In this document: in pieces, positions 1 through 64,000 of the stretch | Position numbering within the stretch: position 1 is the first letter of the stretch | Layout: each line of letters starts with the position of its first letter | Assembly (NCBI GenBank): GCA_045647355.1 | Contig: JAZRMF010000005.1 | Location: 165,763 to 229,762 of the forward strand | From: Candidatus Enterousia sp. | GTDB lineage: Bacteria > Pseudomonadota > Alphaproteobacteria > Rs-D84 | Length of the DNA: 64,000 nucleotides | Direction: 5' to 3' | The notes under the pieces: generated by a model | What the model was told of the DNA's origin: nothing | The model's database searches: none | Seen by the model: the letters and a program-made list of their open reading frames with translations, nothing else | Made by a program: the position numbers and the translations under genes

Positions 1-1640
1 TCACCAAAGAAAGAATACTTAAATTCACCTTCTGCCGAACTGGTAACACCACTGAACAAATTTTCTGGCATTGCGGTCAAAGAAGTACACAAGTTGAACA
101 CGGACCGGAACATATTCTTTGCACCACCAGATACCCCGGAAAAAAGGTTTGACGGAATTGTTGTTATCCCAGCACAACGGTCAAATGTTTCACGGAACAT
201 GGCATTAGCGGCCCCCGTAACCCCAGTAAACAGCCCGGATGGAATACTGGTCAATGCAGAACAATATTGGAACGTCTTATAAAACCGCGGGAAATCGGTA
301 TCACTTGCGCCATTATTCAACGTCGGGAACAATGCACCCAATGAACCATTGATTGATGCAACCTTGCAGCTAGTGTTGGTTGCGTCTGAAAAACTAATCG
401 TTGTATCGGTAATTGGCGGCTTATCAGCACTGCCGGGGAGATGATATTTGGTTGCGGTACCACAAAGTCCGATTGTGTACGAGTCCGCCGTTGTATAGGT
501 ATGAGGATACGTTTGTGCGGAATCCGTATTGCCGACACGATAGATTGTTTCAATGGGGCTGCCATCCCCCCAATCAACCGCGAAAATACCGGCCGCGGAC
601 ATCATGAACGACATTTCTTCATTCGCAGATAAATTCGTTGTTGTCACAGTGAATGTATCACAAACACACGCACCGTTTTCAAGACGTGCGCCCGGTGCGC
701 AACCACATGAAACCGGACCATTCCATGTAGAATTATTAGTGTTTCCTTCATAACCCGTAATATATTGCGGAACACCAGAAGGACAAGTTGTCACCAAATT
801 GGTATCTTTGAACGTATCATACCACAAGGTTGATGCGGATGGATGACCCGCGACAACAAGCCCAATAAATGTGGACGGCGGTATATAACCAGACATATTT
901 GTACAACCCTCAAAGGTCTGCGAGAACATGGAGCTTGCCGGTGTAGTAATTGTGCTAAATAAACCTTCGGGCATTGATGTTAAACCTGTACACCCCGAAA
1001 AGGTGCCATAAAACATAAAATCCGCATTATTGCCACCCGTATAACCATAGAACAATGTTGATGGTATTGTTGTTAAGTTGGTTGCGTTCTTGAATGAATT
1101 AATAAATTGTGGAATTTGACTGGCGTTGGTACCAACTTGTGGAAATAATTCGACCAACGAACCTGACAATGATGCAATCTTGGCCGCGTTCCCATTTAAT
1201 AAACCATCAAAAGTAATTGCTGATTTATCCGATGTAATATCTAAAACGAGAACAGGATATTCGGTTGCGACACCGCCAAATCTTATTGTATGTGCGCCCG
1301 CCGATGCCCATTCGCAAGTATAATTAACACTAACATTTGTGCTTTTTGTAATTGTCTTGCCAGACGCGCCCGTTCCCGACAATGTTCCACCATCGCCGCA
1401 ATCGACATAAAATGTTCCCTTGGCCGATATACTGAATTTAAGGGAATCACCAGCAGATAAATTGGTCGTTGTCAATTCAAACTTAGATGTTTGGCAATTT
1501 GATCCATTACCCGTTACATCGATTTCATTGGTTGTGCATGCAAAAGCCGCGGTGTCAAACGACACACACGCCAAGAATCCGGCAAAAATGCAACCAATTA
1601 AACGCCGCAAAATTCTTCCTTTTCCCCCTAATACAACCAT
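1..1640 (-). CDS. Partial (3' end outside window) secreted surface protein with a signal peptide, two PKD-like modules (VDWGDGS...HTYTTADSYTIGL; VDCGDGGT) and BspA-type leucine-rich repeats (F..C..LTSIP..LF)
   Basis: Manual translation of the minus strand from ATG at 1640 is open to position 1 (>540 aa). It is absent from the ORF track because there is no in-window stop. N-terminus MVVLGGKGRILRRLIGCIFAGFLACVSF is signal-like. Repeated F-x-x-C-x-x-L-T-S-[IM]-P motifs. Confidence 0.6.
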   Translation of the reverse strand, partial: MVVLGGKGRILRRLIGCIFAGFLACVSFDTAAFACTTNEIDVTGNGSNCQTSKFELTTTNLSAGDSLKFSISAKGTFYVDCGDGGTLSGTGASGKTITKSTNVSVNYTCEWASAGAHTIRFGGVATEYPVLVLDITSDKSAITFDGLLNGNAAKIASLSGSLVELFPQVGTNASQIPQFINSFKNATNLTTIPSTLFYGYTGGNNADFMFYGTFSGCTGLTSMPEGLFSTITTPASSMFSQTFEGCTNMSGYIPPSTFIGLVVAGHPSASTLWYDTFKDTNLVTTCPSGVPQYITGYEGNTNNSTWNGPVSCGCAPGARLENGACVCDTFTVTTTNLSANEEMSFMMSAAGIFAVDWGDGSPIETIYRVGNTDSAQTYPHTYTTADSYTIGLCGTATKYHLPGSADKPPITDTTISFSDATNTSCKVASINGSLGALFPTLNNGASDTDFPRFYKTFQYCSALTSIPSGLFTGVTGAANAMFRETFDRCAGITTIPSNLFSGVSGGAKNMFRSVFNLCTSLTAMPENLFSGVTSSAEGEFKYSFFG

Positions 1641-1897
1641 TTCGACATTAAAAGTTTAGCCAATTTTGCAGCAACCGGTCAAGGGGTATTTTAACGATTT
1701 TTTCGAAAAAATCTGCGTTGCACGTTGTTTTCAAAACAATTCGTTTTTATAGCAGCGAAATTACATTTGTAACCTATTGACTTTTATGATAAATTCTCTA
1801 TAATGTATCTTGATATGACAAAAGATTGTATAAATCTTAATCACAATTTTGAATCTGCACGTTTTTGTGCGGCTGGTTTTTATTACGCCTATTAACC

Positions 1898-1945
1898 CCT
1901 TATGGTGTTATGGGTTTGATTGGCTTTGGCACCATAAGGGGAACT
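1898..1945. promoter_or_regulatory. Perfect 12-bp inverted repeat (CCCCTTATGGTG ... CACCATAAGGGG) with ~20-nt loop in the divergent intergenic region upstream of tyrS
   Basis: Read directly from sequence. Lies between the start of the minus-strand gene (1640) and the tyrS start (1994). Possible operator or attenuator. Confidence 0.3.
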
Positions 1946-1993
1946 GTCCAAAGCCAATTTTTTTATCCATAAACACTAAAAAAGGATTAAGTA

Positions 1994-3193
1994 ATGAAAA
2001 CCAAAGAACAAATTATTGATGAAATATTGGACCGTGGCGTTATTGTTGATATTCTGCCGTCGCGGGCGGAATTTAAACAGCGGTTATTAAATGAAAAACT
2101 GCGTTTTTTCATAGGGGCCGATCCAACGAATACGTCGTTGCATCTGTCACATGCGAAAAATTTTATGCTGTTGGAAGAATTTAGAAAACTGGGGCATGAA
2201 GTATTCGTACTGTTCGGTGATTTTACCGCATGCATTGGCGACCCCAGTGACCGTAATTCTGCACGCGCCCGTCTTACACCAGAACAAGTCCATGCGTTTT
2301 CGGCGGATTGGGTTCGGCAAATATCGCCAATTATCAATTTTAATGATGCCGACAATCCGGCGCATGTCGTGTTTAATGGCGAATGGTTGAATAAACTGAC
2401 TATGCGGGATTTGATAGATCTGGCGTCAAATACCACCGTTCAACATATGTTGGAACGTGATATGTTTCAAAAACGGATGGCCGAAAACCGACCTATTCAC
2501 CTGCACGAATTCCTGTACCCAATTTTCCAAGGATTTGATTCCGTGGCATTGGATGCCGACGTTGAATTGTGCGGTGTTGACCAGACATTTAATGCGCTGA
2601 TGGGGCGAACTTTGTTAAAGAAATTGAAAAACAAAGAAAAGTTTATCGTGTGCAATAATTTGATGGAAAACCCGATAACAGGCGAATTAATGTCTAAATC
2701 ACGTGGCACAGGTGTATTTTTAAATACAGATGCGAATACTATGTTTGGGCAAATAATGGCACAGCCCGACGAAATGATACGCATTTTCTTGATAAACAAT
2801 ACACGTGTTCCGTTGGATGAAATAGACGCATTGGATATTGAAAACAATCCAATGAACGCCAAGTTATTTACCGCACAAAAAATTGTGGAAATTTTCCATG
2901 GTACGGCGGCGGCAGATTCCGCACTTGCGCATTTCAAAAACACTTTTTCAAACAAAGTGTTTCCAGAAAACGCGCCAGAATTTGCAACCGATAAAGATGA
3001 ATTGTCCGTTATGGATATTCTACAAATTGGGATGAGTGCAGAATCAAAAGGCGAACTGCGACGATTGGTTTTACAAAATGCCGTTACGATAAACGATGAA
3101 AAAGTGGTTGATATAAATCAGACCATGCGTACAAATAAAACGTTGTTTGTTCGTGTCGGACGTAAAACTTTCTTTAAGGTCGCGCGTAAATAA
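1994..3193 (+). CDS. tyrS: Tyrosyl-tRNA synthetase
   Basis: Class I aaRS motifs GADPTNTSLHLSHA (HIGH-type) and LMSKS (KMSKS), plus a C-terminal S4-like region. 399 aa. Confidence 0.8.
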   Translation: MKTKEQIIDEILDRGVIVDILPSRAEFKQRLLNEKLRFFIGADPTNTSLHLSHAKNFMLLEEFRKLGHEVFVLFGDFTACIGDPSDRNSARARLTPEQVHAFSADWVRQISPIINFNDADNPAHVVFNGEWLNKLTMRDLIDLASNTTVQHMLERDMFQKRMAENRPIHLHEFLYPIFQGFDSVALDADVELCGVDQTFNALMGRTLLKKLKNKEKFIVCNNLMENPITGELMSKSRGTGVFLNTDANTMFGQIMAQPDEMIRIFLINNTRVPLDEIDALDIENNPMNAKLFTAQKIVEIFHGTAAADSALAHFKNTFSNKVFPENAPEFATDKDELSVMDILQIGMSAESKGELRRLVLQNAVTINDEKVVDINQTMRTNKTLFVRVGRKTFFKVARK

Positions 3194-3204
3194 ACGATTA
3201 ATCA

Positions 3205-3230
3205 AAGGCCCGGTTTTTGGGCCTTTGATA
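3205..3230. terminator. Bidirectional rho-independent terminator (GGCCCGGTTTTTGGGCC) between tyrS and the convergent 3233 gene
   Basis: GC hairpin flanked by A/T runs. Confidence 0.6.
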
Positions 3231-3232
3231 TA

Positions 3233-5455
3233 TTAATGGCAATAATTTTTGACAGCCGTTTGAACAACTGGTGTCATTTGGGGAATACTATAGGTGAGTG
3301 CAAATTCATCACGATTATCGTACGTTAACGTTACACCATTATGTGCGACCGTCATACCGTTTTCTGATTGTGTGACCGTTGTGCCATCCATAAACGATAT
3401 CAGGTTACAGCCATCTTTGGTATGCGAAAATGTTGTCGATATACTTACATTTGCCGTATTTTTGAATTTGAATTCTTTTATGCGACACATTGAATCCAAT
3501 GCCACATGATGGCGACGATCTATCAAAATGCTATCGCCTTTGCCAAAAGGAATCTTGGAACCACATTCCATATATTTTGTAACGCGTAAATCTGGACCTG
3601 TATATATTTTACTTCTGGCTGTTTGCAAAACATTTACACAATCTTTGATTGTATGCCACATAGTATGTTCATCCCAATTAATAGTTTGGGTTTGCAAATT
3701 AATAATTATCCCATTTGGTAATTTTACATTGGTGACCAATCCATTATAGACACCTATTTCCATGCCGTTTGGAAATGTATATTTACAATTTTCTATGGAC
3801 GGTCTGTTTTGATACAAGATTTTATGATTTTTAAAATCCAAATGTGCAACCAGGCCATCTTTGTGCGCATATTCATAAACCCCGTCACGTAATTTCGTCA
3901 CATCCGGCCCGACCGATATCAATGTATTCATTAATACCTGGGCATCTTGCAAAAACTGTTCTTCCTTGCTTAATAACAAATTGCGCAATTCTTTGCTGAA
4001 ATAATTATGACTAAGTTTATTACGCAACACGGCATAATCTTGCCATGTCTTGGATTCTTGGGGCGAAAGCAAGCCCAATTTTTTAATATGCTGCCATGCC
4101 TCGTAACTTCTTAGGTTGCGACCACGTGTCATACAATGTCGCATTACAATACAATCACTGGCATGGAACGTATTTAAAAATCTTGAACGGTTGCCGTAAT
4201 AATCTATGCCGATATCTCTACCATGTGACAGCGGGAAATCATCAACAATGTTTATTGTTGGTATAATCTTGCGCAGATTGCGATTAAGGCTCTTGTATTT
4301 ATCTGAGGCTATTGGATGATTTAATTCCACACCTGGACACATTGCATCGGGGTTGGCATATGCCGTACGCACCCGTTGAAAGAACTTGTTATTACTTTCC
4401 GATGTATCGCGAATCAATCGGTTTGGGCATATTTTACGCATTACATGTTGCATTTGGTGCAAAACATCGATATAGGCCTTCATCCGATAAATTGGCGTTT
4501 TATCACAGATTTTCAAATACGATTCCACATACGTAGAACGAATAATTTTATTTTTGTTTGCCTTGTCCGCATCAAAAAATCCCAATTCATCCAATGTGTC
4601 TAACTGATGCCGCATAAAGTTGCGGATATTAACATAATCTTTAAAATTATCGGCCGATGGGATAAGACCGTCGGATTCCGCCTGCTTTAATGCCGCGTCA
4701 CTATCGGCGGTGTCGTATATCTCACGACAAACAACCAATAATTTTTCGGCAAAAGATCCCAACAGTTCCAATATAATATTTTCATTTGCCACCACTTGTT
4801 CGGCCGCATATATATTTAAATACATGCGATTATAACTTTTTTCTGTGGCATCTTTATTTTGCCACAGGGCGTCTACCTGGGCTATATTTATGCTAAATTC
4901 GCCCAGCATATCGTTATTATAAATAAAATCTAGTAATGGCATATTGGCATTTTCTTTATCGATATATTTCATCTTGTAAATACCATCAACAAAGAAGTCT
5001 GTTTTACCCAATTCGGATGTCGGCGTATAGATAACCGTACAACGTTCAAGGTTAAACGGCAATTGCATGTTCAACGATGTAACAGTATACGGTGGAATAG
5101 CAAAATTTTTGAAATATCCATTGTTTTCATGTTGCTTGATATGATGCAGTATGACATATGCCCTATTTTCATCTTCATATTCATCATTATTTACAAAATT
5201 CACAAAATCCTGTCTATCCTGGGGGCTCATAGGCATTATTTGCCAACTGATTTTTGGGGCATCGGGATGCATACTTTCCAATTGTGAACACGCCAAGTCT
5301 TCAATGGACGCCAATTGCATCACACTCTCATGTGCACGCGCAAGATACAAAAAGTCCTCATATATGGCGATTAATTCGTCAATATGCTGTTTCGAAATAG
5401 ATTTGTATTTTTCGTCCATAGATTTTTTTATACACCCGTACCCCGTTATTGTCAA
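3233..5455 (-). CDS. Large hypothetical protein (740 aa) with no recognisable motifs; effector-like orphan
   Basis: Long intact ORF. The start may be at the internal Met near 5419. No conserved catalytic motifs recognised by eye. Confidence 0.5.
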   Translation of the reverse strand: MTITGYGCIKKSMDEKYKSISKQHIDELIAIYEDFLYLARAHESVMQLASIEDLACSQLESMHPDAPKISWQIMPMSPQDRQDFVNFVNNDEYEDENRAYVILHHIKQHENNGYFKNFAIPPYTVTSLNMQLPFNLERCTVIYTPTSELGKTDFFVDGIYKMKYIDKENANMPLLDFIYNNDMLGEFSINIAQVDALWQNKDATEKSYNRMYLNIYAAEQVVANENIILELLGSFAEKLLVVCREIYDTADSDAALKQAESDGLIPSADNFKDYVNIRNFMRHQLDTLDELGFFDADKANKNKIIRSTYVESYLKICDKTPIYRMKAYIDVLHQMQHVMRKICPNRLIRDTSESNNKFFQRVRTAYANPDAMCPGVELNHPIASDKYKSLNRNLRKIIPTINIVDDFPLSHGRDIGIDYYGNRSRFLNTFHASDCIVMRHCMTRGRNLRSYEAWQHIKKLGLLSPQESKTWQDYAVLRNKLSHNYFSKELRNLLLSKEEQFLQDAQVLMNTLISVGPDVTKLRDGVYEYAHKDGLVAHLDFKNHKILYQNRPSIENCKYTFPNGMEIGVYNGLVTNVKLPNGIIINLQTQTINWDEHTMWHTIKDCVNVLQTARSKIYTGPDLRVTKYMECGSKIPFGKGDSILIDRRHHVALDSMCRIKEFKFKNTANVSISTTFSHTKDGCNLISFMDGTTVTQSENGMTVAHNGVTLTYDNRDEFALTYSIPQMTPVVQTAVKNYCH

Positions 5456-5467
5456 GGAACCGATCGA

Positions 5468-5803
5468 TTATAGTCCGCGGTTTTTTCCTGTTTTCTTTGA
5501 TTTTGGGGCCGGAATTTCAGAATAAATTGCATCAAACAAATCGCGCAATAATTCACGATTTTCAATATCATCAACCATTATCATTGGATGGCCACCCGGG
5601 TATGGAATCTCCATCGTTGCATTTGGCAATATTGCAACCGCAGATTTTGTTGGTTTTATCAGAAACCTGTCATCATAGATGCCCGCAACCACACGCCCAC
5701 GATAATATATAACATATTCGCCCATCATTGCACGATATGTAATATCAGGCAAATCAGACAATTGTTCCAATACAAAATCCAAATATTCTTTGCTTGATGA
5801 CAT
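5468..5803 (-). CDS. TfoX N-terminal-domain-like protein (111 aa)
   Basis: Pattern ...RAMMGEYVIYYRGRVVAGIYDDRFLIK... resembles the TfoX_N fold (MFG..y.y..g..fa.v.dd.LylK). Confidence 0.4.
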   Translation of the reverse strand: MSSSKEYLDFVLEQLSDLPDITYRAMMGEYVIYYRGRVVAGIYDDRFLIKPTKSAVAILPNATMEIPYPGGHPMIMVDDIENRELLRDLFDAIYSEIPAPKSKKTGKNRGL

Positions 5804-5895
5804 TTAATATTCCTATTGTTCACATTATAAACAATGTTTATTTCTATTGCAATACCCGGATAGCGCATTAAAATACAACCGACAGGAGGTGGCAC

Positions 5896-6129
5896 ATGAA
5901 ATACAGCAAGTCCGAAACAATCACGACCGAACAGTTTAGCATAACAGAAACCTTGCAAGAAATTGCCGATGTTATCGCAATTGCCAAGGCGACAATTAAA
6001 CAAGGCGATACAAAATTGGCGTTGAAAAACCTGGACGAGGCCGAACACTATATACCCTATATCACGCGCAAGGTTAAAATTGCGTTGCAACACGTTCCTG
6101 AATCCGTCCAAGAAAAAGAATTCTTATAA
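5896..6129 (+). CDS. Small hypothetical protein (77 aa)
   Basis: AGGAGG RBS 7 nt upstream of ATG, followed by a terminator hairpin. Preferred over the overlapping antisense ORF 5725..6111. Confidence 0.45.
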   Translation: MKYSKSETITTEQFSITETLQEIADVIAIAKATIKQGDTKLALKNLDEAEHYIPYITRKVKIALQHVPESVQEKEFL

Positions 6130-6130
6130 A

Positions 6131-6160
6131 AAATCGCCCGAATGGGCGACTTTTTATTTC
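6131..6160. terminator. Bidirectional terminator (TCGCCCGAATGGGCGA) shared by the small + ORF and trpS
   Basis: Hairpin plus T-run read from sequence. Confidence 0.55.
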
Positions 6161-7251
6161 TTGTCCGCGTATTTTGCCTTGTATGCTTCACGCAGGGATG
6201 TATCTTCAAAATATTCCAACCCCATCGCACGACGAACCCGTTTTAAAGTATCCGCCGCGATTGCGCGCGCCTCGGCACTGCCCCGCGCCAAAACATCATA
6301 GACATAATCTATGTTCTGTTCGTATTTCTTGCGGCGTTCACGTATTGGGGTTAACACATCGTTCAACACATCGTTCAAGAACTTTTTAACCGTTCCATCA
6401 CCCAAACCACCACGCGTATAGTGCGCCTTCATTTCGTCCAAGTTTTTATATACCGGCAAATATTTTGCAAAATGTTCATCGGTTGCTAATGCCGTCAAGT
6501 ATATGAACGGAATGTTGCCCTCCAAATGCCCAGGGTCTTCAACCCGCAAATGCAATGGGTCGGTGAACATATTGTTAATCTGCTTTTTAATTACAGACGG
6601 TTCATCCGCCAGGTATATTGCATTACCCAACGATTTACCCATTTTTTCACTGCCATCTATGCCGGGCAAGCGCCGGCATACACCGTTTGCCGCAAATATC
6701 GCCGTTGGCTCAACCAAAACGTCGCCGTATATAGAATTAAACGCACGCACTATTTCACGCGTTTGTTCCAACAACGGTTCTTGGTCTTCGCCACACGGGA
6801 CGTATTTTGCATTAAATGCAGTTATATCGGCGGCCTGGCTGATGGGATATGTCATAAATCCCGTTGGAATACCACCATCAAAGTTCTTTTCTTTGATTTC
6901 GGTTTTGATTGTCGGATTGCGTTGCAACCGCCCAAGTGTCACCAGGTTCATGTAATAGAACGTCAATTCGGTCAATTCTGGTATTTGCGATTGAACAAAA
7001 ATTGTTGTCTTTTCAGGGTCGATACCCACAGACAGGTAATCCAGGGCAACCTCTATCAAATTCTGGCGAATTTTTTCGGGATTGCGGGCATTATCGGTCA
7101 AGGCCTGGCAATCGGCAATAAAAACGAACTGTTTATACCGCGGGTCGTCTTGCAATTCAAGACGTTTACGCAAACTGCCCACGAAATGTCCAATATGCAA
7201 ACGCCCCGTCGGACGATCGCCGGTTACAATTATATCTTTTTCTTGTGTCAT
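6154..7251 (-). CDS. trpS: Tryptophanyl-tRNA synthetase
   Basis: TGDRPTGRLHIGHFVGSL (HIGH) and KMGKS motifs. 365 aa. Confidence 0.85.
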   Translation of the reverse strand: MTQEKDIIVTGDRPTGRLHIGHFVGSLRKRLELQDDPRYKQFVFIADCQALTDNARNPEKIRQNLIEVALDYLSVGIDPEKTTIFVQSQIPELTELTFYYMNLVTLGRLQRNPTIKTEIKEKNFDGGIPTGFMTYPISQAADITAFNAKYVPCGEDQEPLLEQTREIVRAFNSIYGDVLVEPTAIFAANGVCRRLPGIDGSEKMGKSLGNAIYLADEPSVIKKQINNMFTDPLHLRVEDPGHLEGNIPFIYLTALATDEHFAKYLPVYKNLDEMKAHYTRGGLGDGTVKKFLNDVLNDVLTPIRERRKKYEQNIDYVYDVLARGSAEARAIAADTLKRVRRAMGLEYFEDTSLREAYKAKYADKK

Positions 7252-7496
7252 ATTAAAATCCTTATGCTTTTTGTATTATTACGGTAATGATATTGTTTTT
7301 CAATTTGTTTATATAGATTACCGGCACCATCGCCCATAGACGGGTGCAATTACAAAACTGTTAAAAGCATAAACCTGTTTAATCATTTTCTATGTTTCCA
7401 TTATAGGTTTATTTGACAATATTGTCAAACAAAAAGCCCCGTTTTTAACCTAACACAAAAACGGGGCGGATCAAGGAGTCTACTTGTCTATCTCTG

Positions 7497-8609
7497 TTAT
7501 CTACCGTCGTTTTCCATTCTTGTTCTTGCACCCAAACCCAAGACACCAAGCACAGCAAGCCCCCCAATTAATAAAAGGTTGTCATGGCGCTTAGATGTTG
7601 CTTGGTCTAATGCGGCATCGGAATCGCCATTCTGATATGCAACATACGAGCTATCGTTCAATTGCCCGCATGTATACATTTGCTGCGCATCGGCAAAAGT
7701 GATTGTATCTTGGGCCATTATTGTATCAATAACACGCGCACGCCCATTAGATACATCATTCCAAACATCATCCAGCACAATATCTTTAACATCCTTTGTC
7801 TCATATCTTGGTCTTGGTCCACTTGCAATTTCCAAATTTTGTGACAGATTGTCAAAATTCCATATTCCGCAATTATCGGCGTCTTTTTTGATATTATTAA
7901 CATTGTCTGTCCGTTTAGAAGTTTTGCAACACAATATATCAGACAGCGCCAAGTCATAACATCCATTGGCACGCACATCCAATAAATCTGAAAATTCCAT
8001 TTCTCCGCATACTATTGCCGCAAAGAAATAGCAACGTTTTAAAACGCCTGGATCCTTACGATATAGTGTCAGCCATTTGACCAGATCTTTACCTTTGGCG
8101 CCATTATTTAATGCTTTCAAAAATGAAGAGTTTCTAAATTTTGATGGTCCAATACAATATTGAATAACACAGGCCGTCAACAAGGTGTTTTCATCTAACG
8201 AGACTTTTACATCTTCACGAATACTTTTTAAAGTAGAAAATGTAAGGTATCTATCCATATCTATATTCGCACTGGCCATGGTACATGTCTCACCCGGGCG
8301 AACATCGCGCGCCTTGCCATGTTCATCATAAATAACGGTCATACCATAACCTTTGGCTAATCTTCCACAATGATAGGTATGATCATAGAAATTTTCGACA
8401 AAAGCCAACGAAAATTTAATTTTACTGCGCGTTGCTTCAAATAACGCAATATTGCCGTATGGATCATTTTGAACCACTGGGTCTTGCGCAGGCACTTCTG
8501 TCGTTGGCTGTCCTTCATCCTGACTATTATTGTCTTCCTTTGGAGAACACGCGACAAGGCTGCCGAGTAACATAGCGCTGAGTAAAATCTTTTGAGCTTT
8601 ATCTGACAT
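7497..8609 (-). CDS. Putative lipoprotein (370 aa) with lipobox (LVAC) and a C-terminal hydrophobic segment followed by a basic tail
   Basis: N-terminus MSDKAQKILLSAMLLGSLVACS. C-terminus ...LLLIGGLAVLGVLGLGARTRMENDGR. Confidence 0.45.
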   Translation of the reverse strand: MSDKAQKILLSAMLLGSLVACSPKEDNNSQDEGQPTTEVPAQDPVVQNDPYGNIALFEATRSKIKFSLAFVENFYDHTYHCGRLAKGYGMTVIYDEHGKARDVRPGETCTMASANIDMDRYLTFSTLKSIREDVKVSLDENTLLTACVIQYCIGPSKFRNSSFLKALNNGAKGKDLVKWLTLYRKDPGVLKRCYFFAAIVCGEMEFSDLLDVRANGCYDLALSDILCCKTSKRTDNVNNIKKDADNCGIWNFDNLSQNLEIASGPRPRYETKDVKDIVLDDVWNDVSNGRARVIDTIMAQDTITFADAQQMYTCGQLNDSSYVAYQNGDSDAALDQATSKRHDNLLLIGGLAVLGVLGLGARTRMENDGR

Positions 8610-8747
8610 ATTTATGATTCCTTATTGTTTTCACACCTAAATATATAACACAAAAACAAATAATGTCAAGTATTTTATTAAAAAACGGGTACTTATGCAC
8701 ACAAGTCACAAAAAACTTAGAAAAATAACGTATTTTATGGTATAATT

Positions 8748-9500
8748 TTGCGAAAAGGGGAAAATTTAAATATGTCTGTCGCAGATTTTACGCGCGCCGC
8801 CAAAATTCAAGGGGTTATAAACCGCATCAGGACCCAAGAAGCCGTATTTCAGGCAGGTCATTGGTCATCTGCAGAAAATTTTGAAGCCCAATTACGTGCG
8901 GACGGCTTTACCCCACCCGTGTCAATATCGCATAAATACAATTTCCCAGATAATTTACCCGAAAAAGAGTGCGAAGATATGGTGATGTGGTTAATATATA
9001 TAATATATTTTGACCCCATGCGCATTTATGACCCATTAGGTTATGCTAAAATGAGAACTGGTGGTACCCCAATGTCCCCAGAAGAAAAACAGGCTTATTA
9101 CGATAATATGCAAAAGATTACTGGCGAATTAAATAATACAGAAAAAGAACAAATTGTGGCTTTTTTTGAACGGGCGCAACGGCATGCAATGGACGACCTT
9201 GCAAAATTGGCACGTAATCTGCAAAAATTAAACCCAGAAATTGCAGATATTAAAATAGACGAAACTTCTGTACGTGATTTGACCGATTTGGTAATTGGCA
9301 TGACATCACGATTTCACCCAGACGATATAAAATATTATATGTCTATTACAGATTATGATACGGCACTGCAAAAGCGCGCAAAGTTAGGCGAAATATTAGG
9401 ATATGAACCGCGTGTATTTATTGACCCGAAACGCGTAGACAAGATTGTTAATGGCATAACCATGCAACGCAATATGCAACAAGGACGAAAAATGCAATAA
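8748..9500 (+). CDS. Hypothetical protein (start possibly 8772)
   Basis: Intact ORF with no recognised motifs. Confidence 0.4.
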   Translation: MRKGENLNMSVADFTRAAKIQGVINRIRTQEAVFQAGHWSSAENFEAQLRADGFTPPVSISHKYNFPDNLPEKECEDMVMWLIYIIYFDPMRIYDPLGYAKMRTGGTPMSPEEKQAYYDNMQKITGELNNTEKEQIVAFFERAQRHAMDDLAKLARNLQKLNPEIADIKIDETSVRDLTDLVIGMTSRFHPDDIKYYMSITDYDTALQKRAKLGEILGYEPRVFIDPKRVDKIVNGITMQRNMQQGRKMQ

Positions 9501-9549
9501 AGAACGGGGAAAATCCCCGTCTTTTATTGGATCAAAGGTAACATATAAT

Positions 9550-10146
9550 TTACCAATTGCGTTTTTTCTTTTCTAAAATACAACCATATAACGCACCAAG
9601 GTATTCAGATTCTGAACACAATTTCTGTGCTGCCAAAGCGGTATTTAATAATCTGTCCGCTTCCGCTTTGGTGCGACCATCGACACGCGTTATTTTACCA
9701 GAATACGGATTTGCGTGCAAGAAATACGCACTGCTTGGCTTTCTCTTGATTGTTTGGAGCATCTGACCTTCGTATGCCACAATGACGGGTTTAGGCGCTG
9801 CGTATTCTATGATAAATGCCGCATCACCACCGTATATATAGTATAAACCGATATCACCGGCACGTTGCTGTTCCAATAATTCTTGGCCTTGTTTCGTACT
9901 CCACCAATAGTTACCAAACGGACTTGTTGTGATTCTTATTTTATCTTCTTGGCCATTATCGTAAATGCATGAGCCAATATCATTGTCTTGGTGTTCCTCG
10001 TTGTACTGCGCACGAAATTCCATCAACCACGGTTGAATAACGGCCACACACGCCTGACATTCTGCCTTGGTGTTTGCATATTTTTGTTCATATGTTAATT
10101 CTGCCATACAAACCCCCTTTGGTTCTTTAACTATAATATAATACAA
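9550..10146 (-). CDS. Hypothetical protein (start possibly at Met14, 10107)
   Basis: Intact ORF with no recognised motifs. Confidence 0.4.
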   Translation of the reverse strand: MYYIIVKEPKGVCMAELTYEQKYANTKAECQACVAVIQPWLMEFRAQYNEEHQDNDIGSCIYDNGQEDKIRITTSPFGNYWWSTKQGQELLEQQRAGDIGLYYIYGGDAAFIIEYAAPKPVIVAYEGQMLQTIKRKPSSAYFLHANPYSGKITRVDGRTKAEADRLLNTALAAQKLCSESEYLGALYGCILEKKKRNW

Positions 10147-10244
10147 AAATACAAAATGTCAAGTAGTCGTAATTTATTTGCATTTTTAACACATTTTATC
10201 TTGATTTTTTCGGATTTGTTCTGTTATAATCACCCCTGCCCTGC

Positions 10245-10286
10245 GGAGCGTTGGCAGAGTGGTAATGCAGCGGATTGCTAATCCGT
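10245..10286 (+). pseudogene. tRNA-Ser(GCU) 5' fragment: 5' half of a disrupted tRNA-Ser(GCU) gene (acceptor stem, D-arm, anticodon stem-loop), broken after GATTGCTAATCCGT
   Basis: GGAGCGTTGGCAGAGTGGTAATGCAGCGGATTGCTAATCCGT joined to 19348..19408 gives a complete 89-nt type II tRNA. A TATAAT -10 box lies ~15 nt upstream. Confidence 0.7.
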
Positions 10287-10617
10287 TTTTCTAGTAAAAA
10301 TTATAGCGTATTTTCAACAAGTTATCATAACCGTCATGGTATCGTGGTGCACTTTTGGTGCAGTTGTCACAATACGCCATATGACCCTATAAAACTCCAC
10401 AACAATTCATCAATATATTTCGGTTTTTGGAACCCAGTGCACCATAACTGCACCAAAAAAATTTTTTACCCTACGAAAACGCTAGTTTTCTGGGGTTTTT
10501 ATATGCTTATGCCACGGATTATGAATCTGTATTCATCAAAAAATGGGGGAGATTTGGTTATTATATATTAGAAAAGGCAAAAAATGACGACATTTGAAAA
10601 AAATTTACACCAAATGT

Positions 10618-10688
10618 CAAAAAATACGGTGAGATTTGTGTATTTATATATGGGATACACAAAAAACACGATGAGATTTGTTTATTAT
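10618..10688 (+). promoter_or_regulatory. Two direct repeats (AAAAAYACGRTGAGATTTGTKTATTWAT) immediately upstream of int; likely arm-type integrase/excisionase binding sites
   Basis: GAGATTTGTGTATTTAT at 10631 and GAGATTTGTTTATTAT at 10673. A third copy at 11853..11868 lies downstream of int. Confidence 0.45.
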
Positions 10689-10706
10689 GTATAAAGAGGT
10701 ATAAAA

Positions 10707-11810
10707 ATGGCAACAATAACAAGGAGAACAAATAAACGCGGCGAGGTTTCTTACAGAGCCCTTATTCGTGTTAAGGGGTATCCTCCGCAATCAAAGACCT
10801 TTATTCAAAGAACTAATGCACAAGAATGGGCAATGCGGACAGAATTACAAATGAAAGACGGCAAATTTGTTATGACATCAGAGGCACAACATAGAACGGT
10901 TGCTGAATTGATAGATAAATTCATCGCCGAGGCCTTGCCAGAATACAAACAAAAAGCACAGGCAAATTATTTGAATACCTGGAAAGGCCTTATCGGCCAA
11001 TACGCATTGATTGCTGTGAAACGGGATTTAATAAATGACGCATTGAACAAAATACGAAAAATGCCAACACCACATGGTGGCGAAAAAACGCCTGCCACCC
11101 TGAACCGTTATATCTCTGCTATGTCTGTCGTATTCACATATGCTTATAAGCAACTGGATTGGATAGAACGCAATCCTTTTGATAAAGTGCAAAAGTATAA
11201 AGAACCCAGGGGACGCGTTCGGTATTTAACTGACGATGAAAGGCACAAATTACTGCATGAGTGTATGTTATCACAAAATTCTTTATTATACCCCGCTGTT
11301 TTGCTTGCTATAACCACAGGTGCCCGCAAAGAGGAAATAATGTCATTGCGGTGGGCGGATATTGACTTGCACGGTGAAACCAAAAGAGCAATTTTACAAA
11401 AAACAAAAAATGGTGAACGGCGGTCTATTTCAATAGTGGAACCTGCATTGACGGAAATGTTGAAATTGGAACAAAAACGCGGAACAAACGAATATGTTTT
11501 TGCCCCACAACGCGAAAGCAAAGTAAAACACCATGCCAACATTACACATGCTTGGTATAACGCATTACGCAGGGCTGGCATAACAAATTTCAGATTCCAC
11601 GACTTACGCCATACTGCGGCCTCGTATTTAGCAATGCATGGGGCAACGAACAGAGAAATGGCCGAATTCTTGGGGCACAAGACCCCACAAATGACCATGC
11701 GTTATGCACATTTGTCTGACCAACACCAATTCTCACTTGCAGAATCCATAATGTCACACCAAGTGTTTGCACAAACACCAAATCAAGGAGGTGAAACAAT
11801 AAAAATTTAA
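10707..11810 (+). CDS. int: Tyrosine-type site-specific recombinase (phage integrase family)
   Basis: C-terminal catalytic region HDLRHTAASYLAMHG...MTMRYAHL (R..H..R..Y). 367 aa. Confidence 0.9.
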   Translation: MATITRRTNKRGEVSYRALIRVKGYPPQSKTFIQRTNAQEWAMRTELQMKDGKFVMTSEAQHRTVAELIDKFIAEALPEYKQKAQANYLNTWKGLIGQYALIAVKRDLINDALNKIRKMPTPHGGEKTPATLNRYISAMSVVFTYAYKQLDWIERNPFDKVQKYKEPRGRVRYLTDDERHKLLHECMLSQNSLLYPAVLLAITTGARKEEIMSLRWADIDLHGETKRAILQKTKNGERRSISIVEPALTEMLKLEQKRGTNEYVFAPQRESKVKHHANITHAWYNALRRAGITNFRFHDLRHTAASYLAMHGATNREMAEFLGHKTPQMTMRYAHLSDQHQFSLAESIMSHQVFAQTPNQGGETIKI

Positions 11811-11927
11811 AAAAATTTCAAAAAAATTGCCAAAACAGGCCAAAAACGACATGAGATTTGTTTATTATATAATGGATAGGCAAAAAGATGACTGCTTGTC
11901 CCGTAAAATTGAATCAAGGAGTTAAAA

Positions 11928-12146
11928 ATGAATGAATTGAAATCGCCAAATCTTATGACAGTCAGTCAGTTTTGCAAAGCAAATCCTGCCTTTTCAATGG
12001 GTAGTATTCGGAACATATTGTTTTATGAGAATGCCAACGGCCTCAAAGCATGTGGTGCCACAAAACGCCTTGGACGCAAAATCTTAATTGATTGCGACAA
12101 ATTCTTTGCGTGGTTGGACACAAATCCATCAATCACAGGCAAATAA
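11928..12146 (+). CDS. AlpA/excisionase-like small HTH DNA-binding protein (72 aa)
   Basis: MTVSQFCKANPAFSMGSIRNILF...CDKFFAWL resembles the AlpA/Xis HTH_17 family. Sits directly downstream of int. Confidence 0.5.
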   Translation: MNELKSPNLMTVSQFCKANPAFSMGSIRNILFYENANGLKACGATKRLGRKILIDCDKFFAWLDTNPSITGK

Positions 12147-12156
12147 GGAGGTCAAA

Positions 12157-13326
12157 ATGTCACAAGAGAAAGAATTTACTCGCCCAATAACAAAACCATG
12201 TGACGCCCCTGTCAATGGGGACGAATTGTTGACCGAATTGGAAAATACATTTAAGCGTTATGTGGTTTTGCCAGACCACGCCTCAACGGCTTTGGCATTA
12301 TGGACGGTGGCAACATATTTACCCTACACCACAGAGGGTAAAGTCAAATATGCACCACGCATAATGATTATTTCGCCCACTCGCGGTTGTGGCAAATCTT
12401 TGTTATTGTCCGTATTGGAATATCTGTGTGAATGTCCGCTTATGACAGGCAATATTTCATACGCCTCGCTTTACAGGATAATAGAGGCCGACAAGCCGCT
12501 TATTCCTTTGATTGATGAATGTGATGGTTATGTTAAGGGTAATACGGATATGGCCAATATTTTAAACAATGGTTTTACGCGTGGTTATCCTGTTATAAGG
12601 TGTCGTGATAGCAAAAATTTGAAACCAAAGCGTTTTGATTGTTTTACACCTGTTGCCGTGGCTGGAATAAACAAATCCACATTTGAACCAACAACCATTG
12701 ACCGTTCTATCATTATCCAAATGCGGAGGAAACGCCCAAATGAAAACATTGAAAAAATACCAAGAATGGATATTTTTGGTGAGTTGCGTCAACAATGTGC
12801 CAGGTTCATAGACGACTTTAAAAATGCGGATATGCCCTTTATTGAAAAAGCCAATGGATTAAACAATCGCAGATTTGATGTCTGGGAAAATTTGTTGAGT
12901 TTGGCAAAATTCGCGTCAGACGATTGGTATGAAAAAGCACTAACAGTGGCTGAACACTTATCAAAAGAAAATGACGATGATGATTCTACGGATTTAGGTA
13001 TTCAATTACTATCAAATATCCGTGAAATTGTGACTGAAAAGTGGATTCCATCAGATGACCTGTGTAAAAAATTAAACGAAAATGAGGAATGGCCTTGGAA
13101 AGAAATGGGTTATCGTGAACAACCATTGACCCCCACAAAATTAGCACGACTGTTAAGACCTTTCAAAATTAAACCACGAAACGGACGGGTGGATATATCA
13201 ACGGTCAAAAAAGGATATTTAAAATCAGATTTTGAATCCGCCTGGGCTAATTACCTTGCAACATTACCAAAAACACCCGCTACACCGCTACAAAGCGTTG
13301 ATTTTGACCCGATATTGAACCCATAA
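12157..13326 (+). CDS. Mobile-element P-loop NTPase of the primase-associated (DUF3631-like) type
   Basis: Walker-A-like ISPTRGCGKSLLLS. Start taken at the ATG after AGGAGG (12157) rather than the ORF-track start 12088. Confidence 0.45.
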   Translation: MSQEKEFTRPITKPCDAPVNGDELLTELENTFKRYVVLPDHASTALALWTVATYLPYTTEGKVKYAPRIMIISPTRGCGKSLLLSVLEYLCECPLMTGNISYASLYRIIEADKPLIPLIDECDGYVKGNTDMANILNNGFTRGYPVIRCRDSKNLKPKRFDCFTPVAVAGINKSTFEPTTIDRSIIIQMRRKRPNENIEKIPRMDIFGELRQQCARFIDDFKNADMPFIEKANGLNNRRFDVWENLLSLAKFASDDWYEKALTVAEHLSKENDDDDSTDLGIQLLSNIREIVTEKWIPSDDLCKKLNENEEWPWKEMGYREQPLTPTKLARLLRPFKIKPRNGRVDISTVKKGYLKSDFESAWANYLATLPKTPATPLQSVDFDPILNP

Positions 13327-13403
13327 AACGCTACACAAAAAACCACGACAATCAAACAGAAATTGATAGTTGTAGCGTTGTAGCGGATAAAAAAGGATAC
13401 GAC

Positions 13404-13796
13404 ATGGCAAATGAACAGAATTTGATTCCAATACGAACCGAGAGCCAAGCAAGAGCACTCGGTCAACGCGGCGGCATTGCAAGCGGTATAGCCCGCCGAG
13501 AACGCAAAAGATTGCGTGAAATTGCTGTGACAATGGTTAATACACCTATGCAAATAGACAATGGCCCTTACAGTATCAACAAATGGTTTGAAAAGTTTAA
13601 TATTTCCGAACCAACAATGATTGATTTCATTATGGCACGCCTGATTGATAGTGCGTGTTCTGGTGATATCCAGGCAACAAAATTATTATTTGCTGTTATT
13701 GGGGATACACCATCGCAAATATCGTTTCCAAACGGCACATTCACACAACAAAAAATAAAGGTATCTTATGAGGCAAAACGACAAAATTTTGAATAA
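13404..13796 (+). CDS. Hypothetical island protein (130 aa)
   Basis: Intact ORF. Confidence 0.35.
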   Translation: MANEQNLIPIRTESQARALGQRGGIASGIARRERKRLREIAVTMVNTPMQIDNGPYSINKWFEKFNISEPTMIDFIMARLIDSACSGDIQATKLLFAVIGDTPSQISFPNGTFTQQKIKVSYEAKRQNFE

Positions 13797-13832
13797 AAAA
13801 AATCCCAGTATTCTGGGAAGTTTTTAGAAAAC

Positions 13833-13922
13833 TGGCGGAGCGTGTAGGATTTGAACCTACGCACGACTATAACGCCGTGACGGATTAGCAATCCGCTCCA
13901 TTAACCACTCTGGCAACGCTCC
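13833..13922 (-). tRNA. tRNA-Ser(GCU): Complete tRNA-Ser(GCU), type II with long variable arm, carried inside the island
   Basis: Reverse complement GGAGCGTTGCCAGAGTGGTTAATGGAGCGGATTGCTAATCCGTCACGGCGTTATAGTCGTGCGTAGGTTCGAATCCTACACGCTCCGCCA. Acceptor 7 bp, anticodon GCT, variable stem CACG/CGTG, T-arm GTAGG/CCTAC, encoded CCA. Confidence 0.85.
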
Positions 13923-14016
13923 ATCGTTCGCCTGCGGATTATAGCAGACAATAAAAGAAAAAATCAAGTTAAAAAGAAAAAACTTTGTTAAAAACAACAA
14001 TATAAGGAGAACAAAC

Positions 14017-14328
14017 ATGACAAACGAACAAGAACAACACATTATTGACGCCATAGATGAGGCAAAAAACGCAATTTATAATAACGGTTCTGACACATAT
14101 GATTACAGAGATTTATTGCAAGGTATTAACAACGAATTACGCGACATAGGACACGGCAATATGGGGTTTGGTTGTCTGGCCGAAATTCATTCTGATTTAC
14201 GAAAACTTAACAAAAACCAAATTGTTGCGGCAATGATTACCGCCACGAAACAAACTTCCCTGGAATCATTGAAAAAGTTTTCGGATTTGGCAGATAAATA
14301 TTTGGATTATGAGGCCAAAAAATCGTAA
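14017..14328 (+). CDS. Hypothetical island protein (103 aa)
   Basis: Intact ORF with an RBS-like AAGGAGA upstream. Confidence 0.4.
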   Translation: MTNEQEQHIIDAIDEAKNAIYNNGSDTYDYRDLLQGINNELRDIGHGNMGFGCLAEIHSDLRKLNKNQIVAAMITATKQTSLESLKKFSDLADKYLDYEAKKS

Positions 14329-14636
14329 TCAAAATATTACAACTTATTTTTTCCGTATCCCTCTTTACTTTTTTCAAATAACCGTATAAAATAAACACTG
14401 AATCCAAGAGATTGGGTTCAGGGCTGTGGTAGCCCATGTTGTTCGGTGCGAAAGCATCGTAATCTGATGTTATCGGTGTTTTCCGCACCGTTATCACCCT
14501 GACTTTATGGTCGGGGAGTCGTTGGCTATAAAATAGGAGCAATCCGAAAGCCACGAAATCAATAACAACATGATTACCAACTCCCTGACCGCTCTCTTTT
14601 GGAGCGGTTCATTTTTACACGCAAAGGGTGAGTTGA

Positions 14637-17600
14637 ATGTCAAAACAGATGATTATTTATTGGTATACAACAAAGAAACAATTCAATGAAATTGAACCTG
14701 GGCAAACTTGGTGTATTGGTGAAGTTGACCCAAATGCCAGTAAGTATTTTGGCATGTCCACCGCCAAAGCGGCCGAAACCCGTGTGCGTGAGGAATTGGG
14801 GAAAGTCAAAGACGGTGCACGCATAACCTTTGATGATATTGATGATTTAGAATACGATTCCTTTGAATTTCCAAATCCAAACAACAAAGAAAAAGGTATG
14901 GATAAAGATATCCATGCAATGTTAAAAACCATTAACTGTAAACAGATTGCCACCGAATGGTTTAACACTACACCCGATGAAATAAAACGCGTTATAAGTC
15001 ATTTGATAAACGGGACACCACTTGGAACAAAATACGAATTACGCAAAAGACAAGGTGACGCAATCAAAGTATTCAAAAAAGCATTGGACAACAAACAAAA
15101 AAAGTTTGGTTTGTTTGCCATGCCACGATTTGGGAAAACAATATGTTCATTTGAAATGATGAATTTGTTGTTTGAAAGATTTCCAGACAAAAAATACATA
15201 TTCTTTATTTCCGCAAAATTGGACGCCGAACAGGCATTACGAGAGGATTATTACAAATTTGACCAAAGTTGTAATTTCAAACTATGTTTATATGATTCTG
15301 ATACCAAAGTCACATTAGAGGATTTACAAAAAGATAAATACCTATTCTTTGCAAGCAAACAATGGTTTGACGGTAAAAGTTTGGACGAAATAAGAAAACG
15401 ATTCCCGTGTGTAAATCACGATGATTGTGCGGCCGTATTTTTTGACGAGGCACATTTTGCCCGTATGACGGATAATGCCCAAGGCACAATACGCTTATTG
15501 AATCCACACATGCAAATTGACATTACGGGCACACCGTTCAGATTAAAAACAAATGAAGATTACGATGACAACAATTCGTATGTTTATAGCGTTTTGGACG
15601 AATATGACGATTACGAAAATTCAGATAACAAAGAGGCATTCCGATTAAAGAATCCTGAAATGGTTTATATCACACCGAAAAATGAATTCTTTAAAACAGA
15701 CAGTTCTTTTGGTGAATTCTTTGACAGTGACGGGTGCCAAGACGCCATCAAAGAATGGGTTGAAAAAACATTTTATGGTGGGAAATTTAACATAGATGGA
15801 AAATCATTGCCAATTACCAACGCCATTGTTGTTTTACCACCACGCCGTAAATATTGTGATTTATTTGCCAGTGCCGTTAATGAATTAGTGCGTGCAAATA
15901 AATACGCAATTAAATGCACCAAAACCACAACCAAAGATAATGATGACAGAGATTACATTCCAGACAACGAACAAAGATTCAAAGAATGGAATCGTATGTG
16001 TAAAAACGAACCGAATTGTTTCCATTTGTTGGTGACGATTGGCAAAGGATTACAGGCCGTTTCATTTCCTGATTGTCACGCGGTTATTATGTTGAATGAT
16101 ATGACATCACCAGAACAATATATCCAGGCAGCGTTCCGTAGTAAAACGCCAAACGGTATCAAAAAAGAGGCATATGTTGTTGATTATAACAAAGGTCGCA
16201 CATTACAGATAATTGATACATTCATCAAAAATCATTTGTTGGTCAAGGCATGTGACGCAAATTATAAAACAGAATACCAGCGTGCTTTGTCGCGTATCCA
16301 AATTCGTGACCACACACTTGTTCGCCAAGAATATACATTTGAGGAAATATTCCAAACATTCATATCAAATTGGAACATTGAAAGAATTACCGATTCCATA
16401 GATTTTGATATAGAACGATTGGTTAACAAGATAGATTTAAGCCAGGTTAAATTATCAGATTTACAAAAACCGCACCAATTAACATTACAGTTAACCGAAC
16501 GCGGTGATGATTATGAACAAACAGACCAAGATGACCAGGGCACTGGCACAGATGATGGTGGTGATGGTGGCAAACATTTGGCACCTGATTGGTTGGAAAA
16601 ACACATTGAAAAATTGAAATCAGACCTGGTTAGGTATGGATATATTCCATTCGGTGGCAAAGAATCAGATAGATTGAAAGATATAAACCCAGACGAAATT
16701 CAACGCCGTGTATTACCTGTTGGCAAAAATGACGATGAACAAGAGGTTTGGTCATATCTTGGTGGTGATGGTGATTGGGACGACATATACATTGATGAAT
16801 CTGGTTTATCACCATCAACCGTTCGTTGGAAATATGTTATAAACAACAGGTTTGTAAATGTCACTGGTGAGGCCTCGCACGGGGACGGTGCTGTTGATAT
16901 CAAAAAAGCAAAAGCATTTATAAACGCAATCATTCGTTATTTACCTGCGTATTTCTTGGTTTCGGGTGTTCCAAATGGTTTTGACGATTTCAAAGACCGT
17001 TTTGGTCGTCAAACAATTTCCGAAAAGCACAAAGAGCGTCAGTTGTTCCGTGAGTTTATGGGAATGGGTATAGATTACCGTTATATCATTGAAATCTTGA
17101 AAGTATGTGACGCAGGTAGTCGCGAACAAATAATCGCATATTGTGCCGATAAAGTTGCCAAATGTTATCAAGACGGCAAATTGGTCCCAGAAAAGGTTTT
17201 GGAATTGCTTTGGGTTTATAAAAAAGACGGCAGTCGCCCCGTGCCAAAGCAACTGGCCGACATAATGCGTAAAGACAAAAACTATGACATTGTGGTTTGT
17301 GGTGGTTATTGGTTAACCGACAACAAAACAAAAATGTATATCACCGACAGTTTTGGTGAATCTGAAATCATGAAAAAATTACGCCCCAACTGCACGGTTA
17401 TTTATTCCAACGATATTTTACAAACACTTGAAAAACAAAAAGAGTCCATCATGAAATTTAAAGCATTCATAATGAATCCACCCTATGGCAATCTGCATTT
17501 GCCGATATTGAAAGAGATGATAGAAATGATTGTTGAAAATGGTGGACACGGTGTCAGTTTACAACCAGTTCGTTGGTTGCAAGACCCATTGGTTAAATAT

Positions 17601-18287
17601 AAAAAATCCACCGATTTTAGCAGGTATAACGAGGTGTTAAAAAATAGTTTAGCAGACATACAAATATATTCCTCAACAGAAGTTGGCAGAATGTTTGAGG
17701 CAGTATTTACAATGGATTTAGGTATTTATGAATTTAGCAAAGGCAGCACCTACAACTTGGACAAATTGTATAAAGACCATTTGTTAGAAAAAATCGTAGA
17801 TACGATATTGTCCACAGATAAACAACATACCACAATTCACGCCAAAATGGAAAAAGATAAACGAATGGGGATAAGGGTAAGAGTTTGTGATATACAAGAC
17901 AACGGCAGAGGTGGAAATGGTGGACGAAAAAGCCACATAGGTTTATACAGGACACAAAGAATAGAGAATGGACTAGTTGACGGGAAAGATTGGACAGATT
18001 GTGTTCAAAAGAATCAATGTAGTAGACAAAGCGGTGCCCCAATCCCGTATAGTATAGAATTTGATTCTATCAATGAGGCAGATAATTTTATCAAATCAAC
18101 AAAGACCATATTTTGGCAGTATTTAATGTTAAAAATGCATAGGGATATAAATGTTCCAAATCAATGGTTGCCGTTTATGAATGATTATTCTGAACCATGG
18201 ACAGATGAACGATTCTATGCATATTTTGATATAACACCAGATGAACAAAAGATTATTGAGGAAACAGTCAAAGACGCGAAAAAGTAA
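14637..18287 (+). CDS. Large fusion protein (1216 aa): N-terminal ~115-aa domain of unknown function, SF2 DEAH-box helicase (Res-like), and the catalytic (motif IV NPPY) half of an N6-adenine DNA methyltransferase
   Basis: Motif I FAMPRFGKT, motif II FFDEAHFA, motif III ITGTPFR, motif VI QAAFRSKT, and methyltransferase motif IV KFKAFIMNPPYGN near residue 955. A Q-motif-like ELRKRQGDAI precedes motif I. Confidence 0.75.
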   Translation: MSKQMIIYWYTTKKQFNEIEPGQTWCIGEVDPNASKYFGMSTAKAAETRVREELGKVKDGARITFDDIDDLEYDSFEFPNPNNKEKGMDKDIHAMLKTINCKQIATEWFNTTPDEIKRVISHLINGTPLGTKYELRKRQGDAIKVFKKALDNKQKKFGLFAMPRFGKTICSFEMMNLLFERFPDKKYIFFISAKLDAEQALREDYYKFDQSCNFKLCLYDSDTKVTLEDLQKDKYLFFASKQWFDGKSLDEIRKRFPCVNHDDCAAVFFDEAHFARMTDNAQGTIRLLNPHMQIDITGTPFRLKTNEDYDDNNSYVYSVLDEYDDYENSDNKEAFRLKNPEMVYITPKNEFFKTDSSFGEFFDSDGCQDAIKEWVEKTFYGGKFNIDGKSLPITNAIVVLPPRRKYCDLFASAVNELVRANKYAIKCTKTTTKDNDDRDYIPDNEQRFKEWNRMCKNEPNCFHLLVTIGKGLQAVSFPDCHAVIMLNDMTSPEQYIQAAFRSKTPNGIKKEAYVVDYNKGRTLQIIDTFIKNHLLVKACDANYKTEYQRALSRIQIRDHTLVRQEYTFEEIFQTFISNWNIERITDSIDFDIERLVNKIDLSQVKLSDLQKPHQLTLQLTERGDDYEQTDQDDQGTGTDDGGDGGKHLAPDWLEKHIEKLKSDLVRYGYIPFGGKESDRLKDINPDEIQRRVLPVGKNDDEQEVWSYLGGDGDWDDIYIDESGLSPSTVRWKYVINNRFVNVTGEASHGDGAVDIKKAKAFINAIIRYLPAYFLVSGVPNGFDDFKDRFGRQTISEKHKERQLFREFMGMGIDYRYIIEILKVCDAGSREQIIAYCADKVAKCYQDGKLVPEKVLELLWVYKKDGSRPVPKQLADIMRKDKNYDIVVCGGYWLTDNKTKMYITDSFGESEIMKKLRPNCTVIYSNDILQTLEKQKESIMKFKAFIMNPPYGNLHLPILKEMIEMIVENGGHGVSLQPVRWLQDPLVKYKKSTDFSRYNEVLKNSLADIQIYSSTEVGRMFEAVFTMDLGIYEFSKGSTYNLDKLYKDHLLEKIVDTILSTDKQHTTIHAKMEKDKRMGIRVRVCDIQDNGRGGNGGRKSHIGLYRTQRIENGLVDGKDWTDCVQKNQCSRQSGAPIPYSIEFDSINEADNFIKSTKTIFWQYLMLKMHRDINVPNQWLPFMNDYSEPWTDERFYAYFDITPDEQKIIEETVKDAKK

Positions 18288-18877
18288 TGACAAGACAGAA
18301 AACAGATTATGATTGCAATAACAATGCTTGCGATTTAAACCTGACAAAACAGGAATGTAAATCGGCTGGTGCTTTTCATACGCCAGAAAAATTGGCTATT
18401 GAGATGGCAAAAAAATTGTTTCCAAAATATATTACAACATGTCGTAAATGTAGAACCAAGGCGGGTATAATTAAAAAATTTGGACAAGAGGGAATTGATT
18501 TTCTAAAAGATTTCAGGTTAATTGACCCATGTTGTGGCACTGGTAATTTGTTGGCCGCCGCAATGAATGTCTATAAATGGATTGACGAGGAGGACCTTTA
18601 CGGTGTTGATATAGACCCGCGGGCTATTGATTTTTGTATGCGTAAATTTCCACATGGACATTTCCAGGTTGGTGATTGCCTGTTAGAGGATTTAACCGAT
18701 GATAAATTTTGGGAACACCCATCTGATGGTTTGTTTGGTGCCTATAAAGCACAAAAACTGGCCGAGGCCACACGCATAATCAAAGATAAAGCCGTCAAAA
18801 ACAGAAAAGAATTATCTGCGGATTTGTTAAAACAAAAACAAATGCAAATGACACAGAATCCACGGGGTGCTAAATAA
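18287..18877 (+). CDS. AdoMet-binding half of an amino-methyltransferase (motifs X, I, II, III) as a separate 196-aa ORF overlapping the upstream stop (TAATG, -1 frame)
   Basis: GAFHTPEKLAIEMAKKL (motif X) and LIDPCCGTGNLL (motif I, DPxCGxG). No NPPY in this ORF. Confidence 0.7.
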   Translation: MTRQKTDYDCNNNACDLNLTKQECKSAGAFHTPEKLAIEMAKKLFPKYITTCRKCRTKAGIIKKFGQEGIDFLKDFRLIDPCCGTGNLLAAAMNVYKWIDEEDLYGVDIDPRAIDFCMRKFPHGHFQVGDCLLEDLTDDKFWEHPSDGLFGAYKAQKLAEATRIIKDKAVKNRKELSADLLKQKQMQMTQNPRGAK

Positions 18878-19347
18878 TGGGTGTATTGATTGTTATTCTT
18901 TGCGTATGGATTGGAATAAAGTTGATTGTTCCCCTGGGATACTTGTTGCTTTGTTGGTTGCTTGGTTTAAATGATAATAATCCAGACGATACCCAGGGGG
19001 AATAAAGTGTATATTCTTATGGGATTTTACTATTTGGTCATCATATGTCTTATCATTGGCATATTCAAAGCATTATTTGGTCGGTAAAATGGTGCACTGA
19101 ATTTTGTGCATAGTCGTTTTCGTTATATTCGTCAGTTTCAATTTTCGCCAGGAATCCAAGACCTCTACCTATATTCATCGGACACGGTTCCCCCCCTCTC
19201 GTGGTGCAATTATGGTGCAGTTCATACCAAAAAACACCACATTTGGCAACAATTCACAAAAATAGCGATTTTTACCAAACCCGCAGAAATCTCTTGCTTT
19301 TTGTTGTAATCTGTTGTAGAATATTATTGAAAAAACAGGGGGTAATA

Positions 19348-19408
19348 GATTGCTAATCCGTGACCGTGTTATAGCGGTCCATAGGTTCGAGTCCTATACG
19401 CTCCGCCA
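19348..19408 (+). pseudogene. tRNA-Ser(GCU) 3' fragment: 3' half of the disrupted tRNA-Ser(GCU) (anticodon loop, variable arm, T-arm, acceptor, CCA)
   Basis: GATTGCTAATCCGTGACCGTGTTATAGCGGTCCATAGGTTCGAGTCCTATACGCTCCGCCA. The acceptor 3' strand ACGCTCC pairs with the 5' fragment at 10245. Confidence 0.7.
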
Positions 19409-19613
19409 TTTTTTGTACCCTGCCAAGGATGTTAAGAAATCCGGGCATTGCGGACGGGGCATATATTTACCATTGCAAATTTACTTTCTGATTAACAAAG
19501 AACGAGCTATTGTGCCTGACACTGGTTCATATTTTATTTTACAACAAATACTTGACAAATACAAAATATTGTTTACAATTATTCATAATAAACCTATAAA
19601 TTAAGGATAAGAT

Positions 19614-20180
19614 ATGGGAAAACATCATCGCTATAAGATATACGACGACGAATATCAACAAAAAGAACGTCCACACAAGAAAAAGGTGGCTTCCAAGGAA
19701 AGTGCCGCGGCGGTTAAGTATTACAAATATGTTATTGATAATTCACCTTATGAAACATTACGTCCTGGTGAAAAATTCTATGCAAAAAAGTCACCTAATG
19801 GCGAAGGGTTACAAATTTGTAAAACCGCATTTGAAACAATGTTATGGTTGGAATCCGCGCTCAAGAAAATTGCTAACAATGGTGATGGTGTGTTTTATGC
19901 GGTATACCAGGTAAAACCATTAGGCCCAATCACAGAACATCAATATACCACAGGCCTTACAATGTACAGTGTTGCATCTCTTGAAATCGTAGATATATGC
20001 ACACCTGAAGATTTGGGAAAACAAATAAAAGAAGAAATTAAAAACAAGGTTATCCCAAGCCATAACCACTACTCAGCAGATTTTGAATTTGCCACAGCAA
20101 TTTATGACAAACTGAATGCATATAAACGTCGTAATAATCAATTTATTAACGCCGTTAATCTGCTAGGTCGGGTATCATAA
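19614..20180 (+). CDS. Hypothetical protein (188 aa)
   Basis: Intact ORF. Confidence 0.4.
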   Translation: MGKHHRYKIYDDEYQQKERPHKKKVASKESAAAVKYYKYVIDNSPYETLRPGEKFYAKKSPNGEGLQICKTAFETMLWLESALKKIANNGDGVFYAVYQVKPLGPITEHQYTTGLTMYSVASLEIVDICTPEDLGKQIKEEIKNKVIPSHNHYSADFEFATAIYDKLNAYKRRNNQFINAVNLLGRVS

Positions 20181-20673
20181 CCCATTTTTGACTGTCAAAA
20201 CCGATATGAATGTATTTTCCGGTGCCAACACCACCAATTTTGTGCCCGCACAGGTACATTATTGCGCGGGTTATTCCGCCATGTGATGCGATTGCAATAT
20301 TTTTATATTCTGTTTTCAACACGTCCGTCAAAGCATTTCTAACGCGCGCCAATGTCTTGTCGCTTTCAACCGCATCATTCGGGTCGTCTGTTTGCCACAG
20401 GTAAAAGATACCGTCACCGAACCGTTCATCAATAATCATTTCTGCATTTGGATGTTTTTCGGCGACAATCTTCGCGGTATGTACGGACCGTTCATGCGGG
20501 GACACAAAGAAAACATCTATCTGTTTATCTGCCAACGCATTGGCTAATTCGGCGGCTTCGGCAATTCCATCATCGGTCAAATACCGACCAGACATCAAAC
20601 TATGTCGTATGTTTTCGTCAACTGCATTGGTTTTGCCATGTCGGAACAAATAAAGATGTCGAATATATTCCAT
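20155..20673 (-). CDS. Histidine phosphatase (phosphoglycerate mutase family) protein
   Basis: LYLFRHGKT (RHG catalytic motif). 172 aa. Confidence 0.65.
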   Translation of the reverse strand: MEYIRHLYLFRHGKTNAVDENIRHSLMSGRYLTDDGIAEAAELANALADKQIDVFFVSPHERSVHTAKIVAEKHPNAEMIIDERFGDGIFYLWQTDDPNDAVESDKTLARVRNALTDVLKTEYKNIAIASHGGITRAIMYLCGHKIGGVGTGKYIHIGFDSQKWVMIPDLAD

Positions 20674-22410
20674 CTATTTATCTTTTGGTGATGCGCTATC
20701 GATTTTGCGGGTCATTTTCAGGAACTTTTCTGCACGCAATTCCGGTAATTTTTCCGGGTCGGTCTTTTGCAATAATTTGATTTGTTCACTGACCGCGTTA
20801 GCCAAACTTTCCATCGTCGTTTGCCAATCGGTATGTGCACCACCCGCAGGTTCCGGAATTATTTTATCAATCACACGCATTTCCATCATATCGGTGGCCG
20901 TCAATTTCATCGCCGCCGCCGCAGTAGCCTTGAATTTATTATCTTTCCACAAAATACTTGCGCAAGATTCCGGCGCAATAACCGAATATATCGCATTTTC
21001 CAACATTAACACACGGTCGCCTGTTCCGATTGCGATTGCACCACCGGAACCACCCTCGCCAACATTAACAGCGATGTACGGTGTCTTGATAGAAAGCCCT
21101 GTTTGGATTGACGATGCCACAGCTTCGGATTGACCACGTTCTTCGGCGGCCGAACCCGCAAATGCACCCGCCGTATCAAACAATGATATAACCGGCAAAT
21201 TAAATCTTTCCGCCAAACGCATCAACCTTTGCGCCTTGCGATAGCCTTCGGGATTTGGCATGCCAAAGCGGTGCAGTTGACGTGTTTCAATCGTGCGACC
21301 CTTTTCTTGACCCAAAATCACCGCAGGGAACCCGTTCCAAAAACCAATACCGCCACACATTGCCGCGTCTTCACCAAACAATCTGTCGCCGGCAAGGTAT
21401 GTCCAATCCGATACAATACCATTGATATAATCCAAGAAATGCGGGCGATTTTCATTTCGCGCCAATAAAACTTTGTCATACGCAGCATTTTCACCCATGC
21501 CACGTGCCTTTTTGGAAGAATCTGAATCCGCCGGAGTTTGGGTTGTTATCTTTTCCACGGTACGTGATTGGTGCGTTAAAACAGCCAATATTTTTTCCAG
21601 ACGTGATTTCAGCTCGACACGTGGAACAACCATATCCACCATACCATGTTCATACAAATAATCCGCCGTTTGGAAATTTGCGGGTAATTTTTCGCGAATA
21701 TTTTGTTCAATAACGCGACGCCCCGCGAAACCAATACGCGCACCAGATTCTGCAATATTAATATCACCCAACATTGCAAAAGATGCCGTCACCCCGCCAT
21801 ACGTTGGATCGGTTAATAACACAATATACGGAATCTTGGCCGCATGCAATTTATTTACGGCGACGGTTGTACGCGCCATCTGCATCAGGGATAATATATT
21901 TTCTTGCATACGGGCGCCACCACTGCACGCCACCATAATCAAGGGTTGATGCATCTGAATTGCGTGTTCGGCACTGGCCACGATACCCTCACCGGCAACA
22001 CGTCCCATTGACCCCATCATAAATTCGCCGTTCAAAATACATATCGTTGTTGGGATACCACCAATGCGACCGTCCGCCGTTGTAACCGCGTCATTGTATC
22101 CGGTATCACTGCGCCCTTCGGCCAAACGTTCTGAATATGGGATTCTATCTACAAAATTCAGTGGATCATCCGGTAACGTTGGTAATTGAATTTTTTCCCA
22201 CGTGCGGTCATCGAACAGCAAATCAAATCTTTGCTTTGGATTCATAATAAATGCCCGGCCACAACGCGGACAGATATAATGATTATCCTTGTAATCTTTG
22301 TAATACACCAATTTATCGCAAGATTCGCATTTTATCCACATCAACCGACGAACGCGGTCGTATTTTTCACGATTCTTGTTTTTAATTCCGGATTTTTTAC
22401 CGAATAACAT
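20674..22410 (-). CDS. accDA: Acetyl-CoA carboxylase carboxyltransferase: fused beta (AccD, N-terminal zinc finger) and alpha (AccA) subunits in one 578-aa polypeptide
   Basis: N-terminal CESCDKLVY...CPRCGRAF zinc ribbon with an AccD core. The C-terminal half has AccA motifs FGMPNPEGYRKAQRLM, AEERGQSEAVA and GEGGSGGAIAIG. Confidence 0.85.
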   Translation of the reverse strand: MLFGKKSGIKNKNREKYDRVRRLMWIKCESCDKLVYYKDYKDNHYICPRCGRAFIMNPKQRFDLLFDDRTWEKIQLPTLPDDPLNFVDRIPYSERLAEGRSDTGYNDAVTTADGRIGGIPTTICILNGEFMMGSMGRVAGEGIVASAEHAIQMHQPLIMVACSGGARMQENILSLMQMARTTVAVNKLHAAKIPYIVLLTDPTYGGVTASFAMLGDINIAESGARIGFAGRRVIEQNIREKLPANFQTADYLYEHGMVDMVVPRVELKSRLEKILAVLTHQSRTVEKITTQTPADSDSSKKARGMGENAAYDKVLLARNENRPHFLDYINGIVSDWTYLAGDRLFGEDAAMCGGIGFWNGFPAVILGQEKGRTIETRQLHRFGMPNPEGYRKAQRLMRLAERFNLPVISLFDTAGAFAGSAAEERGQSEAVASSIQTGLSIKTPYIAVNVGEGGSGGAIAIGTGDRVLMLENAIYSVIAPESCASILWKDNKFKATAAAAMKLTATDMMEMRVIDKIIPEPAGGAHTDWQTTMESLANAVSEQIKLLQKTDPEKLPELRAEKFLKMTRKIDSASPKDK

Positions 22411-22415
22411 AATGC

Positions 22416-22694
22416 TTACCCATTCATTTTTTTGGTTAATTCACGACTTGGTTTAAATAGAATTGTCGTGTTTGCCGGCAAATGCATTGGTTGCCCCGTC
22501 ACAGGGTTATACCCAACCTTGGTTGCACGCGGGCGTGGTTGAAAAGTGCCAAAACCACGGATTTCAATACGATCACCATCGGCAATAGAATCAATCATTG
22601 CTTCGGACACCGTATCTAAAACCGCCGCTGCATCAGCATTGCGCATGCGTTTAAATTGAACCTGAATAGTACGTATAATATCGGAACGTTTCAT
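22416..22694 (-). CDS. ihf: Integration host factor subunit (HU/IHF family, IHF-like)
   Basis: RGFGTFQPRPRATKVGYNPVTGQPMHLPANTTILFKPSRELTKKMN. Confidence 0.7.
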   Translation of the reverse strand: MKRSDIIRTIQVQFKRMRNADAAAVLDTVSEAMIDSIADGDRIEIRGFGTFQPRPRATKVGYNPVTGQPMHLPANTTILFKPSRELTKKMNG

Positions 22695-22853
22695 AACTAT
22701 CTTTCCCTTTGTTTTTTATGTATGTTTTGGATTCTAACACCCAAAAAGGAATATTTCAAGTGGTTAAAAAATCTTGCGTATTTTATAATAAAAAAGTTGC
22801 TTTTATCCGATGCTAAATTATACTTAAAGCCAATTTAAATAAAAGGATTACAG

Positions 22854-23570
22854 ATGATACGTCCGTCTTTGCGCAAACCTAATCAAATGAGACCTGTATC
22901 AATGGAAACCGCCGTTAACAAATGGGCCGAAGGTTCATGTCTGATTAAAATGGGCGGCACACATGTATTATGCACCGCCAGTGTCGATTTCGCCCAACCA
23001 ACATGGAAGCGTTTACAAAATAAAACTGGCGGTTGGGTTACCGCAGAATATGCCATGTTGCCACGCGCAACCGGCACACGTAAATCACGCGATGCAATCG
23101 CCAAAGACCATCGCAGTGCCGAAATATCACGTCTGGTTGGGCGCGCCCTGCGCAGTGTTGTTGATATGGAAAAACTTGGTAAAAACACTATTACAATTGA
23201 TTGCGATGTGATTCAGGCCGACGGCGGAACACGCACCGCCAGTGTGACCGGTGGATTCGTTGCATTGGCCTTGGCGGTTAAATGGTTGCTGGATAATGGG
23301 CATATTCGTGAAAACCCAATACGTGAACACGTTGCAGCGGTAAGTGCGGGCCTGTGGAACAATGAACTTATTTTGGATTTAGACTATGACGAAGATTCCA
23401 ATGCCGAAATGGATGCGAACTTTGTTGTCGCGGAATCCGGTCGCTTTATCGAAGTGCAATCAACCGGCGAACAACATCCTTTTGAAAAATCACAATTGGG
23501 TGAAATTATGGATATGGCCGCGACCGGCGCACAGAAATTAATCGATTTGCAAAAACAGGTTTTATCGTAA
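22854..23570 (+). CDS. rph: Ribonuclease PH
   Basis: MIRPSLRKPNQMRPVSME...GSCLIKMGGTHVLCTASV is the typical RNase PH N-terminus. 238 aa. Confidence 0.85.
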   Translation: MIRPSLRKPNQMRPVSMETAVNKWAEGSCLIKMGGTHVLCTASVDFAQPTWKRLQNKTGGWVTAEYAMLPRATGTRKSRDAIAKDHRSAEISRLVGRALRSVVDMEKLGKNTITIDCDVIQADGGTRTASVTGGFVALALAVKWLLDNGHIRENPIREHVAAVSAGLWNNELILDLDYDEDSNAEMDANFVVAESGRFIEVQSTGEQHPFEKSQLGEIMDMAATGAQKLIDLQKQVLS

Positions 23571-23572
23571 AT

Positions 23573-24883
23573 CTATTTTTTCTGGTTCAATATATCGTCC
23601 GATTTTATATATTCGGGCGATTTTTTTTGCAGTTTCGTTTTTGCACGCTTTGCATATTCGCGTGATTTTTCCGGTGATTTCTGCATGCGATAATATTCCG
23701 CCATTGCCCAATCTGCACGGCCATCTTCGGTGCCATATGCACGCGCCAATGTCCAATATGCCAATGGTGTTTCTTCGACCAATATCGCATGTTTACAGAA
23801 TTCTATAGCGCGTTCTTTATCACCGGGTTTATTACGCTCAATCAAAACAAGTGCAAATGCGGTTTCTATTTGTGGTGATTTTGGTTTTAATTTTAATGCG
23901 CGTTCGTACGCATCTGCACTGTCATCATAGTGTCCATATGCGTATTCTATATCACCCATCAATTCGTAAAAATACGGATTATTCGGCGAACGCGATACCA
24001 ATGTTCGCGTTCCAACCAATGCGCCGTCTAAATTGCCACCGCGCATATTTGCAATTGCACGCGCATAAATTGCGGCATCACTTTTGTCAGAATATGGATA
24101 CATTGTTTTTACGCGCCCTGCATTGTCCAGATACCCAACCAATTTTGCACGAACCAGTGCGTATTTTTTTATCATATCGTCAGAATCAGATTTATATTTT
24201 TTATTTTTAATTTCTGGTTCCGCCAATCTGTCGCGCACATGTTTAAGGCGTTCTGATGTCAACGGGTGGTTTATCGCATTTGGATTTATTTTGGATTCAA
24301 TATGCGATGTCATGTCGTTCATCTGATTAAACACGTCCAAGAATCCATTTGGGTTCATACCCGCACGCACCATCAGGTTAAGCCCCATATCATCGGCGAT
24401 ACGTTCTTCGTCACGTGAAAAAGATAAAATAGATTGACGCGCCATCGATGTTGCGCCCGCCATAACACCTGCCCCCAGCGATGGATTACCACCCGCCACC
24501 ATAAGTCCCAAACCCAACGCCTGGATTAATAATGTGCGTTTCATTTCCGCCTCTATCGCGGCCGACATTTGCGCCATATGTCCCCCAATCATATGACCCA
24601 TTTCGTGTGCAACAACCGCACGCAACGCATTTGGCGATGTAATACGGGTAAGCAATCCAGTATAGATGTATACGTCTTCGCCACTCATGACAAAGGCATT
24701 AAAATCATCGTTATTTACAATATAAACTTTCATACGTGACGGCGATATATCCGCGGCGGTGGCAATTGGCGCAACGATTTCTTTGACCACAGATTCTATT
24801 TCTGTGTCGTTAATAAGGGATGCCGCAAAACCCGATATCGGGCAAAGCAAGCATATCAAAATCGCAATTATTTTCCGCATCAC
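23573..24883 (-). CDS. M48-family zinc metalloprotease with TPR repeats (BepA/YfgC-like), signal peptide
   Basis: HEMGHMIGGH (HExxH) and C-terminal TPR-like repeats. 436 aa. Confidence 0.75.
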   Translation of the reverse strand: MMRKIIAILICLLCPISGFAASLINDTEIESVVKEIVAPIATAADISPSRMKVYIVNNDDFNAFVMSGEDVYIYTGLLTRITSPNALRAVVAHEMGHMIGGHMAQMSAAIEAEMKRTLLIQALGLGLMVAGGNPSLGAGVMAGATSMARQSILSFSRDEERIADDMGLNLMVRAGMNPNGFLDVFNQMNDMTSHIESKINPNAINHPLTSERLKHVRDRLAEPEIKNKKYKSDSDDMIKKYALVRAKLVGYLDNAGRVKTMYPYSDKSDAAIYARAIANMRGGNLDGALVGTRTLVSRSPNNPYFYELMGDIEYAYGHYDDSADAYERALKLKPKSPQIETAFALVLIERNKPGDKERAIEFCKHAILVEETPLAYWTLARAYGTEDGRADWAMAEYYRMQKSPEKSREYAKRAKTKLQKKSPEYIKSDDILNQKK

Positions 24884-26931
24884 GCCCCCAAAGTTGTTGT
24901 CCTGTCGAACACATACATTAAATCACGCACCCATGGTTCAATTCGAACCATATCGGCCGCGGCACGTGATGCCAATTTGAATAAATCCCGATGTTCGCGA
25001 TATTCAACAAAATGATAGTTTATCCATCCAGATTGGCGTGTTCCCAATAATTCGCCAACACCGCGCATCATCAAATCTTGTTCCGCGATAACGAAACCAT
25101 CATCTGTTTCGACCAAAACATCCAAACGTTTTAATCCATCCGGCGAAACATTGTTTCCATACAATAATACACAGAACGATTGTGCCCCACCCCGCCCCAC
25201 GCGCCCACGCAATTGGTGCAACGCGGCCAAACCGAATCTTTCCGCATTTTCAATCACAATTATTGTTGCATCGGGTACATCGATACCAACCTCTATGACG
25301 GTGGTGGCAACAAGAATTTTTATATCTGAATTCGGGTCGGCAAATTTTGCCATAACCGCATCACGTTCATTTTTAGGCATTTGCCCATGAACAAGACCAA
25401 CACATGAAAAGTTTTTTTTCAGTTCTTCAAATCTGTGTTCTGCGGCGGTGGCATCTGATTCAGGCGAATCCGCAACCAATGGACACACCCAAAAGACCTT
25501 GGCACCCGACACAATTTGTGGTTTCAGATGTTCAACCAACGCTCCCACACGTGCAAGTGGCAACTTCGTTGTCTTGATTGGAATGCGACCGGCGGGTTTA
25601 TCTTTGATAATCGAAATATCCATATCGCCATAAATCGTCATGGACAGCGTGCGTGGAATTGGTGTCGCCGAAAGTGCCAAAACATCAGGGTTATTTCCCT
25701 TGGCACGCAGTGATTCACGTTGTGCGACCCCAAACCGATGCTGTTCATCAATAATGACCAGGCCCAAATCTTTATAGATAACATCTTCGGAAAAAAGTGC
25801 ATGCGTGCCAACAATCAACCGTGTACGCCCCGAACGCAGTGACGTCAATTTTTCACGACGTGCCACACCTTTGTCACGACCCGTTAATATATCGCATACC
25901 AATCCCAATTTATCGCACAGTGGTTTTAGTTTTGCATAATGCTGGCCCGCCAATGTATCAGTCGGCGCCAGCAACGCCGTTTGCCCGCCACATTCCGCCA
26001 TCATAATTGTTGCCGCCATGGCAACCATTGTTTTACCGCATCCAACATCCCCCTGGACCAGGCGCATCATCGGGAACGGACGCGCCATATCAGTTTTGAT
26101 TTCATCTATGACGGTCTTTTGACCATTTGTTAAATCAAACGGCAAAGACGCATAAAACTTTTCCAATAAATCATATTTCTTGGGCCGCACGGTACGACGA
26201 TGACGTTCATCATTACGGGTGCGACGACTGATTGCGATTGCGGTTTGATGTGCCAATAATTCGAAATACGCCAATTTAACAATGTCGTCCGCCATCGGTA
26301 ATAAATCGGCATTTGTTTTGGCAAAGTGAGCGTTACGCAGTGCATCGAAGAATTCGACAATATGTTCGTCTTCGCCGGCAAGTTTCGTATCGAAATCGGT
26401 AAAAACTTGGTCACGAATATTTGTAAATGTTTTTTGCGTGATACCTTCGCCGGACGGATATATTGCCTGAATTTTTGGAATTTTATCGGCGTTTTCGGGT
26501 TCTTCGACAAACTCTGGATGGTTAATTGTCGCGGTTGCGCCAGGTTCCAATTTGCCACTGACAATCCGCCATTCACCAATCGGGAACTTTTTCACCCAAT
26601 AATCCAAGAAATTAGTATTAAAGAATTGAATAACAACCGTCTTGCCGGCTTTATCGGCACAGTTTATGCGTGTTGGGCGACGACGGCGACCAAAGGCCTG
26701 GCCCAATTTATGCGACTTAACCTGAACCATTATGGTAATAACATCACCCGGGGTCGCGGTTGCAACAGAATCAATAATGCCACGATCCTTGACGTATGAT
26801 GGAATATGCAACATAAAATCCAATATGCGCCGCCCGCCCAGCAAATCGGCAAACCGCGTCGCCAATACCGGCCCCACCCCGCGAATAAATTGCAGGTCCG
26901 TGTTTAGAAAATCGAACAATTCCTTCTTCAT
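24880..26931 (-). CDS. recG: ATP-dependent DNA helicase RecG
   Basis: N-terminal wedge region, DVGCGKT (motif I), DEQHRFG (motif II). 683 aa. Confidence 0.85.
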   Translation of the reverse strand: MKKELFDFLNTDLQFIRGVGPVLATRFADLLGGRRILDFMLHIPSYVKDRGIIDSVATATPGDVITIMVQVKSHKLGQAFGRRRRPTRINCADKAGKTVVIQFFNTNFLDYWVKKFPIGEWRIVSGKLEPGATATINHPEFVEEPENADKIPKIQAIYPSGEGITQKTFTNIRDQVFTDFDTKLAGEDEHIVEFFDALRNAHFAKTNADLLPMADDIVKLAYFELLAHQTAIAISRRTRNDERHRRTVRPKKYDLLEKFYASLPFDLTNGQKTVIDEIKTDMARPFPMMRLVQGDVGCGKTMVAMAATIMMAECGGQTALLAPTDTLAGQHYAKLKPLCDKLGLVCDILTGRDKGVARREKLTSLRSGRTRLIVGTHALFSEDVIYKDLGLVIIDEQHRFGVAQRESLRAKGNNPDVLALSATPIPRTLSMTIYGDMDISIIKDKPAGRIPIKTTKLPLARVGALVEHLKPQIVSGAKVFWVCPLVADSPESDATAAEHRFEELKKNFSCVGLVHGQMPKNERDAVMAKFADPNSDIKILVATTVIEVGIDVPDATIIVIENAERFGLAALHQLRGRVGRGGAQSFCVLLYGNNVSPDGLKRLDVLVETDDGFVIAEQDLMMRGVGELLGTRQSGWINYHFVEYREHRDLFKLASRAAADMVRIEPWVRDLMYVFDRTTTLGA

Positions 26932-26992
26932 ATATGTTAAAAATACTAAAAAGACGGCCTATATGGCAAGGGAAAATCTTAATTCCAGAAAA

Positions 26993-28222
26993 TCAGAACG
27001 ACAACGAACCAAATGCATTTAACAATATGTCAAAATAGTTTTTGTCAGATTTTTGTGCCTTCAGCAAGCTTTTGTAGTGTGATAGCGCGGCATCCAACAG
27101 CTTATACTCTGATGGCGCGCATTCTGTTCTTTGCCTGTGATATTCATCATACAACCGTTTCACATCTGGTCTTTGATTAATTTTATGTGTTATATCCGCC
27201 AGCTGCTTTGCCGATAAATATTCATAGTTTGGATATTCTTCACGAATATATTTTAACTTTAAATCTTGATAAGCTTTTTCAGCCCGCCCCAAAGATTCAA
27301 AATATTTTTTATATTTTATACGCAACCCAGCAAGTTTCGTTTCTGCGTAATCTATTAAAATTTTTAATGCCTTGGTATAAAGTTCCGGTTTTTTTATTGC
27401 CTGCTCTATTAATATTTTTTCTAACTTGTCCATAACAATACAGCCAATACGGTAAGAACTGACCTCTGTTGGGTTGGACTCGTGGTCTATTAGTGAATAT
27501 ATCGGTTCTGAATACGCGGAAATTTGAGCCCCCAAACTTCCTAAATCAGGGTATTTTTTATCAATAAAGTGTCCGTATTCATGACTAATTGTACACATAA
27601 AGCCCAGAAAACCCATAAAATCATTATTTCTGAACATGGTTATTGTTGATTCACTATCATAGTATGCATTGCACTCGGTGGATTCGTATCCATAACCACT
27701 AATAATACTGCGTATCTTCATATAAAAATCAGCCAGCAAATCGATAATAGGTTGCTGATTTTTTTTATCCAGGTAACGAATCTTCAATTTATCATTGATT
27801 CCAAAATAATTATTTATCTCGTTCACAATCTTTAACGCAAGTTCTTGCCGCTGTTTTCGGTTCAAAGACTTAAATGTCCATGCAGCCAATAAAATATCAT
27901 CATCAGAACAAATAATTTGAGCATAGATATCCGCGTATTTTTGCGCGACCGTATCCATTGTATTTTTAGACATAGATTCTTTTAATTTAATCCGAAAATC
28001 ATCATCGGACAGGCCACCTGGTTTACGACGCCCTTTGTATATTTTGGCCAATTCCGGATTAAAAGTTGAAAATTCACCGACGATAGAATCCAACAACCCT
28101 GGGTCACGTTCCACCATTTCGGTAAATTCTTGTAAAGTTATATTGTTCGGCGCATACCTTTCATATATATCTTTAATCTTGCGTTTATTTATCATAATGA
28201 ATTTCCCTGCTATTAGTATCAT
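26993..28222 (-). CDS. Hypothetical protein with HExxH motif (TISHEYGHF); possible zincin-like metalloprotease/effector. Start probably at 28195 (MINKRK).
   Basis: Intact 400-aa ORF. The HEYGH motif is in a hydrophobic context. Confidence 0.45.
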   Translation of the reverse strand: MILIAGKFIMINKRKIKDIYERYAPNNITLQEFTEMVERDPGLLDSIVGEFSTFNPELAKIYKGRRKPGGLSDDDFRIKLKESMSKNTMDTVAQKYADIYAQIICSDDDILLAAWTFKSLNRKQRQELALKIVNEINNYFGINDKLKIRYLDKKNQQPIIDLLADFYMKIRSIISGYGYESTECNAYYDSESTITMFRNNDFMGFLGFMCTISHEYGHFIDKKYPDLGSLGAQISAYSEPIYSLIDHESNPTEVSSYRIGCIVMDKLEKILIEQAIKKPELYTKALKILIDYAETKLAGLRIKYKKYFESLGRAEKAYQDLKLKYIREEYPNYEYLSAKQLADITHKINQRPDVKRLYDEYHRQRTECAPSEYKLLDAALSHYKSLLKAQKSDKNYFDILLNAFGSLSF

Positions 28223-28473
28223 TCTACAATAGAAATGATATTAAAACAACAAATTCACATTGAACCATAGAAAATATAAATTTGCACCTATTATTCGACA
28301 TTTTATTTTTTGTAATACAATACAGATTGTACAGAAACAGAAAACAGAAGTAAAAAATGATATTCAACTGGAAAAAAGAAGAAAACGGGGATATAATCGT
28401 CACACCTGCGTTGCCTATGGGGCAGATTCTTTCGGTTGTATCCAGACAACATTAAAGCCACATAATAACAATA

Positions 28474-28499
28474 AAAATGCCCCGTTTGGGGCATTTTTC
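28474..28499. terminator. Terminator hairpin ATGCCCCGTTTGGGGCAT (first of three copies of one terminator family)
   Basis: Reverse-complement copies occur at 29431..29456 and 31545..31570. Confidence 0.5.
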
Positions 28500-28558
28500 A
28501 ATATTAAAGAAAAACCTTGAAAACCGAATATTTTAATGATAGACTGCATTTCGCACAT

Positions 28559-28636
28559 GGCGGATGTAGCTCAGCTGGTTAGAGCGTCGGTTTGTGGTAC
28601 CGAATGTCGCCGGTTCGAATCCGGTCATCCGCCCCA
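28559..28636 (+). tRNA. tRNA-His(GUG): tRNA-His(GUG) with G-1 and encoded CCA
   Basis: G-GCGGATG acceptor, anticodon loop TTGTGGT, T-arm GCCGG TTCGAAT CCGGT, 3' CATCCGC-C-CCA. Confidence 0.85.
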
Positions 28637-28706
28637 TAAAAAATCAAACCCGCCGTTGGCGTGGTTTATTTTTTATCTGGACGAATCCGGATTTGAACCG
28701 CAGGTG

Positions 28707-28810
28707 CGACACGATAGTTGATGAGAACAAGCGCCGGCGAAGTTCGAATCTTACGAGTGGAAGGGTCCCGACACGAAGTGTTGGGATGTGCAATCCGGTC
28801 ATCCGCCCCA
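28707..28810 (+). repeat. Copy A of a conserved ~105-nt tRNA-associated element ending in a 19-nt duplicate of the tRNA-His 3' end (AATCCGGTCATCCGCCCCA)
   Basis: Shares CGACACGATAGTTGAYGAGAACAAG...GTTCGARTCTTACGWGTGGAAGGGTCCC...TGGGATGTGCAATCC with 52457..52571. Confidence 0.7.
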
Positions 28811-28847
28811 TGAATTTGAGAATCCAGCCGAATGGGCTGGATTATAT

Positions 28848-29297
28848 TTATTTTTTCTTTTGTTTTGATAACCAATTTTCTTTCATACGTTTTACTGTTA
28901 AATTCTCGATAAGTTCATTGGCTTCTTTCGAATCATAGCTGCCGCCATTGCCACTAGTTTCTAACAATGTGAGTTTCATAAATCTCCGAACGACAACTTC
29001 ATGACCAGGCTCCACAGAAGGTAATAAATAATCATTGGACGTTCCAGTTATAGTGTATTCTAGGCCATATTTGGTTACAACCCGCGCATTTATATTACTA
29101 TAACCTCCATTTGCATCGCTGCTAACCACTCTGTTTACCCAAAGAACCAATACTGTATCCACTGATAGTTCTTTTTCTGCTTTTTCCGCGATTTTTTGTT
29201 CTTTTTTTGCCTTACGAAAATCTTGCGCTACGATCTCGGTTGGAATACAATTAGACAACCCGAGCGCCAACGCCAATAATAGTATTTTCTTTTTCAT
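28848..29297 (-). CDS. Small putative lipoprotein (about 150 aa; MKKKILLLALALGLSNC), located between two copies of the tRNA-His 3' end
   Basis: Signal peptide plus lipobox. Confidence 0.45.
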   Translation of the reverse strand: MKKKILLLALALGLSNCIPTEIVAQDFRKAKKEQKIAEKAEKELSVDTVLVLWVNRVVSSDANGGYSNINARVVTKYGLEYTITGTSNDYLLPSVEPGHEVVVRRFMKLTLLETSGNGGSYDSKEANELIENLTVKRMKENWLSKQKKK

Positions 29298-29397
29298 TTT
29301 TATCCTTTTAATTTTATGAACATATAATAGCACAAAAAAAATAAACTGTCAAGTACAAAAATGATTTTCGAGACACCAATCAGGAATAGGCCAAGGT

Positions 29398-29423
29398 TGT
29401 GTGCAATCCGGTCATCCGCCCCA
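29398..29423 (+). repeat. Third copy of the tRNA-His 3' end (TGTGTGCAATCCGGTCATCCGCCCCA), followed by a terminator
   Basis: Exact match to 28785..28810. Suggests a second att-like junction. Confidence 0.6.
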
Positions 29424-29454
29424 GGATTTAAAAATGCCCCAAACGGGGCATTTT

Positions 29455-30408
29455 TTAATCCTCGTCCAAGTTAACCAATTTATATTTCCGTGAACCGACA
29501 CCAATTTTTTCGGCCGCCTCTAATGTATGCAAGCCGTTACGATCAGCGATACGTTCCATCAGTTTTTTATTACCATCGGCATTGGACACCATATCTATAC
29601 CGGCCTGATCAATGGCAACCGGGTCGCGTGATACCAAAATACCAATATCATGAATATCTGGTTCGGCTGGGTTTGCATTACAATCGCAATCGATACTGAT
29701 TCTGTTTAATACATTGATATAAACCATATTGTCGCGTCCAACATAATCTGTAACCGCCTTGGATGCGTCTGCCATAGATTCCAAAAACGCATCTTGTTCA
29801 CCACCCCATGGATTATCTTTGGATGTGCCCCCACTGTGAATCCATGCCTTGCCCATGGACGATGCAAAACCAATAGAAATGTTTTTTAATGCGCCACCGA
29901 ATCCGGCCATCTGATGTCCCTTGAAATGCGATAAAACGACATATGACGGATAATTCGTAAAATGCGTTCCGACATAATTTTCGGTCAAACGATTTCCACC
30001 TTTGACGGGCAACGTCATACTGCCCTCTTCGTCCATGATATCAACAGGCGCGACATCCAAGAATCCACGTTCACGTATTGCCGCCCAATGTGATTTACTG
30101 TCGTTGCGGTTGCCGGCATAGGCAGTATTACATTCAACAATTGTACCGTCCAATTCTTCAATTAAATCTTTGATAAGTGTTGGTCGCAGATAGTTTGTCT
30201 TGGCGGATTCACCGGTACTCATTTTTACACCGACTTTCCCGGTTGGTTTCCAATTTAATGCATGATATGCACGAACCAAACCCGCGGGCGAAATATCACG
30301 TGTAAAATATACAACCGGCACATCATTCGAAGCGGTTGCATAATGCAAACCAACCCCTGTCGTAATTACAGCCGCAGCACCCAATGCCGCAATAGTTGAT
30401 TTTTTCAT
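29455..30408 (-). CDS. Secreted DUF362-like domain protein (317 aa)
   Basis: Signal peptide MKKSTIAALGAAAVITTGVG. A conserved C-terminal CDCN motif region is typical of DUF362 by memory. Confidence 0.4.
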   Translation of the reverse strand: MKKSTIAALGAAAVITTGVGLHYATASNDVPVVYFTRDISPAGLVRAYHALNWKPTGKVGVKMSTGESAKTNYLRPTLIKDLIEELDGTIVECNTAYAGNRNDSKSHWAAIRERGFLDVAPVDIMDEEGSMTLPVKGGNRLTENYVGTHFTNYPSYVVLSHFKGHQMAGFGGALKNISIGFASSMGKAWIHSGGTSKDNPWGGEQDAFLESMADASKAVTDYVGRDNMVYINVLNRISIDCDCNANPAEPDIHDIGILVSRDPVAIDQAGIDMVSNADGNKKLMERIADRNGLHTLEAAEKIGVGSRKYKLVNLDED

Positions 30409-30421
30409 ACTGTATCCTTTT

Positions 30422-31441
30422 TTATTTTAAATTTGTTTTAAAGAATTGTTCCAGTTTATCAAATGGTATCTTTTCCATATTGTCGTATAAATCAACATGG
30501 TTTGCACCTGGAATAATCATTAACTCTTTGTTATCGCCGGTAAGTTTAGCAAATGCACCTTCGCTAAAATAACGACTGTGGGCCTTTTCACCGTGTATCA
30601 GTAATACAGGAGTGCGAATTTCATGTGCATATTGCAACAACGGCATGTTGATAAACGACAAAGAACTTGTTTTGTTCCAACCACCATTTGAATTCAATGA
30701 ACGTTTATGATATCCGCGTGGTGTTTTGTAATACGCATAATAATCTTTAACAAATTGTGGTGCATCATCTGGCAATGGATCAACCACACCGCCAGCCAAT
30801 TCGTACTCGCCGTTTTTATAGTCAATCGTGCGTTGTTCGTTCAATGATTTTTTATTTGCAAAACGTGCATCTGCGTTATCATCTGCGTCAAAATATCCAT
30901 TTGCATTTACGCGCGTCATATCATACATGGTTGATGCGACTGTTGCCTTGATACGTGTATCCATAGCGGCCGCATTAATCGCCATGCCCCCCCAGCCACA
31001 GATACCAATAATACCAATTTTTTCTGCATCGACATCTTTGCGATTTGCCAGATAATCAACCGCAGCCGAAAAATCTTCGGTGTTTATATCGGGTGATGCC
31101 ACATAACGAACATTTCCACCACTTTCACCAGTAAACGATGGATCAAATGCCAATGTTATAAATCCACGTGATGCCATTTCTTGGGCATACAGACCAGACG
31201 ATTGTTCTTTAACCGCGCCAAATGGACCGGACACCGCAATTGCAGGCATTTTGTCGGCGGTTTTCTTTTTCGGCATATATAAATCACCGGTAAGTTCTAT
31301 TCCGTACCGATTATGAAAATGTACTTTCTGTGTGATAACTTCGGGATTCTTGGGAAACACATTATCCCATCTATTTCCGGAAAACATAAAGTATCCAGCG
31401 ATTCCAAGTATGATGATTGCCAGTATAATTGTCCATTTCAT
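30422..31441 (-). CDS. Alpha/beta-hydrolase (dienelactone-hydrolase-like, possible Cys nucleophile GICGWGG) with N-terminal membrane anchor
   Basis: GIIGICGWGGMA nucleophile elbow. 339 aa. Confidence 0.55.
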   Translation of the reverse strand: MKWTIILAIIILGIAGYFMFSGNRWDNVFPKNPEVITQKVHFHNRYGIELTGDLYMPKKKTADKMPAIAVSGPFGAVKEQSSGLYAQEMASRGFITLAFDPSFTGESGGNVRYVASPDINTEDFSAAVDYLANRKDVDAEKIGIIGICGWGGMAINAAAMDTRIKATVASTMYDMTRVNANGYFDADDNADARFANKKSLNEQRTIDYKNGEYELAGGVVDPLPDDAPQFVKDYYAYYKTPRGYHKRSLNSNGGWNKTSSLSFINMPLLQYAHEIRTPVLLIHGEKAHSRYFSEGAFAKLTGDNKELMIIPGANHVDLYDNMEKIPFDKLEQFFKTNLK

Positions 31442-31568
31442 TTTTGACTCCTTTCACTTTGCAACATACAGAATATACGAAAGTTTTGCAAGTGAATAAC
31501 TTGAATACTCCATACGGCATCTTTGGCGGCGGCCAATGAATTTAAAAATGCCCCAAACGGGGCATTTT

Positions 31569-32093
31569 TTATTTTTTAATCTTTACCATTTTCTTAAGGC
31601 TTTTTAAACCTTTTGATAAATCGCTTTCTTCGGCCGGTTTAACCTCGCCTGCCTCTAAAGCAGAGCAACAATGTGGGCATTTTGTCGCCGTCATATCAAC
31701 CGTCTGTTTACAATATGGGCACGCACGTGTTGTAACCGCCTTTTTAGATTTCATCTTGTTAACGGTACGAACAATCAAGAACGCCGCAAACATTGTGATA
31801 AGGAAACTGATAACCGTATTCAAAAACACACCCAAATTAAGTGTTGTGGCACCTGCGGCCTGGGCTTCGGCGATTGTGTTAAATGTCTGGCCATTTCCGC
31901 CCGCCAAAACAAAGAACCATTGTGAAAAATCAACACCGCCAATTAAAAGCCCAATCGGTGGCATAATAACATCTTTGACCAATGAATTGACCACACTGGT
32001 CATCACAGACCCGACGATGATACCGATTGCCATGTCGATTGCATTACCGCGTTCCGCAAAGTCGCGAAATTCCTTTAAAAATTTACTTGCCAT
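31569..32093 (-). CDS. mscL: Large-conductance mechanosensitive channel MscL with an unusual C-terminal Cys4 zinc-ribbon extension
   Basis: MASKFLKEFRDFAERGNAIDMAIGIIVG... The C-terminus CPYCKQTVDMTATKCPHCC is not part of canonical MscL. Confidence 0.8.
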   Translation of the reverse strand: MASKFLKEFRDFAERGNAIDMAIGIIVGSVMTSVVNSLVKDVIMPPIGLLIGGVDFSQWFFVLAGGNGQTFNTIAEAQAAGATTLNLGVFLNTVISFLITMFAAFLIVRTVNKMKSKKAVTTRACPYCKQTVDMTATKCPHCCSALEAGEVKPAEESDLSKGLKSLKKMVKIKK

Positions 32094-32682
32094 TGTTTTG
32101 CTCCTTTTGGTTTAAGTGTTGGTTCAATGCATCCACGACCTTGGCCAACGTTTTGTGCAGACTTTCGTCAAACGTTTCAACGGTTATGTTTGCCTCTGCA
32201 TATGTGTTATACCGCTCTGCAATCAATTGAGCAAGGATTTTTTTACTATCATTATGCAAAAGTTGTGGGCGGGTATCACGAAACTTGGTTCTTTTTACCA
32301 ATAAATCCAAATCTGCTTTTAACCAAATGCTAACCGCATCTTTTAGAACACGATTTCTAATTTCCGGGGTGATAAACGCACCTTCGCCGGTGGAAATAAC
32401 CTTGACCCGCGGTGGTGAATCAATAAGGCGGTCTACGATTTGGCGTTCGACACGACGGAATTCTTTTTCCCCATAAAGCGAGAATATATCCACAACACTG
32501 CATCCGGCCGCACGTTCGATTTCTTTATCAGAATCAATAAACGGAACGCCCAAATGGTGCGCCAATGCACGCCCGACACTGGTCTTGCCCGCCCCCATAA
32601 GGCCGACCATAACAATTGGTCTATCAATTTCTATCTTTGTTTTCATGGGTGCCATTTTAAATAATTTTTTTGCCATGGACAA
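32083..32682 (-). CDS. aroK: Shikimate kinase
   Basis: IVMVGLMGAGKTSVGRALAHHLGVPFIDSD. 199 aa. Confidence 0.8.
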   Translation of the reverse strand: MSMAKKLFKMAPMKTKIEIDRPIVMVGLMGAGKTSVGRALAHHLGVPFIDSDKEIERAAGCSVVDIFSLYGEKEFRRVERQIVDRLIDSPPRVKVISTGEGAFITPEIRNRVLKDAVSIWLKADLDLLVKRTKFRDTRPQLLHNDSKKILAQLIAERYNTYAEANITVETFDESLHKTLAKVVDALNQHLNQKEQNNGK

Positions 32683-32762
32683 TAAAAACTTTATTTTTGG
32701 AAACCGAACTTTTTTGTTGACTTTTGTATGAAATACACATAAAATATGGCCTGCACAGTTCT

Positions 32763-32839
32763 GGGGTTGTAGCTCAGTTGATTAGAGCGCCTGATTTGCA
32801 TTCAGGAGGTCGTGGGTTTGAGTCCCATCAGCTCCACCA
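32763..32839 (+). tRNA. tRNA-Ala(UGC): tRNA-Ala(UGC) with G3:U70
   Basis: GGGGTTGTAGCTCAGTTGATTAGAGCGCCTGATTTGCATTCAGGAGGTCGTGGGTTTGAGTCCCATCAGCTCCACCA. Confidence 0.85.
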
Positions 32840-32886
32840 GAAATAATAAAGAATAGATAAAATCGCCAAAAGGGGGTGAATAGTTT

Positions 32887-33093
32887 ATGGTCAAGGTTCT
32901 TGTACGTGATAACAACGTTGAACAGGCATTGCGTGTTGCAAAGCGTAAATCTCAAAAAGAAGGACTTTATCGCGAAATGAAAGAACGCCAGCGTTATGAA
33001 AAACCAACAACAAAACGCAAACGTTTGAAAGAAGAAGCCGTTCGCAACGAAAAGAAACGTCAATCGAAACAAAGAATGGTCTTCGGATTCTAA
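32887..33093 (+). CDS. rpsU: 30S ribosomal protein S21
   Basis: [40 protein letters not shown]... Confidence 0.9.
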
Positions 33094-33097
33094 TTTT

Positions 33098-33122
33098 ACC
33101 GCCCGTTTGGGCGGTTTTTTTA
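33098..33122 (+). terminator. rpsU terminator (CCGCCCGTTTGGGCGG plus T-run)
   Basis: Hairpin read from sequence. Confidence 0.6.
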
Positions 33123-33363
33123 TTGTCCCCCTGTAATTTTTTGTCATCATACCGCTGAAAAGCGGTATCTCTTCGTTATCAGGCGGTAATAAAGAGATAC
33201 CGGCCTGCGCCGGAATGACGGTGCTTTTTCACCATTATGACGATTCGAATTTACTTAGCCACTAACATAGGTATTTGTTCGTATTGTCTGGTATACCGCC
33301 AATGCGATATAATGCAATTGTCCATAGGACGAATTACAACAATTTCTTAATGGGAGAAGAAAA

Positions 33364-33567
33364 ATGAAAGCATTAACAGATTACATTCTTGCACCGCTAA
33401 CTTTTGTTGGGGCAATAAATTGGGGATTGGTCGGCATATTCGGCTTTGATTTGGTCGCATGGCTGTTCGGCCCCGCCACAATGGTCAGCAATATCGTCTA
33501 TGCAATTATCGGTCTCGCCGCAGTTGTGTGGTTGATATTGATGTTCATCGACAGACCAACCAGATAA
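33364..33567 (+). CDS. DUF378-type small membrane protein (67 aa)
   Basis: MKALTDYILAPLTFVGAINWGLVGIFGFDLVAWLFG... Confidence 0.55.
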   Translation: MKALTDYILAPLTFVGAINWGLVGIFGFDLVAWLFGPATMVSNIVYAIIGLAAVVWLILMFIDRPTR

Positions 33568-33616
33568 TATTTTATCCTTTTTTACACCGCATCCCGTCAA
33601 GGATTCTTGGCGGGTG

Positions 33617-37424
<3,808 letters not shown>

Positions 37425-37456
37425 CTACGCAAATAATACAATGAAAAAACATAATT

Positions 37457-37487
37457 AAAAAACCCCGCAATCGCGGGGTTTGTTTTT
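37457..37487. terminator. Terminator hairpin CCCCGCAATCGCGGGG downstream of fabI
   Basis: Same core as the hairpins at 47460 and 59989. Confidence 0.5.
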
Positions 37488-38298
37488 ATTGTTCGTCCAT
37501 CGCTTTCAGCAACAGATTCTTTAATTCGTTCGGCATCATGCCAGTTGAAGAATATCCACAATCAACGTGATGAACTTCCCCAGTTACGGCAGATGACAAA
37601 TCACTTAACAAATACAGCGCCGCACCCGACACATCATCCAATGTCATATTACGACGAAGCGGTGTTTGTTCTGAATTAAGGCGCAACAACGATTTCATAC
37701 CGCCAACGCCACTGGATGCCAATGTCAAAATTGGACCAGCGCTGATTGCATTAATGCGGATTTTATCGCGCCCCAAATCCGATGCCAAATAACGAACCGA
37801 CGAATCCAATGCAGATTTTGCAACACCCATCACGTTGTAATTTGGAACGGACTTTTCACCACCGAAATATGTTAATGTGACGATTGAACCACCGTCTGTC
37901 ATAAGTTTCGATGCCCGACGTGTTAAATCGACCAAAGAATACACAGAAATATCCATTGTGTTTTTGAAATTTTCACGCGTTGTATCGGCATAGCGGCCCG
38001 TCAATTCGTTTTTGTCCGAAAACGCAATCGCATGCAACATACCGTCCAAATGATCCCATTCTTTTTCAATGTTTGCAAACAGTGAATCCATTTGTTCGTC
38101 GTTTTGCACGTTGCATTCTTGGACGAATTTGGCACCAATTTGTTCCGCCAATGGACGCACACGTTTTTCCAATGCCGGCATCGCATACGGCATCGCAATT
38201 TCTGCACCATTTTCATGCGCACGTTTGGCAATCGCCCATGCCATAGACCAATCGTTTGCAACGCCAGTAATTAAAATCTTTTTACCTTTTAATAACAT
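37486..38298 (-). CDS. fabI: Enoyl-[acyl-carrier-protein] reductase (NADH)
   Basis: MLLKGKKILITGVANDWSMAWAIAKR... with SDR-type Tyr/Lys. 270 aa. Confidence 0.85.
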   Translation of the reverse strand: MLLKGKKILITGVANDWSMAWAIAKRAHENGAEIAMPYAMPALEKRVRPLAEQIGAKFVQECNVQNDEQMDSLFANIEKEWDHLDGMLHAIAFSDKNELTGRYADTTRENFKNTMDISVYSLVDLTRRASKLMTDGGSIVTLTYFGGEKSVPNYNVMGVAKSALDSSVRYLASDLGRDKIRINAISAGPILTLASSGVGGMKSLLRLNSEQTPLRRNMTLDDVSGAALYLLSDLSSAVTGEVHHVDCGYSSTGMMPNELKNLLLKAMDEQ

Positions 38299-38372
38299 AA
38301 TTTTTCCTTTTTGTTACATGTGCCGGTATGATACCACCACTTTTACCTTGGGGCAACAAATAATTTGAGAGG

Positions 38373-40913
38373 TTATTTTTTAAACGCGTCTTTGATATTT
38401 TGAATCATATCGGTATTCATTAATGCATCGCCCCCAATGCCACCGGCAACACCCGCGCCCGCCGCAATCGCACCGCCCTTTAATTTCTTGGCGGTTTTAT
38501 CCTTTTGTTCGTTCCATTCGGTTGCATCTTTACCTTCGGGGTCGGTTAATGCACGTGACAATGATGTAAATGCACCATCGGTTATACCCGTTGATGCGTA
38601 TTTATATAATCCACTTTCCGCTTTATCATACACAACTTCTTGTTCTATGCCTGGGCGCATCCCCAATGCCTTTTTAGTGTTTTTCAGATTATCCGCCAAT
38701 GATTTATATTCGCTGTAATACCCCAATAGTTCATTACCCCCCGGCAGAGTTATTTCTTCATTACCCGCCTTGGATGATTGTCCTTTGCCGTATTCACAAC
38801 GGAACGTGGCCAGGTACGCCGTCATATCTTGTTCGGCGGCTTCGTCCGCCTGTTTTTCAGAATACGCAGATGCCGCGGTCATTAACCCCAAACCCGTTGC
38901 CGCCGTAGATGCCGCCGTTAATGTACGGTTTGCCAACGATTGTTCGTTTTCTTTGGCCTTTTTATATTTATCTTCGGCTTGTTTTAACTCGTTTAATTCG
39001 GTCGGTGCCCTCCGCATATTATCGAGATCTGATGTCGTTTCAGATGTTGTTACGATTGGGTCGTTTGTGGGATTTGGGGTTTCTTCGGTATTTTCAATAC
39101 ATGCATTTGCTTCATCACGATGATATCCATCGGCACAATCGCAAGAACCATCTTCGGTTGGCACAAGGTGCGCATCGTCGGCATTGCAATCACATGTACC
39201 ATCTTCGTTTTGCGTTCCCCCACCACATGGTAGTTCTGGGGGGGCTTCCACACCTATATCTTCATCCACATCGTCCGCAGACACAGGTTCCTCGCCAGTT
39301 TGTTCTGTATCGCTGGCAACACATGTTTTTTTATCCTCGGATTGTTGCAGGTTTTCACCGTTACATATGCATTCATCATTTTCACCAGGTGTTCCACCCG
39401 ATTCCATACAATCACCACATACAACTATGAACGAGTTATAATCTTCATTTATATAATCTGATACCGAGCGAAATGCTTCATAATCACACCCAGGAAATGA
39501 TATACCCAACAAAGCGTTGCTATCAATATCGCTTAATTTAAATTTTCCATTTTCATCTGTAACGGTATCTGTAACCTGCGAATTGACGATAATTTTGGCA
39601 CCGTGAATCACTTTATCTGTACCTTCGGAATGATATTTGAGTGTCGCAGTAATGGTGACTTTACTGGTTGGGGTATTAGTTTTTTTCTTGCAGAATCCTT
39701 GGCTGGCCTCGTAATTATCTTCGCATTTTGTGGAAATACAAATTTTGTATCCTGTCCGATTGGCGGCCACACATTTTCCTTCGGTTGTGTGTGGCAACAG
39801 CATATTACCCGTACAATCACGTGTTTCACCGTTTTTTTCACAGATTTTATAATTCGTATTACATTCTTTCTTGCCAATAACACCACATTCCGGATTTGCT
39901 GGATCCACATTATTTGCGCAAACAGATTTATCTTGGCCGCCCTCCATACATTCGCATATGCGTTGCATTTCGCTGGCCTTGCCTTTACAGAAATTATCGC
40001 ACACTGTTTGTGCATTTGATCCTTTGCATTTTCCGGCCTGATCATTAAACAAGTGTGAAAATCTACATCTCGATGAATTGTCTATATGAGAATCACACCA
40101 ACAAAAATTTCCAGAACCTGATCCTTCCTTGGTCATACATTGCCCTGCTGTAACAATGGAACCTGCACTGCCACTTTGCCCACTTGGCTGTGATGCGACG
40201 CAGGTCAATTCCACCGTTGCATTTTGTAATGTATCCGCCTTTCTGCCAACAATGGCGCATCCGTCATGCGATATACTTACATTCTTGGTTTTATCAACAT
40301 CGTTTAATTTAAACTTACCATTAGAATCAGTTTTTACCTTTTGTGTATTGCTAACTTCGACCAGCGCGCCAGAAAGTACCTCGCCGTTACGATTTTTCAC
40401 GACCCCATTGATTGTGATTTTATTACTTGTATTTTGTGGTTGGGTTTGGGTGGATACAGGTTCCGTAGAACATGTCACATACCAAGATTTGGACTTATCC
40501 CGGTTATTGTTATGCAGAAAGAAATTTGCATTGGTTTTATTTTTATCACAACGTGCGAAATCTGACAAGGGACTTACTGTTCTTTCTTTATACACCCTGC
40601 GATATACATATAGTTCGTCGTCAATCCACATATATAGTAAATTGTTCAAGTTTTTACATAATGTCACACATTCTAAAACCGGTGCATCTGAATAGCCATC
40701 CACCCAACGACCATCAAATTCACATCTTTTAATCCCTGTCGTAAATGCCGCGTAATCGCCGATATTACATGAATCCGGATTGCCCGGTTGGTTACAATAC
40801 AGCGTATCAGTGGAGTCTGCTTGACATGACCCACAATATGCCGTTAACGGTGCGGCACACAATACAAAAACAAAAATCCAACGCAAAAATCGCAAGGCTT
40901 CTCCCCTATACAA
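38373..40913 (-). CDS. Secreted Cys-rich 846-aa protein with CarboxypepD_reg-like beta-sandwich repeats and the shared C-terminal ~200-aa module (paralog of 40961..43423)
   Basis: Signal peptide. ITINGVVKNRNGEVLSGALVEV...TDSNGKFKL repeated twice. Many CxxC/EGF-like Cys clusters. The C-terminal module is nearly identical to residues ~400-590 of the neighbouring gene. Confidence 0.6.
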   Translation of the reverse strand: MYRGEALRFLRWIFVFVLCAAPLTAYCGSCQADSTDTLYCNQPGNPDSCNIGDYAAFTTGIKRCEFDGRWVDGYSDAPVLECVTLCKNLNNLLYMWIDDELYVYRRVYKERTVSPLSDFARCDKNKTNANFFLHNNNRDKSKSWYVTCSTEPVSTQTQPQNTSNKITINGVVKNRNGEVLSGALVEVSNTQKVKTDSNGKFKLNDVDKTKNVSISHDGCAIVGRKADTLQNATVELTCVASQPSGQSGSAGSIVTAGQCMTKEGSGSGNFCWCDSHIDNSSRCRFSHLFNDQAGKCKGSNAQTVCDNFCKGKASEMQRICECMEGGQDKSVCANNVDPANPECGVIGKKECNTNYKICEKNGETRDCTGNMLLPHTTEGKCVAANRTGYKICISTKCEDNYEASQGFCKKKTNTPTSKVTITATLKYHSEGTDKVIHGAKIIVNSQVTDTVTDENGKFKLSDIDSNALLGISFPGCDYEAFRSVSDYINEDYNSFIVVCGDCMESGGTPGENDECICNGENLQQSEDKKTCVASDTEQTGEEPVSADDVDEDIGVEAPPELPCGGGTQNEDGTCDCNADDAHLVPTEDGSCDCADGYHRDEANACIENTEETPNPTNDPIVTTSETTSDLDNMRRAPTELNELKQAEDKYKKAKENEQSLANRTLTAASTAATGLGLMTAASAYSEKQADEAAEQDMTAYLATFRCEYGKGQSSKAGNEEITLPGGNELLGYYSEYKSLADNLKNTKKALGMRPGIEQEVVYDKAESGLYKYASTGITDGAFTSLSRALTDPEGKDATEWNEQKDKTAKKLKGGAIAAGAGVAGGIGGDALMNTDMIQNIKDAFKK
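38440..38960. repeat. ~520-bp near-identical direct repeat (copy 1) shared with 41655..42175
   Basis: Antisense spurious ORFs in both copies translate to near-identical peptides (…ASLPSGSVNARDNDVNAPSVIPVDAYLYNPLSALSYTTSCSMPGRIPNAF…; MDDCPLPYSQRNVARYA…). Confidence 0.7.
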
Positions 40914-40960
40914 CCGTTACGAAAATTATAGAAAATTTTAAATTGATGTGTCAAACGGTT

Positions 40961-43423
40961 TTAATCACTATCACCACATGGGCGATTATGGATGGTTGTG
41001 ACAATATCCTGACAGGATTCAGCGCTACGATCGCACTTATAACGTGGTGATTGGTTCACACGAATTTCATATTTAATATCGGGTACCAATTCTGGCAAAT
41101 CTTGTTCGTAACGTTTGGCAAGTATTTCCGCAAAGCCCGCTGGATTTGAATCAACGGTTATGCATTGCATTTCGGCATTTGTGGTATCCTCTTTAAGGAA
41201 CTTTACAACCTGTGTAACATCGCCCTTTATTGTATCTTCAACTGTTTTTTCAGATGTTGTTTCTTCCCCAGTTACTTTGTTTTTGCTTTTTACTGTTCGT
41301 ATTGGTGCATCAAATTCCGTAGATTCCATAGATGCAAAGAACCATGTCCACGGGTATGCGATTACCGCCGAAACCTGACCACCTGGATTACGCCCAGGGC
41401 GCCCATTTTCCGCGTTTACCACTTCTTCGCCTGCTTCGGGTTCTGTGACTTCTTCATCTGTTTCAGTTATCTCTTCATCTGTTTCAGTGGTTTCGCCTTC
41501 GGGGTTGGTGAGTGTTCCCATCGCGCCCCCCAGCGCAGTTCCAAGTCCACCACCGATACCATCCGTATTTCTTACACCATCTAAAATGTCACCAAGGCCG
41601 GTTCCATCACCGCCACTTTTTTTACCATTTATTAACATATCCCCGGCAATGCCACCAACAATACCCGCACCCGCCGCGATTAACCCCGTTTTAAGATTCT
41701 TGGCCGTCTTTTCTTTTTGCGCATTCCATTCGGCGGCATCTTTACCTTCGGGGTCGGTTAATGCACGTGACAATGATGTAAATGCACCATCGGTTATACC
41801 CGTTGATGCGTATTTATATAACCCACTTTCCGCTTTATCATATACAACTTCTTGTTCTATGCCTGGGCGCATCCCCAATGCCTTTTTCACATTTTTCAAA
41901 CTGTCCGCCAATGATTTATATTCGCTGTAATACCCCAACAGTTCATTTCCCCCCGGCAGAGTTATTTCTTCATTACCGGCCTTGGATGATTGTCCTTTGC
42001 CGTATTCACAACGGAACGTGGCAAGGTACGCCGACATATCTTGTTCGGCGGCTTCGTCCGCCTGTTTTTCAGAATACGCAGATGCCGCGGTCATTAATCC
42101 CAAACCCGTTGCCGCCGTAGATGCCGCCGTTAATGTACGGTTCGCCAACGATTGTTCGTTTTCTTTGGCGGCCTTGTAACGTTCTATCAACGCGGTTAGA
42201 CGATCACTGGTAACCTGATGTTCTGCAACCCGCCCTATAAAGGCCAATGCATTGGCATTAGAGTTGCCAGCATTTGGTAACGCGGTCAATATATTTGTCT
42301 CTTGTGTTTGTAAAGTCTGGGTTAATTCATCAATATCGCCTTGTGTTGGCACCCGTTGAGATTGGCTAATGCCGTCGATAACACCGCCCGCAAGAGATAC
42401 CAATGCGTTATTGCCGCCCCCCTGGGCGATGGCCGACAATCCCCCCGAGCCCTGGCCTGATGTTACACCGGCGGAACCGCCACCGCTTTGGCCACCCGTG
42501 GCGGGGTATTTTTGTTTCCATTTATTAACCGCGCTTATAAATTGTTTTGCCGATGCCATATAATCAGTGTTTTTGCTGTCAATCAATGAATCTGTGCCAT
42601 ATGAACACACACCATAAAGTTTATTGCCCGCGATATAACCACCACCACTGTTACCAGGCCAATTATCACAGGTTGTGGCAAGGATGTCTGGATGTTTGGC
42701 AGCCCGTCTTAAATATTGACCATTACATGCCGGTGTGAGGTTTCCAGAACAATCTTCGAAAACGATATTACACTCACTGGCCTTTAGCCGATCGGTATCA
42801 CCAAACAACCCCATTAATAAAATCCCTTTCTCAGATAACTGGTCTTCGAAATTTCTTAATATATCTTCAAATGATCTTTCTTTGCTGGTCGTCAGGTTGG
42901 TTTCACCTAGAACCTCTCTTATTGTATTAAGTTCTCGTTCACTAAGTACCTTGACATAACCATAACCGGCGTTTATAACACCCGTGATTGTTTGTTTCGG
43001 ATCGGTTGGATCAAAAAATGTATCACCATAATATTGGGGGTCTTCAACTAAAAATATCGCCCAGTCCCCCGGCTTGTACATCTCTTTGTACCCTGTTTCC
43101 AGTAACTTTACTTTGAATTCCTGTTTTTTATAATTAGAGGCTTTAAATTCTATTGGTTTATCATTGGTACAATGTCCCGCCGATAGTATCAAATTTTTCG
43201 CAATATATTGCCCCGTACATACATAAGCGTTACTAGGACCAACCACTTCTTTTAATCGCACAAAACTGTTGTATGGCGGTTTTGCCCAATCAGAATCACT
43301 AACATAATAACGATTATCTGTATCACCGACGCCACAGACGGCGGGTGTGCAAACCATCACAGCAAAAACAAACGAAAAAAGAACGCGTAAAAAGTGCACT
43401 TTCCCCCTCTTGGATATTTTCAA
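40961..43423 (-). CDS. Secreted 820-aa protein: trypsin-like (S1) serine protease domain plus shared ~200-aa module plus acidic Thr/Glu-rich C-terminal region
   Basis: Signal peptide. TGQYIAKNLILSAGHC (His site), GDWAIFLV (Asp), DNWPGNSGGG (Ser site). Confidence 0.6.
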   Translation of the reverse strand: MKISKRGKVHFLRVLFSFVFAVMVCTPAVCGVGDTDNRYYVSDSDWAKPPYNSFVRLKEVVGPSNAYVCTGQYIAKNLILSAGHCTNDKPIEFKASNYKKQEFKVKLLETGYKEMYKPGDWAIFLVEDPQYYGDTFFDPTDPKQTITGVINAGYGYVKVLSERELNTIREVLGETNLTTSKERSFEDILRNFEDQLSEKGILLMGLFGDTDRLKASECNIVFEDCSGNLTPACNGQYLRRAAKHPDILATTCDNWPGNSGGGYIAGNKLYGVCSYGTDSLIDSKNTDYMASAKQFISAVNKWKQKYPATGGQSGGGSAGVTSGQGSGGLSAIAQGGGNNALVSLAGGVIDGISQSQRVPTQGDIDELTQTLQTQETNILTALPNAGNSNANALAFIGRVAEHQVTSDRLTALIERYKAAKENEQSLANRTLTAASTAATGLGLMTAASAYSEKQADEAAEQDMSAYLATFRCEYGKGQSSKAGNEEITLPGGNELLGYYSEYKSLADSLKNVKKALGMRPGIEQEVVYDKAESGLYKYASTGITDGAFTSLSRALTDPEGKDAAEWNAQKEKTAKNLKTGLIAAGAGIVGGIAGDMLINGKKSGGDGTGLGDILDGVRNTDGIGGGLGTALGGAMGTLTNPEGETTETDEEITETDEEVTEPEAGEEVVNAENGRPGRNPGGQVSAVIAYPWTWFFASMESTEFDAPIRTVKSKNKVTGEETTSEKTVEDTIKGDVTQVVKFLKEDTTNAEMQCITVDSNPAGFAEILAKRYEQDLPELVPDIKYEIRVNQSPRYKCDRSAESCQDIVTTIHNRPCGDSD
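41655..42175. repeat. Copy 2 of the ~520-bp direct repeat
   Basis: See 38440..38960. Confidence 0.7.
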
Positions 43424-43497
43424 TGGATTATAAGAAAATTTACAATTTTATGTCAACAAAAAACGGACACTTTTGCATCCGTTTTTATTGTTTCCTA

Positions 43498-45612
43498 TTA
43501 TGCAGCCAATACACCTACAGACATTGTTATGCGTCTAATACCACTGCTGATAGATTTTTCTTTATTTATTTTGGCACGAATAATTTCGCCGGTATGATTA
43601 ATGTGTGTTCCACCGCACAATTCGCATGATACATCGCCCGCTGTTATTACACGCACGACATCGCCATACTTTTCACCAAACAATGCCATAGCACCGCGTT
43701 GTTTTGCCGCATCGATTGACATTTCTTCGTGCGTAACGATCATATCCGCATTTATCCATTCATTGACCAGATTTTCAACTGCTGTCTTTTCTTCGTCGGT
43801 CATTGCACGACCAAACGAAAAGTCAAAACGAACAGAATCTGGTGCAACCTTAGACCCACGTTGTTCAACATCGGTATTCAAAACCCTGCGTAATGCCGCC
43901 TGCAATAAATGCGTTGCCGTATGTGCACGTGCGGTTTGTGTACGGTTTTGCATATTTACAATTGTTTTAACCGTATCGCCCACAGAAACCTTGCCAACCA
44001 CGGTTCCACGATGCAAAACGATATTGTTTGCACGCGCGGCCTCGGTCACATTAAGGACGGTCGTATCACCAATTTTTAATTCGCCCATATCGCCGACCTG
44101 GCCACCCTGGGTACCATAGAAATTGGTTTTATCCAATGCAACCTCTACCGTGTCGCCTTCATTTGCAGAATCAACAAATTCGCCGTCACGTAATATCGCC
44201 AAAACCTTGGATTCCATGGTTTCGTCCGGCGCATATTTTGATTTGTCATCGGTCGCAGGCAATTCACCACGCGATTCCCAAAATGTTTTTGTTCCGCGTG
44301 TATCGGCGCGACCGCGTTCTTTTTGTGCGGCCATTTCCGATTCAAAACCCGCGACATCAACACTGATATTTTTATCACGCAAAATCATTTGTGTTAAATC
44401 AAGTGGAAACCCATACGTGTCAAATAATTTGAAGGCGACCGTACCCGGCAAGATTCCATTTTGAACCTTTGGTACTTCGTTATCCAATAATTTCATACCG
44501 TTGTTCAGCATATCCGCAAAGGAGTTTTCTTCGTTATTTATAACCTCTATAACATGAGATTGATTCTGAACCAATTCTGGATATGCGGCGCCCATTTCCG
44601 CCACCAATGCCGGATATAATTTCGACAGTAACGCACCCGAATGTCCCAATAATTGTCCATGGCGCATTGCACGACGTAATATGCGACGAATCACATATCC
44701 ACGGTCGCTATTTGATGGAATTACACCATCCGCAATCGCAAAACCAACAGAACGTAAATGGTCGGTAATAACCTTGAAACTGGTTCTATTTTCCGCCGTT
44801 TCCACGACACCAGTCACATCACTGACCGCACGTTTAAGGTTCACAAATAAATCTGTATCATAATTATCCGTCTTGCCCTGGAGCATTGCCGCCCAGCGTT
44901 CCAACCCCGCACCAGTATCAACATTTTTATTTGGTAAATCGGTCAGATTGCCATTTGCATCGCGGTTATATTGCATGAAAACATCGTTCCATATTTCGAC
45001 ATAACGTCCACCGTCTTCATCTGGGCTGCCCGGTAATCCCCCCGGCACATCTTCACCAAAATCATAAAAGATTTCACTGCACGGGCCACATGGACCGGTA
45101 TCACCCGCCGACCACCAATTATCTTTGCCAAGACGAATGGCCTCTTTGCCCGCAATTTTTTTCCACAATGTTGCGGCCTCGTCATCGGTTTCGTGTGCGG
45201 TCACAACCAATCTGTTTGGATCAATGCCAATAACGTTGGTCAATAAATCCCATGACATTTCCAATGCGCCTTCTTTGAAATAATCGCCAAAAGACCAATT
45301 ACCCAACATTTCAAAGAAAGTATGATGCCGCCCGTCAACACCGACATCTTCTAAATCGTTGTGTTTTCCACCGGCACGAATACACTTTTGAACGTCGGCA
45401 ACACGCGGGGCGGGTGCAGCTTCGGTTCCAAGGAATATATTCTTCCACGGCACCATACCGGCAACCGTAAACAAAACCGTTGGGTCATTTGGAATTAACG
45501 ATGCAGACGGAACAATTTTATGTCCATGTGATTCAAAATAATTCAAAAACAATTTTCTTATATCATTGTATGTCATTTTTGCCCCTTTTATGTTGTGGAG
45601 ATTATAGCGCAT
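43498..45612 (-). CDS. alaS: Alanyl-tRNA synthetase, short form lacking the C-terminal C-Ala (DHHA1) domain; start probably 45576
   Basis: N-terminal MTYNDIRKLFLNYFESHGH. Editing-domain motifs HTATHLL and CGGTH. The protein ends ~40 aa after CGGTH. Confidence 0.8.
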   Translation of the reverse strand: MRYNLHNIKGAKMTYNDIRKLFLNYFESHGHKIVPSASLIPNDPTVLFTVAGMVPWKNIFLGTEAAPAPRVADVQKCIRAGGKHNDLEDVGVDGRHHTFFEMLGNWSFGDYFKEGALEMSWDLLTNVIGIDPNRLVVTAHETDDEAATLWKKIAGKEAIRLGKDNWWSAGDTGPCGPCSEIFYDFGEDVPGGLPGSPDEDGGRYVEIWNDVFMQYNRDANGNLTDLPNKNVDTGAGLERWAAMLQGKTDNYDTDLFVNLKRAVSDVTGVVETAENRTSFKVITDHLRSVGFAIADGVIPSNSDRGYVIRRILRRAMRHGQLLGHSGALLSKLYPALVAEMGAAYPELVQNQSHVIEVINNEENSFADMLNNGMKLLDNEVPKVQNGILPGTVAFKLFDTYGFPLDLTQMILRDKNISVDVAGFESEMAAQKERGRADTRGTKTFWESRGELPATDDKSKYAPDETMESKVLAILRDGEFVDSANEGDTVEVALDKTNFYGTQGGQVGDMGELKIGDTTVLNVTEAARANNIVLHRGTVVGKVSVGDTVKTIVNMQNRTQTARAHTATHLLQAALRRVLNTDVEQRGSKVAPDSVRFDFSFGRAMTDEEKTAVENLVNEWINADMIVTHEEMSIDAAKQRGAMALFGEKYGDVVRVITAGDVSCELCGGTHINHTGEIIRAKINKEKSISSGIRRITMSVGVLAA

Positions 45613-46415
45613 TATGCTGCACGTGCAACAATTTTTGCCGCGGATTCAAAAGTTTTTAAAAATCTTTTGATTGTTTCATTTATCATTGCCTGGGCATTGG
45701 CACCAACGGGTGTCCGACGTCCGTATTTTACCGGCGCATGTCCCATTTTAATGGCAACGTAATTCGTTTGATTCATATATATCGGCGACATATCCGGATG
45801 GCGCAGTTGCATAAACGCCTTTAATGCCAGCCATAAAACCTGGGCAATCGGCACACGATAACGCGTATGGCGCAAATCACGATTTAATTTTGGCAATATT
45901 TCAGTTATGAAATCGGCAAATTCGTCCAACACACACCGACGTATGATTGTACCGGTAATCTCAAAGTGCGGACCGTTATTTCCCTGGCCGCCACCGTTTA
46001 CCCACGAGGGCGTAATTTTGAATATGTCGGTAATGTTATCGCTGATGGTTGTTGCATTTTGCACAATCGCAAAAATATTTTCTGTGACATTTGGCACACC
46101 TGCATCCAACAAGACATCGTCTGCATCCAAGAATACAATCCAATCACATAAAATTTTCAACCCGCGCATAGATTTAACCGCGTTAATGCGTGATTCAAAT
46201 TCGCCATAATTTTTATCTGCATTTATTATATGTAATGGGCCGCGCCATCCCATTCTGCGCAACATACGACGTTCAATATTCTGATTCGGATTATCATTAT
46301 AAATAATCAATGTAAATGCACGCCCAATCTTGACCAACGCTGGGACTGATATACGCAATGCATTAGCATCCATCACAGTTATAACAACGGCAAGATTGGT
46401 TTTCGATTTGAACAT
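45612..46415 (-). CDS. Putative glycosyltransferase (DxD motif FLDADD)
   Basis: 267 aa. DADD motif after a hydrophobic strand. Confidence 0.45.
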   Translation of the reverse strand: MFKSKTNLAVVITVMDANALRISVPALVKIGRAFTLIIYNDNPNQNIERRMLRRMGWRGPLHIINADKNYGEFESRINAVKSMRGLKILCDWIVFLDADDVLLDAGVPNVTENIFAIVQNATTISDNITDIFKITPSWVNGGGQGNNGPHFEITGTIIRRCVLDEFADFITEILPKLNRDLRHTRYRVPIAQVLWLALKAFMQLRHPDMSPIYMNQTNYVAIKMGHAPVKYGRRTPVGANAQAMINETIKRFLKTFESAAKIVARAA

Positions 46416-46493
46416 AATTAAATTGTAAATAAAACTTACAAAAATTGCAATTAGTTAGTTATTTGTGATATAATAGATGTACGGAGTAGGAAA

Positions 46494-46979
46494 ATGGCAA
46501 TGAAAACGCCAATGGTTTCGGCGATAGTTTTTTTTACCATCGTGTTGCTGATGGCATCTTTTGGGTTTTCTTTGGACAGCCCCACACCGATGGTATTACC
46601 CGAATCGATGCGTGGCGAGGCAATATTCGTATGTCCCGCCGCAAGCAGTTTCTGGGATGCATTGGCGCATGGGTTCGGCAGGTTTAGCCACTTTCTACTT
46701 ATATTTTTCTTTTTTGGCATGATTGTATTGGCGTTTTTCTGGGGATGGGCACTGTACCAAAACCTGTTGCAAGACAAATTCAAACGTGAAGATTTCGCCA
46801 AAGTATGGGGTTTTACCAAGATACTATTTTGGGCTGGTGTGATACTTGTAATAGTATTACACACACCGAATCATTACAAACGCGTTGAAATTCGTGGTGC
46901 GACGGGTGAATATGTTATGTGCGAAAATACCAGCGATGGTGTACGTGCCGTACCAATAAATTTGGTGGAATCAAAATAA
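46494..46979 (+). CDS. Hypothetical membrane protein (161 aa)
   Basis: Multiple hydrophobic segments. Confidence 0.4.
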   Translation: MAMKTPMVSAIVFFTIVLLMASFGFSLDSPTPMVLPESMRGEAIFVCPAASSFWDALAHGFGRFSHFLLIFFFFGMIVLAFFWGWALYQNLLQDKFKREDFAKVWGFTKILFWAGVILVIVLHTPNHYKRVEIRGATGEYVMCENTSDGVRAVPINLVESK

Positions 46980-47155
46980 TTTTACGATTTTTATAATTTG
47001 GTCTTGACTTAAAAGGCGGAATTCTCTACGATTCGTTTAGGCGTTTCGGGCAATGCCCTTGGAAATTGCTTGGTTGCGTGTTGCAATTTGATTTTCATGG
47101 GCATTGCCGCTAGAAGCGTTGGGACACCTTTAAAAAATATTGAAAGGAGAATATA

Positions 47156-47428
47156 ATGAATAAACAACAGTTGATTGAAGCAATCGCGAACGAAGTCGAA
47201 GTTACCAAAGCAACAGCTGCGGCATGCTTGGATGCGTTCATTAACACTGTTACAAAAGTGTTGAAAAAGAAAGGCGATGTTCGCTTGGTCGGTTTTGGTA
47301 CATTCACAACCGCAAAGCGCAAAGCAACAACAGGCCGCAACCCACAAACTGGTGCTGCGATTAAGATTCCGGCCTCTACTCAGCCGAAATTTAAACCTGG
47401 CAAAGCTTTGAAAGATGCTTTGAACTAA
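47156..47428 (+). CDS. hup: DNA-binding protein HU
   Basis: MNKQQLIEAIA...RLVGFGTFTTAKRKATTGRNPQTGAAIKIPASTQPKFKPGKALKDALN. Confidence 0.85.
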   Translation: MNKQQLIEAIANEVEVTKATAAACLDAFINTVTKVLKKKGDVRLVGFGTFTTAKRKATTGRNPQTGAAIKIPASTQPKFKPGKALKDALN

Positions 47429-47551
47429 AGAAAACACTTTTAATTTCATTCCAAAACACCGCGATTGCGGTGTTTTTTGTTGTCTGGGTACAAAAGGAAA
47501 ACGGTTGCAATTGCAACCGTTTCCAATAACCAATTACACTATCAATATTCA

Positions 47552-48793
47552 TTATTTCGCAAATGAATATTCCATCTTTAAATGGTCGGCATCATACGTT
47601 TTATTCATAATGCCAAGTGTATCTTCGACAATAACGATTTCTTCGTTTGTTGGAATCATGAATACTTTGACCGGGCTATCAGGTGTGCTGATTTCTGATT
47701 CGCCGGCATCCAAGCGTGCCAAAGCCTTTTCATTTTTATCCATATCGATTTTGATTCCCAATTCTTGCAAACCTTCACAGAATTTACCGCGCAGGTACGC
47801 ATCGTTTTCACCAACACCAGCAGTAAAGACCAATGCATCAACATGGCCCAGTTCCGCCATGAATGCACCAATGTATTTTTTCACGCTGTGGATTTCCATT
47901 GCCAACGACAATTTACAATCAGGATTAGATTCACGATTGCCTTCGACATCACGACGATCCGCAAAGCATTTTGTGATACCCAAATGCCCAGAATCTTTAT
48001 TCAAATGTTTTGTCATTTGTTCAGGGCTTAATTGTAATTTTTCCATCACGTATAACAACGCGCCCGCGTCAACGTCGCCCGGACGTGTTCCCATCATCAA
48101 TCCTGCGGTTGGGGTCATACCCAATGTAGTATCAACCGCGCGACCATTTTTAATCGCAACACCCGATGCACCTGAACCAATATGCATTGTGATTAAATTA
48201 CACTCAGATGCCGGTTTACCAAGCATAACCGCCGCACGTTTGGAAACGTACAGATGGCTGGTTCCGTGAAAGCCATAGCGACGCACACCCAATTCACGAT
48301 ACCACGCATCCGGCACCGCATAACGATACGCGTATTCTGGCATAGTCTGCAAGAACGCAGTGTCGAACACGGCGACCTGGGTTGCGTTTGGCAACATTTG
48401 ACGTGCACTTTCAATTCCCATTAATGATGCCGGAATATGCAACGGCATCAAATCGCGCCAGTTTTGAATTTCACGCATAACTTCGTCATTTATTTCAACC
48501 GAAGACGCGAACTTGGAACCGCCCATAACAACGCGGTGGCCAACACCCTTGATTTCGTTCATATCGATGGATGCTTCGCGCAACATACCCATAACGACAT
48601 TTAATGCCTCGTTATGATTTTTCATTTCGGTTTCTTTCTTTTGCTTGGTACCGTCTGGATATTTTTGAGTAATGAAAGAATCCGCACTGCCGATTTTTTC
48701 AACATTACCACCGACGATTTGCTTTTTAGAATCTGCATCAAAGATTTGATATTTCAAACTGGATGAACCACAGTTCAATGCCATAATATACAT
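47552..48793 (-). CDS. ackA: Acetate kinase
   Basis: ALNCGSSSLKYQIFD N-terminal ASKHA motif. 413 aa. Confidence 0.85.
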   Translation of the reverse strand: MYIMALNCGSSSLKYQIFDADSKKQIVGGNVEKIGSADSFITQKYPDGTKQKKETEMKNHNEALNVVMGMLREASIDMNEIKGVGHRVVMGGSKFASSVEINDEVMREIQNWRDLMPLHIPASLMGIESARQMLPNATQVAVFDTAFLQTMPEYAYRYAVPDAWYRELGVRRYGFHGTSHLYVSKRAAVMLGKPASECNLITMHIGSGASGVAIKNGRAVDTTLGMTPTAGLMMGTRPGDVDAGALLYVMEKLQLSPEQMTKHLNKDSGHLGITKCFADRRDVEGNRESNPDCKLSLAMEIHSVKKYIGAFMAELGHVDALVFTAGVGENDAYLRGKFCEGLQELGIKIDMDKNEKALARLDAGESEISTPDSPVKVFMIPTNEEIVIVEDTLGIMNKTYDADHLKMEYSFAK

Positions 48794-48894
48794 ATTCTTT
48801 CCTTTTGGTTGAATTAATTTCTGCCCAAAAGGTTAGCACCCGCGCACGCAGATTTCAACACAAAAATCCCCACCAAACGGTGGGGAAATTAAAA

Positions 48895-51474
48895 TTATGA
48901 AAAAGTATAACCTCTAAGTTTTTGTTCGTATAATTGCGCAACAAGATCCTTATTCTGCTCTTGAATCTTGGATGCACGTCTTGGGCCAAATCGCGTCAAG
49001 GATGGATCTTGCAATGTATCCCAATATGCCATAAGTTGCTTGAATACATCTGGGTGCTTATCATCCCATTCGTCGATCTTTTTCTGACGCGCGTCAATCT
49101 GCGTTTGTGCGGCTTCGATATCCGCGGTTGCCTTGGTATAGTCGTCAATATGCTGTTGCCGTTCAGCGATTTTATTTTGCGTATCACTAAGGTCGTTCTG
49201 GGCATCAGTATAACCAGTATACCCCGTCGCACCATAAATATAATTGGTTATACTTTCTAAATTAGCCGCCCTAAGCCCTGGGTGGAATAAATCAAAATCA
49301 GAACGTCCGCCAATCATACTTAAATCTAATTTACCTCTATCACCAATGCCACGCAAATCTTCTTTCAATTTATCGCGCTTGGCTTCAATTTGTTGTAACT
49401 TTGCCGTTTCTTGGGTTGGTGTAAAACCACCGGTGGTAACCGCAAGTTCATCAGCATCCAACTGTTCCAAATCTTCATATATGCGTTGTGCACTGGATAA
49501 AGAACTTATTAATTGGTTATACTCATCAACCCTATTTTGGCGTACGTATTCTTCGGGCTTAAGAACAGTGTTTATATCGCTTTCGGCACTGCGTAACATT
49601 TCTTCGGGGGTGCCCGCATATCCCAAACCCGTTAATCCCGCAGTAGCGGTTCCCCTTTTGGCATTGCCTTTATCCAACGACTTTTTAAATTCCGATTGCG
49701 TGGCCGGGTCTGTTGATACGTCAGCGTCATGCGCAGCCTGAGCCGCCGCCTTGTCCGCGGTATTTTGTGCTTCCCAATCTTCGTGCGCTTTACGCATTTT
49801 ATTACTGGTAAATCGACCATTAAATCTCATATTACGACGACGGAATCTGTTAACCACAAACGCCGCGCCACGACCAATTCCCATACATGCGGCACGGAAT
49901 GTTTTGTCTATGGCATTGGTAACAAATTTGACACCTTCGTTTTTATTCCAAGATAATTTTTCATTTCCAAAGATATCAAATAAATCTTTATCTTCTTTAA
50001 GGGTATCCATTATTTTGCTGGTGGTATTGCCATACTTAATAACATGCAACAACTCCATCGCAATTTTTGCTTTTTCTACGGTTTCTGGTTTTCCATCTGC
50101 GGCGGCACGCATTGCAAGTTCCGATGCCAAATTGCGCAGTTTGCGACCACTTTTTAATGCGTCTTTTAGGGTGCTTTCCATATCTGGGTCGCCTTGGAAT
50201 TCTTTTAATGCGTCCCCAAGCCACCCAAACGCCGCCGCGGCCTTTGGGTTTGTAACACTCAATGCCTTTTGAATTTTGTCGGAATTTTCAACAAGTTTAT
50301 TTAAATCATCGGTGGTTTTAATTTTTGCTTTGTCCATTTGTTTTACAATGGCACCGACCTCGTCTGGGTGTTCAAAAATTCTGGTACCACGCAATTCTTC
50401 GTATTTCTTGAAATAATCATCATACGTATCACCGGCCCATTTTTGAATTTGTTCGGCCAATGTCTGCTCTTTTTCGTGTTTCGGCGCGATGTAATTTGCA
50501 GAATCTGTTTTATCATAATCGACATCTGTTTTCGCCTTGGTAATGGCGCTTGTGATTGGTTTATCGCCACCTTCTTTGGCTTCAAATGCCGCGAAAACAT
50601 CTTCATTAGAATATATTTCTTCGAAGAAATCAAAATAATGATTTTTAAAATTATCGACCTGGGCGGCACTATTGATTGTGGTACTCCACCCATAATATTC
50701 ATTCGAGATAATATTTAAATTTTTATCACGCACATAGTCTTCAAGTTTGGTTGCCGGCGCAAATTCTCGCTGTACAACCCTGTCCAAGGCCCGTTTAACA
50801 GAATCTTCTGCATTGGATAATTTAGATGAGATTTCAATGATTTTCTTGCGGAATTCGGCATCGGTATTATATTTTTTATCGGTGACTTTGCGGCGCAAAC
50901 TTGGCAGTTCGGCACCAGAAATTCCAAGGGATGATAATACATATGAATCTGTAACTTTTTCTAGCAAATCAACCATAGATTCAATGGCCGTTTCGGTCGT
51001 GGCCTGTGCCGTCATTGTATCTGAAGACACATCGTCAAAAAAGTGGGCATTATCTGCAATAAACTGTATAACCGAATTTTTATACCCCGCATATGCCGCC
51101 GTATCATGTTTCATTTGATACCATGTGTCACGGCAAATATTGTATAAATCTTCCCATTCTTTGTCACCCAAATCACCGAATGCCGGGTAATCTTTAACTT
51201 TAAGGAATCCGTTTTTGGCGGTTGGGGGTTCACGAACAAATGGGTCTTCAGGATTCGGCCCCGTTCTTTCAAGGAATTTAGCCCATTTACGTTGGTCATC
51301 ATTCAATTTATCGGATGCCGCCGTGCCGGAACCAACAAGGTCACTAAAACGTTGCCACTGCTCGGTGTGCTGGACACGCCATTCGTTCATACGCTGGGTT
51401 TTAAATACTTTTTCCAAAAAATCTGACGTTGCCGACATACGTGTCCCCTTTGGTTGTGCCACCACACACACCAC
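48895..51474 (-). CDS. Large hypothetical protein (859 aa; probable start 51438 after AAGGGGA), charged and coiled-coil-rich; effector-like orphan
   Basis: Intact ORF with no motifs recognised. Confidence 0.45.
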   Translation of the reverse strand: MVCVVAQPKGTRMSATSDFLEKVFKTQRMNEWRVQHTEQWQRFSDLVGSGTAASDKLNDDQRKWAKFLERTGPNPEDPFVREPPTAKNGFLKVKDYPAFGDLGDKEWEDLYNICRDTWYQMKHDTAAYAGYKNSVIQFIADNAHFFDDVSSDTMTAQATTETAIESMVDLLEKVTDSYVLSSLGISGAELPSLRRKVTDKKYNTDAEFRKKIIEISSKLSNAEDSVKRALDRVVQREFAPATKLEDYVRDKNLNIISNEYYGWSTTINSAAQVDNFKNHYFDFFEEIYSNEDVFAAFEAKEGGDKPITSAITKAKTDVDYDKTDSANYIAPKHEKEQTLAEQIQKWAGDTYDDYFKKYEELRGTRIFEHPDEVGAIVKQMDKAKIKTTDDLNKLVENSDKIQKALSVTNPKAAAAFGWLGDALKEFQGDPDMESTLKDALKSGRKLRNLASELAMRAAADGKPETVEKAKIAMELLHVIKYGNTTSKIMDTLKEDKDLFDIFGNEKLSWNKNEGVKFVTNAIDKTFRAACMGIGRGAAFVVNRFRRRNMRFNGRFTSNKMRKAHEDWEAQNTADKAAAQAAHDADVSTDPATQSEFKKSLDKGNAKRGTATAGLTGLGYAGTPEEMLRSAESDINTVLKPEEYVRQNRVDEYNQLISSLSSAQRIYEDLEQLDADELAVTTGGFTPTQETAKLQQIEAKRDKLKEDLRGIGDRGKLDLSMIGGRSDFDLFHPGLRAANLESITNYIYGATGYTGYTDAQNDLSDTQNKIAERQQHIDDYTKATADIEAAQTQIDARQKKIDEWDDKHPDVFKQLMAYWDTLQDPSLTRFGPRRASKIQEQNKDLVAQLYEQKLRGYTFS

Positions 51475-51566
51475 TATTATAGTACAAATTTACCGTAAAT
51501 TCAAGGGATGGACGCGGATTTTTTCCATAATGACAATATGGCAAAGCATGCGATACAATTTCGTCC

Positions 51567-60491: not shown

Positions 60492-61892
60492 CTATTTGCC
60501 GGTATTATAATACCGGTACACTTCATTCATAACAAAGTTAAATAACCGAACAGACAGACTGTCACCCGACACGTTTGCACCACTGCGTGCACGTGGCATA
60601 GCCGCACACAAAATGAAACGAGCCATAAAACGGAATATCGCGATTTCCTGAGTCTTGTCCAATTTTGACGAAGAATGCGTAATATGAAAGATTTCGTTTT
60701 TGACCGCCGCATCTAATTTCATAAATATGTTTTCAAGCATATTCTTGGGATAATGCAATTTACATTCACGTGGAAATCCTTCGAACAATGAAACATCGCC
60801 ATCACGGCTGTATAAAATATTCCATCCAACACGATCAAACAAGTCGTCCAAACAACGGCAAATAACCCTGTTATACTGTACAATACCATTTTCCATTAAT
60901 TCTGCGGCATTTTGTTCTATTTGTGCATCCTTGGCATCGGGACGTTCACGCAATGTTGCATAGTATTCGTGTGTTTGTCGTTCAAATTCAAAGAATGTAC
61001 GAACCTGACATATAATTTCCATTGGCACAACGTTATCAGGGGTTCCAATATTCACGATTATTTTTGAATCACGATAGTTGCGCGGATTATCTATATCATA
61101 AAATTTATCGCGCACGGAAATTACACGCTGGGGCATGACATCGTGCAGTCGTTCAATAAATGTACGTGCCTGGGGAATTAAATCGAACAGGCATTTTACG
61201 CGCCACACATCATTAAGGTAAAGATATGGTTTCTTAATCTCGTCCAATTCGCGCACAAGTTTCACAACCAACCCGTCATCACTGGGACCCAATATAGATA
61301 AAACTTCTTCGGCAGCATCGGTCACATACTTTTCAGAAAAACGCGTATGAATTTTATTTATGACATCTTGGACTTCGCCATCCTTGCCCAATTCTGAAAA
61401 CACCCGCGTAACAACGGCGACAACATCTTGGGTAAAGAAACGATAATATTTGCCGGTGACTTTATCCAATGCACGTTCAACATTTTTCTGGGCACCAACA
61501 ATAACCGTCACAATAGACGACACCGACAAATCAATTTTATGCGCCGCCCCAGATGTAAAAAACTGATTTCTCATTGGGTCGGCATCCAAACGATGATTCA
61601 CCAAATATGACGAAAGCGGATTGATATCAATAATCTTGATTGGTTTATTTATCGACAAATCTGTTTCAGGATTATATTCTGTAACCGCTGTTTTTGGTGC
61701 CCCAAAACATTTACCCAAAATATGAAAGACCTCGCGATAACAAGACATGCCATCGGCATACAGCCGTTTTAAATATTGCGCTGTTTCATCATTGATGCGC
61801 CCTTGGGCCAAGGTCTTATCAATATACGCAAGATTATGCCTATCGTGATCGGCCGTTAAAATATCAACATCTAATACTTTAACACTTGGCAT
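60492..61892 (-). CDS. Hypothetical 466-aa protein with a RelA/SpoT-synthetase-like nucleotidyltransferase signature; 22 nt downstream of lysS
   Basis: NDVWRVKCLF (vs GRVK), NYRDSKIIVN (vs GYRSxHLVV), EIICQVRTFFEFERQTHEYY (vs EIQIRTxxMxxWAExEHxxxYK). Confidence 0.35.
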   Translation of the reverse strand: MPSVKVLDVDILTADHDRHNLAYIDKTLAQGRINDETAQYLKRLYADGMSCYREVFHILGKCFGAPKTAVTEYNPETDLSINKPIKIIDINPLSSYLVNHRLDADPMRNQFFTSGAAHKIDLSVSSIVTVIVGAQKNVERALDKVTGKYYRFFTQDVVAVVTRVFSELGKDGEVQDVINKIHTRFSEKYVTDAAEEVLSILGPSDDGLVVKLVRELDEIKKPYLYLNDVWRVKCLFDLIPQARTFIERLHDVMPQRVISVRDKFYDIDNPRNYRDSKIIVNIGTPDNVVPMEIICQVRTFFEFERQTHEYYATLRERPDAKDAQIEQNAAELMENGIVQYNRVICRCLDDLFDRVGWNILYSRDGDVSLFEGFPRECKLHYPKNMLENIFMKLDAAVKNEIFHITHSSSKLDKTQEIAIFRFMARFILCAAMPRARSGANVSGDSLSVRLFNFVMNEVYRYYNTGK

Positions 61893-61914
61893 ATCTGTTT
61901 CTTCCTTTTTGGGT

Positions 61915-63384
61915 TTATTTCATCATTGGGAACAAGATAACATCACGTAATGTTGGTTGATCAAATATGATGTTCGCCAATCTGTCCACACCTAATCCAA
62001 CGCCAGAAATCGGTGGGAACCCATGCTCCATTGCACGAACAAAATCGTTATCTGGGTTAAAGGCTTCTTCGTCACCGTTTTCGATATTCTTGGCTTGTTC
62101 TTCAAATGCAGCCAATTGTTGAATTGGGTTCACCAATTCGGAATACCCTTTGCACAATTCGGCACCGCATACCAATAATTGATACATATCCAAGCAACGA
62201 TCGTCTGCATCACTGTGACGTGCCAATGGTACCATATATGTTGGATAATTGTACAGGAACGTTGGCTTAATGATGCTGTCACGAATCTTGCGCTTGTACA
62301 CCCAATCGACCAATGTTGGAATTGATTTCAAATCTTCCAAATCTTCGACCGGGAACATACCCTTGTCCACCAGGTGCTTTTTCAATGCATCAACATCATC
62401 GAAATCTAAAATGCTGCAACCGAACAGTTCATTCATCTTGGCGGTATAATCCATCATTTCATGTTGACTGAAATCCAATTCAGTTCCTTGGTATGATATT
62501 TTCAATGTGCCACGCATACTCTGAATCAAATGCTGTATCAATTTCCATGTAAATTCGATATTCTTTTTATAATCCCAATATGCCGCATACCATTCGACCA
62601 TTGTGAATTCTTGCAAGTGCATTGCATCCATACCTTCATTACGGAAATCTTTTGCGACTTCGAATACGCGGTCAAATCCAGCACCAATTGCCATCTTTAA
62701 GAATAATTCAGGGGAAATACGTAATTGGAAATCTGTTCCCAACGCATTGTGATGTGTTGTAAAAGGCTTCGCCGCCGCACCTGATGCAACATTCTGCAAA
62801 ACTGGTGTTTCGATTTCCAAGAACCCATTATCGACCATAAATTTGCGCCATTCTTGGGTCATTTTGAAACGCCCCAGCAACGCCGCACGCGATTCAGGAT
62901 TAGAAATAACATCCAAATAACGTTGGCGATAGCGGGCCTCGGTATCTGTTAAGCCGTGGAACTTTTCCGGCAATGGACGCAATGCCTTGGCCAATATGTC
63001 ATAGTGCGAAACACGCACAGTTAATTCGCCCGCGGTTGTGTGATACAATTCACCAGTAACACCGATAAAGTCGCCCATATCGACATTGGCCTTCATAAAC
63101 TTGTAATCTTCTTCGCCGATTTCTTCACGTGACATAGAAAATTGGATTTCGCCTTCGATATCATACAGACGTCCAAACATCAATTTACCCAACCAACGCA
63201 ATGCCGTAATACGACCACAAAGGCGCACTGGTGTACCATCGGCCAATTCACGTGCCGCGGCAATCGTATGAGTACGTTCAAATTTATCTTTCCACACAAC
63301 CCCGTCGCGTGCACGGATATTTTCCGCCTTTTGCAGACGTGCCGTTAATTCGTTCGTGGACATAGATGTTGTGTTTTCTGACAT
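61915..63384 (-). CDS. lysS: Lysyl-tRNA synthetase, class II
   Basis: N-terminal OB anticodon-binding domain, class II motifs (…FRNEG…, …GGGIGIDRL-like GVGLGVDRL). 489 aa. Confidence 0.85.
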   Translation of the reverse strand: MSENTTSMSTNELTARLQKAENIRARDGVVWKDKFERTHTIAAARELADGTPVRLCGRITALRWLGKLMFGRLYDIEGEIQFSMSREEIGEEDYKFMKANVDMGDFIGVTGELYHTTAGELTVRVSHYDILAKALRPLPEKFHGLTDTEARYRQRYLDVISNPESRAALLGRFKMTQEWRKFMVDNGFLEIETPVLQNVASGAAAKPFTTHHNALGTDFQLRISPELFLKMAIGAGFDRVFEVAKDFRNEGMDAMHLQEFTMVEWYAAYWDYKKNIEFTWKLIQHLIQSMRGTLKISYQGTELDFSQHEMMDYTAKMNELFGCSILDFDDVDALKKHLVDKGMFPVEDLEDLKSIPTLVDWVYKRKIRDSIIKPTFLYNYPTYMVPLARHSDADDRCLDMYQLLVCGAELCKGYSELVNPIQQLAAFEEQAKNIENGDEEAFNPDNDFVRAMEHGFPPISGVGLGVDRLANIIFDQPTLRDVILFPMMK

Positions 63385-63633
63385 ACGTTTTTCCTTTTAG
63401 TTTAAAAAAACGGGGCACCACAAAGGTGCGCCCGTGAATTGTTTCATGGTCGCACCATCACGATAAAGATTTCTTGCCGTTTTGACGCATTTTATTTCCC
63501 GATGCTCTTCGCACCACGGCGGTATTATGCAGGTTTTTATATCAAATGTCAAAATAATTATTTAAAAAATCACCAATTTTATTTGATTATACATTTTTCC
63601 CAGGTATAATACACCAACATCAAAGGTTAATAG

Positions 63634-64000
63634 ATGACAACACGTATTGCACTTGATTTAGATAATACTATTTTCGACACCACCAGTGTGTATCGACCCC
63701 TGATTGAATCGTGTAATTGCGAATACAGACCACTGCGGTCATATAATCCGTATGAAACAGGTTATCCAATAGAGGTTGTGCACGTATTAGAAAATCTGTT
63801 TTATTCTGATGAATTGTGTAATGCAGGGGTCTTTGATGCGCGTATTCCGACGATATTGAATTCGTTGACCGAAAATCCACACTACGAACTATTCTATATC
63901 ACGGAACGTCCCATGGCGCAACACATGCCGTCATATAACCAATTAAAGCGCGCCGGAATCGTATTTCAAGATTCGCACCTTATTCACAGCAAACCAAAGT
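63634..64000 (+). CDS. Partial HAD-superfamily hydrolase (N-terminal DxDxT motif IALDLDNTIF); 3' end outside window
   Basis: Manual translation from ATG at 63634 is open to the window end. Confidence 0.45.
   Translation, partial: MTTRIALDLDNTIFDTTSVYRPLIESCNCEYRPLRSYNPYETGYPIEVVHVLENLFYSDELCNAGVFDARIPTILNSLTENPHYELFYITERPMAQHMPSYNQLKRAGIVFQDSHLIHSKPK

Follow-up and report, generated by a model that had tools for sequence, protein, structure and literature searches.

The locus described here raises the question of how a bacterium decodes the codons of a serine tRNA whose gene was split by an integrated element and was not rebuilt. The sequence examined, referred to as the window, is a 64-kb stretch of contig JAZRMF010000005.1 of Candidatus Enterousia sp., an uncultured member of the Alphaproteobacteria. 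In the window, the two parts of a tRNA-Ser(GCU) gene lie on either side of an island of 9,075 bp, a length which comprises one copy of a shared 14-bp core and positions 10287-19347 (Table 1). The core, GATTGCTAATCCGT, is present in exactly three copies in the window, two of which form the left junction (attL) and the right junction (attR), while the third, at 13880-13893 (-), sits inside a complete tRNA-Ser(GCU) of the island. The sequence identity between attL and attR ends precisely at the core edges. Joining of 10245-10286 and 19362-19408 in silico yielded an 89-nt sequence that ARAGORN called as tRNA-Ser(gct) and whose variable arm is long. The split gene, the shared core and the joined tRNA had been described in the initial annotation, and every coordinate holds to the base.

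Table 1. Features of the split tRNA-Ser(GCU) locus and of the inserted island (positions in the window).
Feature	Position	Strand	Evidence or remarks
Promoter-like site of host tRNA-Ser(GCU)	10201..10230	+	TTGATT, 18-nt spacer, TATAAT, TG before second hexamer; consensus scan, 10/12 matches
Host tRNA-Ser(GCU), 5' part	10245..10286	+	acceptor 5' strand, D-arm, anticodon arm
attL copy of the 14-bp core	10273-10286	+	end of host tRNA 5' part
P' arm of attachment site	10287..10460		island DNA adjoining core; repeat pattern scan
Paired arm-type repeats in P' arm	10346-10362; 10438-10454	+; -	GGTGCA-N5-GGTGCA
Tyrosine integrase, 367 aa	10707..11810	+	Pfam PF00589, E = 1.7e-27; phrog_1 integrase, E = 1.4e-64
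72-aa protein	11928..12146	+	only a sub-threshold DUF6462 match
DUF3631 protein, 389 aa (gene call on L253)	12157..13326	+	Pfam PF12307, E = 3.1e-32
130-aa protein, phage-associated family without known function	13404..13796	+	phrog_2412, E = 6.9e-15
Terminator-like hairpin and T-run just downstream of island tRNA	13803..13818	-	TCCCAGAATACTGGGA then TTTTTTTT
Complete island tRNA-Ser(GCU), 90 nt	13833..13922	-	encoded CCA, G discriminator base; ARAGORN, Rfam
Promoter-like site of island tRNA	13938..13967	-	TTGATT, 18-nt spacer, TATAAT, with TG; consensus scan, 10/12 matches
103-aa cargo protein	14017..14328	+	gene also called on L253, L254
1216-aa cargo protein, ResIII/SNF2-type helicase domain	14637..18287	+	Pfam ResIII, E = 2.5e-13; phrog_16 helicase
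196-aa N6-adenine methyltransferase-like ORF	18287..18877	+	Pfam N6_Mtase, E = 8.9e-05
P arm of attachment site	19090..19347		arm-type repeat pair at 19203-19219 (+)
attR copy of the core	19348-19361	+	precedes tRNA 3' part
Host tRNA-Ser(GCU), 3' part	within 19348..19408	+	variable arm, T-arm, acceptor 3' strand, CCA

When ARAGORN was applied to the window, one tRNA-Ser(gct) was called, the island copy, and no tRNA was called at either junction, as had been foreseen. With Rfam at a permissive threshold, the left junction gave a truncated tRNA match that covers positions 10-42 of the 71 in the model (23 bits versus a gathering score of 29), and no convincing tRNA match was obtained at the right junction. 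The promoter-like site of the host gene is located 15 bp in front of the first tRNA position, and the anticodon stem and the following T-run at attL have a terminator-like score.

The empty site was predicted to be the contiguous 89-nt tRNA and was found as such in four independent metagenome contigs of the same species (L003, L001, L006 and L007), which carry the uninterrupted, identical gene between the same flanking genes. The 5' part at attL does not differ from the first 42 nt of the intact tRNA in L003, nor does the attR 3' part differ from its counterpart in the intact genes of L003, L001 and L006. The split layout is not due to chance, and the comparison of occupied and empty alleles establishes the insertion point and its exact boundaries. 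In a second host background (L253, L254) the upstream flank and the promoter spacer differ, but the island is 99.8% identical; as judged from this comparison, it is therefore mobile. An excised circle with an attP junction was not observed in any collection searched.

The attachment-site arms and the gene content are those of an integrating element. The pattern of paired GGTGCA repeats occurs only three times in the window, always in the att arms, and none of 100 shuffles reached this number; similar pairs flank the cores in four integrase relatives (L090, L092, L260 and L264). The integrase gene, located approximately 420 bp from attL, encodes the conserved residues R207, K234, H298-x-x-R301, H324 and Y333 according to the family alignment. 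It is followed by the gene of the 72-aa protein, which has counterparts of 72-76 aa in the equivalent position in L089, L090, L262 and L264 and which, from this position, may be an excision cofactor. The DUF3631 protein probably functions in replication or mobilisation; L089 and L262 encode it as well, and in L092 it gives way to a DUF3987 protein. A gene for a 131-aa protein takes the place of the 130-aa gene in L089. Among the cargo, the 103-aa protein had no family match in Pfam, PHROGs, PADLOC or NCBIfam, and the 1216-aa helicase protein, whose translation contains an NPPY motif near the C-terminus, had none in PADLOC. The methyltransferase-like ORF possesses motif I only, showed weak PADLOC matches to type II, type IIG and PglX methyltransferases, and is possibly truncated. 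No phage structural, lysis or repressor genes were recognisable in the island with Pfam and PHROGs.

The island-borne tRNA-Ser(GCU) scored 59 bits with the Rfam tRNA model (gathering score 29). An alignment with the host tRNA confirmed that the acceptor and anticodon arms are shared and that the D-arm, variable arm and T-arm differ. The promoter-like sites of both tRNAs have identical hexamers and spacing; these and the terminator are consensus matches only, and the promoter scan returned 41 sites versus 34.6 expected from shuffles. Covariation was analysed for four island and three rebuilt host tRNA-Ser sequences. The share of cells that pair is 98.3%, and both sides are changed in 12 pairs, values reached in none of 500 shuffles. 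On these sequence data, the cloverleaf of the island tRNA is maintained by compensatory substitutions among the island and host tRNAs. The cognate AGY codons are used by host genes, for example for 7 of the 30 serine codons in the AccD/AccA fusion.

The layout is conserved in diverged relatives. All examined elements with closer integrases (48-60% identity; L089, L090/L091, L092, L262/L263, L260/L261 and L264/L265) have a split tRNA-Ser(GCU), and upstream of int each of them shows the tRNA 5' half, the core and then non-tRNA sequence. A complete island tRNA-Ser(GCU) is present in L089, L092 and L264, the last in direct orientation, while the contigs of the other three elements end before that region; attR with the tRNA 3' half is visible in L089 and L264. 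In L129/L010 and L055, tRNA-Thr(CGT) is split likewise and a tRNA-Thr(CGT) is carried. The gene order is int, a small ORF and a DUF3631 or DUF3987 protein, behind which the cargo varies (for example helicase/methylase, KAP NTPase or peptidase). As judged by sequence, classical tRNA rebuilding is found in most distant relatives: of 93 such relatives, at least 53 carry an intact tRNA that precedes int by 100-700 bp and that in L032 and L043 is tRNA-Ser(GCU).

The island tRNA could also be ordinary cargo for codon supply or against anticodon nucleases, with the host living on another tRNA-Ser(GCU) copy. Only 64 kb of host sequence are visible, and phage tRNAs may counter tRNA-degrading defences (PMC10865867). 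However, the carried tRNA is cognate to the disrupted one, anticodon included, in all six elements showing both (Ser(GCU)/Ser(GCU) and Thr(CGT)/Thr(CGT)), no cognate internal tRNA was detected in the classical, tRNA-rebuilding relatives by a 12-mer scan, and the fold of the island tRNA is kept by compensatory changes, which makes this explanation improbable.

Considerably less probable is the alternative raised in the initial annotation, namely a classical integration with a tRNA rebuilt at attL, followed by an inversion between the anticodon-loop cores. The identical, inverted core in the internal tRNA makes it geometrically conceivable, but a classical integrant contains one 5' and two 3' halves, whereas the locus contains two of each, and an inversion conserves the number of halves and can create none. 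According to the empty site the host supplied only one tRNA, the island tRNAs diverge from the host sequence in each of the two halves, and the layout recurs with integrases of 48-60% identity, including L264 with its directly oriented tRNA. The inversion was rejected on these grounds.

There is next to no likelihood that the two halves, whose existence is the sole support for this, function as a split tRNA, transcribed apart and then assembled in trans by joining or pairing, as happens in some archaea: the consensus scan found no plus-strand promoter-like site upstream of the 3' half, reading of the junctions revealed no complementary leader or trailer sequences, and the conserved complete island tRNA makes such a function unnecessary. 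We know of no bacterial machinery for joining split tRNA halves in trans. A chimeric contig is equally implausible, even though the source is apparently metagenomic and the break of L004, L005 and L008 at the core shows that assemblers struggle there, since at least four independent assemblies cross attL (L253-L256) and one crosses attR (L257) with agreeing junction sequences, occupied and empty alleles were both recovered, and a polymorphic insertion would itself give breaks at the core.

The preferred reading is an unrepaired split of the host gene compensated by a cognate tRNA of the island, which the empty sites, the contigs crossing both junctions and the recurrence in diverged relatives support at the sequence level. 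To the resulting mechanism, a tRNA-dependent integration, we assign a probability of roughly 0.8. The tyrosine integrase would recombine attP, the 14-bp core between GGTGCA arm-type repeats, with attB, the anticodon stem-loop in the host's tRNA-Ser(GCU) gene, the crossover presumably lying inside the 7-nt anticodon loop. After integration, attL would retain the promoter and the 5' part and attR the 3' part, and AGY serine codons would be decoded by the complete island tRNA from its own promoter- and terminator-like signals, provided that it is expressed and charged; the host is expected to have no second tRNA-Ser(GCU). Precise excision, in which the 72-aa protein may act, would rejoin the host gene. 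The initial proposal that the tRNA makes the island hard to lose does not stand, as the empty sites indicate restoration of the intact gene. Because precise excision restores the host gene, the tRNA would be needed for surviving integration and not for blocking excision.

The att architecture had been considered unusual, which it is, but it is not undescribed and fits tRNA-dependent lysogeny (PMC10865867), demonstrated experimentally, first in 2024, in actinobacteriophages including mycobacterial phages (Guerrero-Bustamante and Hatfull, mBio, PMC10865867), among them Fionnbharth, LeBron and Gaia. Like the island, these phages have a tyrosine integrase, arm-type sites, an attB in a host tRNA gene, a short common core (8-17 bp versus 14 bp in the island), attL and attR without a rebuilt tRNA, and a carried tRNA with the same anticodon; in both cases classical rebuilding of the tRNA is seen in close relatives within the integrase family, and the state appears to have had more than one origin (PMC10865867). 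In contrast to these phages, the island is 9 kb in size, lacks recognisable phage structural, lysis and repressor genes, resides in an uncultured alphaproteobacterium instead of an actinobacterium, and targets tRNA-Ser(GCU), or tRNA-Thr(CGT) in the case of relatives, neither of which is listed in the table of PMC10865867. For the island, the tRNA requirement is a prediction from sequence. Hence, the principle is already known; new are the host group and the carrier, a 9-kb island in which no phage structural genes are recognisable. Further precedents cited in PMC10865867 and PMC11476347 are Lactobacillus johnsonii prophage Lj965 and, also in the Alphaproteobacteria, phage-related sequences of Sinorhizobium meliloti that knock out a tRNA gene and supply a substitute. 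These computational observations share with the island the missing repair and the carried cognate tRNA, but they concern prophages or remnants instead of a compact island, and the likeness is one of layout.

Classical tRNA-targeting islands have the same integrase family, the same-strand order of tRNA 5' end, core and int, and a crossover in the anticodon loop in common with this island. An anticodon-loop sublocation for tRNA-targeting integration was reportedly described by Williams in 2002. By the Islander definition, however, the tRNA is restored by island sequence (PMC4383910), which is not the case here. P4-like satellites and PICI-like elements, small islands with an integrase, a small DNA-binding protein and a primase-related module, resemble the island in gene order (int, small ORF, DUF3631 or DUF3987 protein); neither a helper phage nor genes for capsid redirection nor a packaging site were identified for the island. 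In archaea, split or disrupted tRNA genes have been tied to the integration of mobile elements, for example in Caldiarchaeum (PMC3293823), where a tRNA fragment is likewise left at the anticodon region; there a functional tRNA results, split or interrupted by an intron, in contrast to the reversible inactivation and replacement of the split gene here.

This island would probably escape tools which need an intact tRNA together with a displaced 3' fragment. For the element itself, a plausible advantage may be host range: the short core lies where the tRNA is most conserved and would admit hosts with differing variable and T arms, as no working chimeric tRNA would be required.

Within the whole window, ARAGORN called four tRNA genes, of which the only tRNA-Ser(gct) is the copy carried by the island; nothing was called at 10245 or 19348, and 200-bp segments of either junction gave no tRNA call. 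The description in the initial annotation of a split host tRNA-Ser(GCU) gene together with an intact minus-strand copy was thereby confirmed, and so was its claim that the halves belong together, as the joined 89-mer was called by ARAGORN as tRNA-Ser(gct) with a long variable arm. At the Rfam gathering threshold the island tRNA was the only match in the region. At a permissive threshold the left junction (attL) gave a truncated match (model positions 10-42, 23 bits, under the 29-bit cut-off) and the right junction (attR) gave nothing convincing. Only tRNA positions 1-43 are present at attL, followed by unrelated, AT-rich DNA. The 14-bp core occurs three times in the window, as direct repeats at both island ends and inverted within the island tRNA, and the identity between attL and attR ends exactly where this 14-mer ends. 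The integrase gene (int) starts 421 bp past the attL core.

For the identification of empty sites, contigs were obtained by exact-sequence look-up of the two flanking host proteins (185 and 188 aa). In three of these contigs (L003, L001 and L006) the two genes are adjacent and enclose an uninterrupted tRNA-Ser(gct), identical over all of its 89 nt to the sequence made by joining the halves, which is precisely the empty site that the initial annotation had predicted, and in a fourth (L007) the core continues straight into the host 3' half. The insertion point of the island is located exactly inside the anticodon arm of this intact tRNA-Ser(GCU). Occupied junctions were found in independent assemblies (attL in L253-L256, attR in L257), and three further contigs (L004, L005 and L008) break at the core, as would be expected of an assembler at a polymorphic insertion.

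In contigs L253 and L254 the island is 99.8% identical to that of the window, and the host DNA 5' of the tRNA differs: it has a TfoX-like gene and a gene for 77 aa, its similarity is no more than 76% where alignable, and it has a tRNA promoter whose spacer is unlike that of the window (compared were L253 1-1257 and L254 1-50 with window 10195-10244). The island has therefore entered two host backgrounds recently and at the same position, which indicates that it was transferred horizontally between host lineages not long ago. When genome, metagenome and viral contig collections were scanned with the integrase alignment, only relatives of at most 48% identity were returned, and neither a copy of the island nor an excised attP circle was present in the collections scanned in this way; the close integrase relatives came solely from exact-protein look-ups. 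The features of the locus are summarized in the table, including the predicted attP junction.

Features of the island, its junctions and the neighbouring host loci, in window coordinates
Feature	Position	Strand	Details
5' half of host tRNA-Ser(GCU), attL	10245-10286		GGAGCGTTGGCAGAGTGGTAATGCAGCGGATTGCTAATCCGT
attL anticodon stem-loop directly before a T-run	10269-10287		terminator-like score
P' arm, left end	10346, 10438		two GGTGCA-N5-GGTGCA repeat pairs
Tyrosine integrase (int)	10707-11810	+	367 aa; PF00589, E = 1.7e-27; phrog_1, E = 1.4e-64
72-aa ORF			after int
DUF3631 protein			after the 72-aa ORF
phrog_2412 protein			130 aa; before the tRNA
Island tRNA-Ser(GCU)	13833-13922	-	Rfam, 59 bits; variable arm CACGGCGTTATAGTCGTG
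103-aa ORF			after the tRNA
Helicase protein	14637-18877 (with the next ORF)		1216 aa; NPPY motif at the C-terminal part
Methyltransferase-like ORF			196 aa; after the 1216-aa protein
P arm, right end	19203		third GGTGCA pair
3' half of host tRNA-Ser(GCU), attR	19348-19408		GATTGCTAATCCGT (core), then GACCGTGTTATAGCGGTCCATAGGTTCGAGTCCTATACGCTCCGCCA
AccD/AccA fusion	20674-22410	-	578 aa; single gene
409-aa ORF	26993-28222	-	GC about 34%
tRNA-His	28560-28636		
attP junction, predicted			...GGGGGTAATA-GATTGCTAATCCGT-TTTTCTAGTAAAA...
Inverted isomer, hypothetical			host 5' half and core, then CACGGCGTTATAG

The island has a length of 9,075 bp, one core copy included, and the catalytic R, K, HxxR, H and Y residues of its integrase are conserved. 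The GGTGCA pairs are found at the three tabulated positions and nowhere else in the 64 kb, three matches were reached in none of 100 shuffles, and akin motifs were found in relatives. These putative arm-type repeats for integrase binding are located on either side of the core and thus give a lambda-type attP layout. Searches of the 9.1-kb island against Pfam, PHROGs and NCBIfam revealed no family of capsid, tail or terminase proteins and none for lysis or repressor functions; the element therefore works like the phage system of tRNA-dependent lysogeny, yet is no phage. The stop codon of the 1216-aa helicase gene overlaps the start of the 196-aa ORF, in which, of the motifs of an N6-adenine methyltransferase, the one for S-adenosylmethionine binding was recognized alone. 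This cargo may represent a disrupted gene or else a so far uncharacterised module of restriction-like or anti-restriction type; since PADLOC gave no match for the 1216-aa protein, the latter cannot be assigned to any known defence system.

The T-run that follows the attL core is kept in four contigs with related integrases (L089, L090, L092 and L262) and is not present in three others (L260, L264 and L129); it might act as a stop on transcripts entering int from the strong host tRNA promoter. An 8-mer just inside attL, TTATAGCG, is also found in the host variable arm and had suggested the remnant of a decayed 3' half, but it is not conserved in L089, L090, L092 and L262, and this idea was dropped.

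Judged by consensus matches only, the island tRNA is preceded by a promoter-like site (TTGATT, 18-nt spacer, TATAAT, with TG) whose hexamers and spacing match those of the host tRNA, and is followed by a hairpin with a T-run. In an alignment of four island tRNA-Ser and three rebuilt host tRNA-Ser sequences, 98.3% of cells hold standard pairs and both sides have changed in 12 of the 26 pairs; these values were reached by none of 500 shuffles, and slid controls fell to 30-45% paired. All seven sequences retain G1-C72, G2-C71, A3-U70, C11-G24, the long variable arm and a G discriminator base, the recognised identity features for the E. coli seryl-tRNA synthetase.

From the empty and occupied sites we infer recombination of attP with attB by the integrase. 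In the simplest account of the locus, the integrase would recombine the short-core attP with the anticodon stem-loop of the host tRNA-Ser(GCU), the host gene would be reversibly inactivated, and the decoding of AGY codons would pass to the island tRNA; precise excision would rebuild the host gene, so that lethality would be confined to imprecise deletions. Host genes do contain AGY codons (e.g. 7 of the 30 serine codons of the AccD/AccA fusion), which no other serine tRNA is known to read. Because precise excision would rebuild the host gene, the island tRNA would be needed to survive integration and not to block loss, and the earlier suggestion that the island is hard to lose was accordingly rejected. 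The reading of the locus as an island that carries a cognate tRNA and is inserted in a split tRNA-Ser gene is supported.

As an alternative, a classical integration followed by an inversion between the anticodon-loop cores had been proposed, but in contig L264, from a relative with a split tRNA as well, the island tRNA is directly oriented and 170 bp away from the core, and this explanation was discarded. The same contig contradicts the idea that the inverted orientation is selected against self-deletion between direct cores. A protective mismatch in the core copy of the island tRNA was also considered: in the island tRNAs of L089 (16896-16984), L092 (14206-14294) and L264 (13847-13934) this copy has a single base unlike the att core, and in the window and in L129 it is identical to the att core, so that the mismatch is not general. 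A trans-acting split tRNA of the archaeal type, with separately transcribed halves and trans-pairing flanks, was likewise rejected for the island locus, where no promoter-like site was found ahead of the 3' half and no complementarity between the junction flanks was seen on reading the sequences.

The integrase of the island is part of a large family. Distant relatives with 30-48% identity were taken from genome and metagenome collections; 93 of their loci had enough upstream sequence, and at least 53 of these have an intact tRNA on the same strand within 700 bp upstream of int, with 16 tRNA species represented. Several of these have a second anticodon-loop copy downstream, i.e. a classical attR, and at others an orphan 3' half precedes int. 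As the tRNAs of the distant relatives are mostly rebuilt, classical restoration with crossover in the anticodon loop is the norm of the family. Orphan 3' halves of tRNA-Met or tRNA-Asn approximately 100-400 bp upstream of int were noted in seven contigs (L011, L017, L037, L045, L071, L079 and L116), with an intact tRNA-Met 7.4 kb further upstream in L045; such loci resemble several classical islands arrayed in tandem at a single tRNA. In a further contig, L101, a 5' fragment (positions 1-65, at 9770-9893 of the contig) of an ARAGORN-called tRNA-SeC is located just upstream of the integrase and an intact, near-identical copy on the same strand 4.5 kb downstream (14349-14442), which may be a mirror-image arrangement with an element-supplied 5' part.

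Every closer relative examined (integrase P0006 on contig L089, P0004 on L090/L091, P0010 on L092, P0009 on L262/L263, P0014 on L260/L261 and P0019 on L264/L265) has the order tRNA-Ser(GCU) 5' part, core, non-tRNA sequence and int. Both L089 and L092 have an island tRNA-Ser(gct) that is inverted, and L089 also has attR with the 3' half; L264 has a direct island tRNA-Ser(gct) by the P arm, followed by attR with the 3' half and the host TyrRS gene; in L090/L091, L260/L261 and L262/L263 the contig ends before any tRNA could show. The tRNA-Thr(CGT) halves of L129/L010 rejoin into a valid tRNA-Thr, with an inverted island tRNA-Thr(cgt) 370 bp from attR, and L055 has a tRNA-Thr(CGT) 5' half with an inverted island tRNA-Thr(cgt); its attR was not found, the candidate at 8447 rebuilding no tRNA. 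The cargo tRNA is thus cognate to the split one for Ser(GCU) in the window, L089, L092 and L264 and for Thr(CGT) in L129 and L055. This constant match, like the AGY codons in host genes, is indirect support for the possibility that the host tRNA is essential and single-copy and that integrants may survive only through the element tRNA; 64 kb of host DNA were covered.

A rough neighbour-joining tree of the integrases, calculated without bootstrap, united the seven Ser(GCU) split elements in one group beside L129, set L055 within the classical Thr(CGT) integrases, and put those of L032 and L043, which are classical for Ser(GCU), far off. The tree suggests at least two origins of the split state with a cognate tRNA. 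Island tRNAs are closer to the tRNA of their own host lineage than to island tRNAs of other lineages (L264 pair against window pair), which suggests their repeated re-capture or gene conversion.

The close relatives of the flanking AccD/AccA fusion (acetyl-CoA carboxylase beta and alpha carboxyltransferase subunits) are from Alphaproteobacteria MAGs by NCBI naming, and related contigs carry GcrA and TrcR. The fusion is 78-95% identical across many related MAG contigs of this class, often near the tRNA-Ser(GCU) site; in L266-L268, from related species, no tRNA-Ser(GCU) is located beside it, and no extra empty or occupied sites were gained from these contigs. The low-GC 409-aa ORF between recG and tRNA-His is missing from the otherwise collinear L003, where recG almost abuts tRNA-His; it is a second strain-variable insertion beside a tRNA gene, and no integrase was seen there.

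Integration dependent on a carried tRNA has been described and genetically tested for actinobacteriophages as tRNA-dependent lysogeny (Guerrero-Bustamante and Hatfull, 2024; PMC10865867). These phages have a tyrosine integrase and an 8-17 bp core and rebuild no tRNA, the cognate phage tRNA is required for viable lysogens, and classical and tRNA-dependent members are mixed inside integrase families; the Lactobacillus johnsonii prophage Lj965 is named there as an earlier hint, and the words 'satellite' and 'genomic island' are absent from that article. A 2024 survey reported Sinorhizobium meliloti tRNA genes that are inactivated and replaced by phage-related sequences (PMC11476347). Like these phages, the island has a tyrosine integrase, an attB overlapping a host tRNA gene, a short core (14 bp, compared with about 10 bp), nothing rebuilt at attL or attR, and its own complete tRNA-Ser(GCU), but it is no temperate phage. 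By its sequence, it has every sequence-level hallmark of tRNA-dependent lysogeny and is not a phage. With classical islands, which Islander defines by a target that island sequence restores, so that one end has the intact tRNA and the opposite end a displaced fragment (PMC4383910), it shares the tyrosine integrase by the tRNA end and the direct repeats, but the tRNA is not restored by island sequence. The module order is similar to that of P4-like and PICI-like satellites, but no function has been assigned to DUF3631, and genes for packaging or for interaction with a helper were not recognised.

The principle is already known, since tRNA-dependent lysogeny was described in 2024; what is added, as a moderate gain, is a non-phage carrier, a new host group, new target tRNAs and an apparent clade-wide conservation. 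The mycobacteriophage work posed the spread of tRNA-dependent lysogeny outside actinobacteriophages as a question (PMC10865867), and this locus and its relatives now present the same solution in Alphaproteobacteria, with Ser(GCU) and Thr(CGT) as two targets absent from the list given there. The strategy appears, by the rough tree, to be conserved through deep integrase divergence. Mapping methods that rely on a restored tRNA would probably overlook islands of this kind. tRNA genes in small islands may be integration-essential and not codon-usage cargo, and a short-core integrase with its cognate tRNA forms a portable integration module, as proposed for vectors by the Hatfull laboratory. Because the seven Ser(GCU) elements group together with a Thr(CGT) neighbour, a separate origin lies in the classical Thr(CGT) group, and island tRNAs are more similar to that of the respective host lineage than to one another, tRNA-dependent integration could be not a phage peculiarity but an ancestral, stably inherited lifestyle of a non-phage island clade in uncultured Alphaproteobacteria, a reading to which we give slightly less than even odds (about 0.45). 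If it is true, an island decaying in place would permanently swap the host serine tRNA gene for one of foreign origin, in another position and on another strand, a route of tRNA gene turnover whose elements are probably missed by standard island finders because these require a rebuilt tRNA.

Follow-up and report, generated by a model that had tools for sequence, protein, structure and literature searches.

Type ISP restriction-modification enzymes combine in a single chain an N-terminal nuclease of the Mrr-family PD-(D/E)xK type, an SF2 ATPase, a linker or coupler, a gamma-class N6-adenine methylase and a C-terminal recognition domain, so that all activities reside in one gene product, and are carried on mobile DNA. 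They translocate at the expense of ATP, cleave upon collision and hemimethylate an asymmetric site. Relatives having helicase domains and GIY-YIG nucleases have been mentioned by the authors describing Type ISP (PMC3553950). The GIY-YIG superfamily is marked by its own fold with conserved Tyr, Arg and Glu residues. In Bacillus subtilis and its relatives the conserved defence-island cluster dnmA(yeeA)-yeeB-yeeC links genes for an N6-adenine methylase of the MmeI type, an SF2 helicase and a protein with a T5orf172 domain, which is for the most part uncharacterised and is predicted to act in DNA binding (PMC9973331). That a DNA methylase can consist of two chains encoded by overlapping or neighbouring genes has a precedent in the naturally heterodimeric M.EcoHK31I (PMC2836561).

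The window, a 64,000-nucleotide stretch of a contig (JAZRMF010000005.1) from the gut alphaproteobacterium Candidatus Enterousia sp., contains two ORFs overlapping at TAATG (Table 1), which we interpret, with a probability of about 0.6, as a two-subunit, ATP-dependent, Type ISP-like restriction-modification enzyme that a tRNA-Ser(GCT) island carries as cargo. From its N-terminus onward, ORF1 can be read as a T5orf172/GIY-YIG-like domain followed by an SF2 DEAH helicase and a linker, then by an N6-adenine methylase fold and, at the C-terminus, a target-recognition domain that is hypervariable. The helicase and methylase motifs quoted in the first-pass annotation, the overlap and the -1 frame of ORF2 were all confirmed in the translations, including helicase motifs I (FAMPRFGKT, aa 160-168), II (FFDEAHF, DEAH at 270-273), III (TGTP, 297-300) and VI (YIQAAFRSKTP, 495-505) and, about 440 aa past motif VI, FIMNPPYG with NPPY at aa 947-950. 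These motifs were invariant across 32 full-length ORF1 homologues at 55-96% identity and are therefore not chance features. The profile searches suggested in that annotation returned ResIII in ORF1 (aa 132-302, E 2.5e-13) and a partial N6_Mtase in ORF2, covering only profile positions 17-93 of 311 (22.4 bits, cutoff 20.4).

Table 1. Features of the ORF1/ORF2 locus and its island, in window coordinates
Feature	Position	Strand	Extent	Details
ORF1	14637..18287	+	ATG, 1216 aa	nuclease-like domain, helicase, methylase and recognition domain in a single chain
T5orf172/GIY-YIG-like domain, putative nuclease	14637..15011	+	aa 1-125	
SF2 helicase-like ATPase (ResIII type, DEAH)	15012..16316	+	aa 126-560	Pfam ResIII; PHROG 16 DNA helicase; motifs I, II, III, VI invariant
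Linker, conserved, coupler-like	16317..17246	+	aa 561-870	acidic low-complexity stretch at ~aa 625-645
Internal atypical methylase N-half	17247..17450	+	aa 871-938	motif X-like SRPVPKQLADIM; I-like DIVVCGGYW; II-like MYITD; III-like VIYSND
Catalytic core of methylase C-half	17451..17591	+	aa 939-985	MKFKAFIMNPPYG...GVSLQPVRW; motifs IV-VI; invariant in alignment A1
Hypervariable target-recognition domain	17592..18284	+	aa 986-1216	ends in conserved PWTDERFY..F.IT..EQKIIE helix
ORF2	18287..18877	+	ATG, 196 aa	half-methylase, AdoMet-binding half: motifs X, I, II, III only
Left att core copy, 14 nt	10273..10286	+		GATTGCTAATCCGT; end of 5' half of split host tRNA-Ser(GCT), 10245-10286
Right att core copy	19348..19361	+		start of 3' half of host tRNA-Ser(GCT), to about 19409

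ORF1 shares with Type ISP the domain order within one chain, and mobile DNA as the carrier. It differs in that its nuclease-like domain is T5orf172/GIY-YIG-like, its methylase motif I is atypical and an AdoMet-binding half-methylase is made separately from a conserved second gene; no sequence similarity to Type ISP was detectable in PDB sequence and profile searches. The arrangement had been described as unlike Type III, Type ISP and DarB-like fusions, which held for the nuclease, for the extra ORF2 and for DarB-like phage helicase-methylases (no match at E 1e-5 in a tblastn search of ORF1 against 50,697 phage records) but not for the Type ISP domain order. Type III systems (Mod and Res) have in common with this locus a ResIII-type helicase and a gene order running from motif IV and the recognition domain to X-I-III. 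They differ in that the ORF1 fold has gamma order with X-I-III on a separate protein, the nuclease-like domain is N-terminal and not PD-(D/E)xK, and helicase and methylase occupy one chain. The beta-class permutation proposed in the first-pass annotation was accordingly not supported, as the single-chain order IV-VIII, recognition domain, X, I-III was not found and only the gene order resembles it.

A true homologue with the same domain order was located on plasmid pFN9B of Lysinibacillus capsici (WP_263082682.1, 1326 aa, the T5orf172-ResIII-Eco57I Bacillota plasmid type). It aligned by BLASTP with ORF1 aa 70-526 (E 2e-20) at only 26% identity, is Pfam-positive for all three domains with T5orf172 above the cutoff, and is annotated only generically. 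This protein is likewise overlapped by a small gene matching the N-half HMM (E 2e-12), although that gene is upstream where ORF2 is downstream, and its methylase clearly belongs to the Eco57I family (E 1e-27). We know of no experimental characterisation of such single-chain plasmid proteins. The dnmA-yeeB-yeeC cluster has the same three functions, as far as described function goes, and differs in having three separate genes, a complete methylase and no reported half-methylase subunit. Type IIG and IIL enzymes (BpuSI, MmeI) and M.TaqI and M.BseCI have no motor, a PD-(D/E)xK nuclease or none, and a methylase with canonical motif I on one polypeptide. M.AquI is another naturally heterodimeric DNA methylase. 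Both M.AquI and M.EcoHK31I are C5-cytosine enzymes with a small chain bearing motif IX or IX-X, unlike the split described here, which affects an N6-adenine methylase, lies at the beta3|beta4 boundary and separates an AdoMet-binding half from a catalytic-plus-recognition half.

An AF2 model covering ORF1 aa 640-1216 (pLDDT 78 on average and about 90 across the methylase core) placed beta1-beta3 at aa 871-938, packed against beta4 with pLDDT of about 90. The predicted class I Rossmann fold has the gamma-class order X, I-III, IV (NPPY)-VIII and then the recognition domain. Because the modelled Rossmann sheet is complete, ORF2 would not be required for completing the ORF1 fold. The canonical D/E-P-x-x-G-x-G motif I is absent from ORF1, where DIVVCGGYW occurs instead without a long alpha-A helix, and is found in ORF2 as DPCCGTGNLL. 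In one relative (L004) a gene break falls directly after the segment aa 871-938. Past GVSLQP the ORF1 sequence was hypervariable, with at least four swapped variants among otherwise 60-95% identical homologues, and the top Foldseek match was BpuSI over 490 columns. ORF2 did not co-vary with this domain, as two loci (L013 and L015) have the same ORF2 and different recognition domains.

ORF2 includes FHTPEKLA (aa 30-37, motif X), DPCCGTGNLL (80-89, motif I), YGVDID and FQVGDCL, followed by a variable, Lys-rich tail, and its translation contains no NPPY. It was 38% identical (E 7e-33) to an N-half that comes after three C-half-only genes (L130), and is best read as the canonical AdoMet-binding half, with motifs X and I-III, of the same methylase lineage. 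On the other side of the split, ORF1 aa 939-1216, comprising NPPY and the recognition domain, matched at least 945 clusters of unannotated proteins. Most of these are stand-alone proteins 256-290 aa long, which have strand beta-4 as their exact starting point and no Pfam match. ORF1 aa 939-1214 matched the NPPY_TRD HMM with E 1e-110, and the C-half was 35-46% identical to the 13 members of alignment A6. Genes for C-halves often form sets of 2-4 tandem paralogues beside an ORF2-like half-methylase gene. The C-half/N-half family occurs in phages, plasmids and metagenomes and abounds on viral contigs, some of them of jumbo-phage size.

An N-half gene was nearby at all seven helicase-fused loci, at 17 of 38 N-extended loci and at 20 of 46 C-half-only loci. 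Where C-half loci had sufficient flanking sequence, about half of them lacked an N-half within 1.5 kb. The N-half pairing was confirmed at two loci (L129 and L130) by independent gene calling together with Pfam N6_Mtase, and at two others (L038 and L054) the halves were fused in gamma order. On Lysinibacillus and Mycobacteroides plasmids N-half genes were upstream of T5orf172-helicase-methylase systems, one phage N-half matched the C-terminal part of PF01555, and one N-half is called 'type III restriction endonuclease subunit M' by PGAP. ORF1 and ORF2 fit this family, the C-half being kin to the beta-4-starting proteins and the N-half being adjacent on the same strand and ending after motif III. 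These sequence comparisons support the view that one polypeptide can hold the AdoMet-binding motifs (X, I-III) and another the catalytic NPPY/recognition part. The idea of a split methylase thus gained support at the family level from the stand-alone C-halves with adjoining half-methylase genes. In the model, ORF1 has its own atypical beta1-beta3 half.

ORF2 may associate physically with ORF1 and may replace, complement or regulate its atypical N-half. A tentative alternative to the two-subunit enzyme is that ORF1 is a self-sufficient Type ISP-like protein whose own N-half (CGGY loop, D904) binds AdoMet, leaving ORF2 as an accessory AdoMet-binding regulator or sensor outside the active site. 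Such an ORF2 might gate the nuclease or motor by AdoMet level, or stimulate the methylase like catalytically dead methylase-like partners, and MANTIS (bioRxiv 10.64898/2026.09.23.753747) is a recent precedent for methylases that depend on an accessory. In keeping with this, C888, G889, G890, Y891 and D895 do not vary among the sequences, at least 90% of which keep D904. Aa 871-938 matched neither the ORF2 HMM nor the N-half HMM, and no homology between ORF2 and the ORF1 N-half was detectable. ORF2-like genes are also retained next to proteins whose in-line N-half is canonical (L038/L119) and next to an Eco57I methylase that is complete (pMchErm55), which argues against simple complementation. 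However, the closest non-fused relatives of the ORF1 C-half (L130, L129, L025 and L041) are C-half-only, incapable of a Rossmann fold alone, and adjoin ORF2-type N-halves. The non-canonical ORF1 motif I also speaks against a self-sufficient ORF1, as do the equivalent N-extensions of relatives, which mostly have no glycine loop at all.

No nuclease had been recognised in the first-pass annotation, which was probably wrong, although PD-(D/E)xK families were indeed unmatched in Pfam, PADLOC and NCBIfam. The weak GIY-YIG resemblance proposed for the ORF1 N-terminus was moderately upheld as a T5orf172-type domain. Pfam matches were below the curated thresholds (MUG113 18.2 bits, cutoff 22.3; T5orf172 16.3 bits, cutoff 20), and no nuclease family in Pfam exceeded its threshold in ORF1. 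The BLASTP alignment with the Pfam-positive plasmid protein is in line with such a domain, and the nuclease-like, catalytic-type residues are invariant among homologues. The surrounding island of about 9 kb (about 10287-19347) is an integrase island in tRNA-Ser(GCT), and joining its flanks restored a tRNA-Ser(GCT) recognised by ARAGORN. Neighbouring genes encode integrases, OLD-TOPRIM, AAA_13, AAA_21+RloB, DUF4238 and HNH proteins, and the setting is a mobile defence island with the gene pair as cargo. No PADLOC-DB v2 system model applied to ORF1, the sole match being PD-T4-4_B (E 0.018, 60 aa), and the matches of ORF2 to generic methylase models were confined to their AdoMet loops.

It is unlikely that the pair serves as a translocating or orphan methylase protecting the mobile element or host DNA, in an anti-restriction or epigenetic role, with an N-terminal domain that binds DNA and does not cut. 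The predicted DNA-binding roles of T5orf172, the subthreshold nuclease matches and the abundance of the family on viral contigs, often in multi-specificity arrays typical of phage self-protection, would suit this role. Against it stand the invariant catalytic-type residues, the intact DEAH motor fused in Type ISP order in the manner of a restriction enzyme, the defence genes as neighbours and the PGAP name 'GIY-YIG nuclease family protein' for homologous T5orf172-helicase proteins.

The junction reads ...GCG AAA AAG TAA TGA..., so that the ORF2 ATG and the ORF1 TAA have one A in common. The two-gene layout was kept in 12 of 12 complete loci while junctions and reading frames varied, with overlaps ranging from -40 to +4 nt and sequences such as AAG AAA TAA, AGA AAA TAA and AAA GGA TAA. 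ORF2 was at offset 2 (the -1 frame) in nine loci and at offset 1 in three, which had an 8- or 26-nt overlap or a 4-nt gap, and it retained its own ATG-ACN start in every locus. No slippery heptamer was conserved among the 12 loci. Every complete ORF1 homologue was followed by ORF2, and no fusion was found among 32 ORF1 homologues (1198-1236 aa) and 46 ORF2 homologues (all 117-199 aa). The dN/dS values of ORF1 (0.06-0.09) and ORF2 (0.04-0.12) indicate purifying selection on both genes. A single gene, either a frameshift-broken pseudogene or one read by programmed -1 frameshifting at G_AAA_AAG before the stop, both of which had been raised in the first-pass annotation, the latter with AAG-TAA-TGA as the place of the signal, is very improbable: AAA AAG TAA TG in the window and one other locus (L010) would permit a -1 slip into the ORF2 frame, but homologue lengths, the conserved split without single-chain orthologues and dN/dS refute decay, and the unconserved junction with its two offsets speaks against a programmed signal. 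These data support a functional two-gene unit in which ORF2 is not a frameshift remnant and is best read as translated separately, mostly via stop-start coupling.

In the two-subunit restriction-modification enzyme that we favour, the recognition domain would read an asymmetric site and ORF2 would supply or gate AdoMet at the NPPY site, so that host DNA would be N6-adenine methylated. At an unmethylated site the motor would hydrolyse ATP and translocate, and the putative N-terminal nuclease would then cut foreign DNA, giving the locus a predicted defence phenotype. The ORF1/ORF2 pairing falls within a two-piece DNA methylase family that is large, unannotated and common in phages.

The only long plus-strand reading frames at the module were ORF1, encoding a nuclease-like domain, an SF2 DEAH helicase, a linker, an N6-adenine methylase fold and a recognition domain, and ORF2, encoding a half-methylase with motifs X, I, II and III and without NPPY. 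The helicase motifs quoted in the first-pass annotation (FAMPRFGKT, FFDEAHF, TGTP and QAAFRSKTP) and the catalytic FIMNPPYG (aa 944-951) were all located in the ORF1 translation, as were FHTPEKLA, DPCCGTGNLL, YGVDID and FQVGDCL in that of ORF2. Thirty-two close homologues of ORF1 (55-96% identity), nearly all 1198-1236 aa long, were found in MAGs of gut Alphaproteobacteria, among them Candidatus Enterousia and 'uncultured Rickettsiales', and forty-six ORF2 homologues, all 117-199 aa, included no full-length methylase. The division into two reading frames was conserved, with a separate ORF2 directly 3' of every complete ORF1 homologue (the window and loci L001, L002, L008-L010, L013-L015 and L018-L021).

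The genes overlap at AAG-TAA-TGA with ORF2 in the -1 frame, and the first-pass annotation had considered both a frameshift-inactivated gene and a programmed -1 frameshift at this site. A pseudogene or recent frameshift was rejected given the constant homologue lengths, the low dN/dS (0.06-0.09 for ORF1, 0.04-0.12 for ORF2) and the diversity of the junctions. Nine loci had a TAATG junction with a frame offset of 2 and three had an offset of 1 (26-nt overlap, 8-nt overlap and 4-nt gap), while ORF2 kept its own ATG-ACN start at every junction examined. Programmed frameshifting is very unlikely since two different frame relationships occur and no heptamer is conserved, and the simplest reading of the junction is stop-start translational coupling. 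ORF1 and ORF2 form a real, conserved and probably functional two-gene module. Relative to the window, ORF2 of L001 and L018 was 88% identical while ORF1 was only 58-67% identical (dN 0.06-0.07 versus 0.25-0.32), which suggests that ORF2 evolves more slowly or that parts of the module have been shuffled by recombination. In L011 (MAG Horse_feces300) the ORF1 homologue was interrupted at 936 aa and ORF2 was intact, which reflects a frameshift, an assembly error or a gene that is naturally split at the beta3/beta4 boundary; the stand-alone 278-aa library protein P0081 may derive from this locus, both contigs being 60,710 nt.

Pfam searches assigned ResIII to ORF1 (aa 132-302, E 2.5e-13) and N6_Mtase to ORF2 over profile positions 17-93 of 311 only, the AdoMet-binding part. 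No PD-(D/E)xK family was detected in either protein by family searches, in agreement with the initial inspection. Neither ORF1 nor the alignment of its homologues matched anything in PDB sequence and profile searches, and a tblastn search of ORF1 against GenBank phages also gave no match.

The ORF1 C-terminal region was modelled with AlphaFold (aa 640-1216, mean pLDDT 78, methylase core approximately 90) as a complete seven-stranded class I fold, for which the top Foldseek match was the type IIG enzyme BpuSI. The modelled strands were beta1 (IVV, leading into a short CGGYW loop without a long alpha-A helix), beta2 (MYITD), beta3 (VIYS), beta4 (AFIM-NPPY) and beta5 (GVSLQP), followed by beta6-7 and a variable domain, and a motif X-like SRPVPKQLADIM was located upstream of beta1. 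The first-pass annotation had proposed a beta-class permutation; with its own beta1-beta3 and motif X-like segment the ORF1 methylase is predicted to be gamma-order, and the model does not support that permutation. Conservation among ORF1 homologues was strong until approximately aa 985 (GVSLQPVRW), past which the alignment split into at least four unrelated sequence variants that re-converged only at the C-terminal helix PWTDERFY..F.IT..EQKIIE, the signature of an exchangeable target-recognition domain.

A weak GIY-YIG resemblance had been noted at the ORF1 N-terminus. Matches to the Pfam families MUG113 and T5orf172 at aa 84-122 stayed sub-threshold. AlphaFold modelled aa 1-135 (pLDDT 86.5) with a beta-beta-alpha-beta-alpha topology resembling that of GIY-YIG domains, and a tblastn search against plasmids returned proteins aligning with ORF1 from aa 42-89 through the helicase. 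One of these, WP_263082682.1 of Lysinibacillus pFN9B (1326 aa), carries T5orf172 (14-120, at the cutoff), ResIII and an Eco57I methylase in the order of ORF1, and in the BLASTP alignment (E 2e-20) ORF1 DKDIHAMLK...ATEWFN paired with DYDVHSVLK...GREWFE inside the T5orf172 domain. Y8, Y10, G28, R49, E53, D91, E107 and W108 were invariant in the homologue alignment and H93 was kept in at least 90% of homologues. An hhalign comparison of the N-terminal alignment with two single T5orf172 proteins was uninformative (probability about 1%). A T5orf172/GIY-YIG-like assignment is made with moderate confidence, the homology being counted as better evidence than the sub-threshold Pfam hits or the model, and on this basis the domain is a putative nuclease. 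The library protein P0150 (145 aa) was 50% identical to ORF1 aa 3-123 with an unrelated His-rich tail, and is a truncated homologue of ORF1 or else a copy of the nuclease-like domain that occurs independently.

A search with ORF1 aa 1-1200 against 1.84 billion representative proteins gave 778 matches, and most of the best 150 aligned to aa 939-1200 only, the NPPY and recognition region termed here the C-half. These matches formed three groups, namely stand-alone proteins of 255-300 aa with the N-terminus M-K/N-F-x-x-I-I-M/G-N-P-P-Y, proteins of 330-420 aa with an N-extension, and helicase fusions of 1030-1680 aa. The stand-alone C-halves begin exactly at ORF1 M939, which is strand beta-4. A profile built from the C-half alignment matched at least 945 clusters at E < 1e-10, nearly all lacking a Pfam match and named, if at all, 'hypothetical protein'.

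Neighbourhoods were scanned in 25 viral and 80 metagenomic loci, giving 91 distinct loci, using HMMs built from the family of the window and counting as a neighbour any small same-strand gene for an ORF2-type AdoMet-binding protein (N-half) within 1.5 kb. An N-half neighbour was present in seven of seven helicase-fused loci, 17 of 38 N-extended loci (11 of 22 counting those with enough flank) and 20 of 46 C-half-only loci (6 of 12 likewise). Two to four tandem C-half paralogues with differing recognition domains occurred at 36 of the 91 loci. Besides the cassettes tabulated below, L077 and L118 combined one N-half gene with 2-4 tandem overlapping C-half genes of differing recognition domains; such phage and metagenome cassettes would be combinatorial multi-specificity methylase arrays. 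The three L130 C-half proteins (42% identity) were among the closest non-fused relatives of the ORF1 C-half, and the L130 N-half was 38% identical to ORF2 (E 7e-33) with the common signature FP.GHFQVG.CL.DDL.DD.FW. The layout of L129 and L130 was also seen with independent gene calls. Viral contigs carry the fused form as well, as in L040 (250-kb contig), where a 1173-aa protein is followed by a 146-aa N-half.

Pfam independently labelled the N-half proteins as N6_Mtase (about 19-116 of 311), and these proteins stop just past motif III, for example ...NFVCSDIFEWD. With the N-halves ending after motif III and the C-halves starting at beta-4, these proteins are complementary halves, and the cut between them falls at the junction of the 3-2-1 and 4-5-7-6 parts of the Rossmann sheet. 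In L054 and L038 both halves were fused in gamma order as an ordinary-looking methylase. The proposal that AdoMet-binding and catalytic parts lie on different polypeptides is well supported across the C-half family by this pairing; for ORF1 and ORF2 it is plausible, but simple complementation does not carry over. ORF1 has its own beta1-beta3 in a pseudo-N-half (aa 871-938) and ORF2-like genes are also found beside proteins whose in-line N-half is canonical (L038/L119) and beside a complete Eco57I methylase (Mycobacteroides pMchErm55), and lie upstream of the gene for the pFN9B single-chain enzyme.

The pseudo-N-half was predicted in the N-half position with high confidence and shows high conservation (CGGY, LTD, ITD). 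The canonical glycine loop is missing from it, and neither N-half HMM matched it. The corresponding N-extensions of relatives were mostly degenerate (VVND, FRTG, GVAF). N-extended proteins without a nearby N-half mostly lacked canonical motif I, so this complementarity test weighs neither way. In L004 the pseudo-N-half forms the end of the helicase gene, and the gene that follows begins MNFDCIIGNPPYGG, which suggests that the pseudo-N-half may itself dock a separate C-half. ORF2 was rejected as a specificity factor, there being no co-variation with recognition-domain type, and as a recent duplicate of the internal N-half of ORF1, the hhalign comparison of the families not being significant. 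The N-half might supply AdoMet in trans at NPPY, swap with the tethered pseudo-N-half or act as an AdoMet-binding regulator. N-half proteins recur as a conserved part of the T5orf172-helicase-methylase systems of Alphaproteobacteria, Bacillota, Actinomycetota and phages.

The module lies on an island inserted in a host tRNA-Ser(GCT), which is restored at neither junction; a complete copy is carried inside instead, as in L002. Homologous modules neighbour other integrases, OLD-family TOPRIM ATPases, AAA_13, AAA_21+RloB, DUF4238 and HNH genes, a defence-island setting. Upstream of ORF1, after a 103-aa ORF, lies a structured RNA (MFE -93 kcal/mol, z -7.9) with a promoter-like site just upstream and a 3' terminator-like hairpin and T-run 25 nt before ORF1. 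Conserved copies showing compensatory pair changes precede the ORF1 homologues of L002, L048, L009, L013/L015 and L017, and other ORF1 loci lack the element. A riboswitch was rejected, as Rfam gave no match and the second copy precedes an unrelated autotransporter-like gene; the element probably represents a 5' leader or an sRNA specific to the lineage. The two hydrophobic ORFs directly 3' of ORF2 (MGVLIVILCVWIGIKLIVPLGYLLLCWLLGLNDNNPDDTQGE and ...VYILMGFYYLVIICLIIGIFKALFGR, the first stop-start coupled to ORF2) have identical counterparts in L002 and L048 and none in more distant loci; they may encode small membrane peptides or have arisen by chance. The distant relative L003 (334-kb JGI contig) lies beside replication genes (DnaB and IstB-like) and numerous small ORFs, with a phage-like look.

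Coordinates of the module, its island and features of homologous loci (L numbers)
Locus	Position	Strand	Feature
Window	10245-10286 and 19348-19409		Split host tRNA-Ser(GCT); joined flanks restore the tRNA
Window	10273 and 19348		14-nt direct repeats GATTGCTAATCCGT; island bounds, in anticodon loop of host tRNA-Ser(GCT)
Window	about 10287-19347		Island, about 9.07 kb
Window	10707-11810		Tyrosine integrase, on island
Window	12088-13326		DUF3631 protein, on island
Window	13833-13922	-	Intact island tRNA-Ser(GCT), 83% similar to host copy, inverted
Window	14396-14611	+	Structured RNA, ~215 nt
Window	14637-18287	+	ORF1, 1216 aa
Window	18287-18877	+	ORF2, 196 aa
Window	18877-19087		Two short hydrophobic ORFs
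Window	20674-22410	-	578-aa accD-accA fusion ORF (acetyl-CoA carboxylase zinc ribbon, carboxyltransferase beta-type region, ACCA alpha-type domain), directly outside island
L003	6378-10453		Rearranged relative: 1007-aa protein (GIY-like N-terminus, helicase, NPPF, recognition domain), 208-aa T5orf172 protein, 150-aa N-half
L011	8001-10811		ORF1 homologue, interrupted at 936 aa
L017	206-393		Second structured-RNA copy
L025	2002-4805		N-half, then three C-halves
L092	3221-6505		N-half, then four C-halves
L130	2099-3325		IS605-type OrfB/TnpB (Cas12f-like) element inserted between ResIII helicase gene and C-half array of a related system
L130	3425-6192		Three C-halves, then N-half

The first-pass annotation had set the arrangement apart from Type III and Type ISP. 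Strict membership indeed fails for both, for Type III by motif order and nuclease and for Type ISP by nuclease family and accessory gene, but Type ISP (LlaGI/LlaBIII) is the nearest described class by function and architecture, from which the module differs in a swapped nuclease and an extra subunit. Uncharacterised relatives with helicase domains and GIY-YIG nucleases were mentioned by the Type ISP authors (PMC3553950). In the dnmA-yeeB-yeeC cluster, methylase, SF2 helicase and T5orf172 functions are likewise linked, each in a gene of its own (PMC9973331). No PADLOC defence model fitted ORF1 and the module belonged to none of the PADLOC systems. We put at roughly 60% the probability that the module encodes a restriction-modification enzyme resembling Type ISP, with a nuclease of GIY-YIG type and an AdoMet-binding half-methylase specified by a gene of its own.

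Among C5 enzymes there are natural precedents for two-chain methylases, for example M.EcoHK31I (PMC2836561). A literature search for a split N6-adenine methylase family returned C5 precedents and engineered splits only, with no description found of an N6-adenine methylase split at beta3/beta4 or of the C-half family. The overall kind of system is known, while the variant and the large split-methylase family that it exposes are undescribed. A more tentative joint reading, which we hold somewhat doubtful, is that ORF1/ORF2 is the helicase/nuclease-fused member of a large naturally split N6-adenine methylase family, with the Rossmann fold cut at the beta3/beta4 switch point, one N-half serving 2-4 C-half paralogues and the pseudo-N-half competing with the true N-half. 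Such enzymes would comprise a small AdoMet-binding subunit and an interchangeable catalytic-plus-recognition subunit, and sharing of the former among tandem recognition paralogues could give phages combinatorial multi-specificity. In motor-linked versions, degenerate helicase-tethered pseudo-N-halves (ORF1 aa 871-938, the L004 helicase C-terminus) may compete for one catalytic/recognition piece, which would partition the recognition module between modification and restriction complexes.

Restriction-modification biology would gain a lineage that resembles Type ISP but has a GIY-YIG-type nuclease and one more subunit, together with a testable idea of how modification and restriction could share a recognition domain. 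If ORF2 is only a regulator, it would still be a new accessory part of this little-studied restriction-modification lineage, which occurs in Alphaproteobacteria, Bacillota, Actinomycetota and phages. If ORF2-type proteins supply the AdoMet-binding half in trans, this would be a new DNA methylase design of a shared cofactor module and plug-in catalytic/recognition cassettes, which would account for hundreds of phage and bacterial proteins of 260-290 aa that are labelled 'hypothetical' and unmatched by Pfam, improve methylome-to-gene assignment in metagenomes and offer a natural scaffold for split, programmable adenine methylases.

Follow-up and report, generated by a model that had tools for sequence, protein, structure and literature searches.

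RtT, also called RttR (RF00391), is reportedly a 178-bp repeat that is present in 3.14 copies at Escherichia coli tyrT-tyrV (Egan & Landy 1978; Rossi et al. 1981; Bosl & Kersten 1991; PMC4986893; bioRxiv 10.1101/2024.07.17.603846). Known since 1978, it has stayed a curiosity of the tyrT operon. Members of the RtT family have also been recorded beside tRNA-Asn and tRNA-Lys genes in the Pasteurellaceae (PMC4986893).

We describe here an array of comparable anatomy that lies behind a tRNA-His gene in 64 kb of alphaproteobacterial DNA (the whole stretch that was analyzed, called the window below). The unit of this array has a definite anatomy that matches that of RtT, it is conserved in multiple species with covarying helices, and it has a sister behind tRNA-Lys whose ends match tRNA-Lys. 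We consider it likely that the array is made up of RtT-type tRNA-operon trailer units and that, in Alphaproteobacteria, it corresponds to the 178-bp repeats of E. coli tyrT. Literature searches for tRNA-His-linked tRNA-like RNAs in Alphaproteobacteria returned nothing relevant.

The tRNA-His locus

The tRNA-His (GTG) gene occupies 28560..28636 on the plus strand, encodes its own G-1 and CCA, and is recognized by ARAGORN and by the Rfam tRNA model (68.8 bits). A sigma70-like sequence ahead of it (TTGAAA-17-TAGACT, 28517..28545, plus strand) is a candidate promoter for its transcription unit by consensus match only. The 19-mer AATCCGGTCATCCGCCCCA occurs exactly three times in the 64-kb window, at starts 28618 (where it is the tRNA-His 3′ end itself), 28792, and 29405, always on the plus strand and with 0 mismatches; shuffled sequence gives a mean of 0.04 matches, and 0 of 100 shuffles reach three. 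The start-to-start distances are 174 and 613 bp. Copies 2 and 3 have 24 nt in common (TGTGCAATCCGGTCATCCGCCCCA, 28787–28810 and 29400–29423), which is longer than what either has in common with tRNA-His.

Each of the three copies is followed by a hairpin and a T-run. T1 (28636..28676, no strand assigned), which lies between tRNA-His and the first unit, is an inverted repeat with an A-tract and a T-tract, of the bidirectional terminator type. T2 (28821..28843, plus strand) has a 9-bp stem and then a T-run, and T3 (29423..29462, no strand assigned) is an inverted repeat with the core AAATGCCCC-N4-GGGGCATTT. This T3 core is also present at 28475 (with an inverted loop) and at 31546. The initial annotation had pointed out the duplicated tRNA 3′ ends and the terminators behind them, and these are indeed exact copies at all three positions. 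The neighbors of the array in the window are genes for a 409-aa protein without a Pfam match, a lipoprotein, a DUF362 protein, and an S15 hydrolase, and recG; exact-protein look-ups gave no match for the DUF362 protein or the 409-aa protein.

Anatomy of the unit and its likeness to RtT

Unit 1 (28679..28810, plus strand, 132 nt) starts 43 nt past tRNA-His on the same strand, and this 132-nt block plus the terminator ahead of it makes up the 174-bp repeat unit. It belongs to class I, 'A' type, by covariation and by its score of 122.8 bits with our covariance model R1. From 5′ to 3′ it comprises a putative 5′ closing strand (28679–28692), hairpin P2′ (28695–28707), junction helix P5 with the irregular hairpin P3 (28710–28759), a conserved GGAAGGG, the variable hairpin P4 (28767–28785), and a putative 3′ closing strand that is the second copy of the 19-mer (28792..28810, plus strand). 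The portion between the first terminator and this copy (28679–28791, ~113 nt) ends in GGGATGTGC plus AATCC; it is the conserved block that had previously been put at ~105 nt, and it ends as then described. Pairing reaches 76.5% in helix 1 and 89.9% in helix 2; the 3′ strand is invariant in the His set, and the register of the closing helix is ambiguous, as several segments are able to pair with the 3′ strand. The 5′ closing strand varies with the type of tRNA (His, Lys, and E. coli Tyr units), and the cognate 5′/3′ duplex is the best in its row for each of the three.

The units described here and RtT alike sit immediately 3′ of a tRNA gene, in its orientation, and both form tandem units of ~175 bp, the spacings being 175 and 178 bp in E. 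coli, 174 bp in the window, and 158–208 bp in relatives. In both, the unit ends with 19 nt of the tRNA that run from T-loop A58 to CCA (AATCC and 14 nt more); the E. coli tyrT equivalent of the 19-mer is AATCCTTCCCCCACCACCA, with the same boundary. A G-rich 5′ strand can pair with the tRNA-like 3′ strand, and after this tRNA-complementary strand come, in the same order, the boxes GGATGAGAAC, GGTTCGA, CGAGAGAAC (GAGAAC), GAAGGG, and TAATCC. Most relatives have the boxes GGAUGAGAAC and GGUUCGA toward the 5′ end and UAAUCC just ahead of the tRNA-derived stretch, and the window unit carries variants of these commoner forms (GGATTTGAAC and GGTGCGAC; as RNA, GGAUUUGAAC, GGUGCGAC, and GCAAUCC). The window unit is a chimera, best explained by a homologous crossover in GAACCG. 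The 3′ junction GTGCAATCC is conserved in the family and has GAGTAATCC as its E. coli counterpart. The earlier suggestion that this sequence betrays T-loop-targeted recombination is not borne out.

Searches with the models give a weaker signal than the anatomy. When R1 was run on the 2.7-kb tyrT locus its four best matches were the four RtT copies, at full length (E 0.001–0.014), and reciprocally RtT was the best of 4227 Rfam families for the unit of relative L021 (17.3 bits, E 0.28), but these matches are weak and would not be significant genome-wide. Neither the L021 unit nor the window unit reaches the RtT gathering threshold of 45 bits, and for the window unit the Rfam RtT model gives no match even at E<=10; R2, the class II model, barely detects E. 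coli RtT. The case for homology with RtT is thus carried mainly by architecture and short boxes.

A consensus scan found no promoter in front of the unit, and every unit is preceded by an intrinsic-terminator-like hairpin, so that expression of the unit depends on unproven read-through.

Conservation and covariation in gut Alphaproteobacteria

Units of this family lie behind tRNA-His in ~31 species-level genomes of Alphaproteobacteria from gut and rumen; they stand in arrays of 1–4 units, and their bodies fall into at least three classes. A search with the pattern H+19-mer yielded 33 alphaproteobacterial loci in these ~31 species-representative genomes, plus metagenome contigs; because the loci were gathered by requiring the 19-mer, they overstate how common the family is in the clade. 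In the relatives the pseudo-copy is found 158–208 nt past the tRNA end, and a unit lies within 215 nt in 24 of the 26 genome loci that have the tRNA in view; the distant relative L034 is without a unit. Dozens of species carry the 19-mer unchanged, also in cases where their own tRNA has U66 (L016 and L042), and across relatives only the array copy number of the 174-bp unit varies. The initial annotation had read this unit (176 bp in its count) as an insertion and had named conserved DNA at the same place in related genomes as evidence to the contrary, and conserved DNA in related genomes is what the block turns out to be.

The conservation is one of structure. Among 22 class I units 88.3% of the cells are paired versus 78.8% in shuffles, and 19 pairs have changed on both sides, a number that 0 of 500 shuffles reach; slid controls are 28–46% paired. 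With RNAalifold, the compensatory pairs number 11 in class I and 7 in class II. Covariation of this kind would be preserved by a folded single-stranded DNA site as well. Where P3 has tandem G.A pairs, a sister type has Watson-Crick pairs instead; the GAAA loops are on the plus strand, and the internal helices have 11 G.U versus 5 A.C. Both the GNRA loops and the tandem G.A pairs suggest RNA. In most units GGTTC pairs with the invariant GAACC rather than forming a T-arm, and in some units an intact T-arm with a T-loop insertion (GCCGGTTCGA ... AATCCGGT) is possible.

Other readings of the unit were tried and rejected. Minus-strand readings (a tmRNA-like 5′ end GGGGCGGAUG..., a G3.U70 acceptor, and a retroviral-type primer-binding site) are at odds with the GNRA loops, the tandem G.A pairs, and most G.U pairs, all of which are on the plus strand, and neither ARAGORN nor Rfam finds a tmRNA. 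A minus-strand coding reading with ATG from CCCCAT fails in that the base after CCA differs between loci, and a hammerhead-like UGAUGAG...GAA has no three-way junction, the motif being internal tandem G.A inside a hairpin. The motif GAGAACC-N2-10-GGTTCGAC is found at >=120 loci in viral contigs, and R1 on 100 of them gave 0 matches at E<=0.1, which suggests that they arose by chance. A match of Rfam STnc430 on L010 (41 bits versus a threshold of 47) is terminator-driven.

The window holds a second class I unit (52430..52571, plus strand; R1 87 bits, E 7.5e-18) with a body like that of unit 1. It starts 42 nt past a tRNA-Lys (TTT) gene (52313..52388, plus strand), from which a terminator (52389–52425) separates it. 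The final 17 nt of tRNA-Lys form its 3′ end (52555–52571, TCCCTGTGGCCCCACCA), and its 5′ strand GGGGTAAC is complementary to this Lys-type acceptor strand. In addition, L003 has a degenerate unit after tRNA-Ser. The 176-bp unit is probably a conserved folded RNA-like module of the RtT kind and not the scar of a vanished mobile element.

The 613-bp lipoprotein cassette

The second interval is of another nature. The cassette (28811..29423, no strand assigned, defined as an indel relative to L005) contains terminator T2, a lipoprotein-like gene, a unit remnant, and the third 19-mer. The gene is an orphan on the minus strand (28848..29297, 149 aa from the ATG at 29297, starting MKKKILLLALALGLSNC) with a candidate promoter ahead of it that was found by consensus scan (29324..29352, minus strand, TTGACA-17-TATTAT, 11/12 matches and a TG extension). 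The gene also has a terminator of its own within the cassette. Its product has no Pfam match, and only two homolog clusters were found for it among 5.8 billion proteins. At the right end (29395..29423, plus strand) the cassette retains the last 10 nt of an A-type unit (GGTTGTGTGC) and the 19-mer, and the folded part is missing.

The cassette is a precise indel with 24-nt repeats at its bounds. The occupied locus L065 and the empty locus L005 have near-identical flanks, with the A-type unit and the downstream flank present in both, and in L064 and L036 the cassette follows a different unit type and precedes different downstream genes. An 808-bp segment that includes it is 96.5% identical to L036, versus ~75% for the recG flank, and cassette homology stops exactly at CCCCA. 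In the 613-bp unit a small gene has genuinely been inserted, with a copy of the module's tRNA-like end on either side, and the tRNA-end repeats demonstrably act as breakpoints at which small accessory genes are gained, lost, and exchanged horizontally. The view of both intervals as att-type integration scars stands in part: for the ~610-bp unit it agrees with the exact indel, the other contexts, and the skewed identity, and the presence/absence polymorphism expected at tRNA-His loci of relatives is there; for the 176-bp unit it conflicts with the presence in ~31 genomes, the covariation, the tRNA-Lys sister, and the RtT architecture.

Two routes of entry can be envisaged. The cassette may have traveled as a circle through a recombinase acting in trans, in which case the junction would read ...GGTTGTGTGCAATCCGGTCATCCGCCCCA|TGAATTTGAG..., or it may have entered by homology-facilitated recombination and deletions between 19-mers.

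Proposed mechanism and alternative explanations

The units each consist of a terminator-like hairpin and a ~130-nt module on the tRNA strand with a multi-helix fold, which would be closed by pairing of the 5′ strand with a 3′ copy of the T-stem, acceptor 3′ strand, discriminator, and CCA of the neighboring tRNA. By analogy with RtT, and from the minihelix-like end, we infer that a unit could be cotranscribed with the tRNA through read-through of the intervening hairpin and then excised by the tRNA-processing machinery, with RNase P acting at the 5′ side and 3′ trimming to CCA, which would yield a stable ~132-nt small RNA. The array is rich in short direct repeats because all units end in the same 19–24 nt; recombination between these probably lets units and neighboring genes be gained, lost, and exchanged between genomes, and the 613-bp cassette is one such segment.

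An unlikely alternative is that both units are attL/attR-type duplications left by successive integrations at the tRNA-His 3′ end, the integrase having been lost later or having always been absent (nonautonomous elements). Each of the two units is framed by direct repeats of the tRNA 3′ end, the 613-bp segment has a presence/absence pattern with exact boundaries and horizontal-transfer-like identity, and the locus is a hot spot of variable genes, with phage genes adjoining the array in L012. Against this, the 176-bp unit occurs in ~31 species, att arms explain neither its covarying helices nor a 5′ strand that can pair with the repeat, its body recurs after tRNA-Lys with Lys-type ends, and E. 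coli RtT has equal anatomy without any island. Nor does the window array contain an integrase, and none turned up in the array-flanking gene families that were checked in relatives; in the subset of ORFs checked per locus these neighbors (flavodoxin, YjbR, a Mu-F/GH108 fusion, an LRR protein, LPG synthase, and a phage portal) include no recombinase. The 19-mer is found in 0 of 2.9 million viral contigs, phage and plasmid collections gave no match to the region, and no attP-like copy turned up in viral contigs, phages, or plasmids.

We are still more doubtful that the units are self-propagating modules matched to tRNA ends and not passive trailers. In one version the copy of the acceptor/T minihelix would let a unit insert itself at tRNA 3′ ends by recombination, with a folded strand or a host recombinase as the means, so that arrays are built up and small genes such as the lipoprotein cassette are carried from species to species; in the other, tRNA-specific enzymes such as HisRS would charge or bind the units, which would then be a tRNA-specific decoy or sensor.

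It is very improbable that the units are integron-like or MITE-like mobile DNA, whose 5′ and tRNA-like 3′ strands would be terminal inverted repeats that fold in single-stranded DNA into a site targeting tRNA 3′ ends, with the lipoprotein gene as cargo. Such elements would account for inverted-repeat ends with bulged bases, for heterogeneous unit arrays directly after a fixed site, for units of different class being swapped between genomes (the window versus L036 and L064), for ends that match whichever tRNA precedes, and for conservation of structure rather than sequence. However, no recombinase is linked to any array among the genes checked, most such 'cassettes' would hold a terminator alone, the one with the lipoprotein gene has no folded part, the GNRA loops and tandem G.A pairs favor RNA, and the chimeric window unit is better accounted for by its homologous crossover.

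Finally, there is hardly any chance that the units are decaying tandem tRNA-His duplicates (pseudogenes) of which only the 3′ end is still tRNA-like, for in spite of a ~174-bp length close to that of a tRNA and spacer, a 5′ strand (GGACGGGT or GCGGATGA) that resembles the tRNA-His acceptor 5′ strand GGCGGATG, and a T-arm-like GCCGGTTCGA stretch, ARAGORN and Rfam detect only the four true tRNAs and no cloverleaf in the units, the body has conserved helices with compensatory changes in place of a D arm or anticodon arm, and a 19-mer that is exact in so many species, including those with U66 tRNAs, is unlike neutral decay. A tRNA-His duplication may well have been the evolutionary origin of the units.

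Comparison with known systems

The array resembles tRNA-targeting islands and their integrase-less derivatives, such as cis-mobilizable elements and tandem accretions at att sites, in that a direct repeat of the tRNA 3′ end bounds the inserts, in that these stand in tandem, and in the presence/absence polymorphism of the 613-bp cassette. It differs in its small size of 0.17–0.6 kb and in the lack of an attP source and, among the genes checked, of an integrase, and here the repeat is intrinsic to a conserved structured module and is present also where nothing has been inserted. Short exact copies of tRNA 3′ ends are usually annotated as att scars, and most of those seen here are parts of an RNA-like module.

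Integron cassettes and their attC sites likewise form heterogeneous arrays of modules after a fixed site and have imperfect inverted-repeat ends that are conserved in structure and not in sequence. Here, in contrast, an integron integrase is missing, the body has several helices where attC has a simple hairpin, and most modules are geneless.

In tmRNA, in YrlA (which is Y-RNA-like), and in the stable RNAs C and D of phage T4, as in our units, a terminal helix mimics the tRNA acceptor end and CCA. This mimic recruits tRNA-processing enzymes in those RNAs, and the genes of the two T4 RNAs, like our units, lie inside a tRNA transcription unit. The units have no Rfam match to tmRNA, YrlA, or T4 RNAs C and D; unlike tmRNA-type RNAs, their mimic copies the neighboring tRNA and not tRNA-Ala, and they have neither a tag reading frame nor a Ro or SmpB gene linked to them.

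RtT offers the closest likeness, and there are several differences from it. The units described here are linked to tRNA-His, tRNA-Lys, and tRNA-Ser, whereas RtT is linked to tRNA-Tyr; they occur in an alphaproteobacterial host in at least three distinct body classes, and they are heterogeneous within an array, whereas the E. coli copies are near-identical. An intrinsic-terminator-like hairpin stands between units in place of the hairpin-free ~60-nt spacer of E. coli, and there is no conserved tpr-like ORF. These findings indicate that the same RtT design, diversified into several covarying structural classes, is present in the reduced genomes of gut Alphaproteobacteria, which argues for an ancient or repeatedly selected design, and the alphaproteobacterial set provides a much richer alignment for work on RtT structure and function.

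The tRNA-His locus and its 3′-end copies

The window holds four tRNA genes, among them tRNA-His(GTG) at 28560–28636 on the forward strand. The 19-mer running from T-loop A58 to the CCA of this tRNA (AATCCGGTCATCCGCCCCA) has three exact matches in the 64 kb, at 28618 (tRNA-His itself), 28792 and 29405; shuffled sequence gave a mean of 0.04 matches, and a count of three was never reached in 100 shuffles. The copies are spaced 174 and 613 bp apart, each is followed by a hairpin and T-run, the two extra copies have 24 nt in common (TGTGC plus the 19-mer), and a 149-aa lipoprotein-like ORF lies on the reverse strand between copies 2 and 3. The initial annotation described all of this accurately and read it as att-site duplications left by small integrase-less elements. 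That reading stands for the larger unit (its ~610-bp unit, here the 613-bp cassette, 28811–29423), which acts like a small insertion with a duplicated tRNA-like end on either side. It does not stand for the smaller one (its 176-bp unit, here 174 bp), which is probably not a collapsed island; its family and covariation mark it as a conserved, structured, RtT-like trailer module.

We also note that one terminator (AAATGCCCC-N4-GGGGCATTT) occurs three times in the window (28475–28496, 29432–29453 and 31546–31567), and that DUF362 and S15-hydrolase genes (29458–31540) sit between two direct copies of it. The related locus L062 lacks both genes, and mscL there comes immediately after the 19-mer and terminator.

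A family of units behind tRNA-His

When one genome per species was searched for copies of the 19-mer with any base except G in front, 41 loci were retrieved; 33 of these belong to alphaproteobacterial MAGs, about 31 in number, from gut or rumen (Candidatus Enterousia and relatives). A metagenome scan supplied further loci. In these loci the distance from tRNA-His to the pseudo-copy is 158–208 nt, and the arrays contain one to four units. A unit lies within 215 nt of the tRNA in 24 of the 26 genome loci with the tRNA in view, a frequency that is biased because the loci were chosen for having a copy; relative L034 has no unit. Across the family a unit consists of a ~40-nt terminator-like hairpin and a block of 125–165 nt. 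The blocks sort into at least three body classes, two of which are typically paired in a genome: class I contains the window's tRNA-His unit, types C, D and E make up class II, and class III is longer and has only 16 nt in common with the tRNA end. In L016 and L042, U66 in the tRNA-His of the locus makes a G7.U66 wobble, and the adjoining unit keeps the canonical C, so the unit's end is not simply copied from its neighbour. Locus L008 (178–690) has four 164-bp units in perfect tandem with identical terminators and four changes in the 19-mer of the last two units, an array that resembles the 178 bp × 3.14 array of E. coli.

On the tRNA strand the block is a folded element. Applied to a MAFFT-based alignment of 19 class I units, RNAalifold detected 11 pairs in which changes compensate each other. 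A class I covariance model, R1, was built from a hand-drawn structure; in the alignment of its 22 best matches, which is fitted to R1 and somewhat favours the structure, 88.3% of cells pair (78.8% in column shuffles), 19 pairs show changes on both sides (reached in 0 of 500 shuffles) and the covariation score reaches 0.283, compared with 0.117 for shuffles. When the partners are slid by 1–3 columns, pairing falls to 28–46%, and the MAFFT-based RNAalifold result agrees in direction with the R1-fitted one. Class II has a consensus of its own with seven compensatory pairs, including a long-range helix that occurs as GCAAAA/UUUUGC, GUAAAA/UUUUAC and AAUAUUG/CAAUAUU. The + strand is favoured by the tandem G.A pairs of hairpin P3, which a sister type exchanges for Watson-Crick pairs, by GAAA loops on that strand, and by the excess of G.U (11) over A.C (5) in internal helices. 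The 19-mer is complementary to the 5′ end of the block, which suggests that the module is closed by a helix imitating the tRNA-His acceptor/T-stem stack, although its exact register is ambiguous because several segments are able to pair with the 3′ strand.

Units behind other tRNAs

A second full-length RtT-like class I unit (52430–52571, + strand; R1, 87 bits, E 7.5e-18) starts 42 nt beyond tRNA-Lys (52313–52388) and has terminators on both sides. Its body is that of the His unit, including GGGATGTGCAA, its last 17 nt are those of the tRNA-Lys end (TCCCTGTGGCCCCACCA, found also at 52372), and its 5′ strand (GGGGTAAC) is complementary to the 3′ strand of the Lys acceptor. The cognate 5′/3′ duplex is the most stable in its row for the His, Lys (by a narrow margin) and E. 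coli Tyr units, which argues that the closing helix tracks the neighbouring tRNA; it is not the most stable for a degenerate Ser-linked unit. This class-I-like unit lies behind tRNA-Ser(TGA) in L003 (2240–2390, minus strand); the tRNA-Ser 3′ end is copied at its end in mutated form (TCCTTCACCATCCGTCA), and no terminator follows.

The 613-bp cassette

The cassette starts with its own terminator right after CCCCA and ends on the right with GGTTGTGTGC, the final 10 nt of an A-type unit, plus the 19-mer; its lipoprotein-like gene has a predicted near-consensus promoter (TTGACA-17-TATTAT). Over the segment 28618–29423, which takes in the tRNA's 19-mer, the unit and the cassette, identity to L036 is 96.5%, against ~75% for the recG flank, and the homology of the segment stops exactly at CCCCA, with unrelated DNA downstream. 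L065 and L005 form a pair of occupied and empty sites: both have the same downstream flank, in L065 with the cassette between it and an A unit, in L005 without the cassette. In L064 an E-type unit is followed by the cassette and then a PemK toxin gene. The lipoprotein-like protein is a near-orphan: 5.8 billion proteins yielded two homolog clusters. The 77% homolog in L063 has a different tRNA-like end (AATCTGGTCGCCAGTACCA) as its right boundary. Together these loci indicate that the cassette has been gained, lost and exchanged at the repeats.

Deletions between 19-mers could produce every arrangement from an L036-like array that consists of E unit, A unit and cassette. In the window's own unit an E-type 5′ part is joined to an A-type body within GAACCG; such a chimera points to homologous crossover. 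The right boundary is the same in four contexts that differ, and this would also fit a circle inserted in the Campbell manner. No integrase was found in the window's array, nor in those gene families flanking the arrays of relatives that were checked. Viral contigs lack the 19-mer, and the region had no match in phage and plasmid collections.

Other genes also lie at these arrays. The window segment 26980–28510 carries a 409-aa ORF (26993–28222, minus strand) with an HEYGH (HExxH) motif and no Pfam family, and a small ORF (28357–28455); L005 and L036 lack the whole segment and have recG directly next to tRNA-His. A homolog of the 409-aa ORF adjoins the lipoprotein homolog in L063, so these two orphan genes seem to travel together. 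In L012, a complete 0.96-Mb MAG chromosome (OZ007020.1), the 3′ end of a class III unit is interrupted (CCGGTCATCC / insert / CCGCCCCA) by a 1.95-kb insert (region 2394–4330) with genes for a 151-aa secreted protein and a Mu-F/GH108 fusion protein, and a podovirus-type portal gene lies 0.5 kb past the last 19-mer. Proteins of 168–214 aa that form one family with no Pfam match are encoded repeatedly beside tRNA-His arrays, on one side or on both (L014, L021, L023, L031, L033, L036, L049 and L050; for example L036 4025–4531, reverse strand). Beyond the L064 array a PemK-type toxin gene (950–1480, reverse strand) is followed by a ~100-nt stretch between a consensus promoter and a terminator, a candidate small RNA present also in L063.

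Comparison with E. coli RtT

The units share their anatomy with the classical 178-bp repeat found at the E. coli tyrT locus (rttR; Rfam RtT, RF00391), where units follow tRNA-Tyr at spacings of 175 and 178 bp. The E. coli units end in AATCCTTCCCCCACCACCA, likewise 19 nt from A58 to CCA, start with a strand complementary to that end (GGGGAAGG, Rfam consensus), and share with the alphaproteobacterial units, in identical order, the boxes GGATGAGAAC(C), GGTTCGA, CGAGAGAAC, GAAGGG and TAATCC. The model-based links are reciprocal and weak. The four best R1 matches in the 2.7-kb tyrT locus (NC_000913 1285500–1288200) are exactly the four RtT copies at full length (12.6–16.8 bits, E 0.001–0.014), and the class II model R2 barely detects them; in the other direction, RtT is the best of 4227 Rfam families for the L021 unit (17.3 bits, E 0.28) and has no match to the window's own unit at E ≤ 10. 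We therefore class the units as a divergent, RtT-like variant rather than as RF00391 members.

Reports describe RtT RNAs as freed from tRNA operon transcripts in processing and tie them loosely to stringent and stress responses (PMC4986893; bioRxiv 10.1101/2024.07.17.603846); in Pasteurellaceae, members of the family adjoin tRNA-Asn and tRNA-Lys genes (PMC4986893). By analogy, the RtT-like units would be co-transcribed with their tRNA and processed in tRNA style; the main point that this trailer reading leaves unexplained is the terminator-like hairpin that precedes every unit, behind which no promoter was found. Bosl & Kersten 1991 is a further reference on RtT RNAs.

The kind of element is already known. 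The variant described here is new in five respects: it occurs in this host clade, has three covarying body classes, is linked to tRNA-His, tRNA-Lys and tRNA-Ser, has a probable closing helix that changes with the neighbouring tRNA, and serves as a breakpoint for gene exchange.

Follow-up and report, generated by a model that had tools for sequence, protein, structure and literature searches.

A recently homogenised module shared by two adjacent, putatively exported proteins of Candidatus Enterousia and its possible role as an envelope anchor

Two neighbouring genes in the alaS-fabI slot

Two long genes lie side by side on the minus strand of the window, by which we mean the whole 64-kb stretch of Candidatus Enterousia DNA that was analysed; unless stated otherwise, all features described below are on this strand. 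Gene A (38373-40895) encodes a putatively exported protein with two CarboxypepD_reg-type beta-sandwiches, Cys-rich repeats and a C-terminal module that is shared with the product of gene B (40961-43399, from the ORF list), where the module is preceded by an S1 protease head and followed by a Cys-containing tail. The longest open reading frames begin at 40913 for A (846 aa) and at a TTG at 43423 for B (820 aa), whereas starts at the TTG at 40895 and at the GTG at 43399 yield 840 and 812 aa, respectively. The position of the B start is kept in the related loci L005 and L001, and a GGGGGA run precedes it in B. The conserved starts and this Shine-Dalgarno-like run suggest real lengths of about 840 aa for A and about 812 aa for B, so that "giant", the term applied to both proteins in the first-pass annotation, is too strong.

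Each gene has its own promoter-like site that matches the sigma-70 consensus at 12 of 12 positions, and these are the only two such sites in the 8.5 kb scanned. The site of B (43427-43456; TTGACA-18-TATAAT) directly follows the terminator-like hairpin of alaS, and that of A (40925-40954) lies within the 47 nt that separate B from A. Near-consensus promoters are not a trait of the whole family: among the relatives, they are confined to the slot orthologues L001 and L005. Both proteins start with a signal-peptide-like leader, MHFLRVLFSFVFAVMVCTPAVCG in B (43331-43399) and MRFLRWIFVFVLCAAPLTAYC in A (40833-40895), and the secretion of A and B is putative, resting on these N-terminal sequences as judged by eye. 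Read in the same way, the residues before the leader cysteines of B (VMV-C, PAV-C) and A (FVL-C, TAY-C) do not match the lipobox L-[AS]-[GA]-C.

The gene order alaS-[family gene]-fabI-ligA-PBP is conserved across sister genomes, and the slot between alaS and fabI is occupied by different family members: an A-like gene only in L001, a B-like gene only in L005, and genes with other heads in L006, L022 and L054. Across the slot, AlaS proteins are 89-92% identical and FabI proteins 97% identical, and the heads of the family proteins 41-55%.

The CarboxypepD_reg-like beta-sandwiches of A are encoded at 40239-40415 (aa 167-225 of the listed ORF; PF13620, 51.8 bits, cut-off 32.3) and 39489-39626 (aa 430-475; PF13715, 48.7 bits, cut-off 32.2); we also call them transthyretin-like. 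Cys-rich regions (39099-40151; aa ~255-410 and ~499-605) flank the second sandwich and are partly kept in L001 and L003. Together with the 42 cysteines of A outside the module, these domains confirm the Cys-rich beta-sandwich repeats that had been described. CPL1-like or cEGF matches occur in other members of the family. The A-type C-terminus consists of 13 residues directly after the module (38376-38414).

The head of B (42500-43321) matches the trypsin family PF00089 at 32.6 bits (cut-off 20.6, E = 9.5e-8), and that of its L005 orthologue at 36.6 bits. The catalytic His (SAGHC, 43169-43183), Asp (DWAIF, 43052-43066) and Ser (GNSGG, 42641-42655) belong to a triad (SAGHC, DWA, GNSGG) that is invariant in eight homologues of the head. 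A single-sequence phmmer search of this head against the PDB gave no match, and a profile of the eight homologues matches S1 proteases there, with a best value of 7e-7; the His and Ser motifs align with those of 7uxg_A. These matches confirm the previously noted trypsin-like domain as a chymotrypsin-type (S1) fold with an intact triad, the activity being predicted. The fusion of protease and module, earlier considered unusual, turns out to be a conserved subfamily that includes the L005 orthologue in the same slot, two other loci, and P0057, P0066 and P0220. The tail of B (40964-41626) comprises a Gly-rich acidic linker and a domain of about 140 aa with conserved cysteines, which blastp and tblastn find only in B, L005 and L027. 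The tail has no match in Pfam or in a word-indexed search. The possibility that it is a degenerate OmpA domain was rejected, since hhalign, comparing the tails of B and L005 with 41 OmpA tails from family members, gave a probability of 0.2%.

The shared module, its family and its predicted shape

The blastn comparison of the two genes, proposed in the first-pass annotation, yields a single alignment of 38435-38957 with 41647-42169 (524 bp, 92.7% identity, two gap openings, E = 0). It is the sole long repeat within the window, and an ungapped repeat search recovers 300 nt of it as a direct repeat (86%). In BLASTP, 169 of 186 aligned residues are identical (91%), spanning aa 648-833 of 846 in A (38415-38972) and aa 414-599 of 820 in B (41627-42184). 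The repeat is thus real, and its placement at the C-terminus of A and inside B agrees with what had been reported. Two plus-strand ORFs in the repeat, 38437-38718 and 41445-41930, are not genes but antisense shadows of Gly-rich codons.

In hmmsearch, the module profile scores 354 bits for A and 347 bits for B over profile positions ~38-268, and both copies carry the invariant or nearly invariant positions of the family (EQS..NR, G45, DM.AY..T..C.YG, LPGGN, PGIE.E, GLY, S..RA and the zipper-2 motif GN..IN). The glycine-zipper-like stretch noted earlier is present, although there are two Gly/Ala-rich stretches rather than one: zipper 1 at 38862-38924 in A and 42074-42136 in B, and zipper 2 at 38418-38477 and 41630-41689. 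One cysteine, encoded within 38790-38804 in A and 42002-42016 in B, is invariant in 330 of 330 module sequences.

A multigene family found only in Rs-D84/Enterousia, Alphaproteobacteria of the gut and rumen, is built around the module as its constant core. Clustered at 50% identity, the family comprises 885 representatives, of which 753 fall below 1e-30, and it accounts for 232 stretches in GTDB species genomes, with several per genome; a scan of IMG/VR for the module returned no viral copy, and tblastn with 55 family members detected only the A and B copies in the window. Pfam and NCBIfam searches with A and B at E <= 1 gave no match for the module, which does not, therefore, coincide with a well-known domain of these collections. 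Searches of PDB sequences with the module profile (best E 1.4) and with the zippers only (Filamin, E = 2.5) gave nothing meaningful, and the best Foldseek match of the better AF2 model in the PDB had E = 1.4, among generic helical bundles; none of these four resources ties the module by homology to membranes or oligomerisation.

Around this core, family proteins vary widely: the N-terminal extension measures 25-1118 aa and the tail 0-1989 aa. Pfam matches in 60 members are confined to heads and tails (CarboxypepD_reg in 36, OmpA in 35, CPL1-like in eight, Trypsin in three). Heads include S1 protease, CarboxypepD_reg, Cys-rich and ankyrin types, so that the module does occur on different N-terminal domains in other genomes; some relatives are giant and contain HExxH motifs. 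The peptidoglycan-binding motif TD...N..LS..RA is found in 41 of 82 family tails, and a c2-c1-family(OmpA) operon, conserved in ~45 relatives, includes components that match nothing in Pfam. Neither A nor B has an OmpA domain according to Pfam and hhalign. The earlier idea of a cassette-like exchangeable domain held only in part, because heads and tails differ from one paralogue to the next and also, from species to species, inside the alaS-fabI slot; the proteins are modular but the roles are reversed, the module being the constant element.

The module is predicted to consist of two long antiparallel helices with Gly/Ala zippers and a small knob that contains the invariant cysteine. In the AF2 model, residues 29-72 and 164-201 are helical, as are 95-119, and residues 74-84 form a beta-hairpin; pLDDT is 80-90 in the core, only 50-57 in the zipper regions and 69.6 on average. 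In mean-field DCA, rerun after removal of the gap columns that had dominated the first run, eight of the top 60 couplings are antiparallel contacts between the long helices, compared with 3.1 expected (p = 0.012), a modest enrichment. The median Kyte-Doolittle hydropathy over 19 residues is 1.0 for zipper 1, with 1% of the members reaching 1.6, and a borderline 1.62 for zipper 2; a classical transmembrane helix would, on this measure, be less polar than zipper 1.

We propose that a coiled-coil running into a long helix with a Gly/Ala/Thr zipper would form the first part of a stalk, that the knob of ~90 aa with its cysteine would follow this helix, and that the second long helix would return antiparallel and end in the GxxxG zipper. 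Because the second helix is antiparallel to the first, both ends of the protein would leave the module on the same side. The module would thus act as an anchor, an oligomerisation device or both, by which exchangeable heads are kept at the cell envelope, a reading that we base on the extracytoplasmic-type domains on both sides of it and on the OmpA domain that ends about half of the family. The zipper hairpin may be located in the outer membrane or in the inner membrane, or it may bundle in the periplasm.

A rival explanation, in which the module is a two-pass anchor in the inner membrane, seems to us unlikely. Zippers 1 and 2 would span the membrane as the hairpin supported by AF2 and DCA, the leader would be cleaved, head and tail would be periplasmic, and the knob would be cytoplasmic, where it could link the heads in the periplasm with a partner in the cytoplasm. 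Extracytoplasmic-type domains at both termini are compatible with an even number of membrane passes, the positive-inside rule agrees with the K/R-rich run (KxxSxKRVKxG) that precedes zipper 2, and the knob, the best-conserved part of the module, has a single cysteine as opposed to the Cys-rich flanks. However, beyond its low hydropathy, zipper 1 often has a Glu or Gln in mid-helix, which makes stop-transfer after a large translocated head unlikely, and in OmpA-bearing members (P0054) basic residues also follow zipper 2.

Gene conversion between the two modules

Identity is graded along the repeat. A core of 435 nt (38523-38957 in A, codons 653-797 of the listed ORF; 41735-42169 in B, codons 419-563) has 17 differences, or 96.1% identity, and the ~110 nt at the 3' end are 62-69% identical. 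The first-pass figure of ~95-100% over ~520 bp is thus valid for the core and too high for the alignment as a whole. At the 5' edge of the core, identity between A and B drops abruptly from 96% to 22%. Within the core, A and B (96%) are closer to each other than A is to L001 (81%) or B to L005 (74%), whereas in the N-terminal flank the two share 22%, against 59% and 57% with their orthologues. In the 3' third of the module, the values are 69% between A and B and 70-72% with orthologues. Third positions of codons for the same amino acid are 92% identical between A and B, compared with 50-70% in comparisons with orthologues. In a neighbour-joining tree, module cores from one genome cluster together; flanks and heads are sorted by orthology.

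A third paralogue, L081/P0099 at the argS locus, is a mosaic: between codons 661 and 701 all four informative sites are those of B, and from codon 716 onwards all 13 are those of A, with the breakpoint between codons 701 and 716; L081 comes from a sample different from that of the window, and a genome shared by the two is not proven. Tracts of at least 95% identity are present in other genomes as well, between L001 and L002 (146 nt), L003 and L004 (194 nt) and L027 and L035 (289 nt), all with different borders and all in metagenome-assembled genomes (MAGs), where repeats can be mis-assembled. GC3 of the module is 43-44%, higher than that of the heads (34-37%) but equal to that of housekeeping genes, values that do not single out GC-biased conversion.

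These alignments show recent homogenisation of the central 435 bp of the module between A and B through intragenomic gene conversion, and they show that such conversion recurs independently in sister genomes with different tract borders and also involves the third paralogue. Recent and recurrent conversion, rather than an assembly error or a fresh duplication, is indicated by orthologous heads and flanks in the alaS-fabI slot, by cores that group by genome and by the mosaic paralogue, and recombination or conversion of this kind had already been suspected from the repeat.

Were A and B instead recent tandem duplicates whose heads were later replaced through domain shuffling, their modules would be alike simply because the duplication is young. 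The two genes are indeed adjacent, on the same strand and alike in the architecture of promoter, 5' UTR and leader, and there are sister genomes with a single gene in the slot. We nevertheless find this scenario very improbable: the shared 5' region (~60%) and the 3' third of the module diverged long ago, orthologues of either head type are present in sister genomes, the third locus adds a mosaic pattern, and independent tracts are seen in other genomes.

Even less credence can be given to the module as a glycine-zipper toxin that permeabilises membranes, or as an exchangeable cassette of a polymorphic-toxin or contact-dependent-inhibition system; the analogy with polymorphic toxins was drawn in the first-pass annotation. 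The family is modular and has HExxH-bearing giants, and glycine zippers are known in membrane-damaging effectors, for instance in a described T7SS effector (PMC12955049). In polymorphic toxins, however, the variable element would be the toxin, and here the module is constant, and internal in B; about half of the family has it joined to OmpA, and it occurs in several copies in each genome of <1 Mb. No immunity-like small ORF adjoins the genes, whose neighbours are the housekeeping genes alaS and fabI, their leaders are of the Sec type, and Pfam finds no T5, T6 or T7 delivery domains in A or B and no toxin or immunity domains in A, B or 60 relatives, unlike polymorphic-toxin, CDI or Rhs systems.

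That the repeat is an artefact, duplicated during assembly or produced by joining a collapsed repeat chimerically, is extremely unlikely: the window is probably MAG-derived and the repeat does disturb assemblies, as the contigs of L003, L008, L009, L023, L049 and L057 end in or beside the module, but the copies differ at 7% of sites in a graded manner, each sits in frame within a long uninterrupted ORF behind a promoter and a leader of its own, and both gene types occupy the same slot in independent assemblies.

Proposed role and resemblance to known systems

Taken as a whole, we favour, with a probability of roughly 0.6, the explanation that the tandem genes A and B belong to one family and have their own promoter-like sites and leaders, variable heads, and a gene-converted constant stalk that serves as an envelope anchor. 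Homogenisation would keep the stalks of paralogues mutually compatible; such compatibility as the reason for conversion is something that we purely infer, and the conversion may be neutral. A bolder version, doubtful at present, would see here an undescribed envelope display system of Rs-D84/Enterousia, in which the helical glycine-zipper hairpin oligomerises in the outer membrane, exchangeable heads face partner or host cells, conversion maintains co-assembly, and the c2-c1-family(OmpA) operon is part of the system. The heads and tails on display would be proteases, Cys-rich adhesin-like arrays, ankyrin repeats and giant HExxH-bearing tails.

For Rs-D84/Enterousia, with genomes of <1 Mb, a partner-dependent lifestyle has been proposed (PMC12306168). 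These bacteria are widespread in gut and rumen and have never been cultured, and several long paralogues built on one private module in such small genomes are likely to be central to the contact of the cell with its surroundings. These paralogues diverge rapidly, have consensus promoter-like sites and occupy fixed chromosomal slots. A new Pfam domain could readily be defined from the module family, which is also a clean natural example of concerted evolution confined to one sub-domain. As the repeat breaks or may mis-join MAG assemblies, gene counts and synteny in its vicinity call for care. If the module is indeed a helical membrane anchor, it would represent a new way for diderm bacteria to hold envelope proteins.

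Among established modes of attachment, C-terminal sorting signals (PEP-CTERM, GlyGly-CTERM, LPXTG, T9SS CTD) were rejected: they have no NCBIfam or Pfam match, and the module is internal in B and most relatives. Autotransporter or type V beta-barrel translocators likewise have no Pfam or NCBIfam match in A and B, and the module is predicted to be helical. Serine proteases tethered to the envelope include the autotransporter SPATEs and anchored proteases of the DegS/HtrA type. B resembles them in joining an S1-fold protease with an intact triad to a Sec leader and a putatively anchoring, non-catalytic part, but has neither an autotransporter beta-domain nor, according to Pfam, a PDZ domain, and its protease is distant from characterised ones, as its best PDB profile value indicates. 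The resemblance to OmpA/Pal/MotB (PF00691) lies in the OmpA ends of relatives. Together with the peptidoglycan-binding motifs in the tails, these domains argue for an envelope function of the family, whereas A ends shortly past the module, the tail of B is not OmpA-like, and the module itself is unrelated to OmpA.

Glycine-zipper lipoproteins of the outer membrane (SlyB/Pcp, YfgH and the Rickettsia 17-kDa antigen, with the glycine zipper 2TM domain) have Ala/Gly-rich GxxxG helices of similar composition and a predicted two-helix hairpin, and GAGvVGGivGN of zipper 2 aligns with GGAVLGGFLGN of SlyB. Outer membrane-stabilising relatives of this group can be coupled to peptidoglycan-binding domains. 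A and B differ in lacking a lipobox, in their large heads and tails and in the folded knob that lies between zippers spaced ~130 residues from each other. The glycine-zipper 2TM models of Pfam detect nothing at E <= 1 in A and B or at 1e-3 in 60 members, and homology to E. coli SlyB was rejected (hhalign, 16 columns, probability 1.8%), leaving similarity at the level of motifs.

The Hop/Bab proteins of Helicobacter pylori (babA/babB/babC) are outer membrane protein paralogues with a conserved anchor and a variable exposed domain that undergo gene conversion. The anchor in the family described here differs in being predicted as helical rather than as a beta-barrel and in matching no outer membrane protein family; no phase-variable repeats are seen, and surface exposure of the heads is putative. 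In their genetics, the two systems are alike: both have several paralogues in a small genome with intragenomic conversion tracts, conserved 5' ends (promoter and leader) and 3' ends (anchor) around divergent middles, and fixed chromosomal slots that are filled by different members of the family.

The gene pair in the alaS-fabI slot

Two paralogous genes on the minus strand, A (38373-40913; 846 aa as the longest ORF) and B (40961-43423; 820 aa as the longest ORF), lie 47 nt apart between alaS (43498-45612) and fabI (37486-38298); ligA and a class-A PBP gene come next, and all of these are on the same strand. The first-pass annotation described the products as giant secreted proteins sharing a module and a near-identical DNA repeat. 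At about 800 aa each, the proteins are not giant. The shared module and the repeat in two adjacent genes were confirmed: comparison of the two genes with blastn yielded a single alignment (38435-38957 vs 41647-42169, 524 bp), and BLASTP matched residues 648-833 of A to residues 414-599 of B with 169 of 186 residues identical and nothing in common outside these segments. The claimed DNA identity of 95-100% holds inside a core tract but is not uniform, being 92.7% over the 524 bp.

This is the sole long repeat of the 64-kb window (GC content 41.6%), and a tblastn search with 55 relatives as queries detected no module copies in the 64 kb other than those of A and B. No mobile-element signature was found around the two genes in the window; the surroundings consist of housekeeping genes or ORFs without a Pfam match. 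ORFs lacking a match at 1e-5 include 3233-5455 (740 aa), 26993-28222 (409 aa), 48895-51474 (859 aa) and 45612-46415 (267 aa), the last of which adjoins alaS and is kept at the same position in four loci of relatives (L005, L006, L022 and L054). Elsewhere in the window, two sequences at 10194-10286 and 19348-19413 partly resemble the tRNA-Ser(GCT) region (tRNA-Ser, 13833-13922), with 79-83% identity; neither is called as a tRNA by ARAGORN or Rfam, and both possibly represent tRNA remnants or attachment-site-like duplications. A 32-nt intergenic sequence near tRNA-His occurs at 31540-31571, 29426-29457 and 28470-28502, with one exact repeat and one inverted repeat at 94% identity.

Only two perfect (12/12) matches to the sigma-70 promoter consensus, TTGACA-18-TATAAT, were found within 8.5 kb, one directly upstream of each gene on the minus strand (43456-43427 for B, 40954-40925 for A). 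Their -10 boxes end 4 nt (B) and 12 nt (A) before the TTG starts of the longest ORFs, which is too close and implies that these starts are wrong. Alignment of the 5' regions of A, B and their counterparts in L005 and L001 revealed a conserved GGGG-rich, Shine-Dalgarno-like run and, behind it, TTG/GTG-C-x-TTTTT, which specifies M-(R/H)-F-L-R. Translation probably begins at 43399 in B (GTG, 812 aa) and at 40895 in A (TTG, 840 aa). As read from the sequence, both products begin with a basic segment and a hydrophobic leader without a lipobox, consistent with probable Sec export.

The domains assigned to the two paralogs in the first reading proved correct. The head (the part N-terminal to the module) of B matches the trypsin family (PF00089, 32.6 bits vs a cut-off of 20.6), and in an alignment of eight homologs, none varies at the His of SAGHC, the Asp of DWA or the Ser of GNSGG. 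As a single sequence, the B head had no match in the PDB, whereas the profile of the eight homologs retrieved 7uxg_A (7e-7) and urokinase (1e-6) with the His and Ser motifs aligned. In the head of A, two beta-sandwiches of the CarboxypepD_reg type were detected (51.8 and 48.7 bits), and A has 42 cysteines outside the module. In the 220-aa tail of B, a linker that is both Gly-rich and acidic precedes a domain of ~140 aa with conserved cysteines that is common to L005 and L027 only; an OmpA-like identity of this tail was rejected (no Pfam match; hhalign probability 0.2%).

Recurrent gene conversion within the module

Before codon 653 of A, the codon-by-codon identity between A and B is about 22-28%; at this codon it reaches 97%, remains at 95-100% through codon 797 except for a patch at codons 741-746, and then drops to 62-68% up to the module end. 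The conversion core spans 435 nt with 17 differences (38523-38957 in A, 41735-42169 in B, minus strand). Relatives retain the gene order alaS-[family gene]-fabI-ligA-PBP; the slot holds only an A-like gene in L001, only a B-like gene in L005, and genes with other heads in L006, L022 and L054. Protein identity to the positional orthologs is 89-92% for AlaS and 97% for FabI, 41-55% for the heads and 76-78% for the module. At the nucleotide level, the N-terminal flanks of A and B are 22% identical, compared with 59% for A vs L001 and 57% for B vs L005; in the core, the respective values are 96%, 81% and 74%, and in the 3' segment, 69%, 70% and 72%. In codons specifying the same residue, third-position identity is 92% between A and B vs 50-70% between orthologs, which excludes purifying selection as the cause of the similarity.

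A fresh duplication is rejected because the promoter and leader are only about 60% identical and the 3' segment of the module has diverged to 69%. An assembly artefact is likewise rejected, given the 7% divergence graded along the repeat, the two intact reading frames and the recovery of both gene types from independent assemblies.

In a neighbor-joining tree, modules group by genome (A with B, L001 with L002, L003 with L004 and L005, L027 with L035, L024 with L031, L032 with L041, and L040 with L043), whereas the flanking residues still pair orthologs; for example, L002 and L004 have the same N- and C-flank sequences. Other genomes possess tracts of their own in which identity is 95% or more and the borders differ; these extend over 146 nt (L001/L002), 194 nt (L003/L004) and 289 nt (L027/L035). 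A third paralog, P0099, encoded at 10001-11713 of a contig from another sample (L081; ENA ERZ28633979) in the slot between argS and acpS, has a different head, but over 605 nt its module and C-terminus match A with 98.5% nucleotide identity, exactly to the stop codon. The orthologs in this slot (e.g., L002) end in OmpA, so that the 3' end of P0099 looks replaced. Its core is B-like at 4 of 4 informative sites in codons 661-701 and A-like at 13 of 13 sites from codon 716 on, a switch that indicates a recombination breakpoint. The core identity of 96% between much less similar flanks, the grouping of modules by genome and the mosaic P0099 bear out the initial suggestion of recent conversion or recombination, and we conclude that the module undergoes recurrent intragenomic gene conversion, with a probability of about 0.9.

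Clustering of the flanking genes of 80 loci identified three recurrent slots, namely, the alaS-fabI slot, the argS slot (response regulator, histidine kinase, argS, family gene, acpS), and a unit found in about 45 loci (e.g., L015 2318-7416, L020, L025 and L065) in which c2 and c1 precede a family gene whose product has an OmpA tail. The c2 product (289 aa) has a leader and ~7% Cys; that of c1 (~550 aa) has a leader, is Cys-rich and contains its own Gly zipper. Further conserved neighbors (c3-c7) lie beside this unit. All of c1-c7 lack Pfam matches and are absent from the window. The L027 contig (CAMVAR010000036.1, 7002 nt) carries argS-slot genes (histidine kinase, argS) upstream and alaS-slot genes (fabI, ligA) downstream of a family gene whose tail is related to that of B; this arrangement points either to recombination between the two slots by way of the module or to a mis-joined, chimeric MAG contig. 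Many MAG contigs (L003, L008, L009, L023, L049 and L057) start or end in or beside the module, which suggests that short-read assembly of these genomes is interrupted at the intragenomic repeat.

The module family, its predicted fold and location

The module had no match in Pfam or NCBIfam at E <= 1, so that the HMM search proposed at the outset recovered no known domain, nor did it match PDB sequences (best profile E 1.4). Its relatives number 55 by single-sequence search and 444 by profile search (5.8-billion-protein set). Exhaustive HMMER search of 1.84 billion representatives detected 885 clusters at 50% identity, with no distant outliers among the 150 matches listed; 753 of the clusters score below 1e-30, and the family is therefore compact. 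No module was found on IMG/VR viral contigs. A GTDB scan with one genome per species yielded 232 module stretches, several genomes having more than one copy, in MAGs from rumen, gut and feces labeled Alphaproteobacteria, proteobacterium, Rickettsiales or Candidatus Enterousia. The two exceptions, filed under Bacteroidota, are L011 (labeled Bacteroides fragilis), which has typical Enterousia c2-c1 neighbors, and L046 (labeled Muribaculaceae); both are most likely mis-binned contigs. Published work describes Enterousia (order Rs-D84) as bacteria with genomes smaller than 1 Mb and few pathways that may depend on partners (PMC12306168). In these reduced-genome gut symbionts, the module represents the constant core of a lineage-private, uncharacterized family.

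Around this core, the N-terminal extensions (25-1118 aa) and the tails (0-1989 aa) vary in length. Among 60 members scanned, CarboxypepD_reg was found in 36, a C-terminal OmpA domain in 35, a CPL1-like Cys-rich domain in 8 and a trypsin head in 3; one database member (P0234) has ankyrin repeats, and 41 of 82 tails contain the OmpA peptidoglycan-binding motif. Thus, the module is indeed joined to different N-terminal domains in other genomes, and the cassette idea stands insofar as variable parts exist, but these are the heads and tails, not the module. Two giant members (L007 5779-11814, 2012 aa; L050 3896-10660, >2255 aa) carry the module right behind the leader, followed by ~600 Cys-rich residues, a hydrophobic stretch near residues 960-1000, and a Cys-poor, K/E-rich C-terminal half with HExxH motifs; Pfam searches found nothing convincing in them.

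The module alignment opens with a heptad-like helix, EQSLANR, a Thr/Ala/Gly stretch (zipper 1) and an acidic helix (AEQKAD..AE.DM.AY), continues with T-F-R-C-x-Y-G, LPGGN, a helix, PGIE-E..D, GLY and S..RA, and ends in a basic run and the GxxxG-rich zipper 2, which closes with GN.LIN. The single glycine-zipper-like stretch reported originally is therefore one of two. The Cys of T-F-R-C-x-Y-G is present in 330 of 330 sequences. AF2 with 117 sequences (mean pLDDT 69.6; 80-90 for residues 50-130 and 150-185, only 50-57 for the zippers) predicts long helices at 29-72 and 164-201, a beta-hairpin at 74-84 and a helix at 95-119; the topology agrees with that of a previous prediction from 40 sequences. 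In mean-field DCA of 330 sequences, 8 of the 60 top couplings are antiparallel between the two long helices vs 3.1 expected by chance (p = 0.012): 34-201, 38-194, 42-194, 47-197, 49-180, 51-175, 52-180 and 63-173. The enrichment is modest, though independent of AF2. Both analyses support antiparallel long helices, and the module is predicted to form a helical hairpin stalk in which the zippers pair at the open end and the closed end carries the knob, the folded part between them. Head and tail would then leave the module on the same side.

Hydropathy is an ambiguous guide to location. The median 19-residue Kyte-Doolittle value is 1.0 for zipper 1 (1% of members reach 1.6) and 1.62 for zipper 2 (57% reach 1.6). 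A single span at zipper 2 would place the OmpA tails in the cytoplasm, which is impossible, so that inner-membrane spans would be two or none. The flanks on both sides of the module contain extracytoplasmic-type domains, often Cys-rich. We slightly favor an envelope-anchoring and/or oligomerizing stalk; the main rival, an inner-membrane hairpin with a cytoplasmic knob, appears unlikely. Should the stalk prove to be a helical membrane anchor, the module would be considerably more interesting.

Comparison with known systems

For each of five known classes, namely, autotransporters, known sorting signals, SlyB-type lipoproteins, OmpA proteins and polymorphic toxins, a defining feature was sought in the A/B pair and not found; the polymorphic-toxin analogy drawn initially is not supported, the module being the constant element. 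The zippers resemble SlyB-type outer-membrane glycine zippers in composition, but homology to SlyB was not detected (no Pfam match; 16 columns at 1.8% probability in hhalign against E. coli SlyB). In evolutionary behavior, the closest analogs are families of paralogous outer-membrane proteins such as Hop/Bab of H. pylori, which likewise combine conserved ends with variable middles, occupy fixed loci and undergo gene conversion. Unlike Hop/Bab, the anchor here would lack a beta-barrel and lies outside any described family, and the A/B core is a clear case of sub-domain concerted evolution.
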